From: an uncultured Gemmatimonadales bacterium
GTDB taxonomy: Bacteria; Gemmatimonadota; Gemmatimonadetes; Gemmatimonadales; Gemmatimonadaceae
Length of the DNA stretch: 64,000 nucleotides
Assembly: GCA_963850905.1 (NCBI GenBank)
Contig: CAWKMU010000003.1
Span: 1,504,001 to 1,568,000, forward strand
Direction: 5' to 3'
Part shown: positions 1-64,000 of the stretch, piece after piece
How positions within the stretch are numbered: position 1 is the first letter of the stretch
How the letters are laid out: each line of letters opens with the position of its first letter
Notes under the pieces: generated by a model
Told to the model about the DNA's origin: nothing
Database searches by the model: none
Seen by the model: only the letters and a program-made list of their open reading frames with translations
Made by a program: the position numbers and the translations under genes

Positions 1-816
1 GCGGCACGTCTGCATGTCGTGCGTATCGACCCCGGTGATGCCACGGCTGCACTTACGTACACGATGAATTTCCACGTCGGCCACCATCGCACGTGGCAAT
101 TGGGTCACGGGTGGTCATTGGCGATGGAGGAACAGTTCTATCTCGTGTGGCCGGCGCTGCTGCTTCTGACCGGCAGGCGCCGGGCCTTCGGGCTAGCCGT
201 CCTGCTCATCGCGGTGCTCCCGATTGTGCGCTTCGTCGAGCAGCAGCACGGTCTCGTGCCGGGACCTCCACGGTCGTGGGAGTCGTTCGGGGATGCGTTG
301 GCCATCGGCGGCCTCCTCGCGGGCTTTGGCGAACGGCTCTGGAACTGGCGGCCCTACCGCGCCGTGTTGACGTCGCCCGCGGTTGCCCTGCTGCCAGTGC
401 TTGTCCTGCTGGCCACGGCCGACCTTGGCGGCCGACCCCGTCTGCATGCAGCGGTGCAGCTCAGCGTGCTCAACGTCCTGATCGCGCTGGTCATTCATTA
501 CTGCGTGAAGGTGCCCACATCGCCGGCGGCACGACTGCTGAACTGGCGACCCATCGCGGCGGTCGGAGTTCTCAGCTACTCCCTGTATCTGTGGCAAGAG
601 CCCTTCATGGAGACCCCGCTGAACACCTGGTGGACGCGTTTCCCGATCAATGTCATCCTTGCGGTGATCGCGGCGTGGCTATCCTATCATCTCGTCGAGC
701 AACCATTCCTGCGCATTCGCCAGCGCATTGACACGAGAATCAATGCCAGTCGTAGCGCTGACGACAATCGAGCGAGCGTCCCGGCAATCCCCGCGTCACC
801 ACTCGCGGGCAATTAG
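1..816 (+). CDS. Acyltransferase family 3 (OafA/YrhL-like), 5'-truncated by the window edge
   Basis: Motifs HGWSLAMEEQFYLVWP, SYSLYLWQ and SYHLVEQPF; multi-pass hydrophobic protein. Confidence 0.9.
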   Translation, partial: AARLHVVRIDPGDATAALTYTMNFHVGHHRTWQLGHGWSLAMEEQFYLVWPALLLLTGRRRAFGLAVLLIAVLPIVRFVEQQHGLVPGPPRSWESFGDALAIGGLLAGFGERLWNWRPYRAVLTSPAVALLPVLVLLATADLGGRPRLHAAVQLSVLNVLIALVIHYCVKVPTSPAARLLNWRPIAAVGVLSYSLYLWQEPFMETPLNTWWTRFPINVILAVIAAWLSYHLVEQPFLRIRQRIDTRINASRSADDNRASVPAIPASPLAGN

Positions 817-828
817 AGCCCGGGCGCG

Positions 829-2319
829 TCACCTGGTTGCCAACACCTTCAGGCGCTCGACGGCGTGAGTGTTCTTCGGGTCCCGGACGAGCGATCTCCT
901 ATAGTTGTCGATAGCGATAGCCTCGTCAATGGGCTCGTACGCCTCCGCCAGACTGTCGTACGTGTTGGCACTTTCCGGATAGAGGCTGACGTTGAGCTTG
1001 AATACCTCGATCGCCTCCTTCCGAAGCCCCTGTTGCACCAACAGGTATCCCCACGCGTTGACATCGCTCTCATCCAACTTGAACGTTGAATCCTTTGCCT
1101 TCGCGTCCCGCGCCACGTCGATCGCATGTTGAAAGCCGCGCTTCAGGAGCTCGGCGCGGAGCGCCCTTATTGAGAGTGGCAAGCCGAATCCAGTGGACCC
1201 TCGCATGTCCGGGATGTAGTAGCCAGCTACTTCGTCAATGAACGACTCCGGCGAGCAGCCCTGCATGTTGGTCAAGATGACGATCGCCAGGTCGTCGTCC
1301 GGATACACGAAGATTGCGGAGCGGCCGCCTCCGACGGAGGCCGCGGCTCGATGTTCCACCCTGCCTACGATAGGCCACCCTACCGCATATCCATTGAGCA
1401 ATCTGCTGAATCCGCCTGTTGATCCGTTGTTGAGAACCCCCGGCTTCCACAAAGTGTCAAGGCTGCTTTTCTCCCTCAGGAGTCGGCCATTCTGCAGAGC
1501 GATGACCCAACGCGCCAGTTCTTCCGCAGTACTGTTCATTCCCGCCGCCGTTCGAAGAAACGGTGGGAACTCCTCAAACAGGTTGGCGAGCTTGTCGGTG
1601 GCGACCATCTCCAGCCCCACCTTTCGAAGGTGAGTATAGCCGCGGGCACTATGAGCCAGAACGTCGCGCGAATCTCCAAATAGGGTGAGCGGCATCCCCA
1701 CCACGCGCAGCTGCTCCTCCGCGATGAAACGGTCGAAGGGCTGTCCGCTCAACTTCTCAATGATTCTACCCAAGAGCAGGTAGTTCGTCTGGTTGTAGCT
1801 GAAGCGCTCCCCTGGGGCGAACTCCATGGGTATCGTTATCACTTTCGCCCAAGAAGCGTCATCGCCGGAGTCGGATACCATCGTTGCATTGTTGTCCATG
1901 ATGTTGGGCAATCCGGACATGTGCGTAGCCAGCTGCCGGACGGTCACCGGTCGCCACGCGACGGGCAATCCGTCGAGGTAGCGAGACACGGGTGCCGACA
2001 GATCCAACTGCCGGCGTTCTACCAGTTGCATGATGGCAACGCCGACAAACGCCTTCGTGATGGAGTTGATGGAAAAGACCGTCCGATCATCGACAGGGAC
2101 GCTGTCCTGTATGTTGGCGGTGCCGTAAGCGCCATGCAGCACGATCTCGCCATGTCGAACGACCGCTATCTGGAGTCCTGGGATCTGACGCCTTCTCATC
2201 TCCGCGCGTAGAAACGTGACAACAGCGCTCGACTGGAACGTGTGGACTCGCGCCGGCGGTGGGTGGACCGAAGGCACAATGAAGAGCAGCGATCGGAGCA
2301 CGTCGTTCAGACTTGTCAT
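829..2319 (-). CDS. Serine hydrolase (beta-lactamase/PBP-like fold) with C-terminal TPR domain
   Basis: IPGLQIAV, SITK (SxxK), LATHMSGL, PGERFSYNQTNY; C-terminal NAWGY...YPESANTYDSLAEAY TPR. Confidence 0.9.
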   Translation of the reverse strand: MTSLNDVLRSLLFIVPSVHPPPARVHTFQSSAVVTFLRAEMRRRQIPGLQIAVVRHGEIVLHGAYGTANIQDSVPVDDRTVFSINSITKAFVGVAIMQLVERRQLDLSAPVSRYLDGLPVAWRPVTVRQLATHMSGLPNIMDNNATMVSDSGDDASWAKVITIPMEFAPGERFSYNQTNYLLLGRIIEKLSGQPFDRFIAEEQLRVVGMPLTLFGDSRDVLAHSARGYTHLRKVGLEMVATDKLANLFEEFPPFLRTAAGMNSTAEELARWVIALQNGRLLREKSSLDTLWKPGVLNNGSTGGFSRLLNGYAVGWPIVGRVEHRAAASVGGGRSAIFVYPDDDLAIVILTNMQGCSPESFIDEVAGYYIPDMRGSTGFGLPLSIRALRAELLKRGFQHAIDVARDAKAKDSTFKLDESDVNAWGYLLVQQGLRKEAIEVFKLNVSLYPESANTYDSLAEAYEPIDEAIAIDNYRRSLVRDPKNTHAVERLKVLATR

Positions 2320-2347
2320 CTAGCTCGCCTGGGGCTGTTATGTAGTT

Positions 2348-2398
2348 TGCTGAGAAACCAGCACTGCTGAAATTTCAGCAGACAGGTGCGTTTGTCAA
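2348..2398 (-). promoter_or_regulatory. Sigma70-like promoter overlapped by palindromic operator candidates
   Basis: Minus strand TTGACA-17 bp-AAATTT; perfect palindrome CTGCTGAAATTTCAGCAG (2364-2381) and related TGCTGAGAAACCAGCA (2348-2363). Confidence 0.55.
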
Positions 2399-2424
2399 GT
2401 CGGGGCGAAGCCAGACTCCGGCCC

Positions 2425-5100
2425 TCACGCTTTCAAGGTCTCGATCGGGTCGACGGCGAGCGCCCGGCGGGCGGGGAGATACGCGGCAGGTAGCGCGATG
2501 AGTGCCAACAGCGCGGTGACTTCCAGATAGGTCGGCGGATCCGCCGGACCGATGCCGAAGAGCACGGAACGCATCGCGCGTGTCGCCACGAGTGCGACGC
2601 CCAGTCCGACGAGCACACCTCCCAGTGTCAGGCCGGCGCTTTCTCTGATGACCGAGACCAGAACCTGGCGGCGGGAGGCACCAAGTGCGACGCGGAGCCC
2701 GATCTCGCGCCTGCGCTCGCTGACCGCGTAGGCGACGACGCCTGCGATCCCGAGGGCGCCGAGCAACAGCCCAAGCCCGCTGAAGGTCGCGAGGAGCACC
2801 GAGAGAAGGCGCGGCCGCGCGACTGACTGCCGGACGACATCGTCGAGCGTCTTCACGCTCGTAATCGTCTGATCCTTGTTCAGGGACCAGATCGCACGTT
2901 CGATAGCTCCAGTCATCGCCACCGGATCGCCTCGCGTCCGCACGACGAGCGTCACCGACGAGCGCATGTTCTGCGGCGCAGCCAGGTACATCGCCGGCTG
3001 GGGCGCCGCGTCGAGGCCATCTTCGTGGACGTCCCGGACCACGCCAACGATCGGCACGCGAGTCGTGTCACCGAGCACCAGCCTTCGACCCGGCACATCG
3101 GTGATCGCGCCAGGGAGATACTTGCGGGCGAACGCTTCGTTGACCACGACGACATCCTTCGTTCCAGAGGTATCGGCTCGCGTGAACTCGCGTCCGGCGA
3201 GCACCGGAGTGCCCATCGCTGCGAAGTATCCAGCGCTCACGTGGTTGACGAGTGCGACTGGTCGCTGGCTCGTAGGCACCAGGGGTTCGCCGTCGATGCC
3301 GAACCCCCAATCCTCTTCCTCGCCCTGCAAGGGTAGCAGCTTCGTGGCGCCGACGGCCAACACGCCGGGGACATCCCGCACGCGGTCGAGGACATTCCCG
3401 TAATAGCGAGCCTGCCGCGCGATGTCGCTGTCGTCGCCCGGTCCCGCGATTTGAAAATTGACGGCGAGCACATGGTTGGGATGAAAGCCGGTCTCAGTTG
3501 CCGTCAGACGGCGGAAGCTCTTCACCATGAGCACGGCGCCACATACGACCACGACGGCAACCGCGACTTCAGCCGCTACGAGTGCGTGACGTGCCCACAG
3601 TCGGTGGCGACCTGCCGTCGAGGCGCGGGTGCCGCCATCCGCATTCACGGGGTGGTCACTCGAAGCGGCGATCTTGAGCGCCGGTGGCAATCCGAGCAGA
3701 AGCCCCGTGGCGAGGGACGCGAACAACGTCAATCCCACGACGTCCCATTGGAATCGAGGTGCGAGCCGCGGCAGCTCTCCCTCCGCGAGCAGCGCGATGA
3801 CGGGCAGCGATAATCTGGCGACGAGGACACCGGCGAGACCGCCGATCAGCGCCAGCAGCATCGACTCGACCATCAGTTGGCGCACGAGGCGTCGGCGCGG
3901 GGCGCCAAGCGCCGAGCGCACGGTGAACTCCGTTTCGCGCGCCGTCGTGCGGGCGAGCAACAATGCGGCGATGTTGGTGGCCGCCATCAATAGCACGCAG
4001 CCGACACCGCCCAGCATCACGAGGAGTGCGGGTCGCACGTCGCCGACGATCGAATCAAGCAGTGGGACGACGCGAGCGCTCGTCCATCCGAAATCCCCGT
4101 CGGGGTAGGCGTCGGCCAGATGGTGCTGGAGCTGCGCGAGGCTGGCCTGCGCCCTTGTCACCGACACACCGGGGGCGAGGCGGCCGATGACGTTGAGCCA
4201 CCGGACCGCGCGGACCTTCCACGGCGTTGCGGTTTGTGCTTCATACAGCGCGGACATCCGAATGTCCGGCCCGTCTCCCGGGAATCGCATCGCGGGTGGC
4301 ATGACACCGACGACGACATGTGGCGCCCCATCGAGGTCAATAGCGCGGCCGACGATCGTCGGATCGGAGCCGAAGCGGCGATGCCAGAGCCCGTCGCTCA
4401 ACACGACGACGCGCGGGCCGTTTTCCGCCATCTCGTCGGCACGCGGAAGGCGTCCGAGCTCTGGTTTGACGTCGAGGGTCTCGAAGAACCCCGGTGTGAT
4501 CTGCGCTGCCGAAAGCCGTTCCGGCTCGCCCAGGCCCGTGAGGTCTGCACCACTCTGGCCTGGCGCGTACCAGTAGCCGCCGACGGACGCGATGTCGTGC
4601 TGACCGTGCCGCCAGTCCTCGAGATCGGGAACCGAGATTGGTCCCAGAGTCTGCCGCTTGGGTTCGACGGGCCACAGGCGGACCAGTTGGTCCTGGTGCG
4701 GGAAGGGCAGGGGCTCGAGGAGGACGTGATCGACCACGCTGCCGATCGCGGCGACACCGCCCATGCCGAGGGCCAGCGTCAGCACAGCGACCGTTGTGAA
4801 CCCCGGGCTCGAGACCAGGCGCCGCCATGCATAGCGGATGTCGTGATTGAGCCCGAACCAGGCTGCGGCCGACCGGGCGCGCGTTTCGTGCGCGGCGTCG
4901 AGCGCCGCAATCGCCGATCGAGTGCCATCGACGTCACCGAACTGCCGCAGGGCCTCTCGGCGCGCGGCTTCGGCACTCATGCCACGGCTCATCAGCTCCT
5001 CGATGCGCATGCCGAGGTGCGCCGTGATCTCGGCATCGACATCCTCGTCGATGTCCGGTTTCCGGCGCTCGAGGTGGAACAGTCGTCTCACGCCACGCAT
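2425..5100 (-). CDS. ADOP family duplicated ABC permease (MacB/FtsX x2)
   Basis: N-terminal 'DVDAEITAHL...ARREALRQFG' prefix, DIRYAWRRL..PGFT..AVLTLALG, two FtsX halves (EFTVRSALGA, EIGLRVALGA), VDPIETLKA end; adjacent PadR gene. Confidence 0.92.
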   Translation of the reverse strand: MRGVRRLFHLERRKPDIDEDVDAEITAHLGMRIEELMSRGMSAEAARREALRQFGDVDGTRSAIAALDAAHETRARSAAAWFGLNHDIRYAWRRLVSSPGFTTVAVLTLALGMGGVAAIGSVVDHVLLEPLPFPHQDQLVRLWPVEPKRQTLGPISVPDLEDWRHGQHDIASVGGYWYAPGQSGADLTGLGEPERLSAAQITPGFFETLDVKPELGRLPRADEMAENGPRVVVLSDGLWHRRFGSDPTIVGRAIDLDGAPHVVVGVMPPAMRFPGDGPDIRMSALYEAQTATPWKVRAVRWLNVIGRLAPGVSVTRAQASLAQLQHHLADAYPDGDFGWTSARVVPLLDSIVGDVRPALLVMLGGVGCVLLMAATNIAALLLARTTARETEFTVRSALGAPRRRLVRQLMVESMLLALIGGLAGVLVARLSLPVIALLAEGELPRLAPRFQWDVVGLTLFASLATGLLLGLPPALKIAASSDHPVNADGGTRASTAGRHRLWARHALVAAEVAVAVVVVCGAVLMVKSFRRLTATETGFHPNHVLAVNFQIAGPGDDSDIARQARYYGNVLDRVRDVPGVLAVGATKLLPLQGEEEDWGFGIDGEPLVPTSQRPVALVNHVSAGYFAAMGTPVLAGREFTRADTSGTKDVVVVNEAFARKYLPGAITDVPGRRLVLGDTTRVPIVGVVRDVHEDGLDAAPQPAMYLAAPQNMRSSVTLVVRTRGDPVAMTGAIERAIWSLNKDQTITSVKTLDDVVRQSVARPRLLSVLLATFSGLGLLLGALGIAGVVAYAVSERRREIGLRVALGASRRQVLVSVIRESAGLTLGGVLVGLGVALVATRAMRSVLFGIGPADPPTYLEVTALLALIALPAAYLPARRALAVDPIETLKA

Positions 5101-5109
5101 ACGATCTCC

Positions 5110-5445
5110 CTACGCGGTGCTGAGGATACGCGATACGGCGGCTGCATAGCGTTCCCAGAGGGATGTGCGAGCGCGGAGGTGCGCTCTCCCAGCCGGTGTG
5201 AGCTCGTAGTACTTGGCCGTCCGATTGGCGTCCGATCGTCCCCACTCGCTCTCGACCCATCCACGTTTGCGGAGTCGGTGGAGCGCGGTATAGAGCGCGC
5301 CATCCTCGATCACCAGCTCGTCCTGGGTGCGGTCGGCAATCCAGCGGGCGACGGCGTAGCCGTGTCGCGGGCCCCAGCTGAGCGCTTTGAGAATGAGGAG
5401 ATCCAGCGTCCCCTGTAGGAGCTCGAGCTCCTTGTCCGCGGCCAT
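5110..5445 (-). CDS. PadR family transcriptional regulator (acidobacterial type)
   Basis: LLQGTLDLLILKAL..GPRHGY, GALYTALHRL, W..S..NR.AKYYELT. Confidence 0.95.
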   Translation of the reverse strand: MAADKELELLQGTLDLLILKALSWGPRHGYAVARWIADRTQDELVIEDGALYTALHRLRKRGWVESEWGRSDANRTAKYYELTPAGRAHLRARTSLWERYAAAVSRILSTA

Positions 5446-5454
5446 CGTGTCCGA

Positions 5455-5473
5455 CCCCTGAAGGATTCAGGGG
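5455..5473. promoter_or_regulatory. Candidate PadR autoregulatory operator
   Basis: Inverted repeat CCCCTGAA-GGA-TTCAGGGG about 10 bp upstream of the padR ATG. Confidence 0.5.
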
Positions 5474-5610
5474 AAGGTGACGACACGGACCCCGCCTGTC
5501 AATTGTGTGCCGCGGTCAGTGCGGCGGACGTTTGTGTGCGGAGTCGTTCGGCTGACTCCCGGCCGGCGGCACCATGACACCCGGGCGCCGGCGCCATCGA
5601 GAAGATTGGC

Positions 5611-6024
5611 TCAATACCCTCCGCCGAACACGAGCACGTAGCCGTTTGGGTCGCGCACTTCGAACTCCCAGTTTTCGTAGGGCTGATGGGTGAGCGGCAT
5701 CTGGACGAACGGCTGCCCTTGTACACTCTCGTAGAGGGCGTGGACGCCATCAGCACGGATATAGGCGTCCCACAACCCGCTCGGCCGACGATCGCGCAGA
5801 TCGGGCTTCTCGTAACCGGCGAGGCCCAGCAGCATGATCTCGGCCGGTCCACGATGCAGGCTGGCGTACACGTACGGCTCGTGTTTCGGTACCGCGCCGG
5901 CGAGCTCGAATCCGAGATTGTCGACGTACCAGCGGACGGTGTTGGCCACATCGGCGACCAAGAAGGTCGGTACAGCGGATCGAATGGTGACGTCGCTCTG
6001 TGTGGGGGTGGACGCGTGGGTCAT
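5611..6024 (-). CDS. VOC/glyoxalase/bleomycin-resistance family protein
   Basis: PTFLVADV..TVRWY...LGF; EFEVRDPNGYVLVFG; GGAG before the ATG at 6024. Confidence 0.85.
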   Translation of the reverse strand: MTHASTPTQSDVTIRSAVPTFLVADVANTVRWYVDNLGFELAGAVPKHEPYVYASLHRGPAEIMLLGLAGYEKPDLRDRRPSGLWDAYIRADGVHALYESVQGQPFVQMPLTHQPYENWEFEVRDPNGYVLVFGGGY

Positions 6025-6641
6025 CTCCAGCACCTCATTGGAAACGAATCAGTCGTTGGTGTGCGCGTAGCGCGACATGTCGCCTCCGCCGTTGGTCGTC
6101 CCGTGATCACCTCCTGAAATATTATGGGCGCGACCAGGCACTCGGGAACGTCGCGAGCGAACCCCTATGCCCGGACCTTCGCTGTCGAGGTTCGAGAGCG
6201 CTCGATCGCGTCCTGGATCGTCCGACAGGTCGCGGGGCTAAGGCCTTCACCGAACCCATAGGTCTTTTACGGACAGGCCCTCCGAGCCCGTCACCATGAT
6301 GGCTGATCGGACGGCGATTGCTGGCTCGTCTCGATCGATCGGCCCGCCTCAGTCATGGCTCGCCACCCCTCGTCGTCCCACGTCGGCTCGCGCGCCCACT
6401 GCGGCGCGCGCCACAATCAGAACAAGAGTCTCTACGGAGTTGCACGCATCGGGGCGTGATTCTGGCTCACTCGCTAGCCGTCGGCCCGCCGTAGACATAC
6501 TATCAGAACCACACCTTCCCACTGACGGCAGCCGTCGTGGCGACGTCGGACGTAGAGGACCCTGCTCCAAGCCGCACTCCGCCAGCGTGCACCTGTGGGA
6601 ATCCCCTCATCCCTTACCTACTGAACGCGATCTGAGGACGG

Positions 6642-7724
6642 ATGGGCCACATCGAGAACGAGCCTGTCAGAGGATCCATCGGCGACCTGCGGGCGTTTCA
6701 GAAGCCGGGACTGCAAACGCTCCGCCGCTACATCCGGGGCGAGCTGGCCGCACCGCCCATCGCGCGACTCCTCGGCATGCGCCCGACCGATGCGGGACTC
6801 GGCAGAACGACATTCACGATGCCTGTCACGCGCTGGTTGGAGGACGGGTTTGGTCTGTATTGGGGCGGCGTCTACGCGCTCTTTGCCGACGCGCCACTGG
6901 CGTCGGCGATCTGGACAACGTTGCCCGCCGGGAAAGCAGTCACCACATCCGAGCTCAGTCTGTCGTTCGTACGGCCGATGAGCAGAAAGACGACGAACAT
7001 GATTGGACGGGCCGAGACGATTCATGCGGGCAGTCAGGTCGGTCTGTCGATGATTCAGATTACCGACCACGAAGGGCGCCTGCTCGCATTCGGCAGCACG
7101 CGCTGCCTGATCGCCGACGTGCCGGTCGACCTCCAGGCGGAGTATCCACCGCCGAACCCTGGCCCTTCCGATTCGCCCGATCCGTATCTCCGAGCGCCCC
7201 CCGAGACGGGCTACTTCAGTCTGGATCAGGTCCTGAACGGCACCCCCATCGATTTGCAACGGCGCACCATCGCGGGCGAGAAGATCTTCCCGGTCTGGCA
7301 ATTGACCGGGTATCGACCGACGTCGGTCGATGACGGCCACATCAAGGGCGTGCTGCCGTCGTCGCCATGGTTCTCGAATGGCGGGCCGTCGATCTACGGC
7401 GGCCTGCTCGCATGGGCAGCGGAGTTCACGATGGGTGCAGCGGTGTATTCCACGCTATCCGCGGGCGACGTGTTCGCCACGTTGGATATGCACATTCGCT
7501 TCACGAGACCAGCGGTCATCAACTCAGGGCCTTTCACCCTTGACGGCTCCGTGAATCACCGCGGCAGATTGCTGCGCGTCAGCTCCTGCAACGTCGATAA
7601 CGCGGAAGGCAAGCGCGTCGCGATGGCGACGTCGTCGGCCCTCGTGGTCGAGGGCGGCGCTCGCGAGCTGCGCAAAGGACGGCTCCCGGAAGAGATCCTG
7701 GTGGAAGCCTCGAGTGGAAGCTGA
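6642..7724 (+). CDS. Double-hotdog PaaI family thioesterase
   Basis: Two hotdog repeats: GGVYALFAD...TSELSLSFVRP and YGGLLAWAAE...TLDMHIRFTRP. Confidence 0.8.
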   Translation: MGHIENEPVRGSIGDLRAFQKPGLQTLRRYIRGELAAPPIARLLGMRPTDAGLGRTTFTMPVTRWLEDGFGLYWGGVYALFADAPLASAIWTTLPAGKAVTTSELSLSFVRPMSRKTTNMIGRAETIHAGSQVGLSMIQITDHEGRLLAFGSTRCLIADVPVDLQAEYPPPNPGPSDSPDPYLRAPPETGYFSLDQVLNGTPIDLQRRTIAGEKIFPVWQLTGYRPTSVDDGHIKGVLPSSPWFSNGGPSIYGGLLAWAAEFTMGAAVYSTLSAGDVFATLDMHIRFTRPAVINSGPFTLDGSVNHRGRLLRVSSCNVDNAEGKRVAMATSSALVVEGGARELRKGRLPEEILVEASSGS

Positions 7725-7855
7725 GCGTTGGCTCGGTACGCATTACATACCTCATGCTCGGTGCCCTGGCATAGACTGTCGTCCAGCCCCCAGAAGAAGA
7801 AATTGCGGTACGCCCGCACTCTCGTGGATGCCACTTCTGCAATTGGAGTCCTCCA

Positions 7856-8308
7856 GTGAATACCGTACCGGTCGAGCAGCACAGGTACCAGATGCCACCG
7901 CAAGAGGGAATTACGATCGCGCATTTCTTGACCGTAGCCGACGTCGAGCGATCAGCTCAATTCTACGAGACCGTCTTCGGCGGCCGGATCGTGCGCAAAG
8001 CGGAGCGCAAAGGCGAGCCGGCGTACATCCAGATCGCGAACACCTGGCTCATCGTCAACATTGGAGGCGGTCCGACACCCGACAAACCGACCGTGACACT
8101 GCGACCGCCAGCCGATCTAGATGAGGTCAGTAGCTTCATGAATATTCGCGTCGCTGACATTCAAGCGTGCTACCGGCTATGGCGAAGTCGAGGAGCGCAG
8201 TTCCTCACCGAGCCGAAGGACAAGTCTGGCGAGACACGCTGCTATATCCGTGATCCGGACGGCTACATCATCGAAGTCGGGGAGAGCAAACCGGAAGCAT
8301 GGGGATGA
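7856..8308 (+). CDS. VOC/glyoxalase family protein
   Basis: FLTVADVERSAQFYETVFGG; CYIRDPDGYIIEVG. Confidence 0.88.
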   Translation: MNTVPVEQHRYQMPPQEGITIAHFLTVADVERSAQFYETVFGGRIVRKAERKGEPAYIQIANTWLIVNIGGGPTPDKPTVTLRPPADLDEVSSFMNIRVADIQACYRLWRSRGAQFLTEPKDKSGETRCYIRDPDGYIIEVGESKPEAWG

Positions 8309-8394
8309 CGCTCCTTCGGTTCCGCGAACCGCACATGGGTGTCAACCCAACTGAGTGCGCCCACAAGCCGCGGATCGAGGTTTGACCCTGCATC

Positions 8395-10791
8395 TCAGGC
8401 AATGGAGTCGGCGGCGATCCCCGGGGAGGATACGAGTGGGGCCTGGGGTACGTGTGGCTGCAACCGGGCGACCTTCAGAGCTCGCAGAATGGGCAGGTCC
8501 CAGACGAATGCGGCCGCATAGAGGCCCATCGCGATCAAGTACAGTGCCCTGAACCCCAGGTACATCGAGTTGTACTCCAGCAAGCCCCCGCACATGGCAC
8601 CCAGCAGGTTGACCGCCATGACGCCGGCTATCTCTCCGCCAGAACCGAGCAACGTCGAGAATACAATGCCCGAGGACAACATCGGTATCGTAAGAACAAG
8701 CGCTGTCTCGAGCCGCCCCAACGGCGTGGACGGCAGGCCGCCATTCCGGGCGATGAGCCACCCCAAGCCCAAGCTCGCGAACAGCAGCACGTACGGAACA
8801 GTGGGTCGTTGGATGCGGAGCCATTGGACGATGCAATTGCCAAGGAACGCCATCACGAGTAAGCCAACAATGATGACACCGATGACCTGCCACGAATTGC
8901 CAAACGTCAGGCCCAGTTCCGTAATGCCCTTGGTTTCGACCAACATGAAGCCGGCACCGAGGAAGAAAAACGGGAGGTGGCTGAACTGCGGACGCTCGGC
9001 CACGAAGTTGACGGTGACCAAGAACGACAGCACCACGATCAGGAGGACCACGACCAAGTACGAGAGGGGATACACTCGTCGCGGCATGTAGAAAAACGGC
9101 CAGTCGTCGGTGGAGACATCGGCTCGCAGCGTGGGATCTGCGTACAACGCCGTCTGGTCGTGGAATCCGGTTTGCTGCAGCAATTGATTGGGAAGGCTCA
9201 GATCCCTGTCCTTTGCCTCGAGAAAGATGGTTGACCCATCGTAATCCGTCTTGACACATACCGGAGGATGCCCGTCGAAGGCCTGCTGCATCATCAGGTA
9301 GATCTTTCGGCCCAGCTCGGTGTTGATGACCGCAAACGAGAGCGAGATGATGCCACCGGCCCTGAGGCGCGCTCGTGCGTCGCGCAAGCCTTCGACCGTA
9401 TAGACAAACGAGTCCAGCCGCACGCTCAATGCATGACTGAGCAGCGTGTGAGAATCCAGCAGGCCGTAGATGATCATGTCATACATCTGGTCGGTCGTCC
9501 GCAGGAATGAGCGGGCATCGTTCACAATCGCGCGCACTCGCCGATCCCCGTACGGGTGCTCGGGATGGCTGGTCCTACCGACCATGAGAATCGCAGGGTC
9601 GATCTCAATCGCATCCACGTGTGTTGCGCCCGACCGCAGCGCCGCTGCGACGTCATTGCCCGTCCCCGCGCCCACGACCGCCACGTCGCCGGGGTTCCCA
9701 TAGATCCTGTACGGCAACTCGTAGTAGTCACGGATGCGCTTGAGGTCGGGATCGGAATCGACCGTGCGGTTGGACCGGGCAAGGTCGTGGATGCGCTGGT
9801 AGTACTGCCCGGCGGCGCGCACCACCACCAAGCCTTTTGGTCCCGAGGACAACGCCAGTTCCTGATACGGAGAGTAGATCTTGGCCTGCAAGGGGTCCAC
9901 AGGCCATGCCAGAATCGTGAGCGCCACGAGGGCGGCGCCACCTCCCAGCAGCATGGAAGACGGCTTTCTCACGTAGAACAGCAGTATGCCGAGGAAGCAG
10001 AGCGCGAACCAGACGAGCGGAGGAGTCCACAACCAACTGAGTGCAAGCATCAGCACGACACCGACGAGACTACCCAGCAGGTTCAATCCATAGGCGGCGA
10101 GCGTCTCGCGTCGCCGCATGAGACGACCGCACAACTGCCCGATGGGGATGAAGACGAGCACCGTCAAGAGGAAGATGACGGACAAGAAGAAGTAAATCGC
10201 TGCCCCTTCCGCGACATGGCGCACAGCGGGAGTGCCCATGTTCAGCTGCTCGCGGAATGGCAGGATTCTGAGACTCTGTAACTGGTCGTCATCCATGCCG
10301 AAACGGAGAGCGAACATCAGTCCGAACTGCCATCCAAGCAGGGGGATCACCATGCCGAGAGGAATGCGACGACGGTCAGCCAAGGCATAACCCAGACCCA
10401 GCCCTGCAAAACAGCTGAGCAACGAGACGTTCTTGTAGAAGGCAAAGAACTCGAATATGGTGCCTTGCCAGCGAATGACGGCGAGCTCGAGAAACAGGCT
10501 CAGTGCCGCCGCGCCAACGATTGCAATGCCCGCGTACTTCGGCGAACACGTTTCGAGGAACTCGTCTTGTTCTCGGGCATTCGCGTCGAGACGATCGTGC
10601 AGCCGCTGGACCAGGGCGTCAAATCCGGCTGTGATGACCACCAGCGCCAGAACGACGCACGCCGCCGTGACGACAGGGTTCGAATTGGCGAACGGGCCGA
10701 TACTCTGCCCGCTCCACAACAGCGTCAGCAACGGAACCAGACCGCTTCCCAGAAATGCCCACACCACCAGTCGCGTGAATGACTTCGTCAT
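8395..10791 (-). CDS. Membrane protein fused to a spermidine-synthase-like SAM-binding domain
   Basis: SLFLELAVIRW, AYGLNLLGSLVG, SPYQ, VVGAGTGNDV..AL...VDAIEIDP, DARSFL, TDDWPFFY, FFFLGAGFMLVETK. Confidence 0.8.
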   Translation of the reverse strand: MTKSFTRLVVWAFLGSGLVPLLTLLWSGQSIGPFANSNPVVTAACVVLALVVITAGFDALVQRLHDRLDANAREQDEFLETCSPKYAGIAIVGAAALSLFLELAVIRWQGTIFEFFAFYKNVSLLSCFAGLGLGYALADRRRIPLGMVIPLLGWQFGLMFALRFGMDDDQLQSLRILPFREQLNMGTPAVRHVAEGAAIYFFLSVIFLLTVLVFIPIGQLCGRLMRRRETLAAYGLNLLGSLVGVVLMLALSWLWTPPLVWFALCFLGILLFYVRKPSSMLLGGGAALVALTILAWPVDPLQAKIYSPYQELALSSGPKGLVVVRAAGQYYQRIHDLARSNRTVDSDPDLKRIRDYYELPYRIYGNPGDVAVVGAGTGNDVAAALRSGATHVDAIEIDPAILMVGRTSHPEHPYGDRRVRAIVNDARSFLRTTDQMYDMIIYGLLDSHTLLSHALSVRLDSFVYTVEGLRDARARLRAGGIISLSFAVINTELGRKIYLMMQQAFDGHPPVCVKTDYDGSTIFLEAKDRDLSLPNQLLQQTGFHDQTALYADPTLRADVSTDDWPFFYMPRRVYPLSYLVVVLLIVVLSFLVTVNFVAERPQFSHLPFFFLGAGFMLVETKGITELGLTFGNSWQVIGVIIVGLLVMAFLGNCIVQWLRIQRPTVPYVLLFASLGLGWLIARNGGLPSTPLGRLETALVLTIPMLSSGIVFSTLLGSGGEIAGVMAVNLLGAMCGGLLEYNSMYLGFRALYLIAMGLYAAAFVWDLPILRALKVARLQPHVPQAPLVSSPGIAADSIA

Positions 10792-11064
10792 TGTTATCCG
10801 CGCACCTCACAGGATGGGACAGCCGTCCACGGCCGCCCGGCCGGGCACCTTGCAGCTGCACGGAGCAGACGGTTGCTGGCCCTACGACGAGCGGGTGCTG
10901 GCGTGGGTCAAACGTCGGATGCGTTTCAGCTAGTGCGGTCGGCCGTGGTCCCCACGACGCGCGACCCAACGCCGGACCACTACCCCGAGAGGACAGCCCG
11001 GAGGGAACGGCGGCGAAGGTCGAGGCAGTATGGAGCGAAACGTGGTCTCGCCAGCAGTTCTGGA

Positions 11065-12115
11065 TTACGTGATTCCCAAACTGCGCATATCGCTGCGCAG
11101 CGCATTCAGGAATCCCGCAGGGTTGGTGAAGCACGCGAAATGACCGCCTTCGATGGTGGTGTAAAGTTTCGCTGGCGCACGCACTTGGTTCACGAATGCA
11201 CGCGCCGCCTCGGGCGGGGTTCTGGTGTCATCGCGTCCCTGAATGACAAAGAACGGAACCGGGAAATCGTAGCCGGCCGCCGCGGCGTCGAACTCAAAGA
11301 CAAACCGCATGAGTTTGGTAAGGCAGGCCGGATGGGCCGCCGGATCTGCAGGGTCGGGATTGGAGGCATAAAAATTGGCTGCCGCGGTACTGGCGGGCTT
11401 GTCGGGCGAACCCAATAACGCGCCTCGCCTGATGAGAAAGTCGAGATCCCGATCGGGAAAGGGTGCGTTCCACTTAAACAGGGTGCGGAGCTTGGCCTTG
11501 TCCGCAAGATCAGGCTCACCGAGAGCCGTTAGCTCTGCGACGGATTGGACGTCTCCGGCCGCCTGCGCCCGAGCAACAGCGGACGATCGCATATGTTCGA
11601 TGATGGCTCTGCCATTGACGGGTTGACCCGTACCCACAAAGGCATGGTACAGCTCTGGCCGCAGGCGGGTCACGCTGAGACCCAACATTGCGCCCCAGGA
11701 ATGCCCGACCAGAATTAGCTTGTCCGCCTTCAGACGGCCCAGGATGTATTGAGTGACTTGGACGGCGTCTTGTGCCATCTGCTCCAGGGTCATGTTGGGT
11801 GTCGAGGGCCCATTTTTTCCGAACGTTCTGCCCGAGCCCCGCTGATCCCACTGCGCACACGACGTAGCGTTCCTCCCACGGTGCGAACAACGACAGAAAA
11901 GGCGATTGCGCTTCGCAGGGACCGCCATGCAAAAACAACAGGGCCGTACGGGATCGGTTGCGGCCGCGAATGGCGATCCACTGCTCGATTCCACCGATAG
12001 GCACAAAGCGGTCGTCTGCAATCGGCTCCGGCGCAGCCCAGGCGGCTGGGTCAACAGCGATCGAAGCCAGAACGGCGGTGAGACTGAGGAAACGACGACG
12101 CGTTAGTACGAACAC
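11065..12115 (-). pseudogene. Tat-exported alpha/beta hydrolase (proline-iminopeptidase-like) with one frameshift near 11860 (pseudogene or sequencing error)
   Basis: TRRRFL signal and FLHGGP in one frame; QWDQRGSG, GHSWG, IQGRDD, EGGH in another. Confidence 0.8.
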
Positions 12116-12434
12116 GTGAGCCCCTGAATTTGGTGGAATGTCTGCTCAGACTATTCGATGCCTTTGCGCCCCGTATGCATAGTCCTTCGACATTGGTGGC
12201 CCAGCAATTCATCAATCCTTAGGATTATCAAGCCTTAGATGGAAGGAGGCCTCCAAGCGTTTCAATGACTGGCGCTCCTTGAGGCCAATTTGCCGAAGCC
12301 GACAGCATCAATGCGGCGTCGAATGCCGAAAAGGGTGGTGACCAGTGCCGCGTACAATGCCTCTGGGCTTAGACGACGAGCATTCGCCAATGCGGAGTGG
12401 AATCTGGTACGCCATCTGGAACTAGGAGACGACA

Positions 12435-13043
12435 ATGCGACAGATCATTGCGATTGCATTTGTTTCGCTCGACGGTGTCATGCAAGCGCCTGGCGGCGCA
12501 ACAGAAGATCCGAGCGGGGGGTTCGATCTTGGTGGATGGATCGTGAAATACTCGGATGAGAAATCCGCTGGCGCCGTAATGCGGATGGTCGGCACCCTCG
12601 CCAAGCCGAATGACGTGCTGCTCGGGCGCAAGACATACGACATCTGGGCCGGCCATTGGCCGGATGTCCCCGCGGACACTCCCATCGGGCCTGTGTTCAC
12701 AAAGGCCAACAAGTATGTGATGACAAGCGGCACGAGCACCTTAGGCTGGGCCAATAGCCACCAGCTGCGCAGCATCGACGAACTGAAGAAGGTCAAAGCT
12801 GGTACCGGCGCCGACATTGTCCTGTGGGGCAGTTCGACCCTGCATCCGCAGCTGATGGAGGCCAATCTCATCGACCGCCTTCTGCTGCTGACATTTCCCT
12901 TGACGCTCGGAAAGGGCAAAAGGCTCTTCGGAAACACCACGCATCCAGTCACGATGCAGCTTATGGCGAGCGAAGTGACGTCGACTGGCGTCATCATCGC
13001 GACGTACGACTTGGCGCTTCCCACGTTTTTCAATATGCGCTAG
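12435..13043 (+). CDS. Dihydrofolate reductase family protein (RibD C-terminal-like)
   Basis: FVSLDGVMQAPGG, LLGRKTY, GSSTL, LGKGKRLF. Confidence 0.9.
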   Translation: MRQIIAIAFVSLDGVMQAPGGATEDPSGGFDLGGWIVKYSDEKSAGAVMRMVGTLAKPNDVLLGRKTYDIWAGHWPDVPADTPIGPVFTKANKYVMTSGTSTLGWANSHQLRSIDELKKVKAGTGADIVLWGSSTLHPQLMEANLIDRLLLLTFPLTLGKGKRLFGNTTHPVTMQLMASEVTSTGVIIATYDLALPTFFNMR

Positions 13044-13148
13044 ACATTCGCGCGCGCGCCCAGCGGTATGCAATGTCTCCTGTTAAATAGCTCGCGCGCG
13101 GCCCCGCGGTTGAGCGCATACCAATGATTCACAGCCTTGTACATCAGA

Positions 13149-13733
13149 TCAGGCAGGGACGTACGTCAGCCTAACCGTGTCCTCGGCGACGGGGACGGTC
13201 GCGACAAGGCGGAGCGGCGGTCGGGCACGGGCGAAGTACGGCTTGCCGCGGCCAAGGACGAACGGACGCATGTAGAGACGGTACTCGTCGATAAGACCGA
13301 GGTCGGTGAGGCTCGCCGCCAGATCCGGACCCGCGACGTCGATCTCGCCTTCGATGTCCGCTTTCAGCCGGCGCACGAAGGCTTCGACACCGTCACTCAC
13401 CAGCGTGGCGTTTGGGCCGACCGACTTAAGCGAGCGTGACACGACCCATTTGGGTCGCGCCCGCCACACCTGAGCGAAGTCGCGCTCGACGGCGTCGAAC
13501 TCGGGCCGATCCTCGTCCCAATAGCGCATGATCCCATACATGCGACGTCCATACAACATGCCGGCCAGGCCGCGAACGTGATCGTTGAAGTGACTATGGA
13601 GCCCTTCGCCGGGCGGCGGCAATTCCGTGCCGCCCGCAACAGCGGCGATGTAGCCATCGGACCCCGGGCCGCCCGCAACACCGGCGATGTAGCCATCGAG
13701 CGACTGCATCATTCCGAACACGAGCTTTGCCAT
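13149..13733 (-). CDS. Dihydrofolate reductase family protein (RibD C-terminal-like)
   Basis: MAKLVFGMMQSLDGYI, YGRRMY, PKWVVSRSL, LIDEYRL, LGRGKPYF; real start at ATG 13733 inside a longer called ORF. Confidence 0.88.
   Translation of the reverse strand: MAKLVFGMMQSLDGYIAGVAGGPGSDGYIAAVAGGTELPPPGEGLHSHFNDHVRGLAGMLYGRRMYGIMRYWDEDRPEFDAVERDFAQVWRARPKWVVSRSLKSVGPNATLVSDGVEAFVRRLKADIEGEIDVAGPDLAASLTDLGLIDEYRLYMRPFVLGRGKPYFARARPPLRLVATVPVAEDTVRLTYVPA
13629..13698. repeat. In-frame tandem duplication (31-bp unit, 39-bp period) inside the DHFR-family gene
   Basis: GCCGCCCGCAACA(G/C)CGGCGATGTAGCCATCG at 13629 and 13668; protein reads DGYIAGVAGG-PGS-DGYIAAVAGG. Confidence 0.85.
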
Positions 13734-13822
13734 ACTTCCGCACCCCGCTGGTGGTTCGGAATTGGACCCCGGGTACCCACCAGGCCCGGCGTGACACTTA
13801 GCCCTGCTGTCACCTATCCCTG

Positions 13823-15142
13823 CTACACCGCGCCGCGCCCCTTGAGCTCCAGGTACCGATTCACCACTGCGGCCGTCATCGCCTGCGGCCGTACGTCGAT
13901 CACCGACACGCCGGCCTGACGCATCCGCTCCAACGCTTCCTCGCGCGCCGACAACAGCTCTTCCGCAGCCGCACGCTCGTACACGGCGAGCTGTTTCGTC
14001 GCCCCCGAGTGTGACGCCGCCGTCACCAGCGCCTCGTTGCGCAGCGCCACCACGACCGGAAGGTGATGCCGCGCGCCTCGCGTCGTGTGCGCGATCAGCG
14101 AATACGACGCCCGCGGGTCGATCACATCCGTGTAGAACACGATGAGCGAGCGCTTCCGCTGCCGGCTGTCCAGCGTCCGGAACGCCGTCGCATAGTCGGG
14201 CTCCGTCATCGTCGCCCTGAGCGGAATGAGCGCGGACCGCAGTGCGACGAGCGCGCCCCGACCGCGTTCCGGTGGCACCCACGCGCGGACCTCGTCGTCG
14301 AATGCCAACAACCCCACATGGTCGCCAGACTCGCGCGCGATGTCCGCTAACACCAGTGCCGATGACAACGCGTACTCGAAGCGCGGCAGATCGTCCGCCA
14401 GCTGGGTCATGAGCCGCCCACAGTCGATCACGATCATCACCGTCTGCCCCTGCTCGACGGAGAACTCGCGCGAGATCAGCGTCTGCCGCTTCGCCGATGC
14501 TTTCCAGTCGATGAGCCGCGGATCGTCGCCCAGGGCGTACTCGCGAAGGCCCGCGAAACTCGTCCCCTCGCCACGCCGGCGCATCACCCGCACGCCCGCG
14601 TCTCGCAGCCAATGCTGCATGGCCAGCAGCCGATACCGCCGTACGTTCGCGATCGACGGCGCCACCAAGACATGCTCCTGCGGCCGCCAGCGATAGGTGC
14701 GCGCCATGAGCCCCAACGGCCCGCGCAGCCGTACCGCTATGCGGCCCAGCGGCCACTCCCCACGCTCTCGTCCCTGGAGATCGACCGCCAACGTGGCCGG
14801 CGTCGCGCGGCGCACCACGAACTCCTGTGGCATCGGCGTCTCGCGCCGCACACCCCGCGGCATCTCGTCATACACGGCTCCGTGCACCGCTCCCGGCCAC
14901 TCGATCGTGATGCGGTACGTCGCGCGCACGACATCCCCCACGCCGATCGAAGGCGGTATGTCGCGCGTGACCTCGACCCGCCGGCGACTCGGCAGCGCCG
15001 CCACATCCGCCGTCGCGACCACCAGCACCAACGCCACCACACCGATGCCCGCGACCTGCGGCACCCCCAGCAGCATCGCCAGTACCCAGACCGGGGACAA
15101 CAGCATGAACAGCCAGGCCAGACGGGCGGTCGGCAGTGGCAT
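13823..15142 (-). CDS. DUF58 domain protein (MoxR-associated, VWA-like)
   Basis: GEGTSFAGLREYALGDDPRLIDWKASAK, IDCGRLM, GDHVGLLAFD. Confidence 0.92.
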   Translation of the reverse strand: MPLPTARLAWLFMLLSPVWVLAMLLGVPQVAGIGVVALVLVVATADVAALPSRRRVEVTRDIPPSIGVGDVVRATYRITIEWPGAVHGAVYDEMPRGVRRETPMPQEFVVRRATPATLAVDLQGRERGEWPLGRIAVRLRGPLGLMARTYRWRPQEHVLVAPSIANVRRYRLLAMQHWLRDAGVRVMRRRGEGTSFAGLREYALGDDPRLIDWKASAKRQTLISREFSVEQGQTVMIVIDCGRLMTQLADDLPRFEYALSSALVLADIARESGDHVGLLAFDDEVRAWVPPERGRGALVALRSALIPLRATMTEPDYATAFRTLDSRQRKRSLIVFYTDVIDPRASYSLIAHTTRGARHHLPVVVALRNEALVTAASHSGATKQLAVYERAAAEELLSAREEALERMRQAGVSVIDVRPQAMTAAVVNRYLELKGRGAV

Positions 15143-15150
15143 GAACTACC

Positions 15151-15185
15151 GGGTGACGGGTGACGGGTGACGGGTAACGGGTAAC
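15151..15185. repeat. Heptamer tandem repeat (GGGTRAC)x5
   Basis: GGGTGAC x3 then GGGTAAC x2 in the moxR-DUF58 spacer. Confidence 0.9.
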
Positions 15186-15222
15186 GGCACCTGCACGACC
15201 ACTGTCATTGGTTTACCCACCT

Positions 15223-16338
15223 TCACTGCGGCGCGGGGACGCGCGACAGGATGCCCTGCAAGACGTCGTCCGCGCTCCGACCCTCGACCTCGAGCTCGGG
15301 CGCGACCACCACGCGGTGGCGCAGCACGGCGAGGGCGTAGTCCTTCACGTCATCGGGCGTCACGAAGTCGCGGCCTGCCAACAACGCCGCGCCTCGCGCG
15401 GCGCGAAACAGCATCACGCTGGCGCGTGGTGAGCCGCCAAGGGTCAGGCCAGTGTCCTCGCGAGTCGCACGCACGATGTCCGTCACGTACGCCTGCACTT
15501 CGGGTGCGACTTTCACCATGTCGACCGCCCCTCGCAGCGCGCGGCACCCCTCGGCGTCCAGCAACGGCGCGATCGGATGCTGCGTGAGCCGGTCGGGATC
15601 GAAGCCCGCGGCCTGTCGCGAGAGTATCTCCAGCTCGGACGCCCGGGTCGGATAGCCGACTTTGATCTTCAGGAGGAACCGGTCGAGCTGGGCCTCCGGC
15701 AACGGATATGTCCCCTCGTACTCCACCGGGTTCTGCGTCGCCAGCACGGTGAATAGCTCGCCAAGCGAGCGCCCCACCCCGTCGGTGGTCACCTGACGTT
15801 CCTGCATCGCCTCGAGCAAGGCTGCCTGCGTCTTGGCCGGTGCGCGGTTGATCTCGTCGGCGAGCAACAGGTCGGTGAACACGGGCCCGGGATGAAACTC
15901 GAACTCACGAGTCGTCGCTTGCAGGACGCTCACGCCAGTGATATCCGACGGCATGAGATCAGGCGTGAACTGGATCCGCCCGAATCGCGCGCCCAGGACC
16001 TCGGCGAGCGTGCGCACGAGCAATGTCTTGGCCGTCCCGGGAACGCCCTCGAGCAGGACGTGCCCGCGCGCGATGAACGCGACGAGCGTCTCCTCAATGA
16101 CCTCGTCCTGTCCCACGATCCGTGATGCCACCGCATCCCGAATGCGCTGGAGTGTCAGCGCCAGGCGCTCGATCGCGTCGCGCGTCGCCGGGTCGGACAC
16201 CGCCCAACTGGGCAGAGGCGACGGCGTTCCGGTCGAGCCCGGGCCCCCCGGCGATTCGACTGCGGGCGCCGCGGCCGAGCTGGGTGTGCCATCTGTTGGT
16301 GAGGGGAGCCCGGAGGCAGGAATGGGTGCGTCGGCCAC
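15223..16338 (-). CDS. moxR: MoxR family AAA+ ATPase
   Basis: HVLLEGVPGTAKT, RIQFTPDLMPSDITG, LADEINRAPAKTQAALLEAMQE, ATQNPVEYEGTYPLPEAQLDRF. Confidence 0.96.
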   Translation of the reverse strand: MADAPIPASGLPSPTDGTPSSAAAPAVESPGGPGSTGTPSPLPSWAVSDPATRDAIERLALTLQRIRDAVASRIVGQDEVIEETLVAFIARGHVLLEGVPGTAKTLLVRTLAEVLGARFGRIQFTPDLMPSDITGVSVLQATTREFEFHPGPVFTDLLLADEINRAPAKTQAALLEAMQERQVTTDGVGRSLGELFTVLATQNPVEYEGTYPLPEAQLDRFLLKIKVGYPTRASELEILSRQAAGFDPDRLTQHPIAPLLDAEGCRALRGAVDMVKVAPEVQAYVTDIVRATREDTGLTLGGSPRASVMLFRAARGAALLAGRDFVTPDDVKDYALAVLRHRVVVAPELEVEGRSADDVLQGILSRVPAPQ

Positions 16339-16347
16339 GGCCGATCC

Positions 16348-17718
16348 TCAGTACGGTTTGGAGTGATGGTTGCGATCCCTGCTGCTCGGGAACGCCTTGT
16401 CGATCCGGTCGATGGCCGCGGCCACTTCCAGTAGCTCGCTCGCCTCGATGGTCGTACGCTCAGCCGCCTCGACGCGCTTCACGTCGGATGCAAGCCGAGG
16501 ATGACTGGCCGCGACGGCGGTCAGAAATCGATCGTTCGCGTCCTCGATCCCCGGCCGGCCGGCAGCCCGTGACGACCAACCACCACGGTCATGCCGGCGC
16601 CTAAGTCCTCGCACGAGCCGAGTGACCGCTGTGCGCGTTGCATGGATCCGTTCATAGGCGAGCGCCAATGCATCGACGTGCTCGAGTGCCGACCGACGCT
16701 CGATACCGGGCATGCTGCGAGGTGGAAGCGCCCGTGCGCCCAGAGCCAGCATCAGCACGAGTCCCCCGATGAGGAGTTGCAAGATCGTGTGTCCGACCGG
16801 ATGCGCACCGAGAAAGGCAATGGCAGTCGAAGACGGGTTCGCTTCGTCACCGGCGGATTGGTGGTACTCGTCGAACACGAGCGGTGGCCGGTGCCCATGT
16901 GATGCATACTCGATTGCCGCCACCAGCCGTGGCCCCACGCCCGCACGACAGACGCGCACGACGTCATTGCGCAATGCGTCCGGGTCCGACACCGCGACCA
17001 CGCGCCCGCGACCGAGCGGGTATCCAACGACCGCTGGCAACGTGCCCCCCGAATCACCTGCCGACTCCTGTCCATCCCGCGTCACCGACAGAAAAACCGA
17101 GGTGTCGACGGGCAGGCGCTCATGACTCGATAAGACCGATAGCGAGTCGACGAGATAGTAGAGGTGCACGCCGGCACCGAGCCAGAGCAGAGTGTTCTGG
17201 AGCGTCTGAGGCCTGCACCTCGACGAATCGGCGACCGTCACTGCCAGCGACCCGCCCGCCGAGGAATGGCGCAGCACGAGCGAGTCAGTCAGCGGCCGAT
17301 CCTCGACGACGTAGACGAGCCCAGCGCCGCGTCGGACCGCCTCCAGGAGGACGTGTACTTCGGCGGCCGTCATCCGCCTCGGTCCGCCGAACACCGCATA
17401 CACGGCGTCGCTGTCCAGTGGTTCCCGGAATGGTGTCTCACGGCGGCTGGTCGGCCACCCGAGGCGGCTCGCAACCTCGTACAGACCCTTTGCACCAGCG
17501 GGCCCGGCGGACGTCGTCGTCAGCCGAAGATCCAGGTTGGCGCTGGGCGACTCCGGCGTGAAGAGGATCGCGATGACCATCACCCCGGCAAGAAGCGGCA
17601 ACACGACCCGCGGCCGCAGCACCGTCGCGAGCCAGTCGTCCTGCGGCCCTCCCGGGCTCGCGGCCGCCAATGTGCCACCCGCGGCCGTGTTGGTCCCTCC
17701 GATGGGCGGTGTGGTCAT
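16348..17718 (-). CDS. DUF4350-type membrane protein of the MoxR operon
   Basis: TM helix, GPAGAKGLYE, GRGRVVAVSDPD.L.N, LVFDEYH, second TM; ATG overlaps the upstream stop. Confidence 0.75.
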   Translation of the reverse strand: MTTPPIGGTNTAAGGTLAAASPGGPQDDWLATVLRPRVVLPLLAGVMVIAILFTPESPSANLDLRLTTTSAGPAGAKGLYEVASRLGWPTSRRETPFREPLDSDAVYAVFGGPRRMTAAEVHVLLEAVRRGAGLVYVVEDRPLTDSLVLRHSSAGGSLAVTVADSSRCRPQTLQNTLLWLGAGVHLYYLVDSLSVLSSHERLPVDTSVFLSVTRDGQESAGDSGGTLPAVVGYPLGRGRVVAVSDPDALRNDVVRVCRAGVGPRLVAAIEYASHGHRPPLVFDEYHQSAGDEANPSSTAIAFLGAHPVGHTILQLLIGGLVLMLALGARALPPRSMPGIERRSALEHVDALALAYERIHATRTAVTRLVRGLRRRHDRGGWSSRAAGRPGIEDANDRFLTAVAASHPRLASDVKRVEAAERTTIEASELLEVAAAIDRIDKAFPSSRDRNHHSKPY

Positions 17719-18311
17719 GCCACGGGCGTCAACATGCCGCTGGCCAGCGCATAGAGTCGCTCGTAGCGCTCCTGGTCGCAGATCCCCAACCCATACACGA
17801 CGACCTCGTACAGCCGCGCGAAGTCGCGGAAGCTGGGCACAAGGGCAGACGAGCGCCACCGCAGCTCACGCAGGTAGTCGCCCACCGTCTTGGAGGGATG
17901 CAACCGGAGATCTTCGCGCTGCGCGACGCTCTCCAACAGCGCCGCGTAGAGGGCGTGCGCGGCGTCGGTGTATCGATGCTCCGCTGCGAGCCGTTGCGCC
18001 TCGAGCCACGGGTCGCCCCTGCGCCGCAGGAACCGACGGGTTCCGCTTGCCGATCCCGCGAATTCCGCGGACCGGATGGCGATCACGATGCGCACAATGG
18101 CGAGCACCGCCAGGAGCGCGAGCACTGCGAGCGCGACGGGCCGTGTCGCCGATGACTTCGTGATCGCGCTCAGGACTCGACTGAGCTGCTCCCACAAGTA
18201 GAACATGAGGCGATCCCACAACGACGCGGCGATTGTCCGGTCGTATGCCCGCTGGGCGAACACGGCAGCAACGGTGTCGCGCGCGGCGGTGGTGGCGACC
18301 TGTTGGATCAC
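17715..18311 (-). CDS. DUF4129 domain protein
   Basis: YTDAAHALY..LL, SKTVGDYLREL, F...YEVVVYG; operon position. Confidence 0.8.
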   Translation of the reverse strand: MIQQVATTAARDTVAAVFAQRAYDRTIAASLWDRLMFYLWEQLSRVLSAITKSSATRPVALAVLALLAVLAIVRIVIAIRSAEFAGSASGTRRFLRRRGDPWLEAQRLAAEHRYTDAAHALYAALLESVAQREDLRLHPSKTVGDYLRELRWRSSALVPSFRDFARLYEVVVYGLGICDQERYERLYALASGMLTPVA

Positions 18312-19186
18312 GCGACCTGCGGCGCCGCGGAGGCCTCGAGCGCTCCAGCCATCACTTCGATGTCATACCCTTCTTTGCGGACGCGAAGGTCGTAGTACAG
18401 CAGCAGGAAGGGGATTTGAACGAACGGAAACAACGTGACGATCACGGTCGCCGATCCGATGCGATTCAGGATCGGATGGCCCATGAGCCTGAGCACTGCG
18501 CCGACGCCGAAGTACAAACCCAGATAGAACAGGTAGGCGAGACCAATGAGTCCCACGACGTGCGCACGCAGGCCTTTCGTGAGCTGCAAGGACCGGCGCA
18601 GCGACGCACGTGCCCCCACTTGCTCGAGGACGAGAACCGGCAGGGCAGCGACGAGCGCCGCCATCGTGTAGGCGAATATGCCGATGGCCAACACCACTGG
18701 GACAGCCACGATCGTCACGCGTGAGATCGCCGGTGGAAGGAGTTGCAACCCCAACGCTACAAAGACGACGCTCGGCAACGCCCAGCACAGTGCGGCGAGC
18801 AGGAAAACGCAGAGCTCCAATACGGAAAGGACGAGGACGGCGGGGAGGCGCTGCACCATGCCGCGCAGCGACGCCGGTAATTGGACGTCGCCGCCACCGT
18901 ACGCGTCGGCCCCCGCCAGTGTGAGCGCGACCCCGAGTGTGGCGTGATACCAGACGACCGACAATGCGGTCCATGCGGTGATCGCGGCCAGTGACATTGG
19001 CGCGACTCGACCGGGCTGCCCGAAGGGGACGAGCGACGGGACGGCAACGGTCTGTACGGCGGCGAAGGGGACGTAAAACAGGGCCGTGAGCGCGACCAGC
19101 GGCCCGTAGTGGCGGCGGACCAGTCGCACGGAGGCGTCAAATATCTCGGTAGCCGAACGGGGCCGAGGGACGCCAGGACTCGACAT
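18308..19186 (-). CDS. Integral membrane protein of the MoxR/DUF58 operon
   Basis: RPRSATEIFDASVRL, VLEQ.G..SLRRS..LTKG, LLYYDLRVRKEGYDIE. Confidence 0.8.
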   Translation of the reverse strand: MSSPGVPRPRSATEIFDASVRLVRRHYGPLVALTALFYVPFAAVQTVAVPSLVPFGQPGRVAPMSLAAITAWTALSVVWYHATLGVALTLAGADAYGGGDVQLPASLRGMVQRLPAVLVLSVLELCVFLLAALCWALPSVVFVALGLQLLPPAISRVTIVAVPVVLAIGIFAYTMAALVAALPVLVLEQVGARASLRRSLQLTKGLRAHVVGLIGLAYLFYLGLYFGVGAVLRLMGHPILNRIGSATVIVTLFPFVQIPFLLLYYDLRVRKEGYDIEVMAGALEASAAPQVA

Positions 19187-19279
19187 CGGTTGGGTAGGCG
19201 ACGCGGGAGAGGAGTTCAGAGACACGGAGCCGAACAACTTCGCACGCGCCGTGCGACTTGGCGAGCGCCGGGTGCTGGG

Positions 19280-19588
19280 CTACGCTCCGAACCGCGCCTC
19301 GCAGTAGTCCCACAGCCAGGAGCCCAGAAGATACCCGACCAGGCCGCACACCACGAAGAGCGCTACGATGCTGAGCCACAGCGGACGGACGCCGGCGACG
19401 GACAGGGGCATCCCCGGCGTCGAGGCACGCACGCGCAGGATGCGGTATGCGGTGGCGAGCGCGCCCGCGGGCAGCCCCCACCCGGCGACTCCGTAGCGCC
19501 ATACGAAGGCGCGGCGTCCCGTCAAGCGCGTCCGCGCCCACCGCGCCTGCGAGTGGGCCAGCGCCTCGGCTACCGGCTTGGTTGTCAT
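19280..19588 (-). CDS. Small hypothetical membrane protein
   Basis: W.RTR..GRR.FVWRYGV.GWG and two hydrophobic segments ending W...E.RF; start uncertain. Confidence 0.55.
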   Translation of the reverse strand: MTTKPVAEALAHSQARWARTRLTGRRAFVWRYGVAGWGLPAGALATAYRILRVRASTPGMPLSVAGVRPLWLSIVALFVVCGLVGYLLGSWLWDYCEARFGA

Positions 19589-19646
19589 CACGCGACCGTC
19601 ACCGTTCCCGTCACTGCTGTTCAACATCGTCTCCCGCCAGCTGACC

Positions 19647-20825
19647 TCACCGCAGCAACGCTTTGGCGATCGTCTGCAGCTGCATGTTGGACGTACCCTC
19701 GTAGATCGTCCCGATCTTCGCATCGCGATAGAACTTCTCGACCGGGTAGTCGGTGGTGTACCCGTAGCCGCCAAACAACTCGAGACAGACCGACGTCACA
19801 CGCTCACACACCTGCGACGCAAAGAGCTTGGCCATGGCGCCTTCTCGCACGATATCCTGGCCCGCGTCCTTGAGTCGCGCGGCGTTGTAGACCATGAGTC
19901 GCGCTGCCTCGAGCTCGGTAGCCGCTTGGGCGAGCTGGAACTGCACACCCTGAAACTCCGACAGTGCCTTGCCGAACTGCTTACGCTCTTTGATGTACGA
20001 GGTGGCCGCGGCAAGCGCGCCACCCGCGACGCCGATCATCTGAGCGCCGATCCCGATGCGTCCCTCGTTCAGGGTCTCGATCGCGATCTTGTAGCCTTGC
20101 CCGACGGGCCCCAACACGTTCGTGGCGGGGACTTCACACGAGTCCAGAATCAACTCGACGGTGCTCGAGGCCCGGATCCCGAGCTTGTCCTCCTTCTTGC
20201 CGACTCGGAATCCGGGAAACCCTCGCTCAATGACGAACGCCGTGATGCCTTTATAACCGGCGTCAGGGTTGGCGTTGGCAAAGAGCACGAAGATGTCGGC
20301 CTCGGCCCCATTCGTGATCCACATCTTGCGTCCGTTGAGGACGTAGTGGTCGCCGGCGCGCACGGCGGTCGTCTGCATGCCAAACGCATCCGACCCCGAG
20401 CCCGTCTCCGACAAGGCGTACGCACCGACCGTATCGCCCGTCAGCCGCGGCAGATACCGCGCTTTGACGTCATCGCTCCCGTATCGCAGGATCGGGTAGT
20501 TGACGAGCGTGTTCTGCACATCGACCACGATCGCTGCCGACGCGTCGACCCGACTGACAGTCTCGACGGCAAGCGCCACCATCATGAGCGACCCACCCGA
20601 GCCGCCATACTGCTCCGGCACTTCGATCCCCATGAGGCCCAGGGAGTAGAAGTGTGGGATCAGTGTTGGGTCGATCCGGCCCGCACGCTCCATCTCCTTC
20701 ACCCGCGGTCGCACTTCATGCTCCGCGAAATCGGCTATCGCATCGCGAAACAGGGACTCTTCGTCGGAGAGCGCGGTGAGCGGGCCTGGGCGGCTGTTCA
20801 CAACGGCGGCGATCTCGGAGGACAT
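19647..20825 (-). CDS. Short/branched-chain acyl-CoA dehydrogenase
   Basis: GAYALSETGSGSDAF, LNGRKMWITNG, EDKLGIRASST, LNEGRIGIGAQ, RKQFG, YRDAKIGTIYEGTSNMQ; ATG at 20825. Confidence 0.95.
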   Translation of the reverse strand: MSSEIAAVVNSRPGPLTALSDEESLFRDAIADFAEHEVRPRVKEMERAGRIDPTLIPHFYSLGLMGIEVPEQYGGSGGSLMMVALAVETVSRVDASAAIVVDVQNTLVNYPILRYGSDDVKARYLPRLTGDTVGAYALSETGSGSDAFGMQTTAVRAGDHYVLNGRKMWITNGAEADIFVLFANANPDAGYKGITAFVIERGFPGFRVGKKEDKLGIRASSTVELILDSCEVPATNVLGPVGQGYKIAIETLNEGRIGIGAQMIGVAGGALAAATSYIKERKQFGKALSEFQGVQFQLAQAATELEAARLMVYNAARLKDAGQDIVREGAMAKLFASQVCERVTSVCLELFGGYGYTTDYPVEKFYRDAKIGTIYEGTSNMQLQTIAKALLR

Positions 20826-20866
20826 GGGGGGGAATCTAACGGTGCCACTCGGGGGGTTATACAGCG

Positions 20867-20987
20867 GGGGTCTGGGGTTTGGGGTCTGGGGTTCGGGGTA
20901 CCAGCAACAAAACCGAGGGCCACTCACTGTGCGCTGTGAGTGGCCCTCGTGTCGTTGTCGTTACCCCAGACCCCAAACCCCAGACCC
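20867..20987. repeat. Hairpin element with GGGGT(C/T)T heptamer arms, copy 1
   Basis: About 5 GGGGTYT-like units on the left, CCCCARA x3 on the right, central perfect 14-bp stem CGAGGGCCACTCAC/GTGAGTGGCCCTCG. Confidence 0.9.
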
Positions 20988-20998
20988 GTCGTAGGCCC

Positions 20999-21541
20999 CT
21001 ACTTCGCCCAATCTACCGACTGCACGGACGCGTCGATGCGGTCTTCGAGGACCGAGAGCGCAGCGGGCGGGAAGGGAGAACCCTCTTCGTGCGTGACCGT
21101 CTTGAGCTTTTCGCCCAGGCGGAACGTTGTCGTCGCGATCGGACTCGCGCTCAGACCCGGCGGATACTTGGGCGAGAGCGAGTCGTACCCAATGCGGCGA
21201 AACTCGGCCACGAGACCATCCACGGTCGAGCGCGGGAGATGGGCGTACCAACGACCGGCCTTGCTGACATTGGCCACACCGTCGTACACCACCTGGCCGT
21301 CTTCAAAGAATGAAAGCTTGTACTCCGCGCACTGGCCATGACAGGCCGATCGCTCGAGCGTGATCACCGGCTGCACGGGCGGATCACCCGCGGCAGTCCG
21401 GCCATTGGACCCCGTCGAGGCGTGATGCGCCTGCGCGTACGCCACGCCGGGCATCGCGAGTATCGCGACGCATGCGCACATGACCACTCCGCCCAGCAAC
21501 CCGCCGGCGAGGGTCGCCATCCATCTCGCACCACGTACCAT
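20999..21541 (-). CDS. Exported DUF6438-like protein
   Basis: Signal peptide; ITLERSACHGQCAEYKLSFFEDGQVVYDG; start uncertain (21541 or 21520). Confidence 0.7.
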   Translation of the reverse strand: MVRGARWMATLAGGLLGGVVMCACVAILAMPGVAYAQAHHASTGSNGRTAAGDPPVQPVITLERSACHGQCAEYKLSFFEDGQVVYDGVANVSKAGRWYAHLPRSTVDGLVAEFRRIGYDSLSPKYPPGLSASPIATTTFRLGEKLKTVTHEEGSPFPPAALSVLEDRIDASVQSVDWAK

Positions 21542-21593
21542 CCTGAGCTCTCCGAAGGCTCCGAGGACGGGGGGACCCACCGGTCCCCCTCCG

Positions 21594-22109
21594 TCATTCT
21601 GACGAAGACCCCGGGCTGGAGATAACGGCCGAGCCCGCATCGGCTTCCCGTGCCGGGCACGCATCCCCGCAGCGGCAGTCGGGCATCCCCCCGTCTCCGG
21701 CCTCGCCCCAGCAGGCGGAGCCGCCGTCAGCGGCAGGCGGCCGGGCAGGCGCGAGCCCAGCTCGGCTCAAGACGACCGCCGCCAGCATCTCATGGACCCC
21801 AAACGCCGGTGTGACCCGGAACCGCACCCCCGGGTGTGCCGCCGCTGCCTCCCCAATCATGCGCGGGATGTCCCGCGTCGAGTGCCGACCCGGCGACAGC
21901 ATATAAGGAAACGCGATCACCTCGTCCGCCCCGGCCGCGACACAGTCCGCGAAGCCCCGGGCGATCGACGGCTCAGCCAACTCCATGTGCGCGTGCCGCA
22001 CGATAACCCCGCCCCCCACCATGTCCTGCACCAGGTTGGTGACGCAGGCCAGCATGTCGTTGGCGGTGTCGAGCTTGGAGCCGTGGTCGATGAGGAGGAG
22101 GGAAAGCAC
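21594..22109 (-). CDS. cbiX: CbiX/SirB-type single-domain tetrapyrrole chelatase with a Cys-rich tail
   Basis: IDHGSK, AHMELAEPSI, PYMLSPGRHSTRDIP; tail CW...CRCGDAC. Confidence 0.8.
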   Translation of the reverse strand: MLSLLLIDHGSKLDTANDMLACVTNLVQDMVGGGVIVRHAHMELAEPSIARGFADCVAAGADEVIAFPYMLSPGRHSTRDIPRMIGEAAAAHPGVRFRVTPAFGVHEMLAAVVLSRAGLAPARPPAADGGSACWGEAGDGGMPDCRCGDACPAREADAGSAVISSPGSSSE

Positions 22110-22114
22110 GAAAC

Positions 22115-22225
22115 GGCGGGATCAGGGGTCAGGGATCAGGGGTCAGGGGACCACAACGACCAACTTACCGGGGGTGTAGCGGTCGTTGCAGTTCCCGACC
22201 CCTGACCCCCGACCCCTGATCCCGC
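22115..22225. repeat. Hairpin element with GGG(G/A)TCA heptamer arms, copy 1
   Basis: GGGATCA-GGGGTCA-GGGATCA-GGGGTCA left arm, complementary right arm, inner CAACGACC/GGTCGTTG stem. Confidence 0.88.
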
Positions 22226-22227
22226 CC

Positions 22228-24281
22228 TTAAGCCCCCACCCCAATCGTCTGCAACGCCAACTCGACCTTGCCGAACGGCGCCGACACCTGCACTCCCTGC
22301 ACCGAGGCGCGCACCCGTTCCAGCATCTCGCGGGCGATCGCGATACCTTCGGCCACGGCGTGCTCCTTGGAGCGGTCGTTGGCGCGACGCATGCGCTCGA
22401 TCACACTGCGTCGGAACGGCCACACCGGGCACCTCGTTGGCCAGGAACTCCGCGTTTCGCACCGAGACCAGAGGCCAGATCCCCGCCACGATCGGGATGT
22501 GGACGTCCAGCGACATCTCGAGGAACCGTTCCAGTTGCGCCACGTCGAACACCGGCTGGGTCACCGCGAACTCGGCCCCCGCTTCCACCTTCCACTCGAA
22601 CCGGCGAAGCTCGTGGGCGCGGTCCACGGCAGCGGGATTGACGCCGACGCCCGATGACGAAGCGTGTCGGCGCGCCGATCTCGTTGCCGCCGGGATCCAG
22701 GCCGTGATTGAGCCGCGACACGAGATTCGTGAGACCGATCGCGTCGATGTCGAAGACCGCCGTCGCGTCGGGATAGGGGCCCATCTTGGGTGGGTCGCCC
22801 GTCACGAGCAACAGATTCCGCAGCCCCATCGCGGACGCGCCGAGCAGATCGCTCAGCATCCCCAGGAGATTGCGGTCGCGGCAGCAATAGTGCGTCACGG
22901 TCTCGATCCCGACCTGTTGCTGAATGAGGATGCTGACGAGCACCGCGCTCATCCGGCTCTGCGCCCGGGGTCCGTCGGGCACGTTGACCGCGTCGACGCC
23001 GGCCCGGCGCAATGCGGTCACCTCCTGCACCATGCGCACGGGATCCACGCCACGCGGGGGCACGATTTCCACCGACGTCACGAATTCGCCAGCGGCCAGC
23101 TTCGCCGCCCACCTCGAGCGCTCGGCGAACGCGACGGGCGCCACGCCCGGCTGTGCGACGGAGATGCCGCCATCCGTGCCGGTTGCGGTGCGCGCATGCA
23201 CGCGCGAGAGGCGCCCGCCGCCGGCAGATTGCAACACGGTCGCATGCGTCGTCGCGTCGGCGGCCCCGTCGGAGTCTGGCACCCCATGATGCCGGGGGGC
23301 GAGGGGACGCACGCCGGCCGCCATCGCGTGGATGTGCTCGGGCGTCGTCCCGCAGCATCCGCCGACGATCTTGGCGCCCGCTTGCACGAGGTGCCGAGCG
23401 TACGTCGCCATGTACTCGGGGCTCGCCATGTACATGCTGCGGCCGCCGACTTCGCGCGGCATTCCAGCATTCGGCTGAGCGGACAGCTTGCGCCGGGTCT
23501 CCGGGACCATGCGCTCGATCGCGTCGAGAATCGCTTGGGGACCCACGGAGCAATTGAGTCCAATGACATCGGCGCCGAATCGGTCGAGTGCGCGCGCGAC
23601 CTCCTCGGGTGGCACGCCGTACGGCGTTCGGCCATCGACCCCGATCGTCATTTGCGCGATGACCGGCATTGCCGGATCGACGTCGCGGGCTGCACGAATG
23701 GCCTGCTCCATCTCGTCCAGATCGGCGAACGTCTCGATGACGAAGCAATCGGCGCCGCCGTCTGCCAGCGCCTGCATCTGCTCGCGAAACATCGCCCGCG
23801 CCTCGTCTCGGCTCGTGGGACCGTAGGGCTCGATCCGAATCCCGAGTGGACCGACGGCGCCCGCGACGAGCCGCCGGTCACCGGCCGCTGCGCGTGCGAT
23901 CTGCGCCGCGCGTCGATTGAGCTCGACGACCTGCGATTCGAGGCCGTACTGTGTGAGCTTGACGCGGTTCGCGCCGAAGCTGTTGGTCTCCAACACCTCG
24001 GCGCCGGCGCGCGCGTAGGCATCATGCACCGCTCGCACCAGCTCGGGCGATCGGGCATTCAGCTCGTCGTAGCACTGGTTGATGAACACGCCCTTGGCAT
24101 AGAGCATGGTCCCCATCGCGCCGTCGAAGACGATGACGCGCTCGGGGTCGACCAGCCGTGCTAGCAGGTCCGCGCGAACGCGCGACGCAAGCGTCGTCCC
24201 TACAGTCGATGCGCCAGTTCCGGGGGTAGTCCCGATCTGCGCGTCGGCGGGCGACGCTTGCGCCGCCTCTACAGAGGTCAT
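22228..24281 (-). CDS. yitJ: Bifunctional homocysteine S-methyltransferase / methylenetetrahydrofolate reductase, two apparent frameshifts (about 22650 and 22410)
   Basis: DGAMGTML, GLNCSVGP, GGCCGTTPEHI; VNVPDGPRA, HYCCRDRNL, TGDPPK; continues as KVEAGAEFAVTQPVFD and SAPFGKV in other frames. Confidence 0.88.
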
Positions 24282-27200
24282 GCGGCCGCCTCCACGCCCC
24301 CGGCTTCACCGCGCACCGCGTAGTACTTGGCGTCCGGGTGGTGCACGATGATCGCCGCGGTCGACTGCTCGGGCACGAGCTGTCCAGCACTGGTCAGCGA
24401 CATGCCCAGGGCGTCCGCGACGGGTAGCAGGCGAAAGACCGTGGTGTGGTCGTCGAGATCGGGGCACGCGCCGTACCCCCACGAGTAGCGCTTCCCCTGC
24501 CGATGGGGCGAGCCCCCATTCGCGACGGATTCGACGATGCATCCATTCCGCGACCGCTTCAGCCGCCTCGACCGCCAGGCCGTGCACGTAGTACGCCTCC
24601 GTGTACTCGCCAGCATGCTGCAGCACGTCGAACCGCGCGGCAGCTGCATCGCCGACAGTCACGACCTGCAGCGCGACGACATCGACCTCGCCCGAATCCG
24701 ACCGATCGGAAGTAGTCCGCGATGCACAGACCGCTCGCGACCGACCTGGCGGGGAAAGTGGAAGCGGGCGATCTCGCGCAGGGCGCCGCCGTCGCTCTCG
24801 TATGCCGCCGGATCGTAGACGACCAGGTCGTTGCCCTGCGACTGCACGGGGAACGCCCCGTAGACGGCTTGCGGCACGAGCCAGCGGTCGCGCGCGGCTT
24901 CGGCGCTGAGCCGGCGCGAGCGTCGGGCTGAACTCCTCCTGCACGGTGCGGTCGAATGCGGGCCCAGAGCCACGGCCGCCCCATTGCAGACGGAACAACT
25001 CGTCGAGGTCGAGGAGTGAGAGCACCTCGTCGAGCGGGATGTCGCGGAGGACGCGCGCGCCGAAGAAGGGGGCGCGGGGCACGGGGACGTCGGTGCGCAC
25101 GCCGCTGCGTTCTCCGCCGGCGATGCCCGCGGCGACGTCCTTGCCGACGGTCGCGTGCAGGAACACGTCGCGCCGTGCGGCATCGATCGCGTCCGCGAGA
25201 ACCCCCGCCCGACGGTCGGGATCCATGAGCTGGTCCATCATGGCCAGCCCTTCGAACGCGTCCTTGCAGTAGAACACACCCGCGGCGTACGGCACGCTCG
25301 CCGTCGACGAACAGCGCCCGCCGGCCAAAGCGACGGTTGATCGCGGCGCCGCCGATGAGGACCGGATATGCCAGTCCCCGCTTGTCGAGCTCCTGAACGC
25401 AGAGCGGCATCTGCTTCGACGTCGACACGAGTAGCGCCGACAGCCCGATCGCGTCGGCACCAACCTCTTCGGCTTTCTCGATGATCGTGTTGACCGGCAC
25501 CTGCTTGCCGAGGTCGTACACCGTATAGCCGTTGTTCGCGAGAATCGTGTTGACGAGCGACTTCCCGATGTCGTGGACGTCGCCGTACACGGTCGCCAGA
25601 ACGACCTTGCCCTTGGTGTAATCCGCCGACCGCTCGAGGAACTGCTCCAGATGCCGCACGGCGCGCTTCATGACTTCGGCGCTCTGCAGCACAAATGGCA
25701 GGATGAGCTCACCCGCGCCGAACTTGTCGCCCACCTCTTTCATCGCGGGCAGCAGCACGTCGTTGAGCACCCGAACCGGCTGCTCGCGAACGCCGGCTGC
25801 GTCCAGCAGCGCCTCGATGCCTTCTTTCTTGCGGTGCACGACCGCCCAGTGGATGCGCTGGTCCGCGGTCATGCCCGCCGTCGGATCGGCGGCGCCGTCG
25901 CCGGTCGCGCCGCGCCGGCTCTCGGTCCCCGCGCTGGCGAAGTGCTCGATGAAGCGCTGCAGCGCATCGGCCCTCCGGTTGAAGACCAGGTCGTCGGCCA
26001 GGGCGCGCTCGGTCGCATCGACTTCGGCGTACGGACGGATGTGGGCGGGATTGACGATCGCCGCGTCCAGTCCGGCGGAGACGCAGTGGTGCAGGAAGAC
26101 CGAGTTGAGGACCGCGCGGGCCTCGCTCGTGAGGCCGAAGCTCACATTCGAGACGCCGAGGATCGTGAACACACCAGGGAGCTCGCGCTTGATCAGGCGG
26201 ATCCCTTCGATCGTCTCAGTGGCCGAGTCGATCCACTCGGCCTCGCCGGTCGCGAGGGTGAAGGTGAGCGCGTCGAAGATGAGGTCGGACGAGGTCAGGC
26301 CGAACTCGTGGGTCGCGATGTCATGGATGCGGCGGGCGATCTCGAGCTTGCGGTCGCGGGTGCGAGCCATCCCTTGCTCATCGATCGTGAGCGCGACGAC
26401 GGCTGCGCCATGCCGGCGAACGAGCGGCAGCACGTCCTCGATCCGCTTGCGGCCATTCTCCATGTTGATGGAGTTGACGATGCCGCGGCCCGGCAGGTGG
26501 GCGAGCGCGGCCGCGATGACGGACGGCTCGGTCGAGTCAATGACGAGCGGCGTGTCGACGCTCATCGACAGCAACTTCACGACACGCGCCATCTGCTCGG
26601 CTTCGTCCCCACGCTCCGTGAGCGCGACGCACACATCCAGCACATGCGCGCCCGATTCGGCTTGCTCGCGGGCGACCCGTACGATGCCATCGTAGTCATC
26701 CGCGAGCAGGAGCCGTTTGACCGCGCGCGAGCCCTGTGCGTTGACACGCTCACCGACGAGGAGCGGCGGTGGGTCCTGGTGCAGCGTGATGGCGCGCATC
26801 GCGCTCGAGACACGGGCGACACTCGTCGCACGCCGGCGATCCATGGCGACCGCGCGAGCGCCATTGCCCAGGGGGCGGATGGCCTGCACGACCGCCTGGA
26901 GGTGCTCGGGCGTGGTGCCACAACAGCCGCCGACGATGCGCACGCCGAAGTCGCGCACGAACTCGGAGAGCGCCGTAGCGAGTGGCGCCGGCTCGAGCGG
27001 ATAGACCGCGTCGCCCGTCCCCGTGTTGAGCGGGAGTCCCGCATTGGGGATCACGGAGATGGGACGCGTCGCGTGTTCCGTCAGATAGCGGACTGGTTCC
27101 CGCATGTGCTCGGGCCCCGTCGAGCAGTTGAGGCCGACGATGTCGACGCGAAGCCCCTCGAGCGTCGTGAGCGCACTGGCGACATCGGTGCCGAGCAGCA

Positions 27201-27813
27201 TGCGGCCGCTCGTGTCCAGCGTCACCTGTGCTTGCACGGGCACACGATGCCCGAGCTCGGCGAAGAGGCGCTCGAATCCCGCGATCGCCGCCTTCACCTC
27301 GAGAATGTCCTGCGCCGTTTCCACGAGGAGGACGTCGACGCCCCCTTCGACGAGCGCTTTGGCCTGGGCGTAGAAGTTGTCAGCGAGTGCGTCAAACGTG
27401 ATGGCGCCGAGCACCGGGTCATCGCTCGACGGCAGCATCCCGGTTGGGCCGATCGAGCCTGCGACGAATCGCGGGTGGTCGCTCGAGGCGTGCGCGTCGC
27501 ACGCGGCGCGCGCGAGCCGGGCCGCGGCGACATTGAGCTCGTGTATCCGGTCGCCGATGCCCCATTCGGCCAGCCGCCTCGGAGTGGATTGGAAGGTGCA
27601 CGTTTCGACGACATCGCAGCCGACCGCGAGAAACGACTCATGGATGCCGCGGATGACGTCTGGCCGCGTCAGGACCAGATGGTCGTTACACCCCTCGAGC
27701 GACTTGCCGCCGAAATCGGCTGCCGAGAGGTGGTGGCGTTGGATGTTGGTTCCCATGGCGCCGTCGTAGATGAGGACGCGATCGGCGAGGGCTTCGAGAT
27801 AGGCGGACGTCAC
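24278..27813 (-). CDS. metH: Cobalamin-dependent methionine synthase, five apparent frameshifts in the 3' third
   Basis: DGAMGT, GLNCSTGP, GGCCGTTPEH, GERVNAQGS (pterin domain), GDVHDIGK (B12-binding), GLSALL, GKRYSWGYGACPD, PEQSTAA; GTG start at 27813. Confidence 0.92.
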
Positions 27814-27904
27814 GTCGGCTACACTGCGGGGGTCAGGGGACCACACACGAACGGATTCGGGACTCCGGAACTGCCACAACGAGCGCCAAACACAGCAACG
27901 GCTC

Positions 27905-27939
27905 AAAACAAAAACGCCCGGACGGTCATCCCGCCGGGC
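27905..27939 (-). terminator. Intrinsic terminator of the SAM-II expression platform
   Basis: Minus strand GCCCGG..CCGGGC stem followed by GTTTTTGTTTT, between the aptamer and the metH start. Confidence 0.8.
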
Positions 27940-27944
27940 TCTGG

Positions 27945-27996
27945 CGGTTTAGCGGAATGTTTTACGTGGCCGCAAGTTGCCGTAAATCGCCACGAG
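27945..27996 (-). ncRNA. SAM-II riboswitch
   Basis: Minus strand CGTGGC-GATTTACGG-CAAC-TTGCG-GCCACG-TAAAACATTCC-GCTAAACCG: P1 pairing, GAUUU/UUGC/GCUAAA core, pseudoknot; lies upstream of metH. Confidence 0.85.
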
Positions 27997-28051
27997 TACA
28001 GTTGTGTCTCACAATCTAGCGCCGCGTCAGCCAGCACTCAACGGCGGATCG

Positions 28052-28164
28052 AAAGGCGGGGTCAGGGATCAGGGGAACAAACTGTAAGCCGGATCTACGT
28101 CACAATGCCTCTCGCGGGCAGTGAGTTCCCTGGTCCCTAGCCCCTGATCCCTGACCACGCCTTT
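28052..28164. repeat. Hairpin element with GGG(G/A)TCA heptamer arms, copy 2
   Basis: AAAGGCGGGGTCAGGGATCAGGGG ... CCCCTGATCCCTGACCACGCCTTT. Confidence 0.8.
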
Positions 28165-28396
28165 TTGTCCTACCTCGGACTCGCCGCCTAGCGCTGTCTG
28201 ATATCTGCCCTGGCAGCCTCTACCGTACGGGTGTACGCTGGGTTCGACGGCGTGGGCGGCGGGGGACCGAGTGACTCGGCTGGCGCCCGGAACGCTGGTG
28301 CCGAGCAAGCTCGGCTCCCGACCGCGCCGTCAATCGTCTGCTGTGTAGGAGTGGGGCGTGCCTCGCCCCGTGTCTCGCGTGGCCCTCCGTTCGGGG

Positions 28397-28499
28397 CTGC
28401 GATAAAGGCAAACCCGGCGAAAGCCGGCGACGCAAAGCTACGAGGCTACCGTGTGTGCCTGGTCGACGCGCACACCATGCCAGTCGAGCCGCCGAACAG
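28397..28499 (+). ncRNA. c-di-GMP-I (GEMM) riboswitch 1
   Basis: GGCAAACCCGGC-GAAA-GCCGGCGACGCAAAGCTAC, receptor GGCTAC/ATGCC, distal stem GTGTGTGC/GCGCACAC, 3' GCCGCCGAA. Confidence 0.92.
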
Positions 28500-28513
28500 T
28501 TCGAGGAGGGCCA

Positions 28514-28639
28514 ATGCGAACGACAGCGAGTCGTCTGGCGTGGGTGCTGTGCGCGTTGCTGGCAGTTTCTGTCGCCGCGTGCGCGCAGCAGGGAGTGACG
28601 GATCCTCCAGTGGTGGTGACGCAGGTGAACGGCGGATGA
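28514..28639 (+). CDS. 41-aa predicted lipoprotein (small ORF) downstream of riboswitch 1
   Basis: GAGGAGG RBS; MRTTASRLAWVLCALLAVSVAA|CAQQGVTDPPVVVTQVNGG with a VAAC lipobox. Confidence 0.65.
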   Translation: MRTTASRLAWVLCALLAVSVAACAQQGVTDPPVVVTQVNGG

Positions 28640-28642
28640 AAA

Positions 28643-28766
28643 CGGGTCTAGGGTTTGGGGTTTGGGGTCCGAGGTAACGACGACAACAGGGAGGGCCAGT
28701 CGCTGCGTACCGTGACTGGCCCTCGCGTTTTGTTGTAGTTACCCCAAACCCCAGACCCCAAACCCG
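28643..28766. repeat. Hairpin element with GGGGT(C/T)T heptamer arms, copy 2
   Basis: Same arms as 20867-20987; core GAGGGCCAGTC/GACTGGCCCTC; lies between convergent genes. Confidence 0.9.
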
Positions 28767-28778
28767 CCGTTTTCGCTG

Positions 28779-29183
28779 CTACCTCGTTCTCTCCTCCGGA
28801 CCGACATCGCCGTGCCCCCGCGATCGCGCCCGGGCCGTGACGGATTGGACCAGCGCGACGAGACGTTGACGTTCGAGCGGCAGAGTGAGATCTGCGAGCG
28901 TGAGGCGCTGCAGCGAAGCGGGCAGCGGCAGCGGCGCATCGTCGGTGCCGTGGTACAACACAATCGATCCCCCTGGAGCGAGCCCGTGGAGGCCAATGTC
29001 ACGAGCGGATTGGATAGCCGTCGCTCGATCGACCACCACGACGAGCGGTGGGTCGCCGGCGGTCTGGACGGTGGCCTCGTGCAAACTATCTGCGAGTGTG
29101 ACGCGATAGCCAGCGGCCGCGAGTGTTTGCGCAAGCCCCTCGAGCAAGGCGTGATCAGAGCCGATCAACACCGTACCAAACAT
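28779..29183 (-). CDS. Hypothetical protein, atypical receiver (CheY-like) fold
   Basis: VLIG.D...LEGLAQTL...GYRV..A.S..EA......P.VVVVD pattern; acidic pocket and Lys not conserved. Confidence 0.55.
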   Translation of the reverse strand: MFGTVLIGSDHALLEGLAQTLAAAGYRVTLADSLHEATVQTAGDPPLVVVVDRATAIQSARDIGLHGLAPGGSIVLYHGTDDAPLPLPASLQRLTLADLTLPLERQRLVALVQSVTARARSRGHGDVGPEERTR

Positions 29184-29298
29184 GAGTACCTCGGATACCT
29201 CTTGCGGTCAGCATTGGAACTCACAGTGGCGATCATGTATCGAGACCTGCCTCGATACCCTCACGCCGCCGCTGGCCGCTGCCGCCACGGAGTATCTC

Positions 29299-29907
29299 CT
29301 AGCCGCCCCGCGCGAGCAAGCTCAGCAAATAACCGACAAACGGCTCGATGACGTACGCGAGCAGAATCCATGCGATGAGCGGCGACAGATCGAACATCGC
29401 GACCGGCGGGATGAGGCGGCGGATCGGGCGGATCATCCATTCGGTGAGGCTGAAGGCCCACCGCACCCACCCGGAGTAGCGCGAGAGATTGATCCACGAC
29501 GTGACCACGCGGACGATGAGCGCGATCTCCAGCAAGAGGAAGGTCCACCGGATCAGCACGCGCGCCACGCCGTAGACGCCCAACGCCCCGGCGAGCTCAC
29601 CGGCCATGCCCCGGATGTACGTCAGCACCTCGAGCAACACGATCCCACCAATCACCACGACGGCGAGCGCCCACCACGGCGCGCTGGAGGGCAAACCACC
29701 CGCGCGCACGACGCGCCGCTCGATGGGCGCGAGGAGGGGATCAACCGTGCTCCGGAAGAAGCGCGCGATCGGGCCGAAGGGACTGACACGTCGCGTGCGC
29801 ACGAGCCAGTCGATGGCCAGGACCAGCGTGACCACGCCCGCGAGCGCGGCGAGCGTCGGTCGCAAGAACTCCAGGATCACGTCGAAGACGCCCAACGTTC
29901 CGCTCAT
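29299..29907 (-). CDS. yggT: YggT family membrane protein (two repeats)
   Basis: VDPLLAPIERR; IVRVVTSW..LTEWMIRPIRRLIPP..MFDLSPLIA. Confidence 0.88.
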   Translation of the reverse strand: MSGTLGVFDVILEFLRPTLAALAGVVTLVLAIDWLVRTRRVSPFGPIARFFRSTVDPLLAPIERRVVRAGGLPSSAPWWALAVVVIGGIVLLEVLTYIRGMAGELAGALGVYGVARVLIRWTFLLLEIALIVRVVTSWINLSRYSGWVRWAFSLTEWMIRPIRRLIPPVAMFDLSPLIAWILLAYVIEPFVGYLLSLLARGG

Positions 29908-29920
29908 TGCCTCCCCGTGG

Positions 29921-31252
29921 TCAACCTACGGCCCACCGACCAATCCCCCATGTGATTACGGTGACACCGAGCCCTGCTGCCCAGACGGGCAATGGAGCGG
30001 GTGGTGCACCCGCTGCCAACGGGATGATAGCAAAGGACGCTACTACGGGCAGCGCGATCGTCATGGCCGACAGCAAGATCCCTTCACGTCGCGCAGCGCG
30101 GCCAGCCCAGTACGCGAGGGGCGCGAAAAGCACGCAGAGCCACGCAACCATGATCCATTGGGCAAAGTGTGCCCATCGGCCAATGTCGGGGATGAAGAGC
30201 CGCCACGCTTGCCACACGCCGTCGCCGATCCGTCGGTGCAGCGCGGGCGGCGGCGCACCGCCGCGGTGCGCGACGTCGAACGCGGTCGAGCCGGTCGTGG
30301 TGATGGCGCGCACGACCATGGTGTCGACTGCGGAGGCACGTGCGGCAAACGCGTCCGTCACGATCCAGGACGGCGCGTGGAAGCCCAGCGCGTCTGATCG
30401 CCGGCGGATGCGAAAGATCAGATCGTCTCCTCCCCGGCCGAGCAGGAAGATCTCCTTTCGCCACTGATCGTGAACGTCGACGATTGGCGCCAGGGAGGGG
30501 CGAGTAGTCCCTGGCTGCATGGTGACGGCGATCACCGCGCCGTCGGCCAACAGCGAGTCACGCATGGCTTCGCTCGCGGAAGCGGACATGCGGCCGATGC
30601 CGATATCAACCCCGTTGAACGTCGCGTCGACCACGACGCCATCGAGCAGCGAGTAGCCGGGGAGGTCGGGCGCGACCTGTGGATAGTAGATGCTGTGCGG
30701 AAGCGCCGGCATCAGCGCCCACTGCACGAACGCGGCGACGATACAAACGACGAGCGCGGCGAGGCCGCTCAGCCGCCCGGCGAGGTGTCCCGGTGGTGTC
30801 AGCCATACGCGGCGCATGTCGACGGCGGCGACACCGATCACCGCGCCCGTGGTGTTGGCCACGATATCACCCAGATCCGAGTCGCGTCCCGGGACGACAT
30901 AGAACTGCAGCGCCTCGATGGAGCTGGTCAGCAACAGCGCGAGTGTCCATGCGGTCCAGCGCCGCATCCCGCTCAGCCGCAGCCCGATGCCAAGCGGGAC
31001 GAAAAGACCGATGTTGAGAAGGAAGTTGGCTGTGCCAGTGCTGCCGCAGAGGAGACACACATCGAAATGCGTGGGGAGACTATCCCCCAGCGGACGAAGG
31101 GTCAGCCGCGCAATGACGATCAGGCTGAGGATGGTCGTAGCAATACCGAGCGCCTTTTGTGGCGTCCGTGCTACATCTCGGGCCCAGCTTATCAGGTCAA
31201 CCCCGGCGCGTGGTGGGTCCGAAACCACGTTGCGGCGTCTCGCAGTGGGCAA
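29921..31252 (-). CDS. VanZ family membrane protein
   Basis: NIGLFVPLG, IEALQFYVVPGRDSDLGDIVANTTGA; start uncertain. Confidence 0.8.
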   Translation of the reverse strand: MPTARRRNVVSDPPRAGVDLISWARDVARTPQKALGIATTILSLIVIARLTLRPLGDSLPTHFDVCLLCGSTGTANFLLNIGLFVPLGIGLRLSGMRRWTAWTLALLLTSSIEALQFYVVPGRDSDLGDIVANTTGAVIGVAAVDMRRVWLTPPGHLAGRLSGLAALVVCIVAAFVQWALMPALPHSIYYPQVAPDLPGYSLLDGVVVDATFNGVDIGIGRMSASASEAMRDSLLADGAVIAVTMQPGTTRPSLAPIVDVHDQWRKEIFLLGRGGDDLIFRIRRRSDALGFHAPSWIVTDAFAARASAVDTMVVRAITTTGSTAFDVAHRGGAPPPALHRRIGDGVWQAWRLFIPDIGRWAHFAQWIMVAWLCVLFAPLAYWAGRAARREGILLSAMTIALPVVASFAIIPLAAGAPPAPLPVWAAGLGVTVITWGIGRWAVG

Positions 31253-31293
31253 AACGACGGGGTATTGCTCGTGGGTAACCGGGTGGCATTATC

Positions 31294-31308
31294 TGGCATC
31301 GTAACTGC
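31294..31308 (+). promoter_or_regulatory. Candidate sigma54 (-24/-12) promoter
   Basis: TGGCAT-CGTAA-CTGC with canonical GG-N10-GC spacing, upstream of the XrtA-type deacetylase operon. Confidence 0.5.
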
Positions 31309-31400
31309 GAATGTATCTGCGCTGAAAGACCCACGGCTCACATTGTGTGATGTCCGTCACTAAGCTGTTGGGCGAGCCAGAACTCGACGAGTTGGCTTTC

Positions 31401-32288
31401 GTGACCCAAGCGCTCCGACATTTCTTTACCGTCGACGTGGAAGAGTACTTCCAGGTCAACGCATTCGACGAATTCATCACGCGCGAGAGCTGGCCGACGT
31501 ATCCGAGCCGTGTGGCGGAGAACGTCGACCGGTTGCTCGACATGTTGGCGTGCCACCGCGTCACGGGCACGTTCTTCACGCTGGGCTGGATCGCCAAGCG
31601 ACACCCGCGCGTGGTCAAGCGCATCGCGCAAGCTGGGCACGAGATCGCATCGCACGGCTGGTGGCATCGAAAAGTGACTGCGCTGACAGCATCCGAGTTC
31701 CGAGAGGATGTCCGGCTGTCGAAGGAGGTGCTGGAAGACATCACGGGCATTCGGGTGCTCGGATTCCGCGCCCCCAGCTTTTCGATCGTGCCGGGCCGGG
31801 AGTGGGCAATTGACGTGCTCATCGAAGAACAGTACGCGTATGACTCGAGCATGTTTCCGGTGCGCCGCCCCGAGTATGGATATCCTGATGCACCACCGAT
31901 CGCACACGTCATCGAGCGGCCGGCTGGGCGGTTGTGCGAATTTCCGTTGGCCACGACGGTCTGGAACGGCGTGCGGATCCCGGCCGCGGGTGGCGGCTAT
32001 CTGCGCCATTTCCCCTATCACGTGATTCAACGCGCCTTTCGCGAGCACACCGAGAACCGCCTGCCAGGAGTGTTCTACATCCATCCGTGGGAGCTCGACA
32101 CCGAGCAGCCGCGTCTGCCAGTGCCGCTCATGACGCGAGTCCGACACTACCGCGGCATCCGAAACACGGCGGAGCGCGTGGAGCGTCTCTTGTCAGAATT
32201 CAGCTTCACCGCGTTGCGGGATGCGTTGCCGCCGACGGCCTCGTTGTGGAGCCTGCCGCCGCGACCCGACACGGCGGTCGTCCAGTGA
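31401..32288 (+). CDS. XrtA/PEP-CTERM-system polysaccharide deacetylase (DUF3473)
   Basis: TVDVEEYFQV, TFFTLGW, GHEIASHG..H, GFRAPSFSI, YDSS, GGGYLR, FYIHPWELD. Confidence 0.92.
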   Translation: MTQALRHFFTVDVEEYFQVNAFDEFITRESWPTYPSRVAENVDRLLDMLACHRVTGTFFTLGWIAKRHPRVVKRIAQAGHEIASHGWWHRKVTALTASEFREDVRLSKEVLEDITGIRVLGFRAPSFSIVPGREWAIDVLIEEQYAYDSSMFPVRRPEYGYPDAPPIAHVIERPAGRLCEFPLATTVWNGVRIPAAGGGYLRHFPYHVIQRAFREHTENRLPGVFYIHPWELDTEQPRLPVPLMTRVRHYRGIRNTAERVERLLSEFSFTALRDALPPTASLWSLPPRPDTAVVQ

Positions 32289-33403
32289 GCTCGTCCGCGC
32301 CGCCCATCGCAGCCGGCGCCGGGAGCGTGTTATCGGCTCCGAGCGTCGTGAGTCCATCGGTTGCCACGTTCGAGGGTGATGGCCCCGACTGGGATGCATT
32401 CGTCCGGTCGCAACCAAGCAGCACACACTGTCACGTGTATGGATGGCGGGGTGTGATGGCCGACGTATTCGGGCACGAATGCGTGTACCTCGTCGCGCGC
32501 GATCGGTCGGGCCGGATCGAGGGTGTGTTGCCGATGGTACGCGTGAAGAGCCGGTTGTTCGGCCACTTCCTCGTGTCGATGCCTTTTCTCAACTATGGCG
32601 GCCCGCTCGGCAGTCCGCGCGCCGTCGCTGCCCTCGCGGGCGCTGCGGCCGAGCGTGCGGCGCGAGAGCGGGTATCGCTGCTGGAGCTCAGGTCTCGTGC
32701 GCCATGGTTTGGCGCGCCGACGAGTGGGTGGGTGGCGTCGACGCGCAAGGTCACCGTGGTGCTCGGATTGCCGTCCGTCGGCGGCGCGGCCGCGCTCTGG
32801 AAGCAGCTCGACGCCAAGTTGCGCAGCCAGGTGCGGCGACCCCAGAAGGAAGGGGTCGAGGTTCGATTCGGGGTCGATCAGCTCGAGCCGTTCTACGAGG
32901 TCTTTGCGCAGCACATGCGGGACCTGGGAACGCCTGCGCAACCACTTCGACTCTTCGAGGCCATCGCCACGGCGTTCCCCGACGACGTCTGGTTCGGGTG
33001 CGCATATCTGCAGGGCAGGCCGGTCGCGGCGGGGTGCGGATTCCGATGGCAATCGGAATTCGAGATGACGTGGGCGTCATCGCTCGTCGCGTACAAGCGC
33101 ACATCGCCCAACATGCTCTTGTACTGGGCCTTCATGGAGCGTGCGTGCGAGCAGGGGCTAGCCGCGTTCAACTTCGGTCGCTGCACGAGCGGGAGCGGCC
33201 CGCACAAGTTCAAGCTGCAATGGGGCGCGCGCGACGAGCAGCTCTGGTGGTACGACTGGCGGGCGGCAGATGCGGTCGAGGGTGTCGGAAAGACGCCCTC
33301 GCCGGACGACGCGGCCTATGCCTGGGGCCCGCGGCTCTGGAAGCGGCTCCCACTGCCGCTCGCGACGGCTCTCGGTCCGCGTATTGTGAAGTACATTCCG
33401 TAG
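32285..33403 (+). CDS. FemAB-like (GNAT fold) XrtA/PEP-CTERM-system protein
   Basis: SRLFGHFLVSMPFLNYGG, LRSQVRR, HMRDLGTP, PNMLLYW, FNFGR, FKLQWGA; GTG overlaps the upstream TGA. Confidence 0.9.
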   Translation: MSSSAPPIAAGAGSVLSAPSVVSPSVATFEGDGPDWDAFVRSQPSSTHCHVYGWRGVMADVFGHECVYLVARDRSGRIEGVLPMVRVKSRLFGHFLVSMPFLNYGGPLGSPRAVAALAGAAAERAARERVSLLELRSRAPWFGAPTSGWVASTRKVTVVLGLPSVGGAAALWKQLDAKLRSQVRRPQKEGVEVRFGVDQLEPFYEVFAQHMRDLGTPAQPLRLFEAIATAFPDDVWFGCAYLQGRPVAAGCGFRWQSEFEMTWASSLVAYKRTSPNMLLYWAFMERACEQGLAAFNFGRCTSGSGPHKFKLQWGARDEQLWWYDWRAADAVEGVGKTPSPDDAAYAWGPRLWKRLPLPLATALGPRIVKYIP

Positions 33404-33454
33404 GGCACTGACTGCGGGATCAGGGTCGGGGAACGACCACCGCGACGACGAGAA

Positions 33455-33594
33455 GGGCGGCCTGAAGGCCGCCCCTACAGGTTGCTGCGGACGGTGTCAG
33501 ATTCGAATTCCGCGACGCGCAACGCACAGGCCCGTATGGCTCTCCGGTATTTCGCCGTCCGTGCCGACATGTAGGGGCGGGCTTCAGCCCGCCC
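33455..33594. repeat. Inverted pair of GTAG-type REP palindromes
   Basis: GTAGGGGCGGCCTTCAGGCCGCCC (minus, 33455-33478) and GTAGGGGCGGGCTTCAGCCCGCCC (plus, 33571-33594). Confidence 0.85.
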
Positions 33595-33651
33595 GCTAGT
33601 TGTCCGGTGCAGTTCAAGTACGCTGACCTGACCTCGTTGTTCAGGGCATCC

Positions 33652-34896
33652 ATGCGCGTGCGCTACCTCCCCCCAGTTTCCTCGCCGACCTGCTTCCGCG
33701 CGTTGACGCGTGCGGCGGTGGAGGCGGCGTGGCCGGAAAACGGCGGCAAGGCGAGTGGTGCCGCGTCGGATCGGGTCGCCGCGGCGTTGCGGGAGCGTTT
33801 TGGAGCGACGGCGATCGCCCTCACGGACAGCGGCACGTCGGCGCTGGTGATCGCGCTGCGCGCGATGGTGCGAGAGGGTGGGGCGGTGGCACTCCCGGCG
33901 TATGGGTGCGTGGACCTGATTGCCGCGGCGATCCGCTCAGGCGCGCGGGTCCGGCTGTACGATGTCGATCCCGGCACCCTGGGGCCTGACTTCGATTCGA
34001 TGCGGCGGACTCTGACGCGTGGAGTGGACGCGCTCGTCGTCACGCACCTGTACGGCTATCCCGTCGACATGGCCGCGGTGCGCGCCGTGACAGACGCGGC
34101 CGGTGTGCGGGTGATCGAGGATGCGGCGCAGCATGCAGGTGCCCGCTTGGGCGGTGTGGCAGTCGGGTCGAGCGGGCCGGTGACTGTGCTGAGCTTCGGT
34201 CGCGGCAAGGGGACGACGGGTGGTCGCGGCGGGGCGCTGTTCGCGACCAGGGCGGCGGACAAAGTTCTTGCGACGACGATCGAGGCGTGGGCGCGCGTAA
34301 ATGGTGCACAGGCGCGCGCGAACGGGAACGGGGCGGCTCGCGGGGCGGAGGTAGCCGGGTGGCGCGATGTCGGCCAAACCGCGGCCCAGTGGGCGTTTGG
34401 CCGTCCGTGGCTGTACGCGATCCCGGCGTCGATTCCTATGTTGGGGCTTGGACAGACCGTGTATCGGCCGGCGGGCGAGCCGGGGCGCCTCTCGCGCGCG
34501 GCAGGCGCGTTGGTGGAGCGGGCGTTGGCGCGGGTCGACGCCGATCGCATCTGTCGGTCGCAGCGCGCGCGGTGGTATGCGGAGCGTCTCTCTGGCGTGT
34601 CGACGCTGGCGCTCGTGCGCTCGATCGCTGGCGCGGAGCCGGGCTACCTCCGTCTCCCCGTGTTGACGGCGGTCGCGAATGACCCCAATCGCATCCCCGC
34701 GCCCAAGCTCGGCATCGTGCGCACCTATCCACTGCCCCTTGGTGAAGAGCCTGCCGCCGCCGCCGTGCTGCAGGTCGGGGAGCCAGCGATGCCTGGCGCG
34801 CGCGCGATTTGCAGTCGGCTTTTCTCGTTGCCGACACACGCGGCGGTGACGGATGCCGACGCCGAGCGCATTGTGGAGTGGGCGACGGCAACATGA
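33652..34896 (+). CDS. DegT/DnrJ/EryC1/StrS family PLP-dependent protein
   Basis: SGTSAL, THLYGYP, IEDAAQ, SFGRGK..GG.GG, LPTH. Confidence 0.85.
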   Translation: MRVRYLPPVSSPTCFRALTRAAVEAAWPENGGKASGAASDRVAAALRERFGATAIALTDSGTSALVIALRAMVREGGAVALPAYGCVDLIAAAIRSGARVRLYDVDPGTLGPDFDSMRRTLTRGVDALVVTHLYGYPVDMAAVRAVTDAAGVRVIEDAAQHAGARLGGVAVGSSGPVTVLSFGRGKGTTGGRGGALFATRAADKVLATTIEAWARVNGAQARANGNGAARGAEVAGWRDVGQTAAQWAFGRPWLYAIPASIPMLGLGQTVYRPAGEPGRLSRAAGALVERALARVDADRICRSQRARWYAERLSGVSTLALVRSIAGAEPGYLRLPVLTAVANDPNRIPAPKLGIVRTYPLPLGEEPAAAAVLQVGEPAMPGARAICSRLFSLPTHAAVTDADAERIVEWATAT

Positions 34897-34950
34897 TCTG
34901 CGGTCAGAGGGGTTTGTGGTGGCCCGTGACAGAGCCAGCCTGACGAGTCC

Positions 34951-36687
34951 GTGACCACTCTGCTCGAGAGTGCGGCCGCTGAACGCGTCGACGCGGGCCG
35001 GCGTGCGCGCCTGCGTGGAGTGTCCGTTGCCGCGCTTGTCGTGCTCTCGGCAGTCGGTGTCGGCCGGATCATCGCCACCTACTCCGTCTTCAGTCAAACG
35101 ACTGATGAGCCAGCCCACGTGGCTCCCGGTATGGAATGGCTGCAGCGCGGCTCTTACACGCTCGAGGCCATTACCCCGCCGCTCGCTCGTGTCGCGGATG
35201 CGCTCGGCCCGTATCTCTCGGGGCGTCGCCTGGCACCGACGGGCGGTTTGTGGAAGCAGGGCGACGACATCCTGATGGCTCCGGGCCGTTACCAGCACGA
35301 GCTCGCGCTCGCGCGCCTGGGCGCGCTGCCGTTCTTCCTTCTTGCGGTGCTCGTGGTGTGGGATTGGACGCGCCGGCGGTACGGAGACCCGGCAGCGATC
35401 CTCGCGGCGGGACTGCTGACCACGACGCCTGCGGTGTTGGCGCATTCGGGGCTGGCCACGACGGATATGGCTGTGGCGGCGACGTGCGCGTTCGCGCTCG
35501 CGGCGATGACGAATTTTCTGGAGCGGCCCACGTCCCGCGGGGCTGCCGTGCTGGGTTTCGCCGCCGGGCTCGCAACGCTGTCAAAATTCACCGCCGTCTT
35601 GCTCTTGCCGGCATGTGCGGTCGCGCTCGTCCTGTGGCGATGGTTCCTCCTGCGACGACAGTCCAAGCCGCCGCACCCTTGGCACCAACTGCTCCCGCCT
35701 CGGCGGGCCCTTGGCGTTGTCGCTGTGAGCGCCGTGCTGACCGTGTGGGCGGGATATCGCTTCTCTCTCGGTTCGATAACCGACGACACTGCCCGCCCGC
35801 ACACATCGATCGACCGGCTGGTTGGCTCGAGCGGCCGACTCCACAATGTCGCGTACACCGTGGCGGAGTCGTTCGTCGTCCCGGCTCCCGCATTTTTTCA
35901 CGGACTGGCCGAAGTGTCGAACAAGAACGCGAGGGGGCACGAAGGCTATTTGTTGGGCCACACTCGGCAGACCGGCTGGTGGTACTACTTTCCGGTCGCG
36001 CTGGGAGTGAAGACGCCACTCCCATTCTTGCTTCTCGTTGCCATCGGCGCCGTCTACCTGCTCAGAGAGGCGCGGCGCGAGCTCGACTGGGTCGTCGCCG
36101 CACCCGTGATCGCTGCGGGGGCGATCCTGCTGGTCTATCTGCCGAGCCACGTCAACATCGGGCTGCGATACATCCTCCCGATCTACCCCCCACTCGCGAT
36201 CGTGGCCGGCGTCGGGGCCTGGCGCTTGTGGAGCGAGGGCAAGTCGAAAGCAGTGGCTGCAGCGGTGGTCATGCTGCTCACCTGGCAGGTGGTCGCGTCA
36301 GTTCGCGCGCACCCCGACTATCTCGCGTACTTCAACGAGCTGGCGAGCCGGCATCCGGAGGACGTCCTGGTCGACAGCGATCTGGATTGGGGCCAGGACC
36401 TCTGGCGGTTGTCGACCGTTCTGCGAGAGCAGCACATCGATTCTGTCTCTCTGGTGTATGCCGGATCGCCGCAACTCGATCTGACCCAGTTCGGGCTGCC
36501 GCCGTTTCGTCTACTCAAGCCGTACGAGCACGCAAACGGGTGGGTGGCTATCAGCTTACTGCGGCTCAAGGCCGGTGGACTCGGGTTTCCTCCCGATGCC
36601 TACGCCTGGCTTGATGCGTATCAGCCCCACTCGCGGGTGGGGCGATCCATTTGGCTCTATCACTTGCCCCCAGACACGAATCGCTGA
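34951..36687 (+). CDS. GT-C (GT39/PMT/ArnT-like) glycosyltransferase
   Basis: TTDEPAH, LAHSGLATTD, SKFT, WWYYFP...KTP, G.RY.LP, YFNEL, DSDLDWGQDL. Confidence 0.85.
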   Translation: MTTLLESAAAERVDAGRRARLRGVSVAALVVLSAVGVGRIIATYSVFSQTTDEPAHVAPGMEWLQRGSYTLEAITPPLARVADALGPYLSGRRLAPTGGLWKQGDDILMAPGRYQHELALARLGALPFFLLAVLVVWDWTRRRYGDPAAILAAGLLTTTPAVLAHSGLATTDMAVAATCAFALAAMTNFLERPTSRGAAVLGFAAGLATLSKFTAVLLLPACAVALVLWRWFLLRRQSKPPHPWHQLLPPRRALGVVAVSAVLTVWAGYRFSLGSITDDTARPHTSIDRLVGSSGRLHNVAYTVAESFVVPAPAFFHGLAEVSNKNARGHEGYLLGHTRQTGWWYYFPVALGVKTPLPFLLLVAIGAVYLLREARRELDWVVAAPVIAAGAILLVYLPSHVNIGLRYILPIYPPLAIVAGVGAWRLWSEGKSKAVAAAVVMLLTWQVVASVRAHPDYLAYFNELASRHPEDVLVDSDLDWGQDLWRLSTVLREQHIDSVSLVYAGSPQLDLTQFGLPPFRLLKPYEHANGWVAISLLRLKAGGLGFPPDAYAWLDAYQPHSRVGRSIWLYHLPPDTNR

Positions 36688-36785
36688 GGACTGTATCTCA
36701 TGGGGCGATGGCAAGCCAACGGCTGCATTGGGCGAGGCCTCGCGTACACTCGGCAGATTATGAGTGGGCGCCGGCGTGTCGACGA

Positions 36786-38519
36786 CTAGCGCGTCAGCTT
36801 GAAGAGAATGGCCCAGGGCGTCTCAGCGACGACGGGGAATTCACGTCGCATGTCGGTCTCGAACGTCGGACGCTTGGCGAGTGCTCGCCGCTCGACAATG
36901 AAGTAGCGCGCGCCGCGGCGCATCAGGGCATGCACCTCCGGTAGTGTATGGTCCTGCACGCAAGGGCTGAACCCTTTGTGGTCCGTCCAATAGAAGTACC
37001 ATGGATGCTCGTACGCAGACTCCGTCGGTGAGATGCAGTCGCCGCCGCTCGAGACGATCAGCACACCAGGCGGCATGAGCGGCGCGAACATGCGAGCGGT
37101 TTGGTATTCGGGGACCGACCGGCTCGTCGAGTGGCGCTCGGCGTAGGTGATCCTGGCGGTGGACAAGAGTGCGACTAGTACCAGAGAGGCGAGCGCACCT
37201 GTTGCCAGTGCCTTCGCCATGAGCGGACGGCGGTTGCGTGAGGGACGAGGCATTATTGTCACCAGGGCGCCTCCTGCTGCAGCCGCAATCAGAACTGCGG
37301 TCCCCGCTGCTTCGACGACGTGGTTCGCAACGACGAACGCGATCGTTGCGCACAGCGCGACGGCGCCTGCCATGCGACGACTTCTGGAGTCGAGGTCCTG
37401 GAAACGCAGTGCCAAGACCGCACCTGTCCACCCGACCAGCAAGGCCACGGGTGGAACTGAAACAATGTGATAGTACGTTCCCCAAGCGAACGCACTAGTG
37501 CCGGCAATGACGAGATAGTAGACGAAGACGGCACCATACCAGAACAGACCGTAACCCACATCGGACGGCCGCGGCCCGATGGCGATTGCCAGAGCTACCG
37601 CCAGCACACCCGCTAGCGTCCAAACGAAATGGACGTCGATGCCGATGATTGCCGGGATATAGGACGGGTCGGTGAACGTGGTCAGCCCGACGAAGTGGTG
37701 ATGGTTGGAGACGCCCAACGAGTTGCCATAGGCGAGCCAGAACTCGCGGGCGTGTGCGTACCACAATGCAGGGGGCAGGATTGCGGCCAGCGCGAAGGCC
37801 CACAAGCGGGCACTCTTCAGGATCGCTGGCCCTCGGCGCCACAGCGCGAGCATGGCAAACGCCAGTCCCACGTGGGCTGCGGGAGCCTTGGCGAGTATTG
37901 CGAACGAAGTGAGTACAAGCGCAGTCCAATACCAACGCCAGCGATTCTCCTGCAGCCAACGGACGAAGGCGTACATCGCGCCCACGTAGCCAAGTAGCAT
38001 GAACGGCTCTGGCTGGATCGTGGTCGCGAGTCGGACGGCGATCGGGTTGAGCGCAAAGAACACACCGGCAGCAATCGCTCCGGGTGGCGGAAGCAGATAG
38101 GCGGCGAGTCGCGTGAAGAGAAACAACGTGAGCAGCGCTGCCACGTAGGACAGCACTCGACCGATTTGCTCGTGAAACCCCACGATCTTATAGCCGACCG
38201 CGATCAGGTACGGGTAGATCGGAAACTCCATCTCCACGTATCCCGGACCATCGCCGCGCCAGTCTATCCGGGGCGACCGAATGTCCATGCCCTCGCGGGC
38301 AAAGTTGCGAGCGATCGCGGCTACGTCTGTCTCTCGCCAGATCTCCCAATCTCGTCCATCCAAGGGATGCCAGAGATTCACTGCGTTTACGGCGGCTCCG
38401 AGCAGGAGGATGGAGATGAGTGCTCGCCAGGAGAGGCGGCCACGGCCGATTCCGCGAGGTGGCGCCGAGCGGAGTGGCCGGGCCGCCGGTTCAACTGGTG
38501 TGGCGGCAGCGGCAGTCAC
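36786..38519 (-). CDS. GT-C (ArnT/GT83-like) glycosyltransferase
   Basis: WRETDVAAIARNF, MEFPIYPY, QPEP, LAK; multi-pass. Confidence 0.8.
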   Translation of the reverse strand: MTAAAATPVEPAARPLRSAPPRGIGRGRLSWRALISILLLGAAVNAVNLWHPLDGRDWEIWRETDVAAIARNFAREGMDIRSPRIDWRGDGPGYVEMEFPIYPYLIAVGYKIVGFHEQIGRVLSYVAALLTLFLFTRLAAYLLPPPGAIAAGVFFALNPIAVRLATTIQPEPFMLLGYVGAMYAFVRWLQENRWRWYWTALVLTSFAILAKAPAAHVGLAFAMLALWRRGPAILKSARLWAFALAAILPPALWYAHAREFWLAYGNSLGVSNHHHFVGLTTFTDPSYIPAIIGIDVHFVWTLAGVLAVALAIAIGPRPSDVGYGLFWYGAVFVYYLVIAGTSAFAWGTYYHIVSVPPVALLVGWTGAVLALRFQDLDSRSRRMAGAVALCATIAFVVANHVVEAAGTAVLIAAAAGGALVTIMPRPSRNRRPLMAKALATGALASLVLVALLSTARITYAERHSTSRSVPEYQTARMFAPLMPPGVLIVSSGGDCISPTESAYEHPWYFYWTDHKGFSPCVQDHTLPEVHALMRRGARYFIVERRALAKRPTFETDMRREFPVVAETPWAILFKLTR

Positions 38520-40123
38520 GGCTTGGCCCCGGCCGAAAGCGTCGCTCGCGGTGCCCGGGCGCTCAGATCATACAGTCGTGCCCACGCCCCCGTTGCGACG
38601 ATCGAGTCTCGTGGTTGTCCAATCGTCGACACGTAGTCGGCGAATGATGCTGGTGATTCGAACTGCGACCCCCACATGTAATGCGAGGCTATGATCCACA
38701 CGCGGGCGTAACCGCGGTACGCGTCCAAACGCGATCGAGCACAGCTGCCGGTATCCACTCTTGTCAGAGGGATACCGTAACGGTCAGCGTAGAATTGAAA
38801 CGGGACCTCCGCATTGCAGTAAACGTAGATGATGTCACCCGGCTGGCGTGCAACGGCGAGCTGCGCGACAACAGGGCGGAGATCCTCGTATACGCCTGTC
38901 GGATTGCGGGCAAACGACACGATCGGGGACACCAGCAGTGCCGAAAAGGCTGCGATTGTCAGCGCAGAGCCGAGTTTCCACGCGTCTCGGGCGAGACTGA
39001 TCGCCGACGCGATCGCAAGCACGATGAGCGGGGCAAGGAACAGCGCGAGGCGACCCTCTAACGGGTAGGCGTGTAGAGCCGACGCCCCAAGCGCAAAGAT
39101 CAATGGTAGAACCGCGGCAAGGCCCGCGGCACGGGATCGTCTGAGTAAGACCACGGCCCCGATCGCCCCAATCACTGCAACGAGCAGCGGCAGCGGCACC
39201 GCGACAAATTCAGCGACGAGGTCGCGGGCGAGCCGAGCGAGCCAGGTTGCATCGTGAAACGATCGAGGGCGAATGGGGAAGAACCCTGCGGCCCAGTACT
39301 AATGCATGCCCGCGATGAGCGATGAATCCGTCCGGCGTCGAACGTCGAGAATAGCGGCTCCTGCGCTTACGCCCCACGCTGCACCGAGGGTGAGCAAGCG
39401 CCATCGGTCGTCGCGCCGCTCGTGCCATCCGTGAACCACGGCGACAGCAGCTGTTGCGGCGAGCCCAAATACGGCCGTAAACGAGAGCCAAGGCGCGATC
39501 AATCCCCCGAGGGCAAGGGCGCCCCAACGAGTGCGGCTCGGGTGGTCGGCAACTAACACTATCGCTGCTAGTACGAGCACTACAGCCATGAAGACATCAA
39601 ACGCGTACGGTTTGACCTCCGCAGAGTAGTACACAAGCGGCGGTGCCACCGCGAAGAGCGCGACCGCTCCCACTGCGACCTCGGGAACCAAAAACTTTGC
39701 GAGTCGGGCAAACAGTACCAGAGCAGCCAGGCCGGCCAGGAGTGGCCAGAACCGGAGCGCAAGCTCGCTCGGTCCGAACATCGTCACGCTCAATCGCTCG
39801 AGCTCCACGAACCCGAGTGGTGCCATCTGCCAATAGTCCAAAGGATCGTGGGCGAGTTGAGTCGCGGAGTGCCGCACGAAGCTCTCGCTCAGGAATGCCT
39901 CGTCAAGCCAGAGGGAACGATCGCCGAAGTACTGCACCAAGCGCAGCACGATCCCAACTGTGACGGCCACGCCAATGAGACGCGACTGGTCGATCCATGG
40001 CCGTAGCCCGTTGGTTTGTGCCAACGGCCCCGATGTACGGGGGATCGCGATTGGAGGGTGCTCGTCCAGTACGTGCTTCGAGCCGGCAGGCAACGGTTGA
40101 CCGCTGCCGATCTCACCTGGCAT
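38516..40123 (-). pseudogene. GT-C membrane glycosyltransferase interrupted by one in-frame TAG (39299-39301)
   Basis: RSLWLDEA, SELALR, YSAEVKPYAFD; reads GMH*YWAAGFFP and continues in the same frame to YPLEGRLALF and EDLRPV. Confidence 0.8.
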
Positions 40124-40928
40124 TTGGTACCGCGCCGTCCCGAGAGCGGTAGCGCATTCTCAGACGCAGCAGATCAATGCCGGACCGAACGAAATCGAAG
40201 AATTTTACCTTTGAACCGCTCACGTCGCGCCATTCCCGAAGCGGGAGTTCTACGACCTCGTGTTCGGCATCAATGCCACAAAGACACTGCAACCGCGCGA
40301 GCATCTCCACGTCAAACGACCAGCGCGAGAGAAACGGAGATTCGAGCACGCGAGCCAGCGCAGAATCGACTCGGAAGAGCTTCGCCCCGCACTGGGTGTC
40401 GTAGACTGGAAGCCGCAGCGTGAGGGACGCAGCGGTTGCGAACACGCGTCCGGCGTAGTGCCGACGCGCGCGTCGGTCGATGGACCTGCCGAGGAGCCGG
40501 ACGCGCGCGCCAATGATCCAACGAAACTGGGGCGACGTCTCCATCACGGCCAGGAAGTCCTGCACGGCATGCAGTGGTGTGGCTAGGTCGGCATCCCAGA
40601 AGCCGGTGTAGCGGTACCCCGCGCGGACACATTCGAGCATGCCCGCTCGCACCGTCTCGCCTTTCCCCTGATTTCGCGGCTGCCGGAGCAGCGCGACGCG
40701 AGGTGCGAGCTCGGCGCTCAGTGATTCGATGAGTGCGACCGTTCCGTCCGTGCTGCCGTCATCGACGAACAGGAGATCCACGTCGGTCTGGGCCGTGATG
40801 AACGCCCGGATGCGCGGGGTGTCGAGTCGCGCGGCTTCGTTGTAGCAGGGGATGACGATACAGGTGCGCTCACCCAATGGTGACGGCGTGGCACGATCGG
40901 GTCCGGCCACTGCGTGACCGTCGGTCAT
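40113..40928 (-). CDS. GT2 polyprenol-phosphate glycosyltransferase (DPM/DPG synthase-like)
   Basis: VIPCYNEA.RL, FVDDGSTDGT, NQGKGE, FWDADLATP, YDTQCGAKLF, FDVE. Confidence 0.92.
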   Translation of the reverse strand: MTDGHAVAGPDRATPSPLGERTCIVIPCYNEAARLDTPRIRAFITAQTDVDLLFVDDGSTDGTVALIESLSAELAPRVALLRQPRNQGKGETVRAGMLECVRAGYRYTGFWDADLATPLHAVQDFLAVMETSPQFRWIIGARVRLLGRSIDRRARRHYAGRVFATAASLTLRLPVYDTQCGAKLFRVDSALARVLESPFLSRWSFDVEMLARLQCLCGIDAEHEVVELPLREWRDVSGSKVKFFDFVRSGIDLLRLRMRYRSRDGAVPNAR

Positions 40929-42790
40929 GACCTCTTGGGCCTCTCCACTCCTGGAATGCAGGGGCGCTGCTCGGCGGGGTGGCGCTCGTGCACCAGGTAC
41001 GCGACTGCGGAATCGCTGGGTGCGCCAGGCCGCTCGAGGGCTTCGGTCGCCAATCCGGAATCAGAGTCGATTCTTATCAAAGGCCAGCCGTTGTTGGCGA
41101 GGTGTGCCACGACGAGTCCCGAGTAGGAACACAACGGGCTCGACGCATCGCGGGGTGACGCACTGAGGTAGCCCCGTGCCTCGATGACCTGAAGGAAGTT
41201 GTATGTGTAAATGGCAAATCGGGGCGCACGGGGATCCAGGTATGCGGCCCGGTCCATGGGGAAGACGTACTCAATATCCGGGCGCTGTTGGTAGTGCAGG
41301 ATCGGCATGAAGTTGAGGAGGCTGGGCACGATGACGACGGCGTGCGGAGGTACCACCTTCTCGAGGCGAAGACCAGGGCGTTCGCCTGGATTGGCACTGT
41401 AGCCGGCCCAGATAGGGTATACGGCGAGCAGGGCAAACACGCTGGCCCAGACGGCCCGGAAGCGACGGTTCGATGGGGCGCGTGAGGCAGCGCTCTCGAT
41501 ATCATCGAACGCCGCGGTCGTGAGCTCCATCCCGTGTGCGAGGATGATGCTGATCCCGACCGCGGATGGCAGCATATACCGATCGACGAAGATCGGCATC
41601 ACCGCGTGCGACAGGAGGAACGCAGCGAAGGGCACACATACGATCGACGTGGCGACCACCAGCAACGGATCGTTCCTAGCCGCCGCGCGGAAACCACCCG
41701 CCCGGACGATCACAGACCCGAGTACCGCCAGCAGGATGACGAGCATGAGCAGACCACTGCTTTGCTTCAGGAGGTCACTCGTTGTTCCGCCGGTGTGTAG
41801 GAAGCGGAAGGGGAGCCAGCTGATGCCTGCTGCTGCAACCGCAATGCCGATGGCGGCGACGATGCGTTTTCGGTGCCCCGCGTCTACGATCCGACCCACT
41901 GTGGGACCACGCGTCGTGGCGAAGAAACCGCCGAGGGCAGACAGCAGGACGACCAGGATGACGACAATGGGCAGCCGGCGCATCGCGACGCCAAAGACTT
42001 CCATCAGGGCGCCCGGCGTCGGCGCCGTAAGCCACCCCTGGGGACGCGCCAGGTCAGCGGCACGTCGCAGGGACGGCAGCCACGGAATGAAGGTGGCCCA
42101 CCCCGCAAGGATCGCGGCATAGCTCGCCGGACGCCATCGACCGGCGCAGCGATCCGCGATGACCCAGGCGGCCAGGATCGCCGCGCTGTACATCGCCCCG
42201 TACACGTGTGTGTATACGAGCGCGGCGTGCGTCGCGAAGATCGCGGCCAGCAGCTTCCACGACGTTCGCTCGGGCGTGAGAACGGCACGAGCGTACAAGT
42301 ACGTCGCGAGCGCGACGAGGGCGGTGAGGAATCCGTAGAAGCGGGCTTCGGAGACGTGGTACAGCACGAGCGCCGACAGTGGGAACGCGACCAACGCGCC
42401 AACAGCGGTGGCCTGGAGCGAGTATCGGCGACGGAGTGTCAGCCAGACGAGGACGAGGGCGACGATCATCATCGCGCAGGAGGGCGCACGGAGCGCGAGC
42501 TCACTCTGGCCGGCTGCGCGCGCCCAGAGCCAGAGGAGTGTGTGGTAGAGCGGTGGCGCGCTTTCGCCGCCTGCGGCGATCGTGCCGATCATGTGTGAGA
42601 GCGACGGGTCCGCCACGAGGTTCGCGGAATTGACCTCGTCGTACCAGAAGAATTTTTTTCCGGACGTGAGCACCGAGCAGACTGCCAGCGACGTGGCGGT
42701 GATGCCGAGCAACGCCCAGTCACCCCGACTCCATTGGTCACGAGTCGGAGGAACCATCTCGTCGTGTGCAGCTTGTGGCGGGGTGGGCAT
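40925..42790 (-). CDS. GT-C membrane glycosyltransferase-like protein
   Basis: FWYDEV, PPLYH, SELALRAPS, SEARFYG, YTHVYG, FVDRYMLP. Confidence 0.78.
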   Translation of the reverse strand: MPTPPQAAHDEMVPPTRDQWSRGDWALLGITATSLAVCSVLTSGKKFFWYDEVNSANLVADPSLSHMIGTIAAGGESAPPLYHTLLWLWARAAGQSELALRAPSCAMMIVALVLVWLTLRRRYSLQATAVGALVAFPLSALVLYHVSEARFYGFLTALVALATYLYARAVLTPERTSWKLLAAIFATHAALVYTHVYGAMYSAAILAAWVIADRCAGRWRPASYAAILAGWATFIPWLPSLRRAADLARPQGWLTAPTPGALMEVFGVAMRRLPIVVILVVLLSALGGFFATTRGPTVGRIVDAGHRKRIVAAIGIAVAAAGISWLPFRFLHTGGTTSDLLKQSSGLLMLVILLAVLGSVIVRAGGFRAAARNDPLLVVATSIVCVPFAAFLLSHAVMPIFVDRYMLPSAVGISIILAHGMELTTAAFDDIESAASRAPSNRRFRAVWASVFALLAVYPIWAGYSANPGERPGLRLEKVVPPHAVVIVPSLLNFMPILHYQQRPDIEYVFPMDRAAYLDPRAPRFAIYTYNFLQVIEARGYLSASPRDASSPLCSYSGLVVAHLANNGWPLIRIDSDSGLATEALERPGAPSDSAVAYLVHERHPAEQRPCIPGVERPKRS

Positions 42791-43064
42791 GCTGACGTCA
42801 ATTGGCCGTGATTCCAGCCACTTGCAAGGTCTGTTGCAAGATGCCGGCCCGCGTCCAAAGCGTGGATCACACCTGTGGGGCTGCGCGGCCGCCCCTTACC
42901 AATTCATCAAACGACGCTATGTGTTTGCCGATGGTCACGCGACACGCAGCCGCGCACCAGCACCGAGGAAGCGGCGTGGTGCGCTCGCCTGGCGTACAGC
43001 TTCTAGCCGGCAAGGCCCGAGACCTGCAGCCAACGGCACTCGTGAAACGGTGTTCTCACTGACG

Positions 43065-43565
43065 ATGTCTCCTGCGTCACCGCGTCCGCTGCGCGTGCTT
43101 TTTCTGTGCACCGGAAATGCTGTTCGCAGCCAGATGGCTGAGGCGCTGCTCAACTACAAGGGGCGAGGGCGATTTCGGGCTGAGAGTGCCGGATCGACGC
43201 CGACGGCGTGCGTTCATCCGCGTACAGTCGAGACGTTGCGCCAAGGGGGCATCGACTGGGAAGGCCGAACGCCGCGAGCCGTGAAGGGGCTCGAGGGCGA
43301 ATGCTGGGATCTCGTGATAACGGTGTGCGATCGAGCAATGGAATGCTGCCCAGTGTTTGCTGGTCACGCGGTGATCGCGCATTGGGGCATGGACGCGCCG
43401 GTGGATGTACAGGGGCCGGAAGACGAGCAGCAGCGAGCTTTTCAGGCCGCATTGGCAACGCTCTCGCACCGGATAGACCGGTTGGTCGGATTGCCGATCG
43501 AGGGACTTGATCGTTCCGTCCTCGCGGAGCATTTGCAAGTGATCGGCACCGAGGAAGAGGGTTAG
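43065..43565 (+). CDS. arsC: Thioredoxin-type arsenate reductase (LMW-PTP fold)
   Basis: VLFLCTGNAVRSQMAE, SAGS, ITVCD....CP, HWG. Confidence 0.8.
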   Translation: MSPASPRPLRVLFLCTGNAVRSQMAEALLNYKGRGRFRAESAGSTPTACVHPRTVETLRQGGIDWEGRTPRAVKGLEGECWDLVITVCDRAMECCPVFAGHAVIAHWGMDAPVDVQGPEDEQQRAFQAALATLSHRIDRLVGLPIEGLDRSVLAEHLQVIGTEEEG

Positions 43566-43938
43566 TCTCGGTCGCTCGAACCTGACCGCCAACCCTCCCC
43601 CGGGGGCGCGCAATCATCGGCCCTCGCATCGTGGCGACTATTCGTCGGTTGTAGCGCTAGCGCCACAACTGCAATGAAATAGGCTAGGTCAGATCGCCCG
43701 CGCCGATCGTCGCGCTCCTTGGCTAACCGTGCACGGGTCGACTCGACAAGACGCGGTGCACGTCGGCCATATCAACAGGCAAGCGCTTTGCTGTATGTTA
43801 CATTCTCGTAACTGCGAGTTCAGCTATAGTCCGCGCCAAACGGGACGTAAGCCGCAGGCATAAAAAGGCTTAGGTCTCTCTTCAGTTTCGTAACGAAGTG
43901 ATGTTGCGCTTCGGGCAACGTAACGGCTACGGCGTCCC

Positions 43939-46863
43939 ATGCTGACAAAGCGACGAAAGACGAGACGTCAACTTGATGTCCAGCATCAAGTGTCAGCAGC
44001 ACGCGTGTACTGGATTACCGGATTGTCGGGCGCTGGCAAGACGACCGTTGGACGCGAGTTGGTGAAGCGCCTGCATGCGGCTGGTCGCCCAGTCATTTTC
44101 CTCGACGGCGATGCGTTGCGCGCGGCGATCGCGGAAGATCTCGGCCACACTGCTGCCAACCGCCGTCGATCGGCAATGCGCAACGCGCGGCTGTGCCACT
44201 TGCTTGCTGCACAGGGTACGGACGTCGTGTGCGCCACGATCTCGCTGTTGCACGAGGTCCAGCGGTGGAATCGGGAGAACATCCCCGGCTATCGGGAGAT
44301 CTACCTTCAGGTCCCGATGGAGGAGTTGCGGCGTCGGGATAGCAAGGGCATCTACGCCCGGGCCGAGTGTGGCGATGCGCGTGACGTCGTTGGTCTTGAC
44401 GTGCCCGCGGAGGCTCCGGAGGCGCCCGATCTGGTCCTCGACAATTATGGGGCGCTCGACGTTGTGACGGCGGTCGAGCGCATCTTGGCGGTATGCGGCA
44501 CGCCGAATGGCAAGCGTGCTGGAACGCCCCTGACGCGTGTCGTCGCGTTCAAAACGAAGGCAGAGTCGTTGGAAGCGCTGGCGCCCGTGCTGCGGAATGG
44601 GCGGGTCCTGCCACAAGTCCGATTCTCCGTTGCCGCCTGGCGCTCGGACGCCGCTGGCGTGTTGGCTTCGATCAATGCGGCGCCGTGGGGTTCGGGTTCC
44701 GTCATCGTGCGGAGCAGTGCACGGAGCGAGGACGGCGCCACGAGCTCTCAAGCCGGGAAGTACGATTCCCAACTCGGCGTCGCCGGCATCGAGGCAGTGG
44801 CACAGGCCATCGACCGGGTGGTTGCCTCGTTCGCAGACGAGGGCGATGACGACGACCAGATCTTCGTGCAGCCGATGCTCGACCGCGTCGCCATGGCCGG
44901 AGTGGCCTTCTCCCGCAATCCCAGTGGTGGCGCCTATTTCGTCATCAATTACGACGACCGTTCCGGGCTCACGGATCGCGTGACGGCCGGCGTCGGGTAC
45001 AATCTCGAAACTTTTTTCTGTCTCAAATCGCGTCCGGAGGCGTGCCCGGCTTCGCTGGTGCCGGTGATCGCGCTCGTGACCGAGCTCGAGAGTCTCCTAG
45101 CGTGCGACGCGATCGACGTGGAATTTGCGATCGGCGAAGACGGGCAGTTGTACCTGCTCCAAGTCCGCCCGCTCCTCGTGGACCGCCGGGGACAGGTGGC
45201 CGACAAGGAGATCGACGCCGCAGTCGCCGATGTCGCGCGCAAAGTCGAGCTCCTCAGCCGCCCGCACCCGTACCTGCACGGCAGCCGGACGATATTCGGG
45301 GTCATGCCGGACTGGAACCCTGCCGAAATCGTCGGAGTGCGGCCCTATCCCCTCTCGTTGTCGCTCTATCGCGAGCTGATCACCGACGCGATCTGGGCGT
45401 ATCAGCGTGACAACTACGGGTACAAGAACCTTCGCAGTTTCCCGTTGCTGGTGAGTTTTCACGGACTGCCGTACATCAATGTGCGTGTGAGCTTCAACTC
45501 GTTCATCCCACACGACGTCCCCGACGATCTCGCCGGCCGGCTGGCGAACTACTACATCGACCGACTCCTTGCCGAGCCGCATCTCCACGACAAGGTCGAA
45601 TTCGAGATCATCTTTTCCTGCTACACGCTCGATTTGCCGAAGCGAATCGCGACGCTCGCCGAGCACGGGTTCTCTTCGGACGACGTGGCCGAGCTCTCGA
45701 CCGCTTTGCGGCGTCTCACCAATCGGATCATACACGGCGACACCGCACTGTGGCGGCGGGATCGCGCCAAGATCGACCTATTGGCACAGCGTCTTCCGGT
45801 GATCTGCAACGCCGACATCGACAAGGTCGGCCGCATCTACTGGCTGATCGAAGACTGCAAGCGATACGGCACGCTACCCTTTGCGGGTCTCGCGCGGGCG
45901 GGTTTCGTCGCGGTCCAGCTGCTCCAATCGTTCGTCGACGTGGGCGTTTTTAGTGCCGATGAACGTGCGACATTCATGGCGAGCGTCGATACCGTCGGAT
46001 CGCGGATCGGGCACGACTTTGCGCGTCTTCCCAAGGCGGACTTCCTCGCGCGCTATGGCCACCTCCGGCCGGGCACGTACGACATCCTATCTCCCCGCTA
46101 CGACGAGGCACCCGACCTCTATTTCGACTGGTCGAGCGCGCGACCGACGTCGCCCCCGCCGCCTCGTTTCGCCCTGTCGATCGAGCAGCTGCGCCGCATC
46201 GAGCACCTGCTCAAGGAGCACGAGCTCGACATCGACGTCTTGAGCCTGATCGAGTTCATCAAGGCCGGCATCGAGGGTCGCGAATACGCGAAGTTCGTCT
46301 TCACGCGCAGTCTGAGCGACGCGCTGACGTTGATCAGGCGGCTGGGCGAGGATCATGGTCTGTCGGCGGAGGATTGCGCGTTTCTGAGTTACGATGCCAT
46401 CCGCACGCTCTATAGCGAGAGTTGCTCGGTGCGAGAGGCGTTGCTGGAGAGCGTCGCCCACGGCCGGGAGCGGCACGCGCTCACACGAAGTCTGGTACTG
46501 CCGCCCCTCATCGCGTCGGCAGAGGATGTGTTTGCCTTTCACCTGCCGCCGAGTCAGCCCAATTTCATTACGCGCAAGAGCGTTACCGCGCCGGTGGCGT
46601 CGCTCAGCGACCCTCCCGAAAGCTTCGCCGGACGCATTCTGTTCTTGCCGAGTGCAGATCCGGGCTTCGACTGGATCTTCACGCGTGGCATCAGCGGATT
46701 CGTCACGCAATTCGGCGGCGCCAACTCACATATGGCGATCCGCGCCAGTGAGCTCGGCATCCCTGCGGTGATCGGGGCCGGTGAGGCCATGTATCAGCCG
46801 TGGAGTGTCGCGCACACGCTGTGTCTGGACTGCACGAGCCAGAGGGTTTTGGTCATCGCATGA
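43939..46863 (+). CDS. Fusion of an APS-kinase-fold cytidine diphosphoramidate kinase (Cj1415-like) and an L-glutamine kinase (Cj1418-like)
   Basis: N-terminal WITGLSGAGKTT, LDGD, RRDSKGIY; then TKAESLE, IVRSSA..ED....S.AG, LLQVRP, GVMPDWNPAEI.G, HDKVEF, YGHLRPGTYDI, ADPGFDWIF, GGANSHMAIR; start may be GTG 43990. Confidence 0.85.
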   Translation: MLTKRRKTRRQLDVQHQVSAARVYWITGLSGAGKTTVGRELVKRLHAAGRPVIFLDGDALRAAIAEDLGHTAANRRRSAMRNARLCHLLAAQGTDVVCATISLLHEVQRWNRENIPGYREIYLQVPMEELRRRDSKGIYARAECGDARDVVGLDVPAEAPEAPDLVLDNYGALDVVTAVERILAVCGTPNGKRAGTPLTRVVAFKTKAESLEALAPVLRNGRVLPQVRFSVAAWRSDAAGVLASINAAPWGSGSVIVRSSARSEDGATSSQAGKYDSQLGVAGIEAVAQAIDRVVASFADEGDDDDQIFVQPMLDRVAMAGVAFSRNPSGGAYFVINYDDRSGLTDRVTAGVGYNLETFFCLKSRPEACPASLVPVIALVTELESLLACDAIDVEFAIGEDGQLYLLQVRPLLVDRRGQVADKEIDAAVADVARKVELLSRPHPYLHGSRTIFGVMPDWNPAEIVGVRPYPLSLSLYRELITDAIWAYQRDNYGYKNLRSFPLLVSFHGLPYINVRVSFNSFIPHDVPDDLAGRLANYYIDRLLAEPHLHDKVEFEIIFSCYTLDLPKRIATLAEHGFSSDDVAELSTALRRLTNRIIHGDTALWRRDRAKIDLLAQRLPVICNADIDKVGRIYWLIEDCKRYGTLPFAGLARAGFVAVQLLQSFVDVGVFSADERATFMASVDTVGSRIGHDFARLPKADFLARYGHLRPGTYDILSPRYDEAPDLYFDWSSARPTSPPPPRFALSIEQLRRIEHLLKEHELDIDVLSLIEFIKAGIEGREYAKFVFTRSLSDALTLIRRLGEDHGLSAEDCAFLSYDAIRTLYSESCSVREALLESVAHGRERHALTRSLVLPPLIASAEDVFAFHLPPSQPNFITRKSVTAPVASLSDPPESFAGRILFLPSADPGFDWIFTRGISGFVTQFGGANSHMAIRASELGIPAVIGAGEAMYQPWSVAHTLCLDCTSQRVLVIA

Positions 46864-47462
46864 AGGCCGTGGCCGTCACCCAGCGGGTAACGATCGTTCC
46901 AGCCTATGGCGAGCGCCGTGACTCTTTGGATCAAGCATGGACGAGGTTCTTGGCTGCCTGCGGACTGCTTCCCGTGTTGCTCCCGAATGTCACCGAGGTG
47001 GCGCTGGCCATGTGCGAGAGGGCGGGCATCGGCGGGTTGTTGTTGACCGGAGGTAACGACCTGGCGGTGCTTGGCGGCGATGCCCCGGAACGCGACGCCG
47101 TGGAAAGTGCCCTGCTCGATCTGGCCGAGCAGCGTCGCCTGCCGGTCTTGGGTGTCTGTCGCGGTATGCAAGTGATTCAGCAGCGGTTCGCGGTTCAACT
47201 ACGGCGCATCGAAGGGCATGTGGCGCAACGTCAGGTGATCCGAGTCGACGGCGACTCACGAGAGGTCAACAGCTACCATTGCTTTGGCGCAGTTGACTCG
47301 AAACCGCCGCTCAATGTCTGGGCGGTCGCGGACGACGGCGTCGTCAAGGCGATCCGACATTCGACCCGACCCGTGACCGGGATCATGTGGCACCCGGAGC
47401 GCGTGGTCCCGTTCGCGCCGGCGGACGTGCAGCTCGTCCGACAGGTGTTCGGAGTCACATGA
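46860..47462 (+). CDS. Gamma-glutamyl-CDP-amidate hydrolase (Cj1417-like, class I GATase / peptidase C26)
   Basis: ERRDSLDQAW, LTGGND, LGVCRGMQ, VNSYH, GIMWHPER; ATGA overlap with the upstream gene. Confidence 0.85.
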   Translation: MKAVAVTQRVTIVPAYGERRDSLDQAWTRFLAACGLLPVLLPNVTEVALAMCERAGIGGLLLTGGNDLAVLGGDAPERDAVESALLDLAEQRRLPVLGVCRGMQVIQQRFAVQLRRIEGHVAQRQVIRVDGDSREVNSYHCFGAVDSKPPLNVWAVADDGVVKAIRHSTRPVTGIMWHPERVVPFAPADVQLVRQVFGVT

Positions 47463-48238
47463 TCCGCGCCGTGATCCTCGCGGCCGGCCGCGGCAGCCGC
47501 ATGGGCCATCTGTGTGATGACCGTCCCAAGTGCCTGGTCGAGCTCGGAGGCAAACGGTTGATCGAACGCCAGATCGCTGCGCTGCGGCGCGGTGGCGTAG
47601 ACGAGATTGGCGTTGTCCGCGGCTACCGCGCAGAGATGATCACCAGTCCGAGTCTTTCCTATTTCGCCAACGACCAATGGGCCGAAACGAACATGGTGAT
47701 GTCACTGGCCACGGCCGCTCGCTGGCTGCGGTCAGGGCCGGTCATCGTGAGCTACGCGGACATTTTCTATCGTAGCGAGCTGGTACGCAGCCTGGTCGCG
47801 GCTCACGGGCGACTGGTCGTCACGTACGACCGAGACTGGCGCCGGCTGTGGACGCGTCGTTTCGCCGATCCTTTGGCCGATGCCGAAACTTTTCGGACCG
47901 ACGGCGAAGGCCGGTTGCTGGAGATCGGCGGCAAGACGTCGCGCATCGAGGAGATTGAGGGGCAGTACATGGGCCTCTTGAAATTCACTCCACCAGCGTG
48001 GAGTGCGGTCGAGGGCTTGCTTGGTGTGCTCGAGACGCCGATTCGCGATCGGCTCGATCTGACAGGACTGCTGCGCCGGCTGCTGGCGGCACGCGAGCTC
48101 CCAATAGGGGCGCTTTCCACCGATGGTCAATGGGGCGAAATCGACAATCCGGAAGACGTAGCGTTGTACCAGCGCATGGTCACTGCAGGCGAGCTCCGCC
48201 TCGAGGAGACGTCTGACAGTGAGGTGATGCCACAATAA
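47459..48238 (+). CDS. CTP:phosphoglutamine cytidylyltransferase (Cj1416-like, LicC family)
   Basis: VILAAGRGSRM, PKCLV, WAETNM, VSYADI, DPL.DAETF, GQYMGLLKF, GEIDNPED; ATGA overlap. Confidence 0.85.
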   Translation: MIRAVILAAGRGSRMGHLCDDRPKCLVELGGKRLIERQIAALRRGGVDEIGVVRGYRAEMITSPSLSYFANDQWAETNMVMSLATAARWLRSGPVIVSYADIFYRSELVRSLVAAHGRLVVTYDRDWRRLWTRRFADPLADAETFRTDGEGRLLEIGGKTSRIEEIEGQYMGLLKFTPPAWSAVEGLLGVLETPIRDRLDLTGLLRRLLAARELPIGALSTDGQWGEIDNPEDVALYQRMVTAGELRLEETSDSEVMPQ

Positions 48239-48302
48239 TGGCGATGCGTTCCGAGCCCACCGTGACAACTTCCGACCAGAGGGGTTGCCAGTGTCAGTAA
48301 CG

Positions 48303-49070
48303 ATGAAACACGGCGATTTCACGCAGGTAGCCGGCGATTACGCCCGGTTTCGGCCGAGTTACGCGCCCCAGGTCGCGACTGCCATCCTCCGTTACGTCGG
48401 GCGGGACCCAGCCAGCATCAATGCGGCCGACATCGGCGCCGGAACCGGCATTTGGACGCGGATGCTCGCAGCGCAGGGTCTGCATTCCATCGTCGCCGTG
48501 GAACCAAATGCCAACATGCGTGCGCAAGGGATCGAGACCTCGCGGGGGAGCGACATTGTGTGGCGCGATGGTTCGGCCGAAGCGACGGGATTGCCGGACC
48601 GGTCAGCCGATCTTGTCAGTATGGCGTCGTCATTTCACTGGGCCGATTTCGACAAGGCCTGCGACGAATTTCACCGTATCCTGCGGCCGGGTGGCGTCTT
48701 CGTCGCCTTGTGGAATCCGCGTCTCATCGAGGTGAACCCATTGCTCGTCGAGATCGAGGCGCAGATCACGCGGCTCAAATCTGACGTGCGCCGTGTATCA
48801 TCAGGCCGCTCTGGCATCACCGAGCGGCTGACCGATATGCTGAGCGAGAAACCGCAATTCGCTGAGGTGCTGTATCTCGAAGGTAGGCACCGCATGTCCC
48901 AGACGCCGAATCAGTATCTCGGGGCGTGGCGCTCGGTGAATGATCTCCAAGTGCAATTGGGCCCTGAACTATTCCGGAAGTTCTTGGAATTCACCGAGGA
49001 GCGCGTGTCAGGTCTGACGGCTATCGAGACAACCTATGTGACCCGGGCCTGGATCGTGCGGCGCGCCTAG
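48303..49070 (+). CDS. Class I SAM methyltransferase (Cj1419/Cj1420-like candidate phosphoramidate O-methyltransferase)
   Basis: MKHGDFT, RPSY, DIGAGTG, VEPN, MASSFHW, WNPR, RVSSG, WRSVND; operon context. Confidence 0.8.
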   Translation: MKHGDFTQVAGDYARFRPSYAPQVATAILRYVGRDPASINAADIGAGTGIWTRMLAAQGLHSIVAVEPNANMRAQGIETSRGSDIVWRDGSAEATGLPDRSADLVSMASSFHWADFDKACDEFHRILRPGGVFVALWNPRLIEVNPLLVEIEAQITRLKSDVRRVSSGRSGITERLTDMLSEKPQFAEVLYLEGRHRMSQTPNQYLGAWRSVNDLQVQLGPELFRKFLEFTEERVSGLTAIETTYVTRAWIVRRA

Positions 49071-49181
49071 GCGGGCTCCTCCGCGGTAGATCTATCCGCG
49101 AAGCTCTGAGTCGCCTGGCTTGCCCACAGCGATCACAGGAAGTGCGGGCTGGCGGCTCCGTCGGCAAAGTTGAGCGTGTCC

Positions 49182-50213
49182 TCACCTACTCAGACGATAG
49201 CCGATATTCTCAATCCTTTTTTGGGTTTCCGCATTGAGATCATGCATAAAGCTTCTGAATCGAGGAACCTTCTCTTCAACAGCCAAAAAGCCGTACGGCT
49301 TGCTCCTCGGACGGGCCAGACATAGGCGGCTCACATCAAGATCGACTGACATGACTTCGACGATCTTAGAAAACTCCTTGACCGGATCGATCATGAAGTC
49401 CTCGAGCCGCAACGAGAGGGTCGCGGATCGGATGTAAAGCTCCGTCTCCTCAACAAATTCCGGGAACGACAAGAATGGCGGGCCTGGTGCGGCTGCGAAG
49501 AAACGCGGGTCCCCTTCGGCAAAGGCCTTGAATTCCGAAAAATTCTGGTCCAAATCGAGACACAGATCGTCAGCGTTTTTGTACACCTGCGTGATCCCGG
49601 GGACCATGGCTTTGTCGCGAACATACCTCCGCCAGAAGACCCAATTCGTCAGCAACGAATCCAGCGGGTGCCGGTAGACGAAGATCAGATCGGCAATGCG
49701 CGACTGGACCGCCTCCAATACACGGCTCGTCAACTCTGGCAACGCCTGAGCGCGAGACACGTATTTGATCGTGGCGTGTTCGGTGTAGATCATGGACGTC
49801 GGAAGTGGACGAAATCGCATCTCATGCCGGAGATATTTCGCCCGTTCGCCAATGTGCTGCAGCAGCAGTTCATAGACATACCAACGCCCACTGCCGAACA
49901 GTCCGACGAGATACGCTGTTCTGTCGTTCCCCGGATTATGGAGTTTCCAATACCAGTCCTTATTCACCAACCGGTGGCGAACGCTTTCCAGATGGTCGCG
50001 AGGGGTTTTGCGCGCGAATTCTGCCCAGTTCTCGCGCACGCTTCGCAATTTGTCTTGGCGCGATTTCCCGGTGAATCTGATGAGCCTTCGAAATACGGAT
50101 GGCCGCATCCGCTCCGGGCGGCCGCGAGCGCCCTTGTACGTTGATCTTACCCCTCCGTCATGGTCGACCCACGCCACGGCGTTCTTGGCCGACGGTGTCG
50201 TGTGGTCGCTCAC
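49182..50213 (-). CDS. Sulfotransferase-fold protein
   Basis: LVGLFGSGRW (PSB-loop-like), FVYRHPLDSL (3'-phosphate-binding-like), LRLEDFMIDP. Confidence 0.6.
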   Translation of the reverse strand: MSDHTTPSAKNAVAWVDHDGGVRSTYKGARGRPERMRPSVFRRLIRFTGKSRQDKLRSVRENWAEFARKTPRDHLESVRHRLVNKDWYWKLHNPGNDRTAYLVGLFGSGRWYVYELLLQHIGERAKYLRHEMRFRPLPTSMIYTEHATIKYVSRAQALPELTSRVLEAVQSRIADLIFVYRHPLDSLLTNWVFWRRYVRDKAMVPGITQVYKNADDLCLDLDQNFSEFKAFAEGDPRFFAAAPGPPFLSFPEFVEETELYIRSATLSLRLEDFMIDPVKEFSKIVEVMSVDLDVSRLCLARPRSKPYGFLAVEEKVPRFRSFMHDLNAETQKRIENIGYRLSR

Positions 50214-50619
50214 GGGCGTGGCCTCATGTCAGCCCGACCGGCCGCGGCTCCCTTTGCGCGGCCCCTTCTGGTGTCAACCATGCTCAGCCTCTCCGCACGT
50301 TTCGTGCAGGCGCAAGCGTGGGCGGAAGTCAAGCGAATACAAGTGGTTACGCCGTTTGATACCCTAATCACCTCGCGGAATATGCTGCATGAACCCCACA
50401 CGATCGATGGCGATGTGCTGCGCGCTCGCGCGCGCCATCGCGGAGCCTATCGACTGGTGCGCTTCGTCGCCGCGCAGCAGCCGGTGCCGCCCGACGACGC
50501 GTGCAGCGTCGTGGCAGGCACGACGCCGCTGATGCTGATCGCCGCTCATGCTTGTCACGCCGCGCGGATCGAGGAGACGCGTCGTTGCAGAGTGGCGACT
50601 CAATTGCCAGAGCGCGAGG

Positions 50620-51900
50620 ATGATGTTGCGAGAGGCCAGTAACCGGGGCGTGCTAGTCGGTGGTGGTGCGCCTGACGGTCCGTCATCACTCGTCAGGCGG
50701 GCCAAGCCGCTGCGGGTTCTCTACGTCGAAGCGAACGAGGATGGCACCGTCGGGGGGTCCCATCAACTTGTTTACGATCTCGCACGCAGTGTACCCCGAG
50801 ATCGCATCGATCCCGTCGTACTGTTTTATCAGAACAATGCGTTCGTGGACCGTCTGAGGAGCCACGGGGTCACTGTCCTGTTGTACGACCACTTGCGCGT
50901 GCGCGAGCGCGCGGTCAATGCAACTGGAGGGCTTTTGCGCAGGCGTGCCGAGCAGGTCGCCGCCATCGGGAGGCGCTTCCAGCTACTTCGTCAGCAAAAT
51001 ATCGGTCTGGTCCACCTGAACAATTCCCCGACCGTCGGAGTCGACGACTGGCTGCCGGCTGCGATATGCGCCAACACGCCATGCGTGGTCAACGCGGGCG
51101 GTCTGCTCGGTCGGGATCGTCGCTTCATCCATCGGGCCTTAACGCGGCGCTTTGCGCGGGTGATCGCTGTGAGCGAATACATGGCGGCCGCGCTCCGCGA
51201 GCGCGGTTATCCGGAACGCCAGATCGAATGCGTGAATCTGTCCGTCGACATCGCGCGGTTGCAATCGAGAGTCTCGGCGTCGCGGACCGAGATTCGCACG
51301 AGCCTGAACATACGGCCTGACCGAGTTGTCATCACGATGGTAGGCAACGTCCGACAGTGGAAAGGGCAGCATGTCCTGCTGGAGGCAGTTGAGCTGCTCC
51401 TGCCGGCGGTCCGGGAACGCGTCCATGTGCTATTCGCCGGCGCGGTGTCCGAGGCCGATCGTTCGTATTTCGCCCATCTGCAACAGATCGTTGAGCGCGC
51501 GCACCTGGGCGACAGAGTTCAGTTTCTTGGTGCCCGGGACGACGTTGCTGATCTCCTCGCCGCGTCGGATGTTGCAGTTCACGCGTCGATTCTGCCGGAG
51601 CCATTTGGGCTCGTAATCATCGAGGCAATGGCGCTCGGGACTCCGGTGGTCGCGGCGCGGCTCGGAGCACCGCGCGACATCGTAACCTCGGCATCGGGCC
51701 TGTTGTACGATCCAGAGTCACCACGCGAGTTGGCAGAGCGGCTTACAGAACTCGTGTTGGACGCGGACCTTCGAAAACGTTTGGGCAAAGGCGCGATCGA
51801 TCGAGCCAAGGATTTCGGAGTCGTGCGCTACATCTCGCAGATAATGGCCGTGTACGAGAAGGTAGCACCCGCGCGTGATGACGAGCGTCTGATCGTTTAA
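50620..51900 (+). CDS. GT4 glycosyltransferase
   Basis: GG.H, WKGQHVLLEA, FLGARDDV, PEPFGLVIIEAMALGTPVV. Confidence 0.92.
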   Translation: MMLREASNRGVLVGGGAPDGPSSLVRRAKPLRVLYVEANEDGTVGGSHQLVYDLARSVPRDRIDPVVLFYQNNAFVDRLRSHGVTVLLYDHLRVRERAVNATGGLLRRRAEQVAAIGRRFQLLRQQNIGLVHLNNSPTVGVDDWLPAAICANTPCVVNAGGLLGRDRRFIHRALTRRFARVIAVSEYMAAALRERGYPERQIECVNLSVDIARLQSRVSASRTEIRTSLNIRPDRVVITMVGNVRQWKGQHVLLEAVELLLPAVRERVHVLFAGAVSEADRSYFAHLQQIVERAHLGDRVQFLGARDDVADLLAASDVAVHASILPEPFGLVIIEAMALGTPVVAARLGAPRDIVTSASGLLYDPESPRELAERLTELVLDADLRKRLGKGAIDRAKDFGVVRYISQIMAVYEKVAPARDDERLIV

Positions 51901-51968
51901 CCTCTCACTCGCAACGTTCCACTCGTCGCCGTCACACAGATTCATTTCGCGAGCCTCGCAATTCGGGG

Positions 51969-51997
51969 TTGCGAAACGTGCGTGCGGCGGTCATCCT
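51969..51997 (+). promoter_or_regulatory. Sigma70-type promoter of lipoprotein paralog 1
   Basis: TTGCGA-17 bp-CATCCT; hexamers and spacing conserved with 53838-53866 while the spacer sequence diverges. Confidence 0.65.
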
Positions 51998-52042
51998 ACT
52001 CGCGACAATTGATCGTCGCGTTGGTTGTCCCGATGTGGGCTC

Positions 52043-52146
52043 CCGCGACAACGGCAAACCCGGCGAAAGCCGGCGACGCAAAGCTCTGGAGGCTACCGCT
52101 CACGCAGCAACACCGCGTGAGTCATGCCAGTCCGGCTACCGAACGG
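52043..52146 (+). ncRNA. c-di-GMP-I riboswitch 2
   Basis: GGCAAACCCGGCGAAAGCCGGCGACGCAAAGCTCTGGAGGCTAC..CTCACGC/GCGTGAG..ATGCCAGTCCGGCTACCGAA. Confidence 0.92.
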
Positions 52147-52168
52147 ACAACTCACAGAGGACACAGCC

Positions 52169-53524
52169 ATGCGCACTGCGCACGACTGGGGCCGAGCTAT
52201 AGGCCGTCCCCGCACGTCCGCACCGGTAAGCCGCAAGTCGTACTACTTCCGCGCGATCGTCTGCGGCGCAGCTGCGGCACTCGCTGCCTGCGACAACTCC
52301 GCGAAGAACACCACCAATCCAATGGATCCGGTCGCCGCGAGTGGTAGCGGTACCTTCCAGGACGAAGCGGTCCTCGTGATGTATCACGGTGTGGCGTACC
52401 CGCAGGTCAACGTGAAGCCCTCGGCCAACGTCGACATGAAGGTCGGCGAACAGTCGACGTTTACGGCGCGCTTGAACGAGCCCAGTGGCGACGCGTGGAC
52501 CTCGTGCTGCTCGACGTGGAAGAGCTCTGATGCGAGTGTCGCGTCGGTGAGCGTCACGGGTTACGGTGTTCGCGATGGCGAGCGCGGAGCCGTTGTCGCG
52601 CACAAGTCGGGCAAGGCGACGATCACGGTTACGACGCAGAGCGGAACGAAGGGGACGCTGGATGTCACTGTTGGTGATGGCTCCTCTGGAACCGGCTCCG
52701 GTGGCTCGAGCTCCGGCGGCAGTGGCGGGTCAGGCGGCGGCTCTGGGTCACCCCCCTCGAAGACCCCCGCGAAGAGTCCGACCGCGCCACCACCCAGCGG
52801 CAGCTACCATGAGCCGTCGGGCTTCGCGACGCAAATCAACACCGGGTCGATCTCATCGACGCGTGCGGTGAACGTCCTCACCCCGTCGTCGACCAGCCCG
52901 ACTGGTGGCTCGAGCGGAAATCTCACCGCCGCGCCCGGAGGCGGTCTCCGTATGTGGTACCGTCCGAACCTAGTGGCGGGCAACTCGCCGGTCCGATTTG
53001 GGTTCGACATCCCGTCATCGGGAAGCGGCTGGTACTATCAGCGAATGCAGGTCCGTTTCTCCTCCAACTGGACCAACGGGAATAACCCGCTCGTCAAGTT
53101 GTGCGAGCCGCGAACCATGCAATCCGGCAGCCCCACGGGTCCAGACGAGAACCATGTCATCTCGGCATTCGCCAGCGGCGCGCCGACCAACGGCTATCTG
53201 GGGGTGCTGTTGCAGGGTCCCGACAACCATTTCAGGGATCTGACCGAGGAGTCGGCCGGCATGGGGAATCTGAGTGACGGGAATTGGCACACAGTGGAAG
53301 TGCTCTTCAGCCCAGAGTCGTCACCCGGTGCTGGAAATGGCAGCTACCAGGGGTGGGTCGACGGCAAGGAGGTCGCCAACTATCGCAACGTCCAGTGGCT
53401 CGCGGCGGGGAACCGAGCGGGTTGGCCCTACCTGATGTTCGATCCGGTCTACGGGGGAACGAAGAGCGCCCCAGCGCACACCATGTACTGGGACGTCAAC
53501 AACATTTTCGTGGCTACACGCTAG
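52169..53524 (+). CDS. Lipoprotein: one Big_2 Ig-like domain, G/S/P linker, lyase/lectin-like C-terminal domain (paralog 1)
   Basis: AGAGGA RBS, LAAC lipobox, WKSSDASVASV..GKATITVT, WHTVEV..GNGSYQGWVDG..MYWD. Confidence 0.8.
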   Translation: MRTAHDWGRAIGRPRTSAPVSRKSYYFRAIVCGAAAALAACDNSAKNTTNPMDPVAASGSGTFQDEAVLVMYHGVAYPQVNVKPSANVDMKVGEQSTFTARLNEPSGDAWTSCCSTWKSSDASVASVSVTGYGVRDGERGAVVAHKSGKATITVTTQSGTKGTLDVTVGDGSSGTGSGGSSSGGSGGSGGGSGSPPSKTPAKSPTAPPPSGSYHEPSGFATQINTGSISSTRAVNVLTPSSTSPTGGSSGNLTAAPGGGLRMWYRPNLVAGNSPVRFGFDIPSSGSGWYYQRMQVRFSSNWTNGNNPLVKLCEPRTMQSGSPTGPDENHVISAFASGAPTNGYLGVLLQGPDNHFRDLTEESAGMGNLSDGNWHTVEVLFSPESSPGAGNGSYQGWVDGKEVANYRNVQWLAAGNRAGWPYLMFDPVYGGTKSAPAHTMYWDVNNIFVATR

Positions 53525-53546
53525 TTCGTAGCACCTGACGCGACAT

Positions 53547-53581
53547 AAGAAGGGCAGGTCGAACTACGACCTGCCCTTCTT
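53547..53581 (+). terminator. Terminator-like hairpin after paralog 1
   Basis: AAGAAGGGCAGGTCG-AACTA-CGACCTGCCCTTCTT perfect stem. Confidence 0.75.
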
Positions 53582-53837
53582 GCATCGCACAGAAGATCCG
53601 ACGCCGATTGTTGCACGACGCAGCACTCAGCGCGATGCCGGGTCGCGACGCGACGTAGTGAACCCGTGACGCGCATCGGTGAGAATGGACGTTGATCAAC
53701 TCGGTCGCGCGGATGATGTGTTGACGTCAAACGTTTTGTCGCGACTCACTCGCGTGCGCGCACATCAACGAACTCCATGCGATGCCCCACTGAACGCGCT
53801 TCTGAGACGAACCCAGCGAAAATCTTTCGTAAAGGGG

Positions 53838-53866
53838 TTGCGTATCAGACTGTTGATGGGCATCGT
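53838..53866 (+). promoter_or_regulatory. Sigma70-type promoter of lipoprotein paralog 2
   Basis: TTGCGT-17 bp-CATCGT. Confidence 0.65.
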
Positions 53867-53910
53867 ACGCGCGACAACTGAACGTCGCGCTGGTTGTCCA
53901 GTGTGGGCAC

Positions 53911-54013
53911 CCGCGACAACGGCAAACCCGGCGAAAGCCGGCGACGCAAAGCTCTGGAGGCTACCGCTCACGCACGCTGCCGCGTGAGCCACGCCAGTCC
54001 GGCTACCGAACGG
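53911..54013 (+). ncRNA. c-di-GMP-I riboswitch 3
   Basis: Near-identical to riboswitch 2, with a different distal loop. Confidence 0.92.
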
Positions 54014-54035
54014 ACATCTCACAGAGGACACAGCC

Positions 54036-55388
54036 ATGCGCATTGCGCACGACTGGGGCCGAGCTTCGGGCCGTCCCCGCACGTCCGCCAAGGTAAGCCG
54101 AAAGTCGTCCTACGCCCGCGCGCTGCTATGTAGTGCAGCGGCTGCGCTCGCAGCGTGCGACAATTCCCCGAAAAGCGCCGCGAATCCGACGGATCCAGTC
54201 AACGCGATGGGTTCGCGTGAGAATGAGGCGGTTGGCACAGAGGTTCGCGGCGTGGCCTACCCACTGGTCACCGTGAAGCCATCGGCTAGCGTCGACATGA
54301 GTGTCGGCCAGCAGTCGACGTTCTCGGCACTGTTGAGCGAGCCGAATGGGAATTCATGGACGTCGTGCTGCTCGACGTGGACGAGTTCCGATGCGAGTAT
54401 CGCGTCGGTAAGCGCGACCGGCTACGGGGTTGAGGATGGCGAGCGTGGGATTGTTGTCGCGCACAAAGCCGGTACCGCAACGATCACGGTCACGACTCAA
54501 AGCGGAACGAGCGGCACGCTGAACGTCACCGTCGGAAGCGAGTCATCTGGGTCAGGGTCTGCTGGTGCCAGCTCCGGCGGCACTGGTGGCTCGAGTGGTG
54601 GCTCGGGGTCGGGTGGGACGCCAACGGCGAGTCCCTCGCCACCGCCACCGAGCGGTAGCTACCACCAGCCGTCGGGTTTCGTCCAGCAGGTCAATATGCC
54701 ATCGATTACATCGACTGCAGCGTTTTCCAACTTCAGTCCTACCAGCACCAGCTCGACCGGCCAGTGGAGCGGGAACCTGACTACAGTGCCTGGCGGATCC
54801 GGGTTGAGGATTACGTATCGCCCGAACCTCATGGCTGGAGGGTCTCCCGTCCGCTTCGGAATCTCTCTGGCATCAGCCGGATCGGGTTGGTACTACCAGC
54901 GCATGAAGATTCGCTTCTCGTCGAACTGGACGAATGCAAATAACCCGGTGGTGAAACTGTGCGAGCCCCAAACGGAGCAGGAGGGCAATCCGGCGGGGCC
55001 GGACGAAAACCATGTCATCTCGGCATTCGTCCACGCCGATCCGACTCAGAGCTACCTGACCGTTCTGTTGCAAGGCCCTGATAGCCACTTCCGGGATCTG
55101 ACAGAGCAACCGGTCGCTAACCCGGCTGCAAACTTGAGCGACGGGAATTGGCACACGATGGAGGTGCTGTTCGGTCCCGAGTCGTCGCCGGGTGCCGGGA
55201 ACGGAACGTACACCGGGTGGGTCGACGGCACGCAGGTCGCAAGCTACACCAACGTACAATGGCTCGCGGCCGGGAACCGAGCGGGTTGGCCGTACCTCTT
55301 GTTCGATCCGGTCTACGGCGGCATGGACAGTAGCCCGCCGTACATCATGTACTGGGACTTCGACGCCTTGTACGTCAGCACGCGCTAA
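54036..55388 (+). CDS. Lipoprotein: one Big_2 domain plus lyase/lectin-like domain (paralog 2)
   Basis: Colinear with paralog 1; LAAC lipobox, WTSSDASIASV, GWYYQRM, ENHVIS, FDPVYGG. Confidence 0.8.
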   Translation: MRIAHDWGRASGRPRTSAKVSRKSSYARALLCSAAAALAACDNSPKSAANPTDPVNAMGSRENEAVGTEVRGVAYPLVTVKPSASVDMSVGQQSTFSALLSEPNGNSWTSCCSTWTSSDASIASVSATGYGVEDGERGIVVAHKAGTATITVTTQSGTSGTLNVTVGSESSGSGSAGASSGGTGGSSGGSGSGGTPTASPSPPPPSGSYHQPSGFVQQVNMPSITSTAAFSNFSPTSTSSTGQWSGNLTTVPGGSGLRITYRPNLMAGGSPVRFGISLASAGSGWYYQRMKIRFSSNWTNANNPVVKLCEPQTEQEGNPAGPDENHVISAFVHADPTQSYLTVLLQGPDSHFRDLTEQPVANPAANLSDGNWHTMEVLFGPESSPGAGNGTYTGWVDGTQVASYTNVQWLAAGNRAGWPYLLFDPVYGGMDSSPPYIMYWDFDALYVSTR

Positions 55389-55394
55389 ATGTCT

Positions 55395-55457
55395 CCCGGA
55401 CAACAATCCTATAGCATGTACCGGGACGTCGATCAGATCCTTGTCAGCACGCGCTGA
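55395..55457 (+). pseudogene. Remnant 3' end of a further paralog copy
   Basis: 55408-55457 matches the last 50 nt of paralog 3 (57958-58007) at 44 of 50 positions, including the stop. Confidence 0.75.
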
Positions 55458-55496
55458 TCGATGGCGCGGTCGGTGACCGTGGCACGTTAGAAGTTG

Positions 55497-55533
55497 GCGA
55501 GGGAGCAGGTCAAACATTGACCTGCTCCCTCGC
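55497..55533 (+). terminator. Terminator-like hairpin after paralog 2
   Basis: GCGAGGGAGCAGGTCAA-ACA-TTGACCTGCTCCCTCGC; shares the GCAGGTC/GACCTGC core with 53547-53581. Confidence 0.75.
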
Positions 55534-55992
55534 GCTCTTTCGCGACACTTGTCTCACTGCGGTTCGACGTTGCGAAACCGTCTCAAGACCCGCTGCTTTC
55601 CGGCGACCGCGAGGTCGCCGACACCAGCGGGTGAGTGCCGCCTCCGACCACCGGTTGACATCGGCCGGCGCGGGTATCTCGCGCACCGTTCCCAACCGAC
55701 CTCTCCAGTCGTCGCTCTTCCGCGCTCGACTAGCGGGATTCCCCGCCGATCGGCACGGCTAAGGGAGGGTGCGAAGCCAGTTCAGCGGACAATTTGACTG
55801 ATCGTAGGCCTACGCCCCCATTAATAGGGGCTGGCGCTGTTGAGTCCGCTTGCTTACGTTAACTGGTAGCAAGGCTTTGGGGACGGTCGCCCGGCTGGCT
55901 CGATGTCAGGTCAAACCGCCCGACCCCAACCACGGACCGAGCAAGCGGGAGACTTCTAGATCACAGAAATGATCGCGGTGCCCCCCGAGGGC

Positions 55993-56094
55993 CTGCGACA
56001 AAGGCAAACCCGGCGAAAGCCGGGGACGCAAAGCTACGAGGCTACGGTCTGCCCTCAGAGTCGGGCATGCTATGCCAGTCGGGCCGCCGAACAG
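55993..56094 (+). ncRNA. c-di-GMP-I riboswitch 4
   Basis: GGCAAACCCGGCGAAAGCCGGGGACGCAAAGCTACGAGGCTAC..TGCCC/GGGCA..TATGCCAGTCGGGCCGCCGAA. Confidence 0.92.
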
Positions 56095-56108
56095 AGCTGG
56101 AGGGGATC

Positions 56109-58007
56109 ATGGACGCTGCGATCAAACATCGCAGGCTGGCGGTCGCCGCCATCTGTCTCGTGGTGGCGGGTGGCTTTGCATGCTTCCGAGGCGACTCCCT
56201 CGTCGACCCCCCGGGGACAGCAGGCTACCGACCTCCCGACCCCCACGTAACCGCTATCACGCTCGCGCCGACTTCAGTCAATGCGCCGACGGGCGCTCAA
56301 GTCCACATTTCGGCTGACCCTATTGGCCCTTCTGGCGCTCCCGTGGCGGCCGATGTCGTCGCTTGGGTGTCGTCCGACCCCGATGCCGCAACTGTGTCGG
56401 GCTCAGGGATGGTCTCGCTACTTCACCGGGGCAAAACGACGATTACCGCCATCGCGGACGGAGTGACGGCGTCCGTCGCAGCCGTGGCCGAGGCACCGCT
56501 GGCGGCTTCGATGACGGTCACGCCGAGCACCAGCTTGATCGAGGCGGGTCAGCAGGTGCAGCTGATCGCGGTCGCGTACGATGCAACCGGTTCCGTCGAC
56601 TCCGGCGTGACGGTAACTTGGTCGTCCTCAAACACGGGAACGGTATCGGTGTCCAGCGGGGGTCTGGTGACGGCGATCGCGGTCGGCGTGGCAACCATTA
56701 CGGCGTCATCCGGCAGTGTGCGCTCGACGGCGACGATCCAAGTCACCTCCTCTACACCCGCAGTGGCGACGGTATCGGTCGCGCCGAACACGTCGTCGCT
56801 TTATCCTGGGAGCAATGAGCAGTTGACGGCTACGCTAAAGGACGCGGCGGGCGACATCCTGGGTGGCATCCCCGTAGCATGGTCGACATCGAGCGCGGGT
56901 GTTGCTTCCATTTCCGCTAGCGGTGTCGCGTTGGCGAACGCCATCGGATCGGCAACCATAACTGCGACTGCTGGTGGACACAGCGGCACCGCGACAGTGG
57001 ACGTCACGGCTCCGGTCGTCGCGTCGGTGTCTGTCAACCCCAGTTCTGGAACGATTAGCATCGGGCAAATCGAGCAATTCACGGCCACTCCCCTCGACGC
57101 CCAAGGCGCGCGGCTGAGCGTTCAAGTTTCGTGGAGCTCTAGCGACCCGAGCATGGCGTCGGTGTCGGCGAGCGGCGCCGTAACGGGTGATGCGGCGGGA
57201 TCGGTCAGTATCACCGCATCAGCAGGCGGCGTCACCGGCGCCGCGGCGGTGACGGTGCAATCGGGGCCGCCTGGTGGGTACCACGAGCCCTCAGGCATGG
57301 CGACTCAGATCAACACGGGGCCGATTACGTCGACGAGCGTGGTGACCACCTTCAGCCCGTCCACGATGACCTCTACCGGTGAGTGGATTGGGAACCTGAG
57401 TCTTGTGCCGGGAGGGACTGGCCTTCGGCTGACGTACACCACGAGCCTCGCGGCTGGCAACTCGCCGGTGCGCTTTGGCCACGGAATCGCGTCCGCGGGG
57501 ACGGGTTGGTACTATCAGCGCATGAAGGTCCGTTTCTCGTCGAACTGGACCAACGGGAACAATCCAATCATCAAAATGTGTGAGCCGCGGACCGAGCAGA
57601 CTGGTAGCGGTACGGGGCCCAACGAGAACCATGTCATTGGCGGCTGGGCCGGCAGCGCTCCCACCAAGAGCTATCTAACGGTGTTGTTGCAAGGCCCGAA
57701 TAACAATTTCCGGGACCTGATCGAACAGCCGCAGAGTAATCCTCAAGCGAATATGAGTGACGGGAACTGGCACGTCATGGAGGTGCTCTTCGGTCCCGAG
57801 TCATCCCCGGGTGCCGGCAATGGGACGTACCAGGGCTGGGTCGACGGCGTGCAAATCGCGAATTACACCAACGTGCTCTGGCTCGCGCCCGGCAACAATG
57901 TCGGCTGGCCATACCTCATGTTCGACCCGGTGTACGGTGGGACCAAGAGCAGTCCGCCCTATACCATGTACTGGGACGTCGATCAGATCTACGTCAGCAC
58001 CCGCTGA
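56109..58007 (+). CDS. Lipoprotein: four Big_2 domains plus the same lyase/lectin-like domain (paralog 3)
   Basis: GGAGGGG RBS, FAC lipobox, four W.SS...A/VSV...G.V repeats, C-terminal domain YHEPSG...YVSTR. Confidence 0.82.
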   Translation: MDAAIKHRRLAVAAICLVVAGGFACFRGDSLVDPPGTAGYRPPDPHVTAITLAPTSVNAPTGAQVHISADPIGPSGAPVAADVVAWVSSDPDAATVSGSGMVSLLHRGKTTITAIADGVTASVAAVAEAPLAASMTVTPSTSLIEAGQQVQLIAVAYDATGSVDSGVTVTWSSSNTGTVSVSSGGLVTAIAVGVATITASSGSVRSTATIQVTSSTPAVATVSVAPNTSSLYPGSNEQLTATLKDAAGDILGGIPVAWSTSSAGVASISASGVALANAIGSATITATAGGHSGTATVDVTAPVVASVSVNPSSGTISIGQIEQFTATPLDAQGARLSVQVSWSSSDPSMASVSASGAVTGDAAGSVSITASAGGVTGAAAVTVQSGPPGGYHEPSGMATQINTGPITSTSVVTTFSPSTMTSTGEWIGNLSLVPGGTGLRLTYTTSLAAGNSPVRFGHGIASAGTGWYYQRMKVRFSSNWTNGNNPIIKMCEPRTEQTGSGTGPNENHVIGGWAGSAPTKSYLTVLLQGPNNNFRDLIEQPQSNPQANMSDGNWHVMEVLFGPESSPGAGNGTYQGWVDGVQIANYTNVLWLAPGNNVGWPYLMFDPVYGGTKSSPPYTMYWDVDQIYVSTR

Positions 58008-58035
58008 TTAGCAGACGGGGCAGGCCCGCCGAGCC

Positions 58036-59364
58036 CTACTCAATTCTTCGGGTTGCGCTTCCCGCGCGTGCAAGTTCGATGTATCTGGGGATCAGATCAC
58101 ACCCGATCTTCTCCCATGAGTAGTGCCGTTCGACCGTAGCTCGCGCCGCGGCGCCGAGCCGTTTTCGCAGCGCCGCGTCTGTCGTGACGGCTTGCACTGC
58201 CTCGGCGAACGCAACTGGATCGTCCCGAACGAGAATGTTAGCGCCGTCGCACGCCTCGAGTCCCTCACAGCCAACGCTCGTGCTGACCACCGCCTTCCCC
58301 ATCGCCCACGCATCCAAGATCTTGATTCGGGTCCCGCCGCCGACCCGAATCGGCACAATGTAGCACGCGGCTGCTCGAATCGCGGGCCGTACATCCTCCA
58401 CATACCCGGTCAGTTTGACGCCGAACCGTTCCTCATAGGCCCGGCGGTGCAGGTCAGTTGCTCTACCGATCCACTGAACGGGCACCGCCGACCCTGCCGC
58501 TCGCAGATGGGGCAGGATGGACTCGCAAAAGAAATCCAAACCATCTCGATTCGCAAAAGAGCTCAGCCCGCCCACTGCGACGAGACCGGTAGGAGCGACG
58601 TCGGTACTGGGCGTAAATGTGCTTACATCGACCCCGTTGGGCACAACCGCGAATCGGGCAGTGGGAGCAATGGACCTCAACGCTGCCTCGTCGACAGGCG
58701 ATACCGTGAGGTTGAGGGCGACTCGCGGGCACCACAGTCGTTCCTCATCTTCGGTAAGGCGCGCTTGGAGCGCGACGAAATGTTGGCGCAGCACACCTCG
58801 CTCAGCAGCCGCTCGACGACGCAACAGCACTGACTGCGCGTCATGGTGCGTGCAAACAATAGGCAGTCGGCCCAACTCCCCGAAATAGCCGGACAGGTCT
58901 AAGCTGTCGGCGTGCACGAGGTCGAACCGCTGACGAGATATTGCGATCCGCAACCGATGGAGGAAGTCGGCCGATTCATATGCGAACACAGTGTAGGCCC
59001 TCTGTTTGGCCACACTTCTCGCGTGGTCCCACAACAATCGGACCTTCGAGTGCTCCTGCGGAATCGGAAAGGCTTCGATCTTGCCGTATTCGCCAAGAGC
59101 GGCGAGCGCTTCGCCGACATCCGTGTGAAACAGGCCAGGCTTGTGGCGATAGAAGCAGAGCGCTGTAATGTCGAACGCGCCCGAGAGAAGGCGCATAATG
59201 TGGTACGTTCTGATCTTGGCACCGCCATCTGGGGGGTAGGGAAGGCCTTGTGACAAGAACAGCAGCTTGAGGCGGTCACGTGTGAGTGATTTAGTCACGT
59301 AGTGGTTTTCTCTCCGTGAAAACAGGGCGCGACGTCCGCCGGCCTGCGGCGTGGATTCCATCAC
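58036..59364 (-). CDS. GT4 glycosyltransferase (type found in PEP-CTERM EPS loci)
   Basis: PYPPDGGAKIRTY, VPNGVD, TGYVEDVRP, GGGTRIKILDAWAMGKAVVST..G.EG, YSW. Confidence 0.9.
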   Translation of the reverse strand: MMESTPQAGGRRALFSRRENHYVTKSLTRDRLKLLFLSQGLPYPPDGGAKIRTYHIMRLLSGAFDITALCFYRHKPGLFHTDVGEALAALGEYGKIEAFPIPQEHSKVRLLWDHARSVAKQRAYTVFAYESADFLHRLRIAISRQRFDLVHADSLDLSGYFGELGRLPIVCTHHDAQSVLLRRRAAAERGVLRQHFVALQARLTEDEERLWCPRVALNLTVSPVDEAALRSIAPTARFAVVPNGVDVSTFTPSTDVAPTGLVAVGGLSSFANRDGLDFFCESILPHLRAAGSAVPVQWIGRATDLHRRAYEERFGVKLTGYVEDVRPAIRAAACYIVPIRVGGGTRIKILDAWAMGKAVVSTSVGCEGLEACDGANILVRDDPVAFAEAVQAVTTDAALRKRLGAAARATVERHYSWEKIGCDLIPRYIELARAGSATRRIE

Positions 59365-60157
59365 TCAGCTGCTAGCTCCTGATCGCTGCCAGGCTCCGCC
59401 AAAATACAACTGACTCGGTTCACGAACAGTTCGCGTGCGGGCGAATGCCGCAACCAGTTCAACCCCCAACTGCAGTCGTACCGTTTGAACGTGCAGCGAA
59501 GACCTGACTCTTTCACCAGGCGCTCGAATTTCGCGAGCGACATCTGGCCGAGCCCCCCTCCCAGTACGTTCTCGGCCCATCGGACCGAAATAGGGAACGC
59601 GCCGACATTACAGTTTGCTCCGAAAACAAAAGTTGCACCCACGACAACCAGCAGAAGTACGCCATGTGAGCGCCCCAAGGCGCGTACCAGGGCGGCGCGA
59701 AGGTGATGAAGATTTTCCCGCCGGGCGCCAGTGTTTTGCGTATTTCGGCCAAAATCTCTGTTGGATTCAGGAAATGCTCGAAGCTGTTCTGGCTAATCAC
59801 GACGTCGCTTCGAGTGCCGCTGGGGATCTTCGACACGAAGCGTACCTTGTTCTCCACGCCTTTCTCGCTGCTGCGCCGGCTCGCGGCTTGAAGACACTGT
59901 TCGTTTGTGTCGACGCCGATCACTTGACATCTCCCAGTCATGGCGAACGCCACAGCCTGATACCCCAGGCCACAACCGAAATCCATCACGACCTTGCCCT
60001 GCAGTTCACTCTCGATGTCAGGAAAAACCTCGCGGAGCCGATCGAGTTCCTTCCCGTCCTCCCAATGGACTCCTTATCATAGGATAATCGGGCGTTCCTG
60101 GCGCACGACAGAAAAGCAATAGTGCACGTACGCGCCATCCGCGAGCTGCTGCAGCAT
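59361..60157 (-). pseudogene. Class I SAM methyltransferase with two to three apparent frameshifts
   Basis: DFGCGLG, NSFEH, LAPGG, PPWYAPWGAH; C-terminus continues in another frame after a G run near 59555; 5' part shifted near 60070. Confidence 0.75.
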
Positions 60158-60253
60158 GGGTTGCGTTGCTCACCGGCGTTCCCTCCTGCTTCTGCCTCCC
60201 ATGGTAAGCCATGAGTCGTGGCACGCGAGCGAGGGGCGTGTCTCGCGGTTCCT

Positions 60254-62305
60254 CTACCGCTCGAGCGTAGCGCCACTCATGCACCGAGCCAGCGTTTGGA
60301 TCGTGGTGGTGTTGATGCGTGGAGACCCGAAAGCGCGCGCGACATTCATCGCGGGCTTTCGCGGCCGTAGCACGCGTTGCAACCCCATCCCAAGCCGGGA
60401 GAGCGCCTGCACGGCGACGGTCGGTAGCCAGATCACTCGCAAGTCGGGATTGCGTCGCCGCAGCTCATGCACAAGCTCTCGTCGTGTAGGTAGCACTGGC
60501 GCCACGAGATTCAGCAGCCGCGGGGCTTCGTCGAAATGCGCGGCCATCCAGAGCAGCGTGCGGGCGGCGAACTGGACGTCGACAGCGCCAATAGGATCAC
60601 CAGGCGACCCGACAGCGACGAAGAGGTTGCCAAGACGGCGGCCAAGCCGGCCGGGCGGCTCATACTTCGCGTAGTCTACGAGAGCTCCAGGTCGCACAAT
60701 CGCAACCGCAACACCTAGCTCCTGTCCTAGCTGCTGCACCAGCTTCTCGGATTCGAGTTTGCCCCATACATAGGGACCCGCTTCGCGCGGCTTCGGGTGG
60801 AGGGGGGTCGCCTCTGACAGACCGTCTCGGCTCCTCGCCGACGAAAGCACTGCCATGCTGCTCACGTGAATGAACTGTCGCACGCCGGCGGCGGCGGCGG
60901 CTCGAATCGCGTTTGCGCTCGCATCGATCGAATTCGCTTGATGTTCTCCCCAGCCTCCCGCGGTCTCCGCAGCGCAGTGGATGACGACGCATGCTCCGGC
61001 AAACGCGTCTGCTACAGAGTCTTGGCGGGCGAGGTCCGCAACGACGTATTGCACCCCCGGCTCGCAGTCCCAGCTTGCTGGCAATCGGCGCGCGATAGAC
61101 GCGACGGGCCTGCCTGCCGCGCGAGCGCTTCCCACCACTGCGCGCCCCAACATGCCAGTGCCCCCCGTTACAACAATCGTTGGCTGGCTGGTAGAAGCCG
61201 TCGGTTGGCGGACTCGCTCATCGAGATCGGCGAGGCCGGTGGCGACTTGTTCCCACACTCGAACCGACTGCAAAATGCTGTCGTCGGACATGGGCGCCTC
61301 ATTTTCGCCGCGCGCAGCGTCGTAAAACGCCGAGAATAGCTCGGTCAAGCCCGGGTAATAGCGTTGCCGCGCCAAAACACGGCGGCCCAGTGCAGCCGTT
61401 GTGCCCATGCCGAGCTGCCACGCTAGCTGGTACGGCGCGAGAAGTTTGTCGATTCCGGACGTGCCCGGCCCTATGTGCCGTTGGACCGTGCCACGGACGA
61501 AATCCGCATGCACCGATCCATTGCTACCGACAACTCGGAGATAACTCTCGACCGGACGGCCTTCGAGCGTGACTGTGAGCACTCCTGTCGTGGCGCCTCG
61601 CCGCAGGAGCGAGTGGATGGTCCCACCAGCTCCAATCTCGGTGGCCGCCAATTCTATGGGCCCCGACCCCGCGCGCTCGAGCACAGACAGCAGCAGATAT
61701 ACGGGGTGGGGCAGGATGTCGAGGAGTTGCAGGTCGGGGCGGAGAGGCAATCGTCCGTCGGGCGTACGTCGGACCGGCCGGAATGAGAAGTAACTCTCAA
61801 TGTGGCTGATCGTGCCGAGGGCCGGAAGTAACTCCCGGAGGCGACGTGCAGGCGCTTCATACAGCAGCTGATGTCCTGCACACATGATGAGGCCATGCGC
61901 TCGCGCCCTCGAGAAGAGGGCTCTCGCTTCGGCGACCGTCGGCGCGAACGGTTTCTCGATGTACGTGTGGCATCCTGCATCGAGGGCCAACCTACCGAGC
62001 GCCGCGTGCGTTTGAGGCGGAGTAACGATGTGGACAACGTCAGGTCGAAGCGATTCGAGCAGAGCGTCTAAACCCGTGAAGACCTCCGCGGCCGGTGCGA
62101 TCTCCTTCATGGCCGCGACCATTTTCGGATCTGGCTCGGCGACTCCGACGACCGTGGCGTCCGGGGCCAACCGGGTGACGGCGCGCGCGTGGTGCTGCGC
62201 CATCTTGCCGCCGCCTGCGATCGCGATACGCAATCCGCGGCCCTTCGGGACGATGCGAAGACTGTCTGTCTTTCCTACGGACACGATCTGCGAGATGGCG
62301 CTCAC
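60254..62305 (-). CDS. Fusion of a Gfo/Idh/MocA oxidoreductase and an extended SDR (NAD-dependent epimerase/dehydratase)
   Basis: IAGGGKMA, TPPQTH, EKPF, DILPHP; then VTGGTGMLG, HCAA, HVSS, YVWGK, VRPG. Confidence 0.85.
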   Translation of the reverse strand: MSAISQIVSVGKTDSLRIVPKGRGLRIAIAGGGKMAQHHARAVTRLAPDATVVGVAEPDPKMVAAMKEIAPAAEVFTGLDALLESLRPDVVHIVTPPQTHAALGRLALDAGCHTYIEKPFAPTVAEARALFSRARAHGLIMCAGHQLLYEAPARRLRELLPALGTISHIESYFSFRPVRRTPDGRLPLRPDLQLLDILPHPVYLLLSVLERAGSGPIELAATEIGAGGTIHSLLRRGATTGVLTVTLEGRPVESYLRVVGSNGSVHADFVRGTVQRHIGPGTSGIDKLLAPYQLAWQLGMGTTAALGRRVLARQRYYPGLTELFSAFYDAARGENEAPMSDDSILQSVRVWEQVATGLADLDERVRQPTASTSQPTIVVTGGTGMLGRAVVGSARAAGRPVASIARRLPASWDCEPGVQYVVADLARQDSVADAFAGACVVIHCAAETAGGWGEHQANSIDASANAIRAAAAAGVRQFIHVSSMAVLSSARSRDGLSEATPLHPKPREAGPYVWGKLESEKLVQQLGQELGVAVAIVRPGALVDYAKYEPPGRLGRRLGNLFVAVGSPGDPIGAVDVQFAARTLLWMAAHFDEAPRLLNLVAPVLPTRRELVHELRRRNPDLRVIWLPTVAVQALSRLGMGLQRVLRPRKPAMNVARAFGSPRINTTTIQTLARCMSGATLER

Positions 62306-62551
62306 AATCGAAGATTGGCTGGCTAGAGTACGATATCAAGTGCCGCAACCCGGTGAAGCGGCGTTGTGACACGGCGGTAAGTTGGGGGTGTGTGCCGGAC
62401 GCCGGCACACGCCCACCTTGGCTGCGCAAGGGACGCGCCGTCGGGTTGAAGTCTTGAATGCTGGACGAACGATATCGGCCGTTGGCACCTGTCGGATCTG
62501 CGCGACAGTCGATTGTTTGTAGGCCTGGCGGCTGACTATCCATCCAAGCGA

Positions 62552-63505
62552 ATGAATAGCGCTCGAAGGCTGGTGGAAGGAGGGCTGGTTTGGTGCGGCG
62601 TCGACCGGTGGGCGGTCCACCGGCGGCGGCGCGGGCAGGTCATCGTGCTCGCCTATCACAACATCATCCCCGACGATGTCCCCGCCGCGGGTGACCGATC
62701 GCTGCACCTGCGGCGCAGCCGCTTCGCCGAGCAACTCGACGTGCTGCTCGACTCTTACGACGTGATTCCGTTGCCGGACATCTTCTCGGACCGACCGCGG
62801 GACGCGCGTCCGGCCGTGGCGATCACCTTCGACAATGCGTACCACGGTGCGCTGACGCTCGGCGCCATGGAGTTGCAGGTTCGCCAGCTGCCAGCCACAA
62901 TGTTCGCAGCCCCAGGACTTCTCGGCGGCGACAGCTTCTGGTGGGACGCGCTTGCCGGCGCCGCCGACCTGAGTACTGGCGACCGGGAGTACGCGCTGGG
63001 GGAATTGCGTGGTGATGGGGCCGCCGTACGCGCCTGGGCAGCGCGCGCGGGGCGGCCCTGGCAAGAGATGCCGGCGTGGGGTCGTCCCGGCACTGAATCT
63101 GAGCTTGCCGCATGGGCGATGGTCGACTCATTCGCCGTTGGGGTCCACACATGGCGCCACGCGAATCTCTCGCGTTTGGCAGCGACCGAGCTCTCACACG
63201 AGCTCGCAAAGCCATTGGAGTGGCTCCGTAACCGATTCGGCAAACGGGTGCTGCCGTGGCTCACGTATCCATACGGCGTGTCAACGTCCGCCAGCGCCAC
63301 CGCTGCGAAGGCGCTCGGCTACAATGCGGCTCTCGCCGTCTCAGGCGGGTGGCTTCCCCCCCGGATTACGGATCCATACCTGCTCCCGCGGCTGAATATT
63401 CCGGCAGGATTGACAGCCAATGGCTTCAGGCTGCGGCTGGCGGGAATCGTTGGCAGCCCTGTTGCGCCGACGCTACACTCGGATCGGCCCGCTCCGGCGC
63501 CTTAA
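62552..63505 (+). CDS. Polysaccharide deacetylase (NodB/IcaB-like)
   Basis: VLAYH, ITFDNAY, FWWD, HTWRH, TYPYG, LPR. Confidence 0.85.
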   Translation: MNSARRLVEGGLVWCGVDRWAVHRRRRGQVIVLAYHNIIPDDVPAAGDRSLHLRRSRFAEQLDVLLDSYDVIPLPDIFSDRPRDARPAVAITFDNAYHGALTLGAMELQVRQLPATMFAAPGLLGGDSFWWDALAGAADLSTGDREYALGELRGDGAAVRAWAARAGRPWQEMPAWGRPGTESELAAWAMVDSFAVGVHTWRHANLSRLAATELSHELAKPLEWLRNRFGKRVLPWLTYPYGVSTSASATAAKALGYNAALAVSGGWLPPRITDPYLLPRLNIPAGLTANGFRLRLAGIVGSPVAPTLHSDRPAPAP

Positions 63506-63589
63506 TCGTAAATACTTGTTGCATAAAGACTTACATGGCAATATGTTGAGAGGGGTCGGGGCCGTTTCCTTGCACGCTGGAAAGGGCAC

Positions 63590-64000
63590 ATGAGAGCAGC
63601 GCCAAGTACCGTCTCCCGGCCAGTGCCGCCGGGCGCGAGGCCGCTTGCCGGTCGCCGCCCCGCCGCCGTGCGCCTGCTGCCCAAAGGTCCGCTGACCGTG
63701 CCCCGCGATCCCTTTCACCTCGCGGTGCTCACCCTCGTGCTGCTGAACATCAGCCGCATGCATAAGCAGTTCCCGATGGTGAAGGCGATGCGGCCGGAGC
63801 TCGTCCTGACCATCGTGTGTGTCGGTCTTGCGTACGCCAAGCCCGCGTTCCTCTCGAAGCGGCACTTGCTGGAGACGTGGCCAGCGCGTGGAGTCGCGAT
63901 CTTCGGTGTTCTGGCCGTCCTGTCGACGTTCTTCGGCATCTCGCTGGGCCACTCGGCTGTTTTCATTCTCAACAATTACGTGAAGACGATCATCTTCACG
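63590..64000 (+). CDS. Multi-pass membrane protein, possibly O-antigen ligase/Wzy family, 3'-truncated by the window edge
   Basis: Open frame from ATG 63590 to the edge (..RDPFHLAVLTLVLLNISRMH..RPELVL..STFFGISLGHS..YVKTIIF); hydrophobic; polysaccharide-locus context. Confidence 0.55.
   Translation, partial: MRAAPSTVSRPVPPGARPLAGRRPAAVRLLPKGPLTVPRDPFHLAVLTLVLLNISRMHKQFPMVKAMRPELVLTIVCVGLAYAKPAFLSKRHLLETWPARGVAIFGVLAVLSTFFGISLGHSAVFILNNYVKTIIFT

Follow-up and report, generated by a model that had tools for sequence, protein, structure and literature searches.

We find that an uncultured soil bacterium has evident homologues of the Campylobacter genes for an activated phosphoramidate donor but not, in its 82% complete genome, the Campylobacter enzyme that attaches the group. 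Our preferred reading, which we regard as probable, is that an operon in the 64,000-nucleotide stretch of DNA analysed here (the window) makes 3'-phospho-CDP-amidate and that the product of a neighbouring gene, ORF5, transfers the phosphoramidate to the hydroxyl of an acceptor that is probably a surface-polysaccharide sugar. The Campylobacter pathway is already solved as far as the donor, and the operon alone would be a further member of it; what is of interest is the candidate transferase. We found no publication stating that such a cassette is paired with a sulfotransferase fold. The features are:

33607..42790: upstream glycan genes (context), a DegT aminotransferase, four PMT_2/GT-C membrane glycosyltransferase ORFs and a GT2
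43939..46863, plus strand: ORF1, a 974 aa fusion of a Cj1415-type nucleotide 3'-kinase (aa 18-184) and a Cj1418-type L-glutamine kinase (aa 202-973)
46860..47462, plus strand: ORF2, 200 aa, ATG at 46860, a Cj1417-like class I glutamine amidohydrolase (predicted gamma-glutamyl-CDP-amidate hydrolase)
47459..48238, plus strand: ORF3, 259 aa, ATG at 47459, a Cj1416-like, LicC-type cytidylyltransferase (predicted CTP:phosphoglutamine cytidylyltransferase)
48303..49070, plus strand: ORF4, a 255 aa Cj1420-like class I SAM methyltransferase
49182..50213, minus strand: ORF5, a soluble orphan of 343 aa, transcribed convergently to the operon, with a predicted PAPS-sulfotransferase fold; candidate phosphoramidate transferase
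50548..51900, plus strand: GT4 glycosyltransferase (context) that opens the downstream polysaccharide region

A sequence-only reading of this DNA had described four co-oriented genes, the first three joined by ATGA overlaps, in a non-Campylobacter polysaccharide locus. All four frames are present, open and intact, and the overlaps lie at 46860-46863 (ORF1/ORF2) and 47459-47462 (ORF2/ORF3). ORF3 and ORF4 are separated by 46-64 bases, depending on the ORF4 start; a TTG at 48285 is an alternative that would make the protein 6 aa longer. The kinase and the PEP-synthase-like enzyme form a single fused polypeptide, which is not an assembly slip, because contigs of run X1, which may be the source sample, match 44110-45233 without difference or gap. 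The cassette genes are kept across 80 related loci (kinase in 76, hydrolase in 71, cytidylyltransferase in 76, a methyltransferase in 70), and since the set recurs in most of them, it is not a chance assembly of genes. The surroundings are a real polysaccharide locus, as had been proposed, and it is of the Wzx/Wzy type: the downstream region holds GT4/GT2, Wzy_C, flippase, acyltransferase and UDP-sugar dehydrogenase genes and extends beyond the window end. Among the scanned ORFs of the window and the next 20 kb, GT-C, GT2, GT4, Wzy_C and flippase families were present and no kps family was found.

In C. jejuni, the MeOPN donor is made by Cj1418 (L-glutamine kinase), Cj1416 (CTP:phosphoglutamine cytidylyltransferase), Cj1417 (gamma-glutamyl-CDP-amidate hydrolase) and Cj1415 (cytidine diphosphoramidate kinase). 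The accessible text of PMC11800397 describes the pathway product as the 'likely donor', with transferases known from knockouts. The best matches in our genome to the Cj1415-, Cj1418-, Cj1417-, Cj1416- and Cj1420-like proteins of a C. jejuni-type locus (L101) all fall in ORF1-ORF4 and have 38, 40, 26, 36 and 40% identity, respectively. Pfam and PDB matches bear out the domain set named by the sequence-only reading (APS-kinase-like, PEP-synthase-like with GGANSH, amidohydrolase, LicC-like, methyltransferase). ORF1 comprises Pfam domains APS_kinase (E 2e-32), PPDK_N and PEP-utilizers, and it scores above the cut-offs of the Cj1415-type model PRK05541 (175 bits, cut-off 127; L101 protein 293) and the Cj1418-type model PRK05849 (925 bits, cut-off 501; L101 protein 1169). 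Its glutamine kinase part is 40% identical over 787 aa to the L101 Cj1418-like protein, and the GGANSH phospho-His, His931, aligns with His737 of that protein.

The same reading had asked whether the best hits might instead be true CysC and PpsA. They are not: ORF1 falls under the NCBIfam cut-offs of apsK (112 against 138.7 bits), PRK00889, PRK03846 and every PEP synthase model (TIGR01418, 56 against 740 bits), and its PEP synthase/PPDK matches cover short stretches only, with no full-length match that includes the pyruvate-binding barrel. In a quick kinase tree, ORF1 groups with the Cj1415-like protein and with 79 kinases from cassettes, apart from the 9 true APS kinases included (SH-aLRT 100); 8-9 of those 9 share a Phe, an Asn, a Pro and a Phe-Thr that are missing from ORF1. 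ORF2 has Peptidase_C26/GATase domains with the catalytic Cys100, His178 and Glu180 intact; its top NCBIfam model is NF045546 GCDPHdlase (114 bits, under the cut-off of 250), and it is the sole match of the Cj1417-like protein in this genome at E <= 1e-3 (26%, E 7e-19). ORF3 (Pfam NTP_transf_3; top PDB match LicC 1jyk, E 6e-10) matches the Cj1416-like protein at 36% and E 3e-48, the next-best match in the genome being at E 3e-6. ORF4 (Pfam Methyltransf_11) is 40% identical to the Cj1420-like (E 1e-54) and 32% to the Cj1419-like protein. Because family models, best matches, tree position and catalytic residues agree, the assignment of ORF1-ORF4 as relatives of Cj1415-Cj1418 and Cj1420, which the earlier reading had made, is well supported at the level of sequence.

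Similar to C. jejuni, the gene order is 1418-1417-1416, the catalytic motifs are kept and a Cj1420-like methyltransferase is included. Unlike in C. jejuni, the Cj1415-type kinase forms the N-terminal part of a single protein with the Cj1418-type kinase, there is one methyltransferase rather than two, and the glycan region is of the Wzx/Wzy type rather than a kps (ABC-exported) capsule locus. Three of the core genes have been reported outside Campylobacter: Borg archaeal elements carry a Cj1416-1418-like cluster in a glycoconjugate region, for which the accessible text reports neither a 3'-kinase fusion nor a sulfotransferase-fold partner (bioRxiv 10.1101/2024.11.05.622173).

The transfer step is where this locus departs from what had been proposed. 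The sequence-only reading had donor synthesis followed by Campylobacter-style transfer and, while the donor part stands, the Cj1421/1422 transferase (NF058596, DUF2972) gave no tblastn match at E <= 1e-3 in this 82% complete genome or in the 80 related loci. The candidate, ORF5, lies just beyond the operon that reading had considered. Scans of ORF5 against Pfam and NCBIfam gave no match, including to NF058596 and DUF2972, and we found no hydrophobic segment in it. Its predicted structure (pLDDT 93.7) nevertheless points to a sulfotransferase fold. In VIA structural comparison, the top 21 rows were all of this fold (best Z 13.3, rmsd 3.5, 197 aligned), with the first non-sulfotransferase at Z 8.8; every Foldseek row among the matches listed was a sulfotransferase (E 2e-5), with low TM-scores of 0.33-0.46, and the ORF5 profile matched PDB sulfotransferase 22ga at E 8.6e-6. 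ORF5 thus resembles SULT7A1 (5x2b), StaL (2ov8), Teg12 (3mgc) and a polyketide ST domain (4gox) in predicted fold (Z 12-13), yet is only 9-18% identical to them.

Conserved positions include a G107-x-G109-R110 loop, His146, R181-H-P-x-D185, [TS]189 and R269-x-E271-D272, with R181 and [TS]189 each conserved in 137 of 140 aligned rows. From the sulfotransferase family, we take the Arg and Ser/Thr to bind the 3'-phosphate and the His to occupy the base position. The family's 5' phosphate-binding loop, GLFG[TS]GR, is without the lysine usual in sulfotransferases, and all 38 close members examined fall below the Pfam Sulfotransfer cut-offs. For Cj1421/1422, a shared fold is suggested: their middle domain has, in ORF5's order, a Gly loop followed by R-D-P-I and Y-x-D motifs. 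These proteins are about 610 aa, compared to the stand-alone 343 aa of ORF5, and neither sequence nor profile comparison gave a significant match to it (hhalign probability 1%).

The ORF5 family flanks 50 of the 80 related cassette loci, and in 44 of those 50 it is downstream and convergent, like ORF5. A second sulfotransferase family occurs in 11 further loci and two more families in 3, bringing the total to 64 of 80 cassettes; such genes also sit beside cassettes in Azospirillum and in one low-GC metagenome locus. Among 301 genomes of one class, the ORF5 family is found in 12 and the glutamine kinase in 14; all 12 are within the 14, with the two genes no more than 4 kb apart in 9. We found no family member in 300 further genomes from the host phylum. 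Tree mapping confines the family to one glutamine-kinase clade, so the 50 loci amount to roughly a single event, and independent support for the linkage consists of the four families and a few switches. No sulfotransferase-type gene was found in 16 of the 80 loci; 7 of these stop no more than 570 bases from the cassette and 6 have long flanks on both sides. Genome G242 has a TagF-like gene alongside the 3'-kinase, and searches with five types of transferase query found no match there, and locus L097 pairs the kinase with two unassigned proteins; the kinase therefore need not imply a sulfotransferase fold. Consistent with the proposed pairing, four kinase-less cassettes have TagF-like or CDP-alcohol transferases in place of sulfotransferases, and CysQ-like genes occur in 7 of the 80 loci, once within the operon.

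These genes suggest a route from glutamine, ATP and CTP. By orthology, the C-terminal part of ORF1 very likely phosphorylates the amide nitrogen of glutamine via His931; on the same basis, ORF3 would add CMP from CTP to give CDP-glutamine, and ORF2, with its weaker identity, would release glutamate to leave CDP-amidate. With almost as much confidence as for the first step, and again by orthology, we expect the N-terminal kinase of ORF1 to phosphorylate the ribose 3'-OH, and the product would be a pyrimidine, P-N analogue of PAPS. From the predicted fold and the observed linkage, ORF5 likely binds 3'-phospho-CDP-amidate as a sulfotransferase binds PAPS, and would transfer -PO2NH2 with His146 as base; the by-product, cytidine 3',5'-bisphosphate, could be recycled by a CysQ-type nucleotidase. 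The acceptor would probably be a surface-glycan precursor in the cytoplasm. We lean only slightly towards O-methylation of the group by ORF4 with SAM, and its 'O-methyl' nature is unproven; the accessible text of PMC11800397 gives Cj1419 and Cj1420 no functional assignment and reports no visible capsule change in knockouts.

Could the locus simply sulfate a glycan, with the ORF1 kinase domain an APS kinase, ORF5 an ordinary PAPS-dependent sulfotransferase and the P-N genes separate? The Pfam APS_kinase match fits such an account, as do the 'adenylyl-sulfate kinase' labels that databases give to homologues, the exclusively sulfotransferase structural matches of ORF5 and a Vibrio cassette that adjoins cysD/cysN. 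That Vibrio cassette, however, has no Cj1415-type kinase, and the apsK score, signature residues and tree grouping described above all set ORF1 apart from APS kinases. Of the 77 loci possessing the kinase, 71 have it joined to the glutamine kinase in one protein. Searches of this 82% complete genome turned up neither an ATP sulfurylase (CysD, Sat) nor a further APS kinase. Among 15 more cassette genomes, ATP sulfurylase and a second APS kinase were not found in 6, but the PAPS route is present in the other 9, and the genomes apparently without it are incomplete assemblies, which tempers this point. A distinct, true apsK is also present in all 9 that have ATP sulfurylase. The ORF5 family differs from PAPS-dependent sulfotransferases in its link to a P-N donor operon, and several of the genomes concerned have no detected PAPS route; we consider sulfation very improbable. 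It is somewhat less improbable, but still improbable, that the donor is made and ORF5 is not its transferase; the group would then be moved by some unrecognised enzyme encoded at another place, or the cassette would be a productless passenger in this host. The 6 long-flanked loci without a sulfotransferase-type gene point that way; so does the same-genus genome G002, which has the cassette and a sole ORF5-type gene on a different contig. That gene and the ORF5 paralog in our genome both lie apart from cassette and glycan genes, which counts against the preferred reading. Campylobacter strains with cj1416-1418 but without the transferase showed no MeOPN signal (PMC3907429, in its accessible part). 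Against this, all five frames (ORF1-ORF5) are intact with conserved active-site residues, the ORF5 family occurs with the glutamine kinase in all 12 genomes that have it in the one class surveyed and is missing from the 300 further phylum genomes, and it is repeatedly replaced by different families of the same fold.

The strongest of the alternatives, though we still think it unlikely, keeps the donor and the sulfotransferase-fold transferase and changes the acceptor to a small molecule, protein or nucleic acid, possibly in phage defence. Glycan genes are near only 10 of 30 sampled loci, and 20 have none among their nearest neighbours; the G002 cassette sits outside any glycan locus. The cassette is distributed patchily and is shared between phyla at 75-89% identity; 9 of 80 loci encode the ORF5 domain as a fusion with a BrxC-like ATPase half (the N-terminal half of BrxC), and members of a secreted phosphoesterase-like family are found repeatedly, in 18 loci. 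Like the glutamine kinase, the PPDK-like kinase TalE (phosphoramidon/talopeptin) forms a P-N bond, there in a small molecule, but it is <20% similar to Cj1418, acts on a dipeptide with ATP-grasp ligase and glycosyltransferase partners, and involves no CDP activation in the account accessible to us (PMC6482885). No talCD-like genes, and no peptide ligase or exporter, recur among cassette neighbours, and one single-protein scan found no glutamine-kinase relative in a viral collection. A glycan is favoured by the position of our cassette inside a polysaccharide locus, by rhamnose, GT4 and capsule genes flanking 8 of the 30 sampled loci, by two loci in which the ORF5 domain is fused behind a methyltransferase and GT2, and by a lone ORF5-family copy within a glycosyltransferase/flippase cluster (genome G582). 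The surface-glycan decoration put forward in the sequence-only reading thus fits the window but not G002 or two-thirds of the sampled relatives, and a glycan as acceptor is unproven.

If phosphoramidate transfer by ORF5 is correct, the odd 3'-phosphorylation is rationalised, as it makes CDP-amidate a PAPS look-alike, and the pathway would be a complete P-N parallel of sulfate activation, with an activating kinase, a transferase and CysQ-type clean-up. ORF5 would be a minimal, soluble member, some relatives acting as domains of larger proteins with glycosyltransferase or BrxC-like ATPase parts, and a soluble partner of 343 residues makes the transfer step directly assayable. It is tempting to speculate, and we find it marginally the better bet, that bacterial phosphoramidate transfer is carried out by repurposed sulfotransferase-fold enzymes reading 3'-phospho-CDP-amidate as a PAPS mimic, with at least four families recruited and Cj1421/1422 a fifth, and that many soil genes labelled 'adenylyl-sulfate kinase' or 'sulfotransferase' install phosphoramidate. 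The glutamine kinase is described as C. jejuni-specific in the accessible part of a 2022 review (PMC9561416). Its relatives here form at least 7110 protein clusters at E <= 1e-50, the closest, among the matches listed, coming from Acidobacteriota, Planctomycetota, Pseudomonadota and others; this number and spread make it probable that P-N chemistry is widespread in soil and frequently annotated, wrongly, as sulfur metabolism.

The window spans G000:C3:1504001-1568000 in the source assembly (G000; 4.49 Mb, 82% complete). The four plus-strand genes of the operon were recovered as the sequence-only reading had described them, ATGA overlaps included (46860 and 47459). A convergent fifth gene, ORF5, had been overlooked:

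43939-46863, plus strand: ORF1, a single 974 aa polypeptide joining two kinase parts; residues 18-184 match NCBIfam PRK05541 (175 bits, above the cut-off of 127; apsK gives 112, below 138.7) and residues 202-973 match PRK05849 (925 bits, above the cut-off of 501) and fall under the cut-off of every PEP synthase model
46860-47462, plus strand: ORF2, top NCBIfam model gamma-glutamyl-CDP-amidate hydrolase (114 bits, under its cut-off of 250)
47459-48238, plus strand: ORF3, LicC-like
48303-49070, plus strand: ORF4, class I methyltransferase
49182-50213, minus strand: ORF5, 343 aa, its end 111 bases from ORF4

ORF2 retains Cys100, His178 and Glu180 intact. As a reference we used a C. jejuni-type capsule locus, so classed by NCBIfam naming (L101, 27.8% GC). 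Two of its proteins, of 625 and 612 aa, are named O-methyl phosphoramidate (MeOPN) transferases, and a stretch of the longer one shows 100% identity to a C. jejuni record; its 200 aa protein is named gamma-glutamyl-CDP-amidate hydrolase (328 bits), and its 779 and 170 aa proteins match PRK05849 and PRK05541. ORF1 His931 aligns with His737 of the Cj1418-like reference protein, presumably the catalytic histidine in both.

When the Cj1415-, Cj1416-, Cj1417-, Cj1418- and Cj1420-like reference proteins were searched against all of G000, the best matches were the window genes (38, 36, 26, 40 and 40% identity, respectively); the reverse comparison had eight L101 proteins as its targets. In a 91-row quick tree, 9 true APS kinases and one unassigned long-branch kinase stand on one side of a split with support 100, and the window kinase, 79 cassette kinases and the Cj1415-like protein on the other. 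Four diagnostic sites read F, N, P and FT in true APS kinases; H70, S78, L103 and V150-V151 in the window kinase; and Y, M, M and VV in the Cj1415-like protein. Best hits to true CysC and PpsA would have told against the sequence-only reading; given the model cut-offs, the Campylobacter best matches, the tree split and the diagnostic residues, the best hits are not these. Directly 5' of the operon lies a low-molecular-weight phosphatase/arsenate-reductase-like gene (42582-43565, plus strand), which is no recurrent cassette neighbour and probably starts later than its ORF, since its LMWPc Pfam match is limited to residues 172-301.

Relatives of the glutamine kinase part are numerous: of 8000 candidates scored, at least 7110 match at E <= 1e-50, some already labelled 'glutamine kinase' by JGI; the kinase domain accompanies 116 of the 120 best matches. 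The best 80 of 306 species-genome loci are mostly 75-89% identical and belong mostly to Acidobacteriota, with Pseudomonadota, Planctomycetota, Actinomycetota and Vulcanimicrobiota also represented. In 71 of the 77 loci possessing the kinase, it is in one frame with the glutamine kinase. The cassette is rare among the host's kin: counting G000, 2 of 41 relatives and 2 of 301 genomes of the phylum carry it. This rarity, together with the high identity across phyla, points to horizontal spread. GC content is only slightly low (55.6% in ORF5 and 61-64% in the operon, against 65.8% for the genome contig) and suggests transfer only weakly. One scan of a viral collection gave no relative of the glutamine kinase. 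The host probably belongs to the soil Gemmatimonadota, because the runs holding most of this DNA are soil metagenomes and both ORF1 domains have a record titled Gemmatimonadales as their closest neighbour in the trees. No RNA run was among those listed for this DNA, and a promoter and terminator scan gave 0 promoter-like and 6 terminator-like sites, the chance level, none of them between ORF4 and ORF5.

According to PMC11800397, Cj1415-1418 produce CDP-phosphoramidate 3'-phosphate, called the 'likely donor', deletion of Cj1421/1422 abolishes MeOPN, and Cj1419/1420 appear there without assigned function. Of 30 Campylobacter strains, 13 carry pathway orthologues according to PMC3907429, which also describes unmethylated phosphoramidate on Xanthomonas and Shewanella LPS. 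With the cj1420 primer published there we pulled 16 matching metagenome loci, of which 3 hold the cassette and 13 showed no cassette gene. A cluster is also reported for Borg elements in bioRxiv 2024.11.05.622173, and we drew further on PMC9561416, PMC6429109, PMC10971088, PMC6482885 and PMC13317227. Among the papers listed by our literature searches, none tied these soil phyla, or transferases with a sulfotransferase fold, to the pathway; the primary Taylor/Raushel enzymology papers may already state the analogy with PAPS, the usual sulfotransferase donor.

From gene identity, the ORF1 fusion, the predicted ORF5 fold and the linkage of these genes, we infer the following activities. The C-terminal part of ORF1 would convert glutamine to its amide phosphate, from which ORF3 would form CDP-Gln and ORF2 CDP-amidate; the N-terminal part of ORF1 would then yield 3'-phospho-CDP-amidate. 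ORF5 would move the phosphoramidate as a sulfotransferase moves sulfate from PAPS, freeing cytidine 3',5'-bisphosphate. ORF4 may methylate, and we slightly favour O-methylation of the phosphoramidate. Judged by its genes, the operon very probably builds an activated phosphoramidate donor.

ORF5 has no Pfam or NCBIfam match and no hydrophobic segment. With a 140-row alignment its model reached pLDDT 93.7 and pTM 0.89 (single-sequence fold, pLDDT 32). All matches listed by Foldseek were sulfotransferases (best E 2e-5, TM 0.33-0.46), as were the top 21 rows from VIA by fold (Z 13.3, rmsd 3.5, 197 aligned); the first row with a different fold comes at Z 8.8. An ORF5 profile matched a sulfotransferase in the PDB (E 8.6e-6), and its Atlas neighbours include Sulfotransfer_1/3 clusters. 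G107, G109, R110, H146, R181, P183, D185, N190 and E271 are kept in 134-140 of the 140 rows. The usual sulfotransferase loop motif contains lysine; the ORF5 loop, GLFG[TS]GR, is without it, which could suit a donor other than PAPS. We regard ORF5 as the probable phosphoramidate transferase.

Of the 80 loci, 50 contain the ORF5 family, which lies downstream and convergent in 44 of them. A second family (Pfam Sulfotransfer_3), counted with an HMM built largely from the very proteins it then counted, occurs in 14, of which 11 are without ORF5, and two further sulfotransferase families supply L080, L089 and L092, giving 64 of 80 in all. Among the other 16, 7 end less than 570 bases from the cassette and 3 have short or one-sided flanks; in L020, L054, L060, L063, L079 and L083, with long flanks, no partner was detected, Pfam having been run on part of their genes. 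Across 301 genomes from the class of G041, another cassette genome, the ORF5 family is present in 12, all within the 14 that hold the glutamine kinase (11 of 11 once the centre genome, picked for carrying both, is removed); 9 pairs lie within 4 kb, and 287 genomes have neither gene. In the host phylum, 300 other genomes showed no member of the family. When 91 glutamine kinases were placed on a FastTree (4 loci excluded as too short), the ORF5 family fell within a single clade of them, so the linkage counts largely reflect one inheritance; the remaining families need 4, 2 and 2 changes. All sulfotransferase-linked kinases and the Cj1418-like one form a single branch, apart from TagF-linked kinases.

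The linkage has more remote support as well: plasmid AZO_p6 of Azospirillum lipoferum 4B carries the core genes, the kinase, a methyltransferase and two annotated sulfotransferase-domain genes, and a single operon of locus L099 combines a kinase fused to a methyltransferase, a CysQ-like gene and a sulfotransferase. Among the 80 loci, 7 have CysQ-like genes; G000 holds only distant relatives of these (26-27%). TagF-like and CDP-alcohol transferases use CDP-linked donors directly. The kinase-less cassettes of Vibrio, Roseovarius and genome G416 carry TagF-like genes (two under the Pfam cut-off), and an Agrobacterium cassette has a CDP-alcohol transferase, the 3'-kinase being absent from its annotation. 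A strict rule that kinase presence means a sulfotransferase partner was rejected because G242 and L097 have the kinase and no sulfotransferase was detected in them.

Several variant architectures were seen. A kinase and a transferase may be fused in a cultured strain: the 846 aa protein at L095:8638-11178, on the AZO_p6 plasmid of A. lipoferum 4B, has a C-terminal Cj1415-type kinase (135 bits, above 127) and an N-terminal domain with no Pfam match, whose motifs we read as sulfotransferase-like. The glutamine kinases of three kinase-less cassettes (L096, L134, L140; 1002-1069 aa) bear an extra N-terminal nucleotidyltransferase-like domain (L134: 28% to ORF3) beside a TagF-like gene, and the Vibrio copy adjoins cysD/cysN. 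In a second low-GC locus (L110:5729-8256) the cytidylyltransferase gene is followed by two genes other than the 3'-kinase, which we take to resemble phosphonate-pathway enzymes.

Were the ORF1 kinase domain an APS kinase and ORF5 an ordinary PAPS-dependent sulfotransferase, the locus would sulfate a glycan. ATP sulfurylase is indeed present in some of 15 further cassette genomes (CysD in 5, Sat in 4), but these 9 are the same 9 that have a separate true apsK, and in the other 6 neither was found. Nor did G000 yield CysD, Sat or a second APS kinase in searches that detected their controls. This absence is only suggestive, because the assemblies are incomplete (G000 82%, G002 67%); all told, we consider sulfation very improbable.

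That the phosphoramidate is instead transferred to a glycan seems reasonably likely. In the window are GT-C, GT2, GT4, DegT, deacetylase and epimerase genes; Wzy_C, flippase, acyltransferase and UDP-sugar dehydrogenase genes follow in the 20 kb past it. In two loci (L016:16274-18982 and L036:18194-20938, minus strand) a protein of about 900 aa joins a methyltransferase, a low-complexity helical stretch, a GT2 and an ORF5-type domain, an architecture that to us recalls polysaccharide chain-capping enzymes, and in genome G582 the ORF5-family copy sits within a GT/flippase cluster. An acceptor other than a surface glycan is unlikely, although several observations favour it. Among the 133 nearest flanking ORFs of 30 of the 50 ORF5-type loci (E <= 1e-15), glycan genes occur in 8 loci, or 10 including the two fusions with GT2. 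The G002 cassette has no glycan genes around it, and the sole ORF5-family copy there is isolated, like an ORF5 paralog in G000 (G000:C3:684515-685378; L014:9411-10625, minus strand; 57%) that is flanked by a phosphoesterase and an M23 peptidase, far from the cassette. Moreover, 9 of the 80 loci fuse half of a BrxC-like ATPase to an ORF5-type domain, in the order N-terminal half of the BREX ATPase BrxC (at most 360 bits on NF033441, whose cut-off is 400), shared linker, ORF5-type domain. Within the 80 loci the BrxC part was seen only inside this fusion, and none was found in G000.

The BrxC fusions are in L018 (14504-17437, minus strand), L030, L043, L044, L045, L056, L058, L065 and L068, with another at L137:6520-9426. 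Beside the cassette in 18 loci is a 420-440 aa family (L016:14705-16015 and L044:2128-3426, for example) whose sequences, as we read them, have a twin-arginine-like leader and metallophosphoesterase-like motifs; it gave no Pfam or NCBIfam match and no tblastn match in G000. In the window, one membrane glycosyltransferase of the PMT_2 type appears split into pieces of 274 and 227 aa (38516-39199 and 39299-40123, minus strand), adjoining intact paralogs of 577-621 aa. The window also holds riboswitches, three of the c-di-GMP-I aptamers being at the starts of Big_2 Ig-repeat genes (52124, 54036, 56067):

28398-28497, plus strand: c-di-GMP-I riboswitch aptamer
52043-52143, plus strand: c-di-GMP-I riboswitch aptamer
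53911-54010, plus strand: c-di-GMP-I riboswitch aptamer
55994-56092, plus strand: c-di-GMP-I riboswitch aptamer
27929-28003, minus strand: SAM-alpha riboswitch, upstream of a B12-dependent methionine synthase

The two L101 transferases gave no match at E <= 1e-3 in all of G000 and none in the 80 related loci. Probing Cj1421/1422 for a sulfotransferase fold by HMM, phmmer, Atlas and hhalign, and by comparing a 67-row profile with the PDB, gave no clear sign either way; hhalign is a weak test, because it gives only 0.3-42% even between accepted sulfotransferase families. In the two proteins of this type (L101:2895-4772 and 4827-6665), a middle domain (residues about 238-470) keeps G253, R328-D-P-I and Y422-x-D, in sulfotransferase motif order.

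The locus is thus a known pathway in a new form, and its significance rests on ORF5, a testable candidate transferase, more than on the operon itself.

Follow-up and report, generated by a model that had tools for sequence, protein, structure and literature searches.

A sulfotransferase-fold protein as the candidate terminal transferase of a mobile phosphoramidate cassette

The Cj1415–1418 enzyme set converts glutamine, ATP and CTP into CDP-phosphoramidate 3'-phosphate, and a 2025 paper on this route still terms the compound the 'likely donor' (PMC11800397). Cj1418 was once annotated as a PEP synthase/PPDK (PMC10971088). In the MeOPN transferase 06810, the C-terminal domain is DUF2972 (PMC5808241), and no evidence for MeOPN transfer other than that from knockouts was found in the literature searched. 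Unmethylated phosphoramidate occurs in the LPS of Xanthomonas and Shewanella (PMC3907429), and pathway genes are carried by Borgs, in a report in which no mention of a sulfotransferase was found (bioRxiv 2024.11.05.622173). Moreover, no link between phosphoramidate transfer and the sulfotransferase fold was found in the mostly open-access texts searched; the primary enzymology may draw the analogy with PAPS.

Here, a 64,000-nucleotide stretch from an uncultured Gemmatimonadales bacterium (the window) was analysed, in which a Cj1415–1418-like operon faces a gene encoding a candidate phosphoramidate transferase (Table 1). The operon corresponds to the Cj1415–1418 set by family matches and gene set, and the activities named for it are predictions from sequence. 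Its fused kinase gene scored 175 bits against NF004041 (cut-off 127), which we take to be a model of Cj1415-like CDP-amidate 3'-kinases, and 925 bits against NF004508 (cut-off 501), presumably a model of Cj1418-like L-glutamine kinases. In 35 of 37 relative loci, the APS-kinase and PPDK-like domains likewise form one fusion protein. The top NCBIfam match of the amidotransferase was NF045546 (E = 1e-32), with 114 bits, below the cut-off of 250. The GT4 gene on the far side of the candidate belongs to a surrounding polysaccharide region of the PEP-CTERM/XrtA type, in which the window encodes GT4, GT2, GT-C, deacetylase and FemAB-like proteins. Ahead of the operon, positions 34951–42790 hold four consecutive GT-C/PMT_2 membrane glycosyltransferase-like ORFs and one GT2, of which 38519–39199 and 39302–40123 may be a single gene split by a frameshift. 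Beyond the GT4 gene, 52124–58007 encodes three consecutive Ig-like (Big_2) proteins; two of the three are lipoprotein-like and near-paralogous, and one gave a weak polysaccharide-lyase match.

Table 1. Features of the phosphoramidate locus (window coordinates unless a locus is named) and transferase-slot genes of distant clusters
Feature	Position	Strand	Basis
APS-kinase-fold domain fused to PPDK-like domain	43939-46863	+	PF01583, PF01326, PF00391; NF004041, NF004508
Class I glutamine amidotransferase, Cj1417-like gamma-glutamyl-CDP-amidate hydrolase (predicted)	46800-47462 (start probably ~46860)	+	NF045546
Nucleotidyltransferase, Cj1416-like phosphoglutamine cytidylyltransferase (predicted)	47387-48238 (start probably ~47459)	+	PF12804; Cj1416 label from operon context
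SAM methyltransferase, candidate for O-methyl group	48285-49070	+	PF08241; putative role
Candidate phosphoramidate transferase	49182-50213	-	ORF, 343 aa, GTG start; sulfotransferase fold
Candidate's basic, partly amphipathic helices	residues 39-92	-	predicted structure
Candidate's catalytic domain	residues about 95-343	-	predicted structure and profile
Altered 5'-phosphosulfate loop GLFGSGRW, G104-W111	49881-49904	-	conservation in 120 relatives
His146, probable general base	49776-49778	-	120/120 relatives, end of strand 142-145
3'-phosphate-binding motif Y180-T189 (YRHPLDS = 180-186)	49647-49676 (YRHPLDS 49656-49676)	-	conservation, profile alignment
GT4 glycosyltransferase, divergent from candidate	50548-51900	+	Pfam/NCBIfam matches
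TagF-like/CDP-alcohol phosphotransferase genes, distant clusters	L085:12491-13801; L088:4080-5231; L094:13925-15007; L097:7984-9216; L098:14338-15000

As stated in the preliminary description of this DNA, the candidate gene converges on the operon, since its stop and that of the methyltransferase gene lie 111 bases apart on facing strands. A sequence search returned 979 relatives at E ≤ 0.001, and the closest 119 besides the candidate itself are 55–75% identical to it, indicating that the candidate is a real gene. The encoded protein has no transmembrane segment (highest 19-residue hydropathy 0.98), and a scan of 48900–50800 detected no promoter or terminator. The gene had been described as more AT-rich than its neighbours, and this held: its GC content is 0.555, compared with 0.61–0.64 within the operon and 0.62 in the flanking GT4 gene, and none of 2,211 long ORFs of the genome, chosen heuristically in a way that favours high GC3, has a GC content of 0.555 or less. 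As a sign of a recent separate arrival, the AT-richness did not stand. In each of the 37 linked loci compared, GC content was lower in the candidate gene than in the gene for the kinase (mean −0.105), so a recent separate transfer was rejected in favour of a trait of the family; GC3 was likewise lower in 37 of 37 (mean −0.16), and thus the bias does not come solely from amino-acid composition. The host genome (4.49 Mb, 82% complete) carries a second family copy (G000:C3:684413-685450; L080:10414-11451) with 57% identity and a GC content of 0.62, which lies far from the operon and outside any glycan locus, next to genes for a Ser/Thr kinase and a phosphoesterase-family protein.

The candidate protein alone matched no Pfam or NCBIfam family, and single-protein searches of Pfam, NCBIfam, PADLOC and PDB sequences gave nothing useful; its assignment therefore rests on fold and family profile. 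PF00685 and PF13469 matched neither the protein nor any protein of its genome, and among 45 scanned relatives they gave weak matches in four, one of them above the cut-off. An AlphaFold model was built from 38 sequences (pLDDT 82.9; residues 1–42 poor). All 37 Foldseek matches listed for this model were sulfotransferase-fold enzymes (best E = 7e-6), as were the top 20 of the VIA structure search (best Z = 13.3, rmsd 3.1, 193 residues aligned, 14% identity). Nucleotide kinases scored Z = 7–8.7 in the same search, below the sulfotransferases, which also cover more of the candidate domain. In addition, a 22-sequence family profile matched PDB sulfotransferases (best E = 2.4e-6), and a weak profile match to shikimate kinase was obtained across the loop (E = 0.21). 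In the Atlas feature search, the nearest clusters included Sulfotransfer_1 families at 0.95, and a 65-member unnamed cluster of Nucleocytoviricota (giant-virus) proteins scored 0.96. By its predicted structure, the candidate is a sulfotransferase-fold protein, in line with the outcome of the fold comparison that the preliminary description had proposed.

Conservation was assessed in the 120 closest proteins, including the candidate, and in a broad set of 27. Arg181 is invariant in the 120, and position 189 is Thr in 108 and Ser in 12. The family profile aligns RHPLDSLLT with the 3'-phosphate motif RNP.D...S of SULT2A1, and the spacing of Arg181 and Thr189 is eight residues, the same as that of Arg177 and Ser185 in SOT18. 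His146 was present in 120 of 120 and in 27 of 27, and by the topology of the model it is the probable equivalent of the catalytic His of sulfotransferases. Gly109, Arg110, Arg181, Glu256 and Glu271 were also kept throughout the broad set, which includes distant members. The glycine-rich loop is equally constant, as Gly107, Gly109, Arg110 and Tyr112 were each found in all 120 proteins, with position 111 variable. This loop differs from that of SULT1A1, TYPKSGTT (PMC6969939), and from that of SOT18, in which Lys93Ala and Thr97Ala each abolish activity (PMC5482895). With the register set by eye, the catalytic Lys is replaced by Gly (Gly107), the first Thr by Arg, and the second Thr by a variable residue, so that a TYPKSGTT-type 5'-PSB loop, with its catalytic Lys/Arg and its Thr-Thr pair, is absent from the candidate family. 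In the same register, Tyr112 sits at the position of the base-stacking Trp. Arg110, three residues after Gly107, corresponds to the Walker A Lys. Fold search and conservation thus bear out the earlier observation of sulfotransferase-like motifs with the 3'-phosphate motif kept and the loop altered. The loop G-x-x-G-x-G-R is also in register with the Walker A motif of the kinase encoded in the operon, except that Arg replaces Lys. The Walker A pattern GxxxxGK[ST] itself is not matched, because GxxGxGR is followed by a variable residue and no conserved Ser/Thr. In Walker A kinases, the residue after the Lys binds Mg.

The genomic association of the family with the phosphoramidate pathway was evaluated in 79 GTDB loci around the best 80 of 153 confirmed relatives, and a locus was called linked when at least two core pathway genes lay within 10 kb. 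Linkage was found in 44 loci; in 10 there was a single cassette gene or only a fragment, and in 25 there was none, and among loci of at least 19 kb, 31 of 48 were linked. Metagenome loci were linked in 34 of 80 cases, and in 20 of the 28 that were at least 9 kb long. The candidate gene was convergent with the operon in 33 of the 44 linked GTDB loci, on the same strand in eight (six downstream, two upstream) and divergent in three. A methyltransferase homolog was present in most linked loci at shifting positions. These four arrangements and the moving methyltransferase indicate that there is no single frozen gene order. Hosts of the relatives include Acidobacteria, Verrucomicrobia, Eremiobacteraceae, Solirubrobacteraceae and an alphaproteobacterium. 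Furthermore, among 401 genomes of one Acidobacteria class, a sample centred on a genome chosen as a carrier, 16 had a glutamine-kinase-like gene, 15 had the candidate family and 13 had both; two of the three kinase-only genomes carry a distant kinase clade, and the third is cut at a contig end. Homologs thus co-occur with the pathway genes, the association that the preliminary description had suggested examining, although these counts overstate it, since kin are not independent.

For 33 of the 35 unlinked loci, the source genomes (29 in all) were also searched, and a glutamine-kinase-like gene was found above the cut-off in 21, with partial matches in three and none in five. In these five genomes, which are incomplete MAGs, neither a cytidylyltransferase nor a close kinase domain was found (two gave matches of 31–36% only). 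Over 38 loci, the pairwise identities of kinase and candidate correlated (rho = 0.52, 0 of 999 shuffles). The two trees differ in detail, as expected with paralogs; they were built from 38–39 rows with FastTree and midpoint rooting, are poorly resolved and show no donor lineage. In the window's phylum, the kinase was found in 2 of 301 genomes and the candidate family in one, the window's own, and this rarity suggests that the cassette was probably acquired sideways by the window's lineage.

Several associated genes and domain fusions were observed in the relatives. An inositol-monophosphatase/CysQ-family gene lies beside the cassette in six loci (e.g. L012:16633-17511; L013:2246-3061; L023:9036-9917) and could perhaps clear or recycle a 3',5'-bisphosphate by-product. 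Two linked loci encode a Sulfotransfer_3 protein with Arg at the catalytic-Lys position, divergent from the kinase fusion (L065:15468-16838; L071:6370-7749). In P0123, a methyltransferase, a coiled coil and a GT2 are fused to the candidate domain, and in P0125 and L027:8728-9711 repeated amphipathic or coiled-coil units precede it. A BrxC/PglY-like ATPase is fused to the domain in 93 protein clusters of about 950–1010 aa (P0124, P0252-P0343; L074:7855-9237), and the Walker A motif is kept in 86 of the 92 clusters checked. This fusion was not found in the window's genome.

A conventional PAPS-dependent sulfotransferase that modifies the same surface polymer and merely accompanies the cassette, with Arg110 substituting for the missing Lys, would account for the fold, the 3'-phosphate motif, the retained His and the proximity of Sulfotransfer_1 families in the Atlas search. 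The supply of PAPS was surveyed in 34 carrier genomes, 29 of which had been picked as kinase-positive. ATP sulfurylase was found in 21 of them (CysD in 13, Sat in 8), which is compatible with such an enzyme, whereas 13 had neither sulfurylase, and in the window's genome (82% complete) no CysD, Sat or second APS kinase was found in searches whose controls were positive. Likewise, the pathway was not found in 5 of the 29 genomes behind unlinked loci, one of which (G010) has two candidate-family copies together with CysD; against this, the candidate gene tracks the glutamine kinase in 13 of 15 genomes of the Acidobacteria class, and the loop residues that SOT18 needs for activity are not conserved. 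In the window's genome, no other transferase candidate for the cassette was found. Sulfotransfer_1, Sulfotransfer_3 and TagF-like genes were not found in it (82% complete; control searches positive). No DUF2972 match was found among 30 ORFs of window positions 29.9–63.5 kb, in agreement with the earlier statement that no Cj1421/Cj1422-like transferase is recognisable in the window, and a canonical transferase elsewhere in the genome, which the preliminary description had raised as a counter-argument, was not found either, PF11186 and NF058596 giving no match genome-wide in searches where neither obtained a positive control match. Taken together, we consider a PAPS-dependent sulfotransferase, which the preliminary description had named as a possible refutation, unlikely.

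A protein that binds the donor and hydrolyses or senses it, in house-cleaning or regulation and with no transfer to an acceptor, would fit the cassette flanks, which have no conserved acceptor-making gene, the several paralogs per genome with their unlinked copies, and the fusion to a BrxC-like ATPase. It would, however, leave the cassette without any transferase; moreover, P0123 joins the domain to a methyltransferase and a GT2, and paralogs also fit differing acceptors, as with Cj1421 and Cj1422. We regard this explanation as quite improbable. The least probable, in our assessment, is an ATP-dependent P-loop kinase acting on a sugar or a pathway intermediate, such as a chain-terminating kinase, because the Walker-A-like register, the shikimate and nucleotide kinase matches and the coiled-coil fusions, which resemble chain-length rulers, are set against a variable position after Arg110, an invariant 3'-phosphate motif and His, and the higher scores and broader coverage of sulfotransferases.

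Based on the fold, the conserved residues, the pathway linkage and the lack of a detectable PAPS route, the candidate probably transfers phosphoramidate from 3'-phospho-CDP-amidate. It would carry out the last step encoded by a mobile phosphoramidate cassette of five genes, whose operon would form L-glutamine phosphate and, successively, CDP-glutamine amidate, CDP-amidate and 3'-phospho-CDP-amidate, as published for Cj1415–1418. This last compound is shaped like PAPS, with PO2(NH2) replacing sulfate. In the proposed mechanism, Arg181 and Thr189 would bind the 3'-phosphate, the Gly-rich loop would bind the alpha-phosphate, and the base would pack against Tyr112. His146 would deprotonate the acceptor hydroxyl for in-line transfer of PO2(NH2), and Arg110 would steady the phosphoryl transition state, substituting for the lost Lys, with cytidine 3',5'-bisphosphate as the leaving product. 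The methyltransferase would probably add the O-methyl group.

If the candidate is a phosphoramidate transferase, its most likely acceptor, which we favour somewhat over all others, is a cytoplasm-facing lipid-linked surface glycan, and the neighbouring exopolysaccharide of the window may be that acceptor. A flank scan covered 117 of 141 picked ORFs in 39 of the 44 linked loci (three near-duplicates and two flankless loci omitted), and glycan-type genes were found in 12 of the 39 loci, mobile-element genes in about six, and mixed genes in the rest. The cassette is self-contained and mobile, and its context does not fix the acceptor. Because many copies of the cassette are found away from glycan loci, and because the domain is joined to a BrxC-like ATPase in a large clade, DNA or protein might also serve as acceptor. 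That phosphoramidate transfer from a PAPS mimic is generally performed by the sulfotransferase fold, also in the uncharacterised DUF2972 domain of the Campylobacter transferases, appears to us about evenly balanced; its combination with a non-glycan acceptor, with P–N groups placed on DNA or protein in phage defence, is unlikely.

The transferase slot was further examined in distant glutamine-kinase clusters, three from genomes and 8 of 13 plasmid matches. It was occupied by TagF-like genes in four, a CDP-alcohol phosphotransferase in one, other sulfotransferase-like domains in three (all Azospirillum) and nothing assignable in three. With a broad HMM of the candidate family, no member was detected in clusters L085–L089 or L092–L099. 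Four of the five TagF-like/CDP-alcohol clusters showed no 3'-kinase in the stretch seen and may therefore use unphosphorylated CDP-amidate; none of these four had a sulfotransferase-fold gene. The three Azospirillum clusters all have a 3'-kinase, and their sulfotransferase-like domains belong to other subfamilies, two of these domains being seen by eye only. A strict rule that 3'-kinase clusters always use the sulfotransferase fold was rejected, since G245, with a TagF-like neighbour, and Smac51, with two unnamed 413-aa neighbours, have a 3'-kinase and no recognised sulfotransferase-fold gene. In two Azospirillum plasmid clusters (L092:6638-9178; L099:6639-9155), an APS-kinase-like domain follows, in the same protein, a region of 650 aa that shows sulfotransferase-like motifs by eye at its start, where there is no Pfam match. 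A TPR protein of another Azospirillum phosphoramidate cluster (L093:16651-18894) has, by eye, a C-terminal lysine-less sulfotransferase-like loop and a 3'-phosphate motif. The Agrobacterium distant-kinase cluster lies among small-molecule biosynthesis and export genes.

A relation to the Campylobacter transferases was suggested by the Atlas search with residues 90–343. When six sulfotransferase Pfam families were skipped, 28 of the 30 nearest named clusters were DUF2972 (Campylobacterota) at 0.91–0.92, and the next family scored 0.86; 135–138 of 256 features were shared, below the 170 typical of one family. The tool is uncalibrated for protein parts, and we treat this alignment-free resemblance as a lead, independent of the gene-neighbourhood evidence.

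The catalytic domain of this family is small (about 250 residues) and soluble, and it comes from soil bacteria that are not pathogens. Since the residues to mutate can be named and all donor-making enzymes are encoded alongside, the transfer step can be reconstituted. If the proposal is true, it would explain why the pathway spends ATP on a 3'-phosphate, and a sulfotransferase fold would perform phosphoryl transfer by means of a kinase-like loop. Moreover, some annotated sulfotransferases would not be sulfotransferases, and phosphoramidate chemistry would extend to 13 of 401 genomes in the sample of one Acidobacteria class.

Compared with known enzymes, the candidate combines features of several groups. 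TagF-like (PF04464) and CDP-alcohol phosphotransferase (PF01066) proteins occupy the same slot beside distant glutamine-kinase-like genes, with folds unrelated to that of the candidate. With P-loop kinases such as APS kinase, shikimate kinase and dephospho-CoA kinase, it shares the GxxGxG-basic loop and a core at Z = 7–8.7, but it has Arg for Lys, no conserved Ser/Thr next to it, and sulfotransferase-specific motifs in addition. PAPS-dependent sulfotransferases (SULT7A1, 5x2b; SULT1B1, 2z5f; StaL, 2ov8; SOT18) share the fold, the 3'-phosphate Arg...Ser/Thr pair, the probable His and the post-loop aromatic residue; the candidate differs from them in the loop (Lys to Gly, Thr to Arg), in matching neither PF00685 nor PF13469, and in belonging to a family linked to phosphoramidate genes rather than to cysDNC. 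The closest functional parallel is with Cj1421 and Cj1422 of Campylobacter jejuni (DUF2972, PF11186; NF058596), which likewise are genetically associated with a Cj1415–1418-type donor pathway, appear to act in its last step and often occur as several paralogs. The candidate matches neither the DUF2972 nor the NF058596 model, and its family, about 290–345 aa long with no membrane segment, contrasts with the 596 positions of NF058596 and with the MeOPN transferase architecture of N-terminal region, TM helix and C-terminal DUF2972 (PMC5808241). In contrast to Campylobacter, its hosts are soil Acidobacteria and others, with 3'-kinase and glutamine kinase combined in one protein. The candidate would thus work like Cj1421 and Cj1422 from outside their sequence family, with a loop unlike the PAPS loop of sulfotransferases. 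The earlier idea of a sulfotransferase repurposed for phosphoramidate transfer is supported in its transferase part, as a predicted activity; as to origin, the protein may instead be a distant counterpart of DUF2972 rather than a one-off repurposed sulfotransferase.
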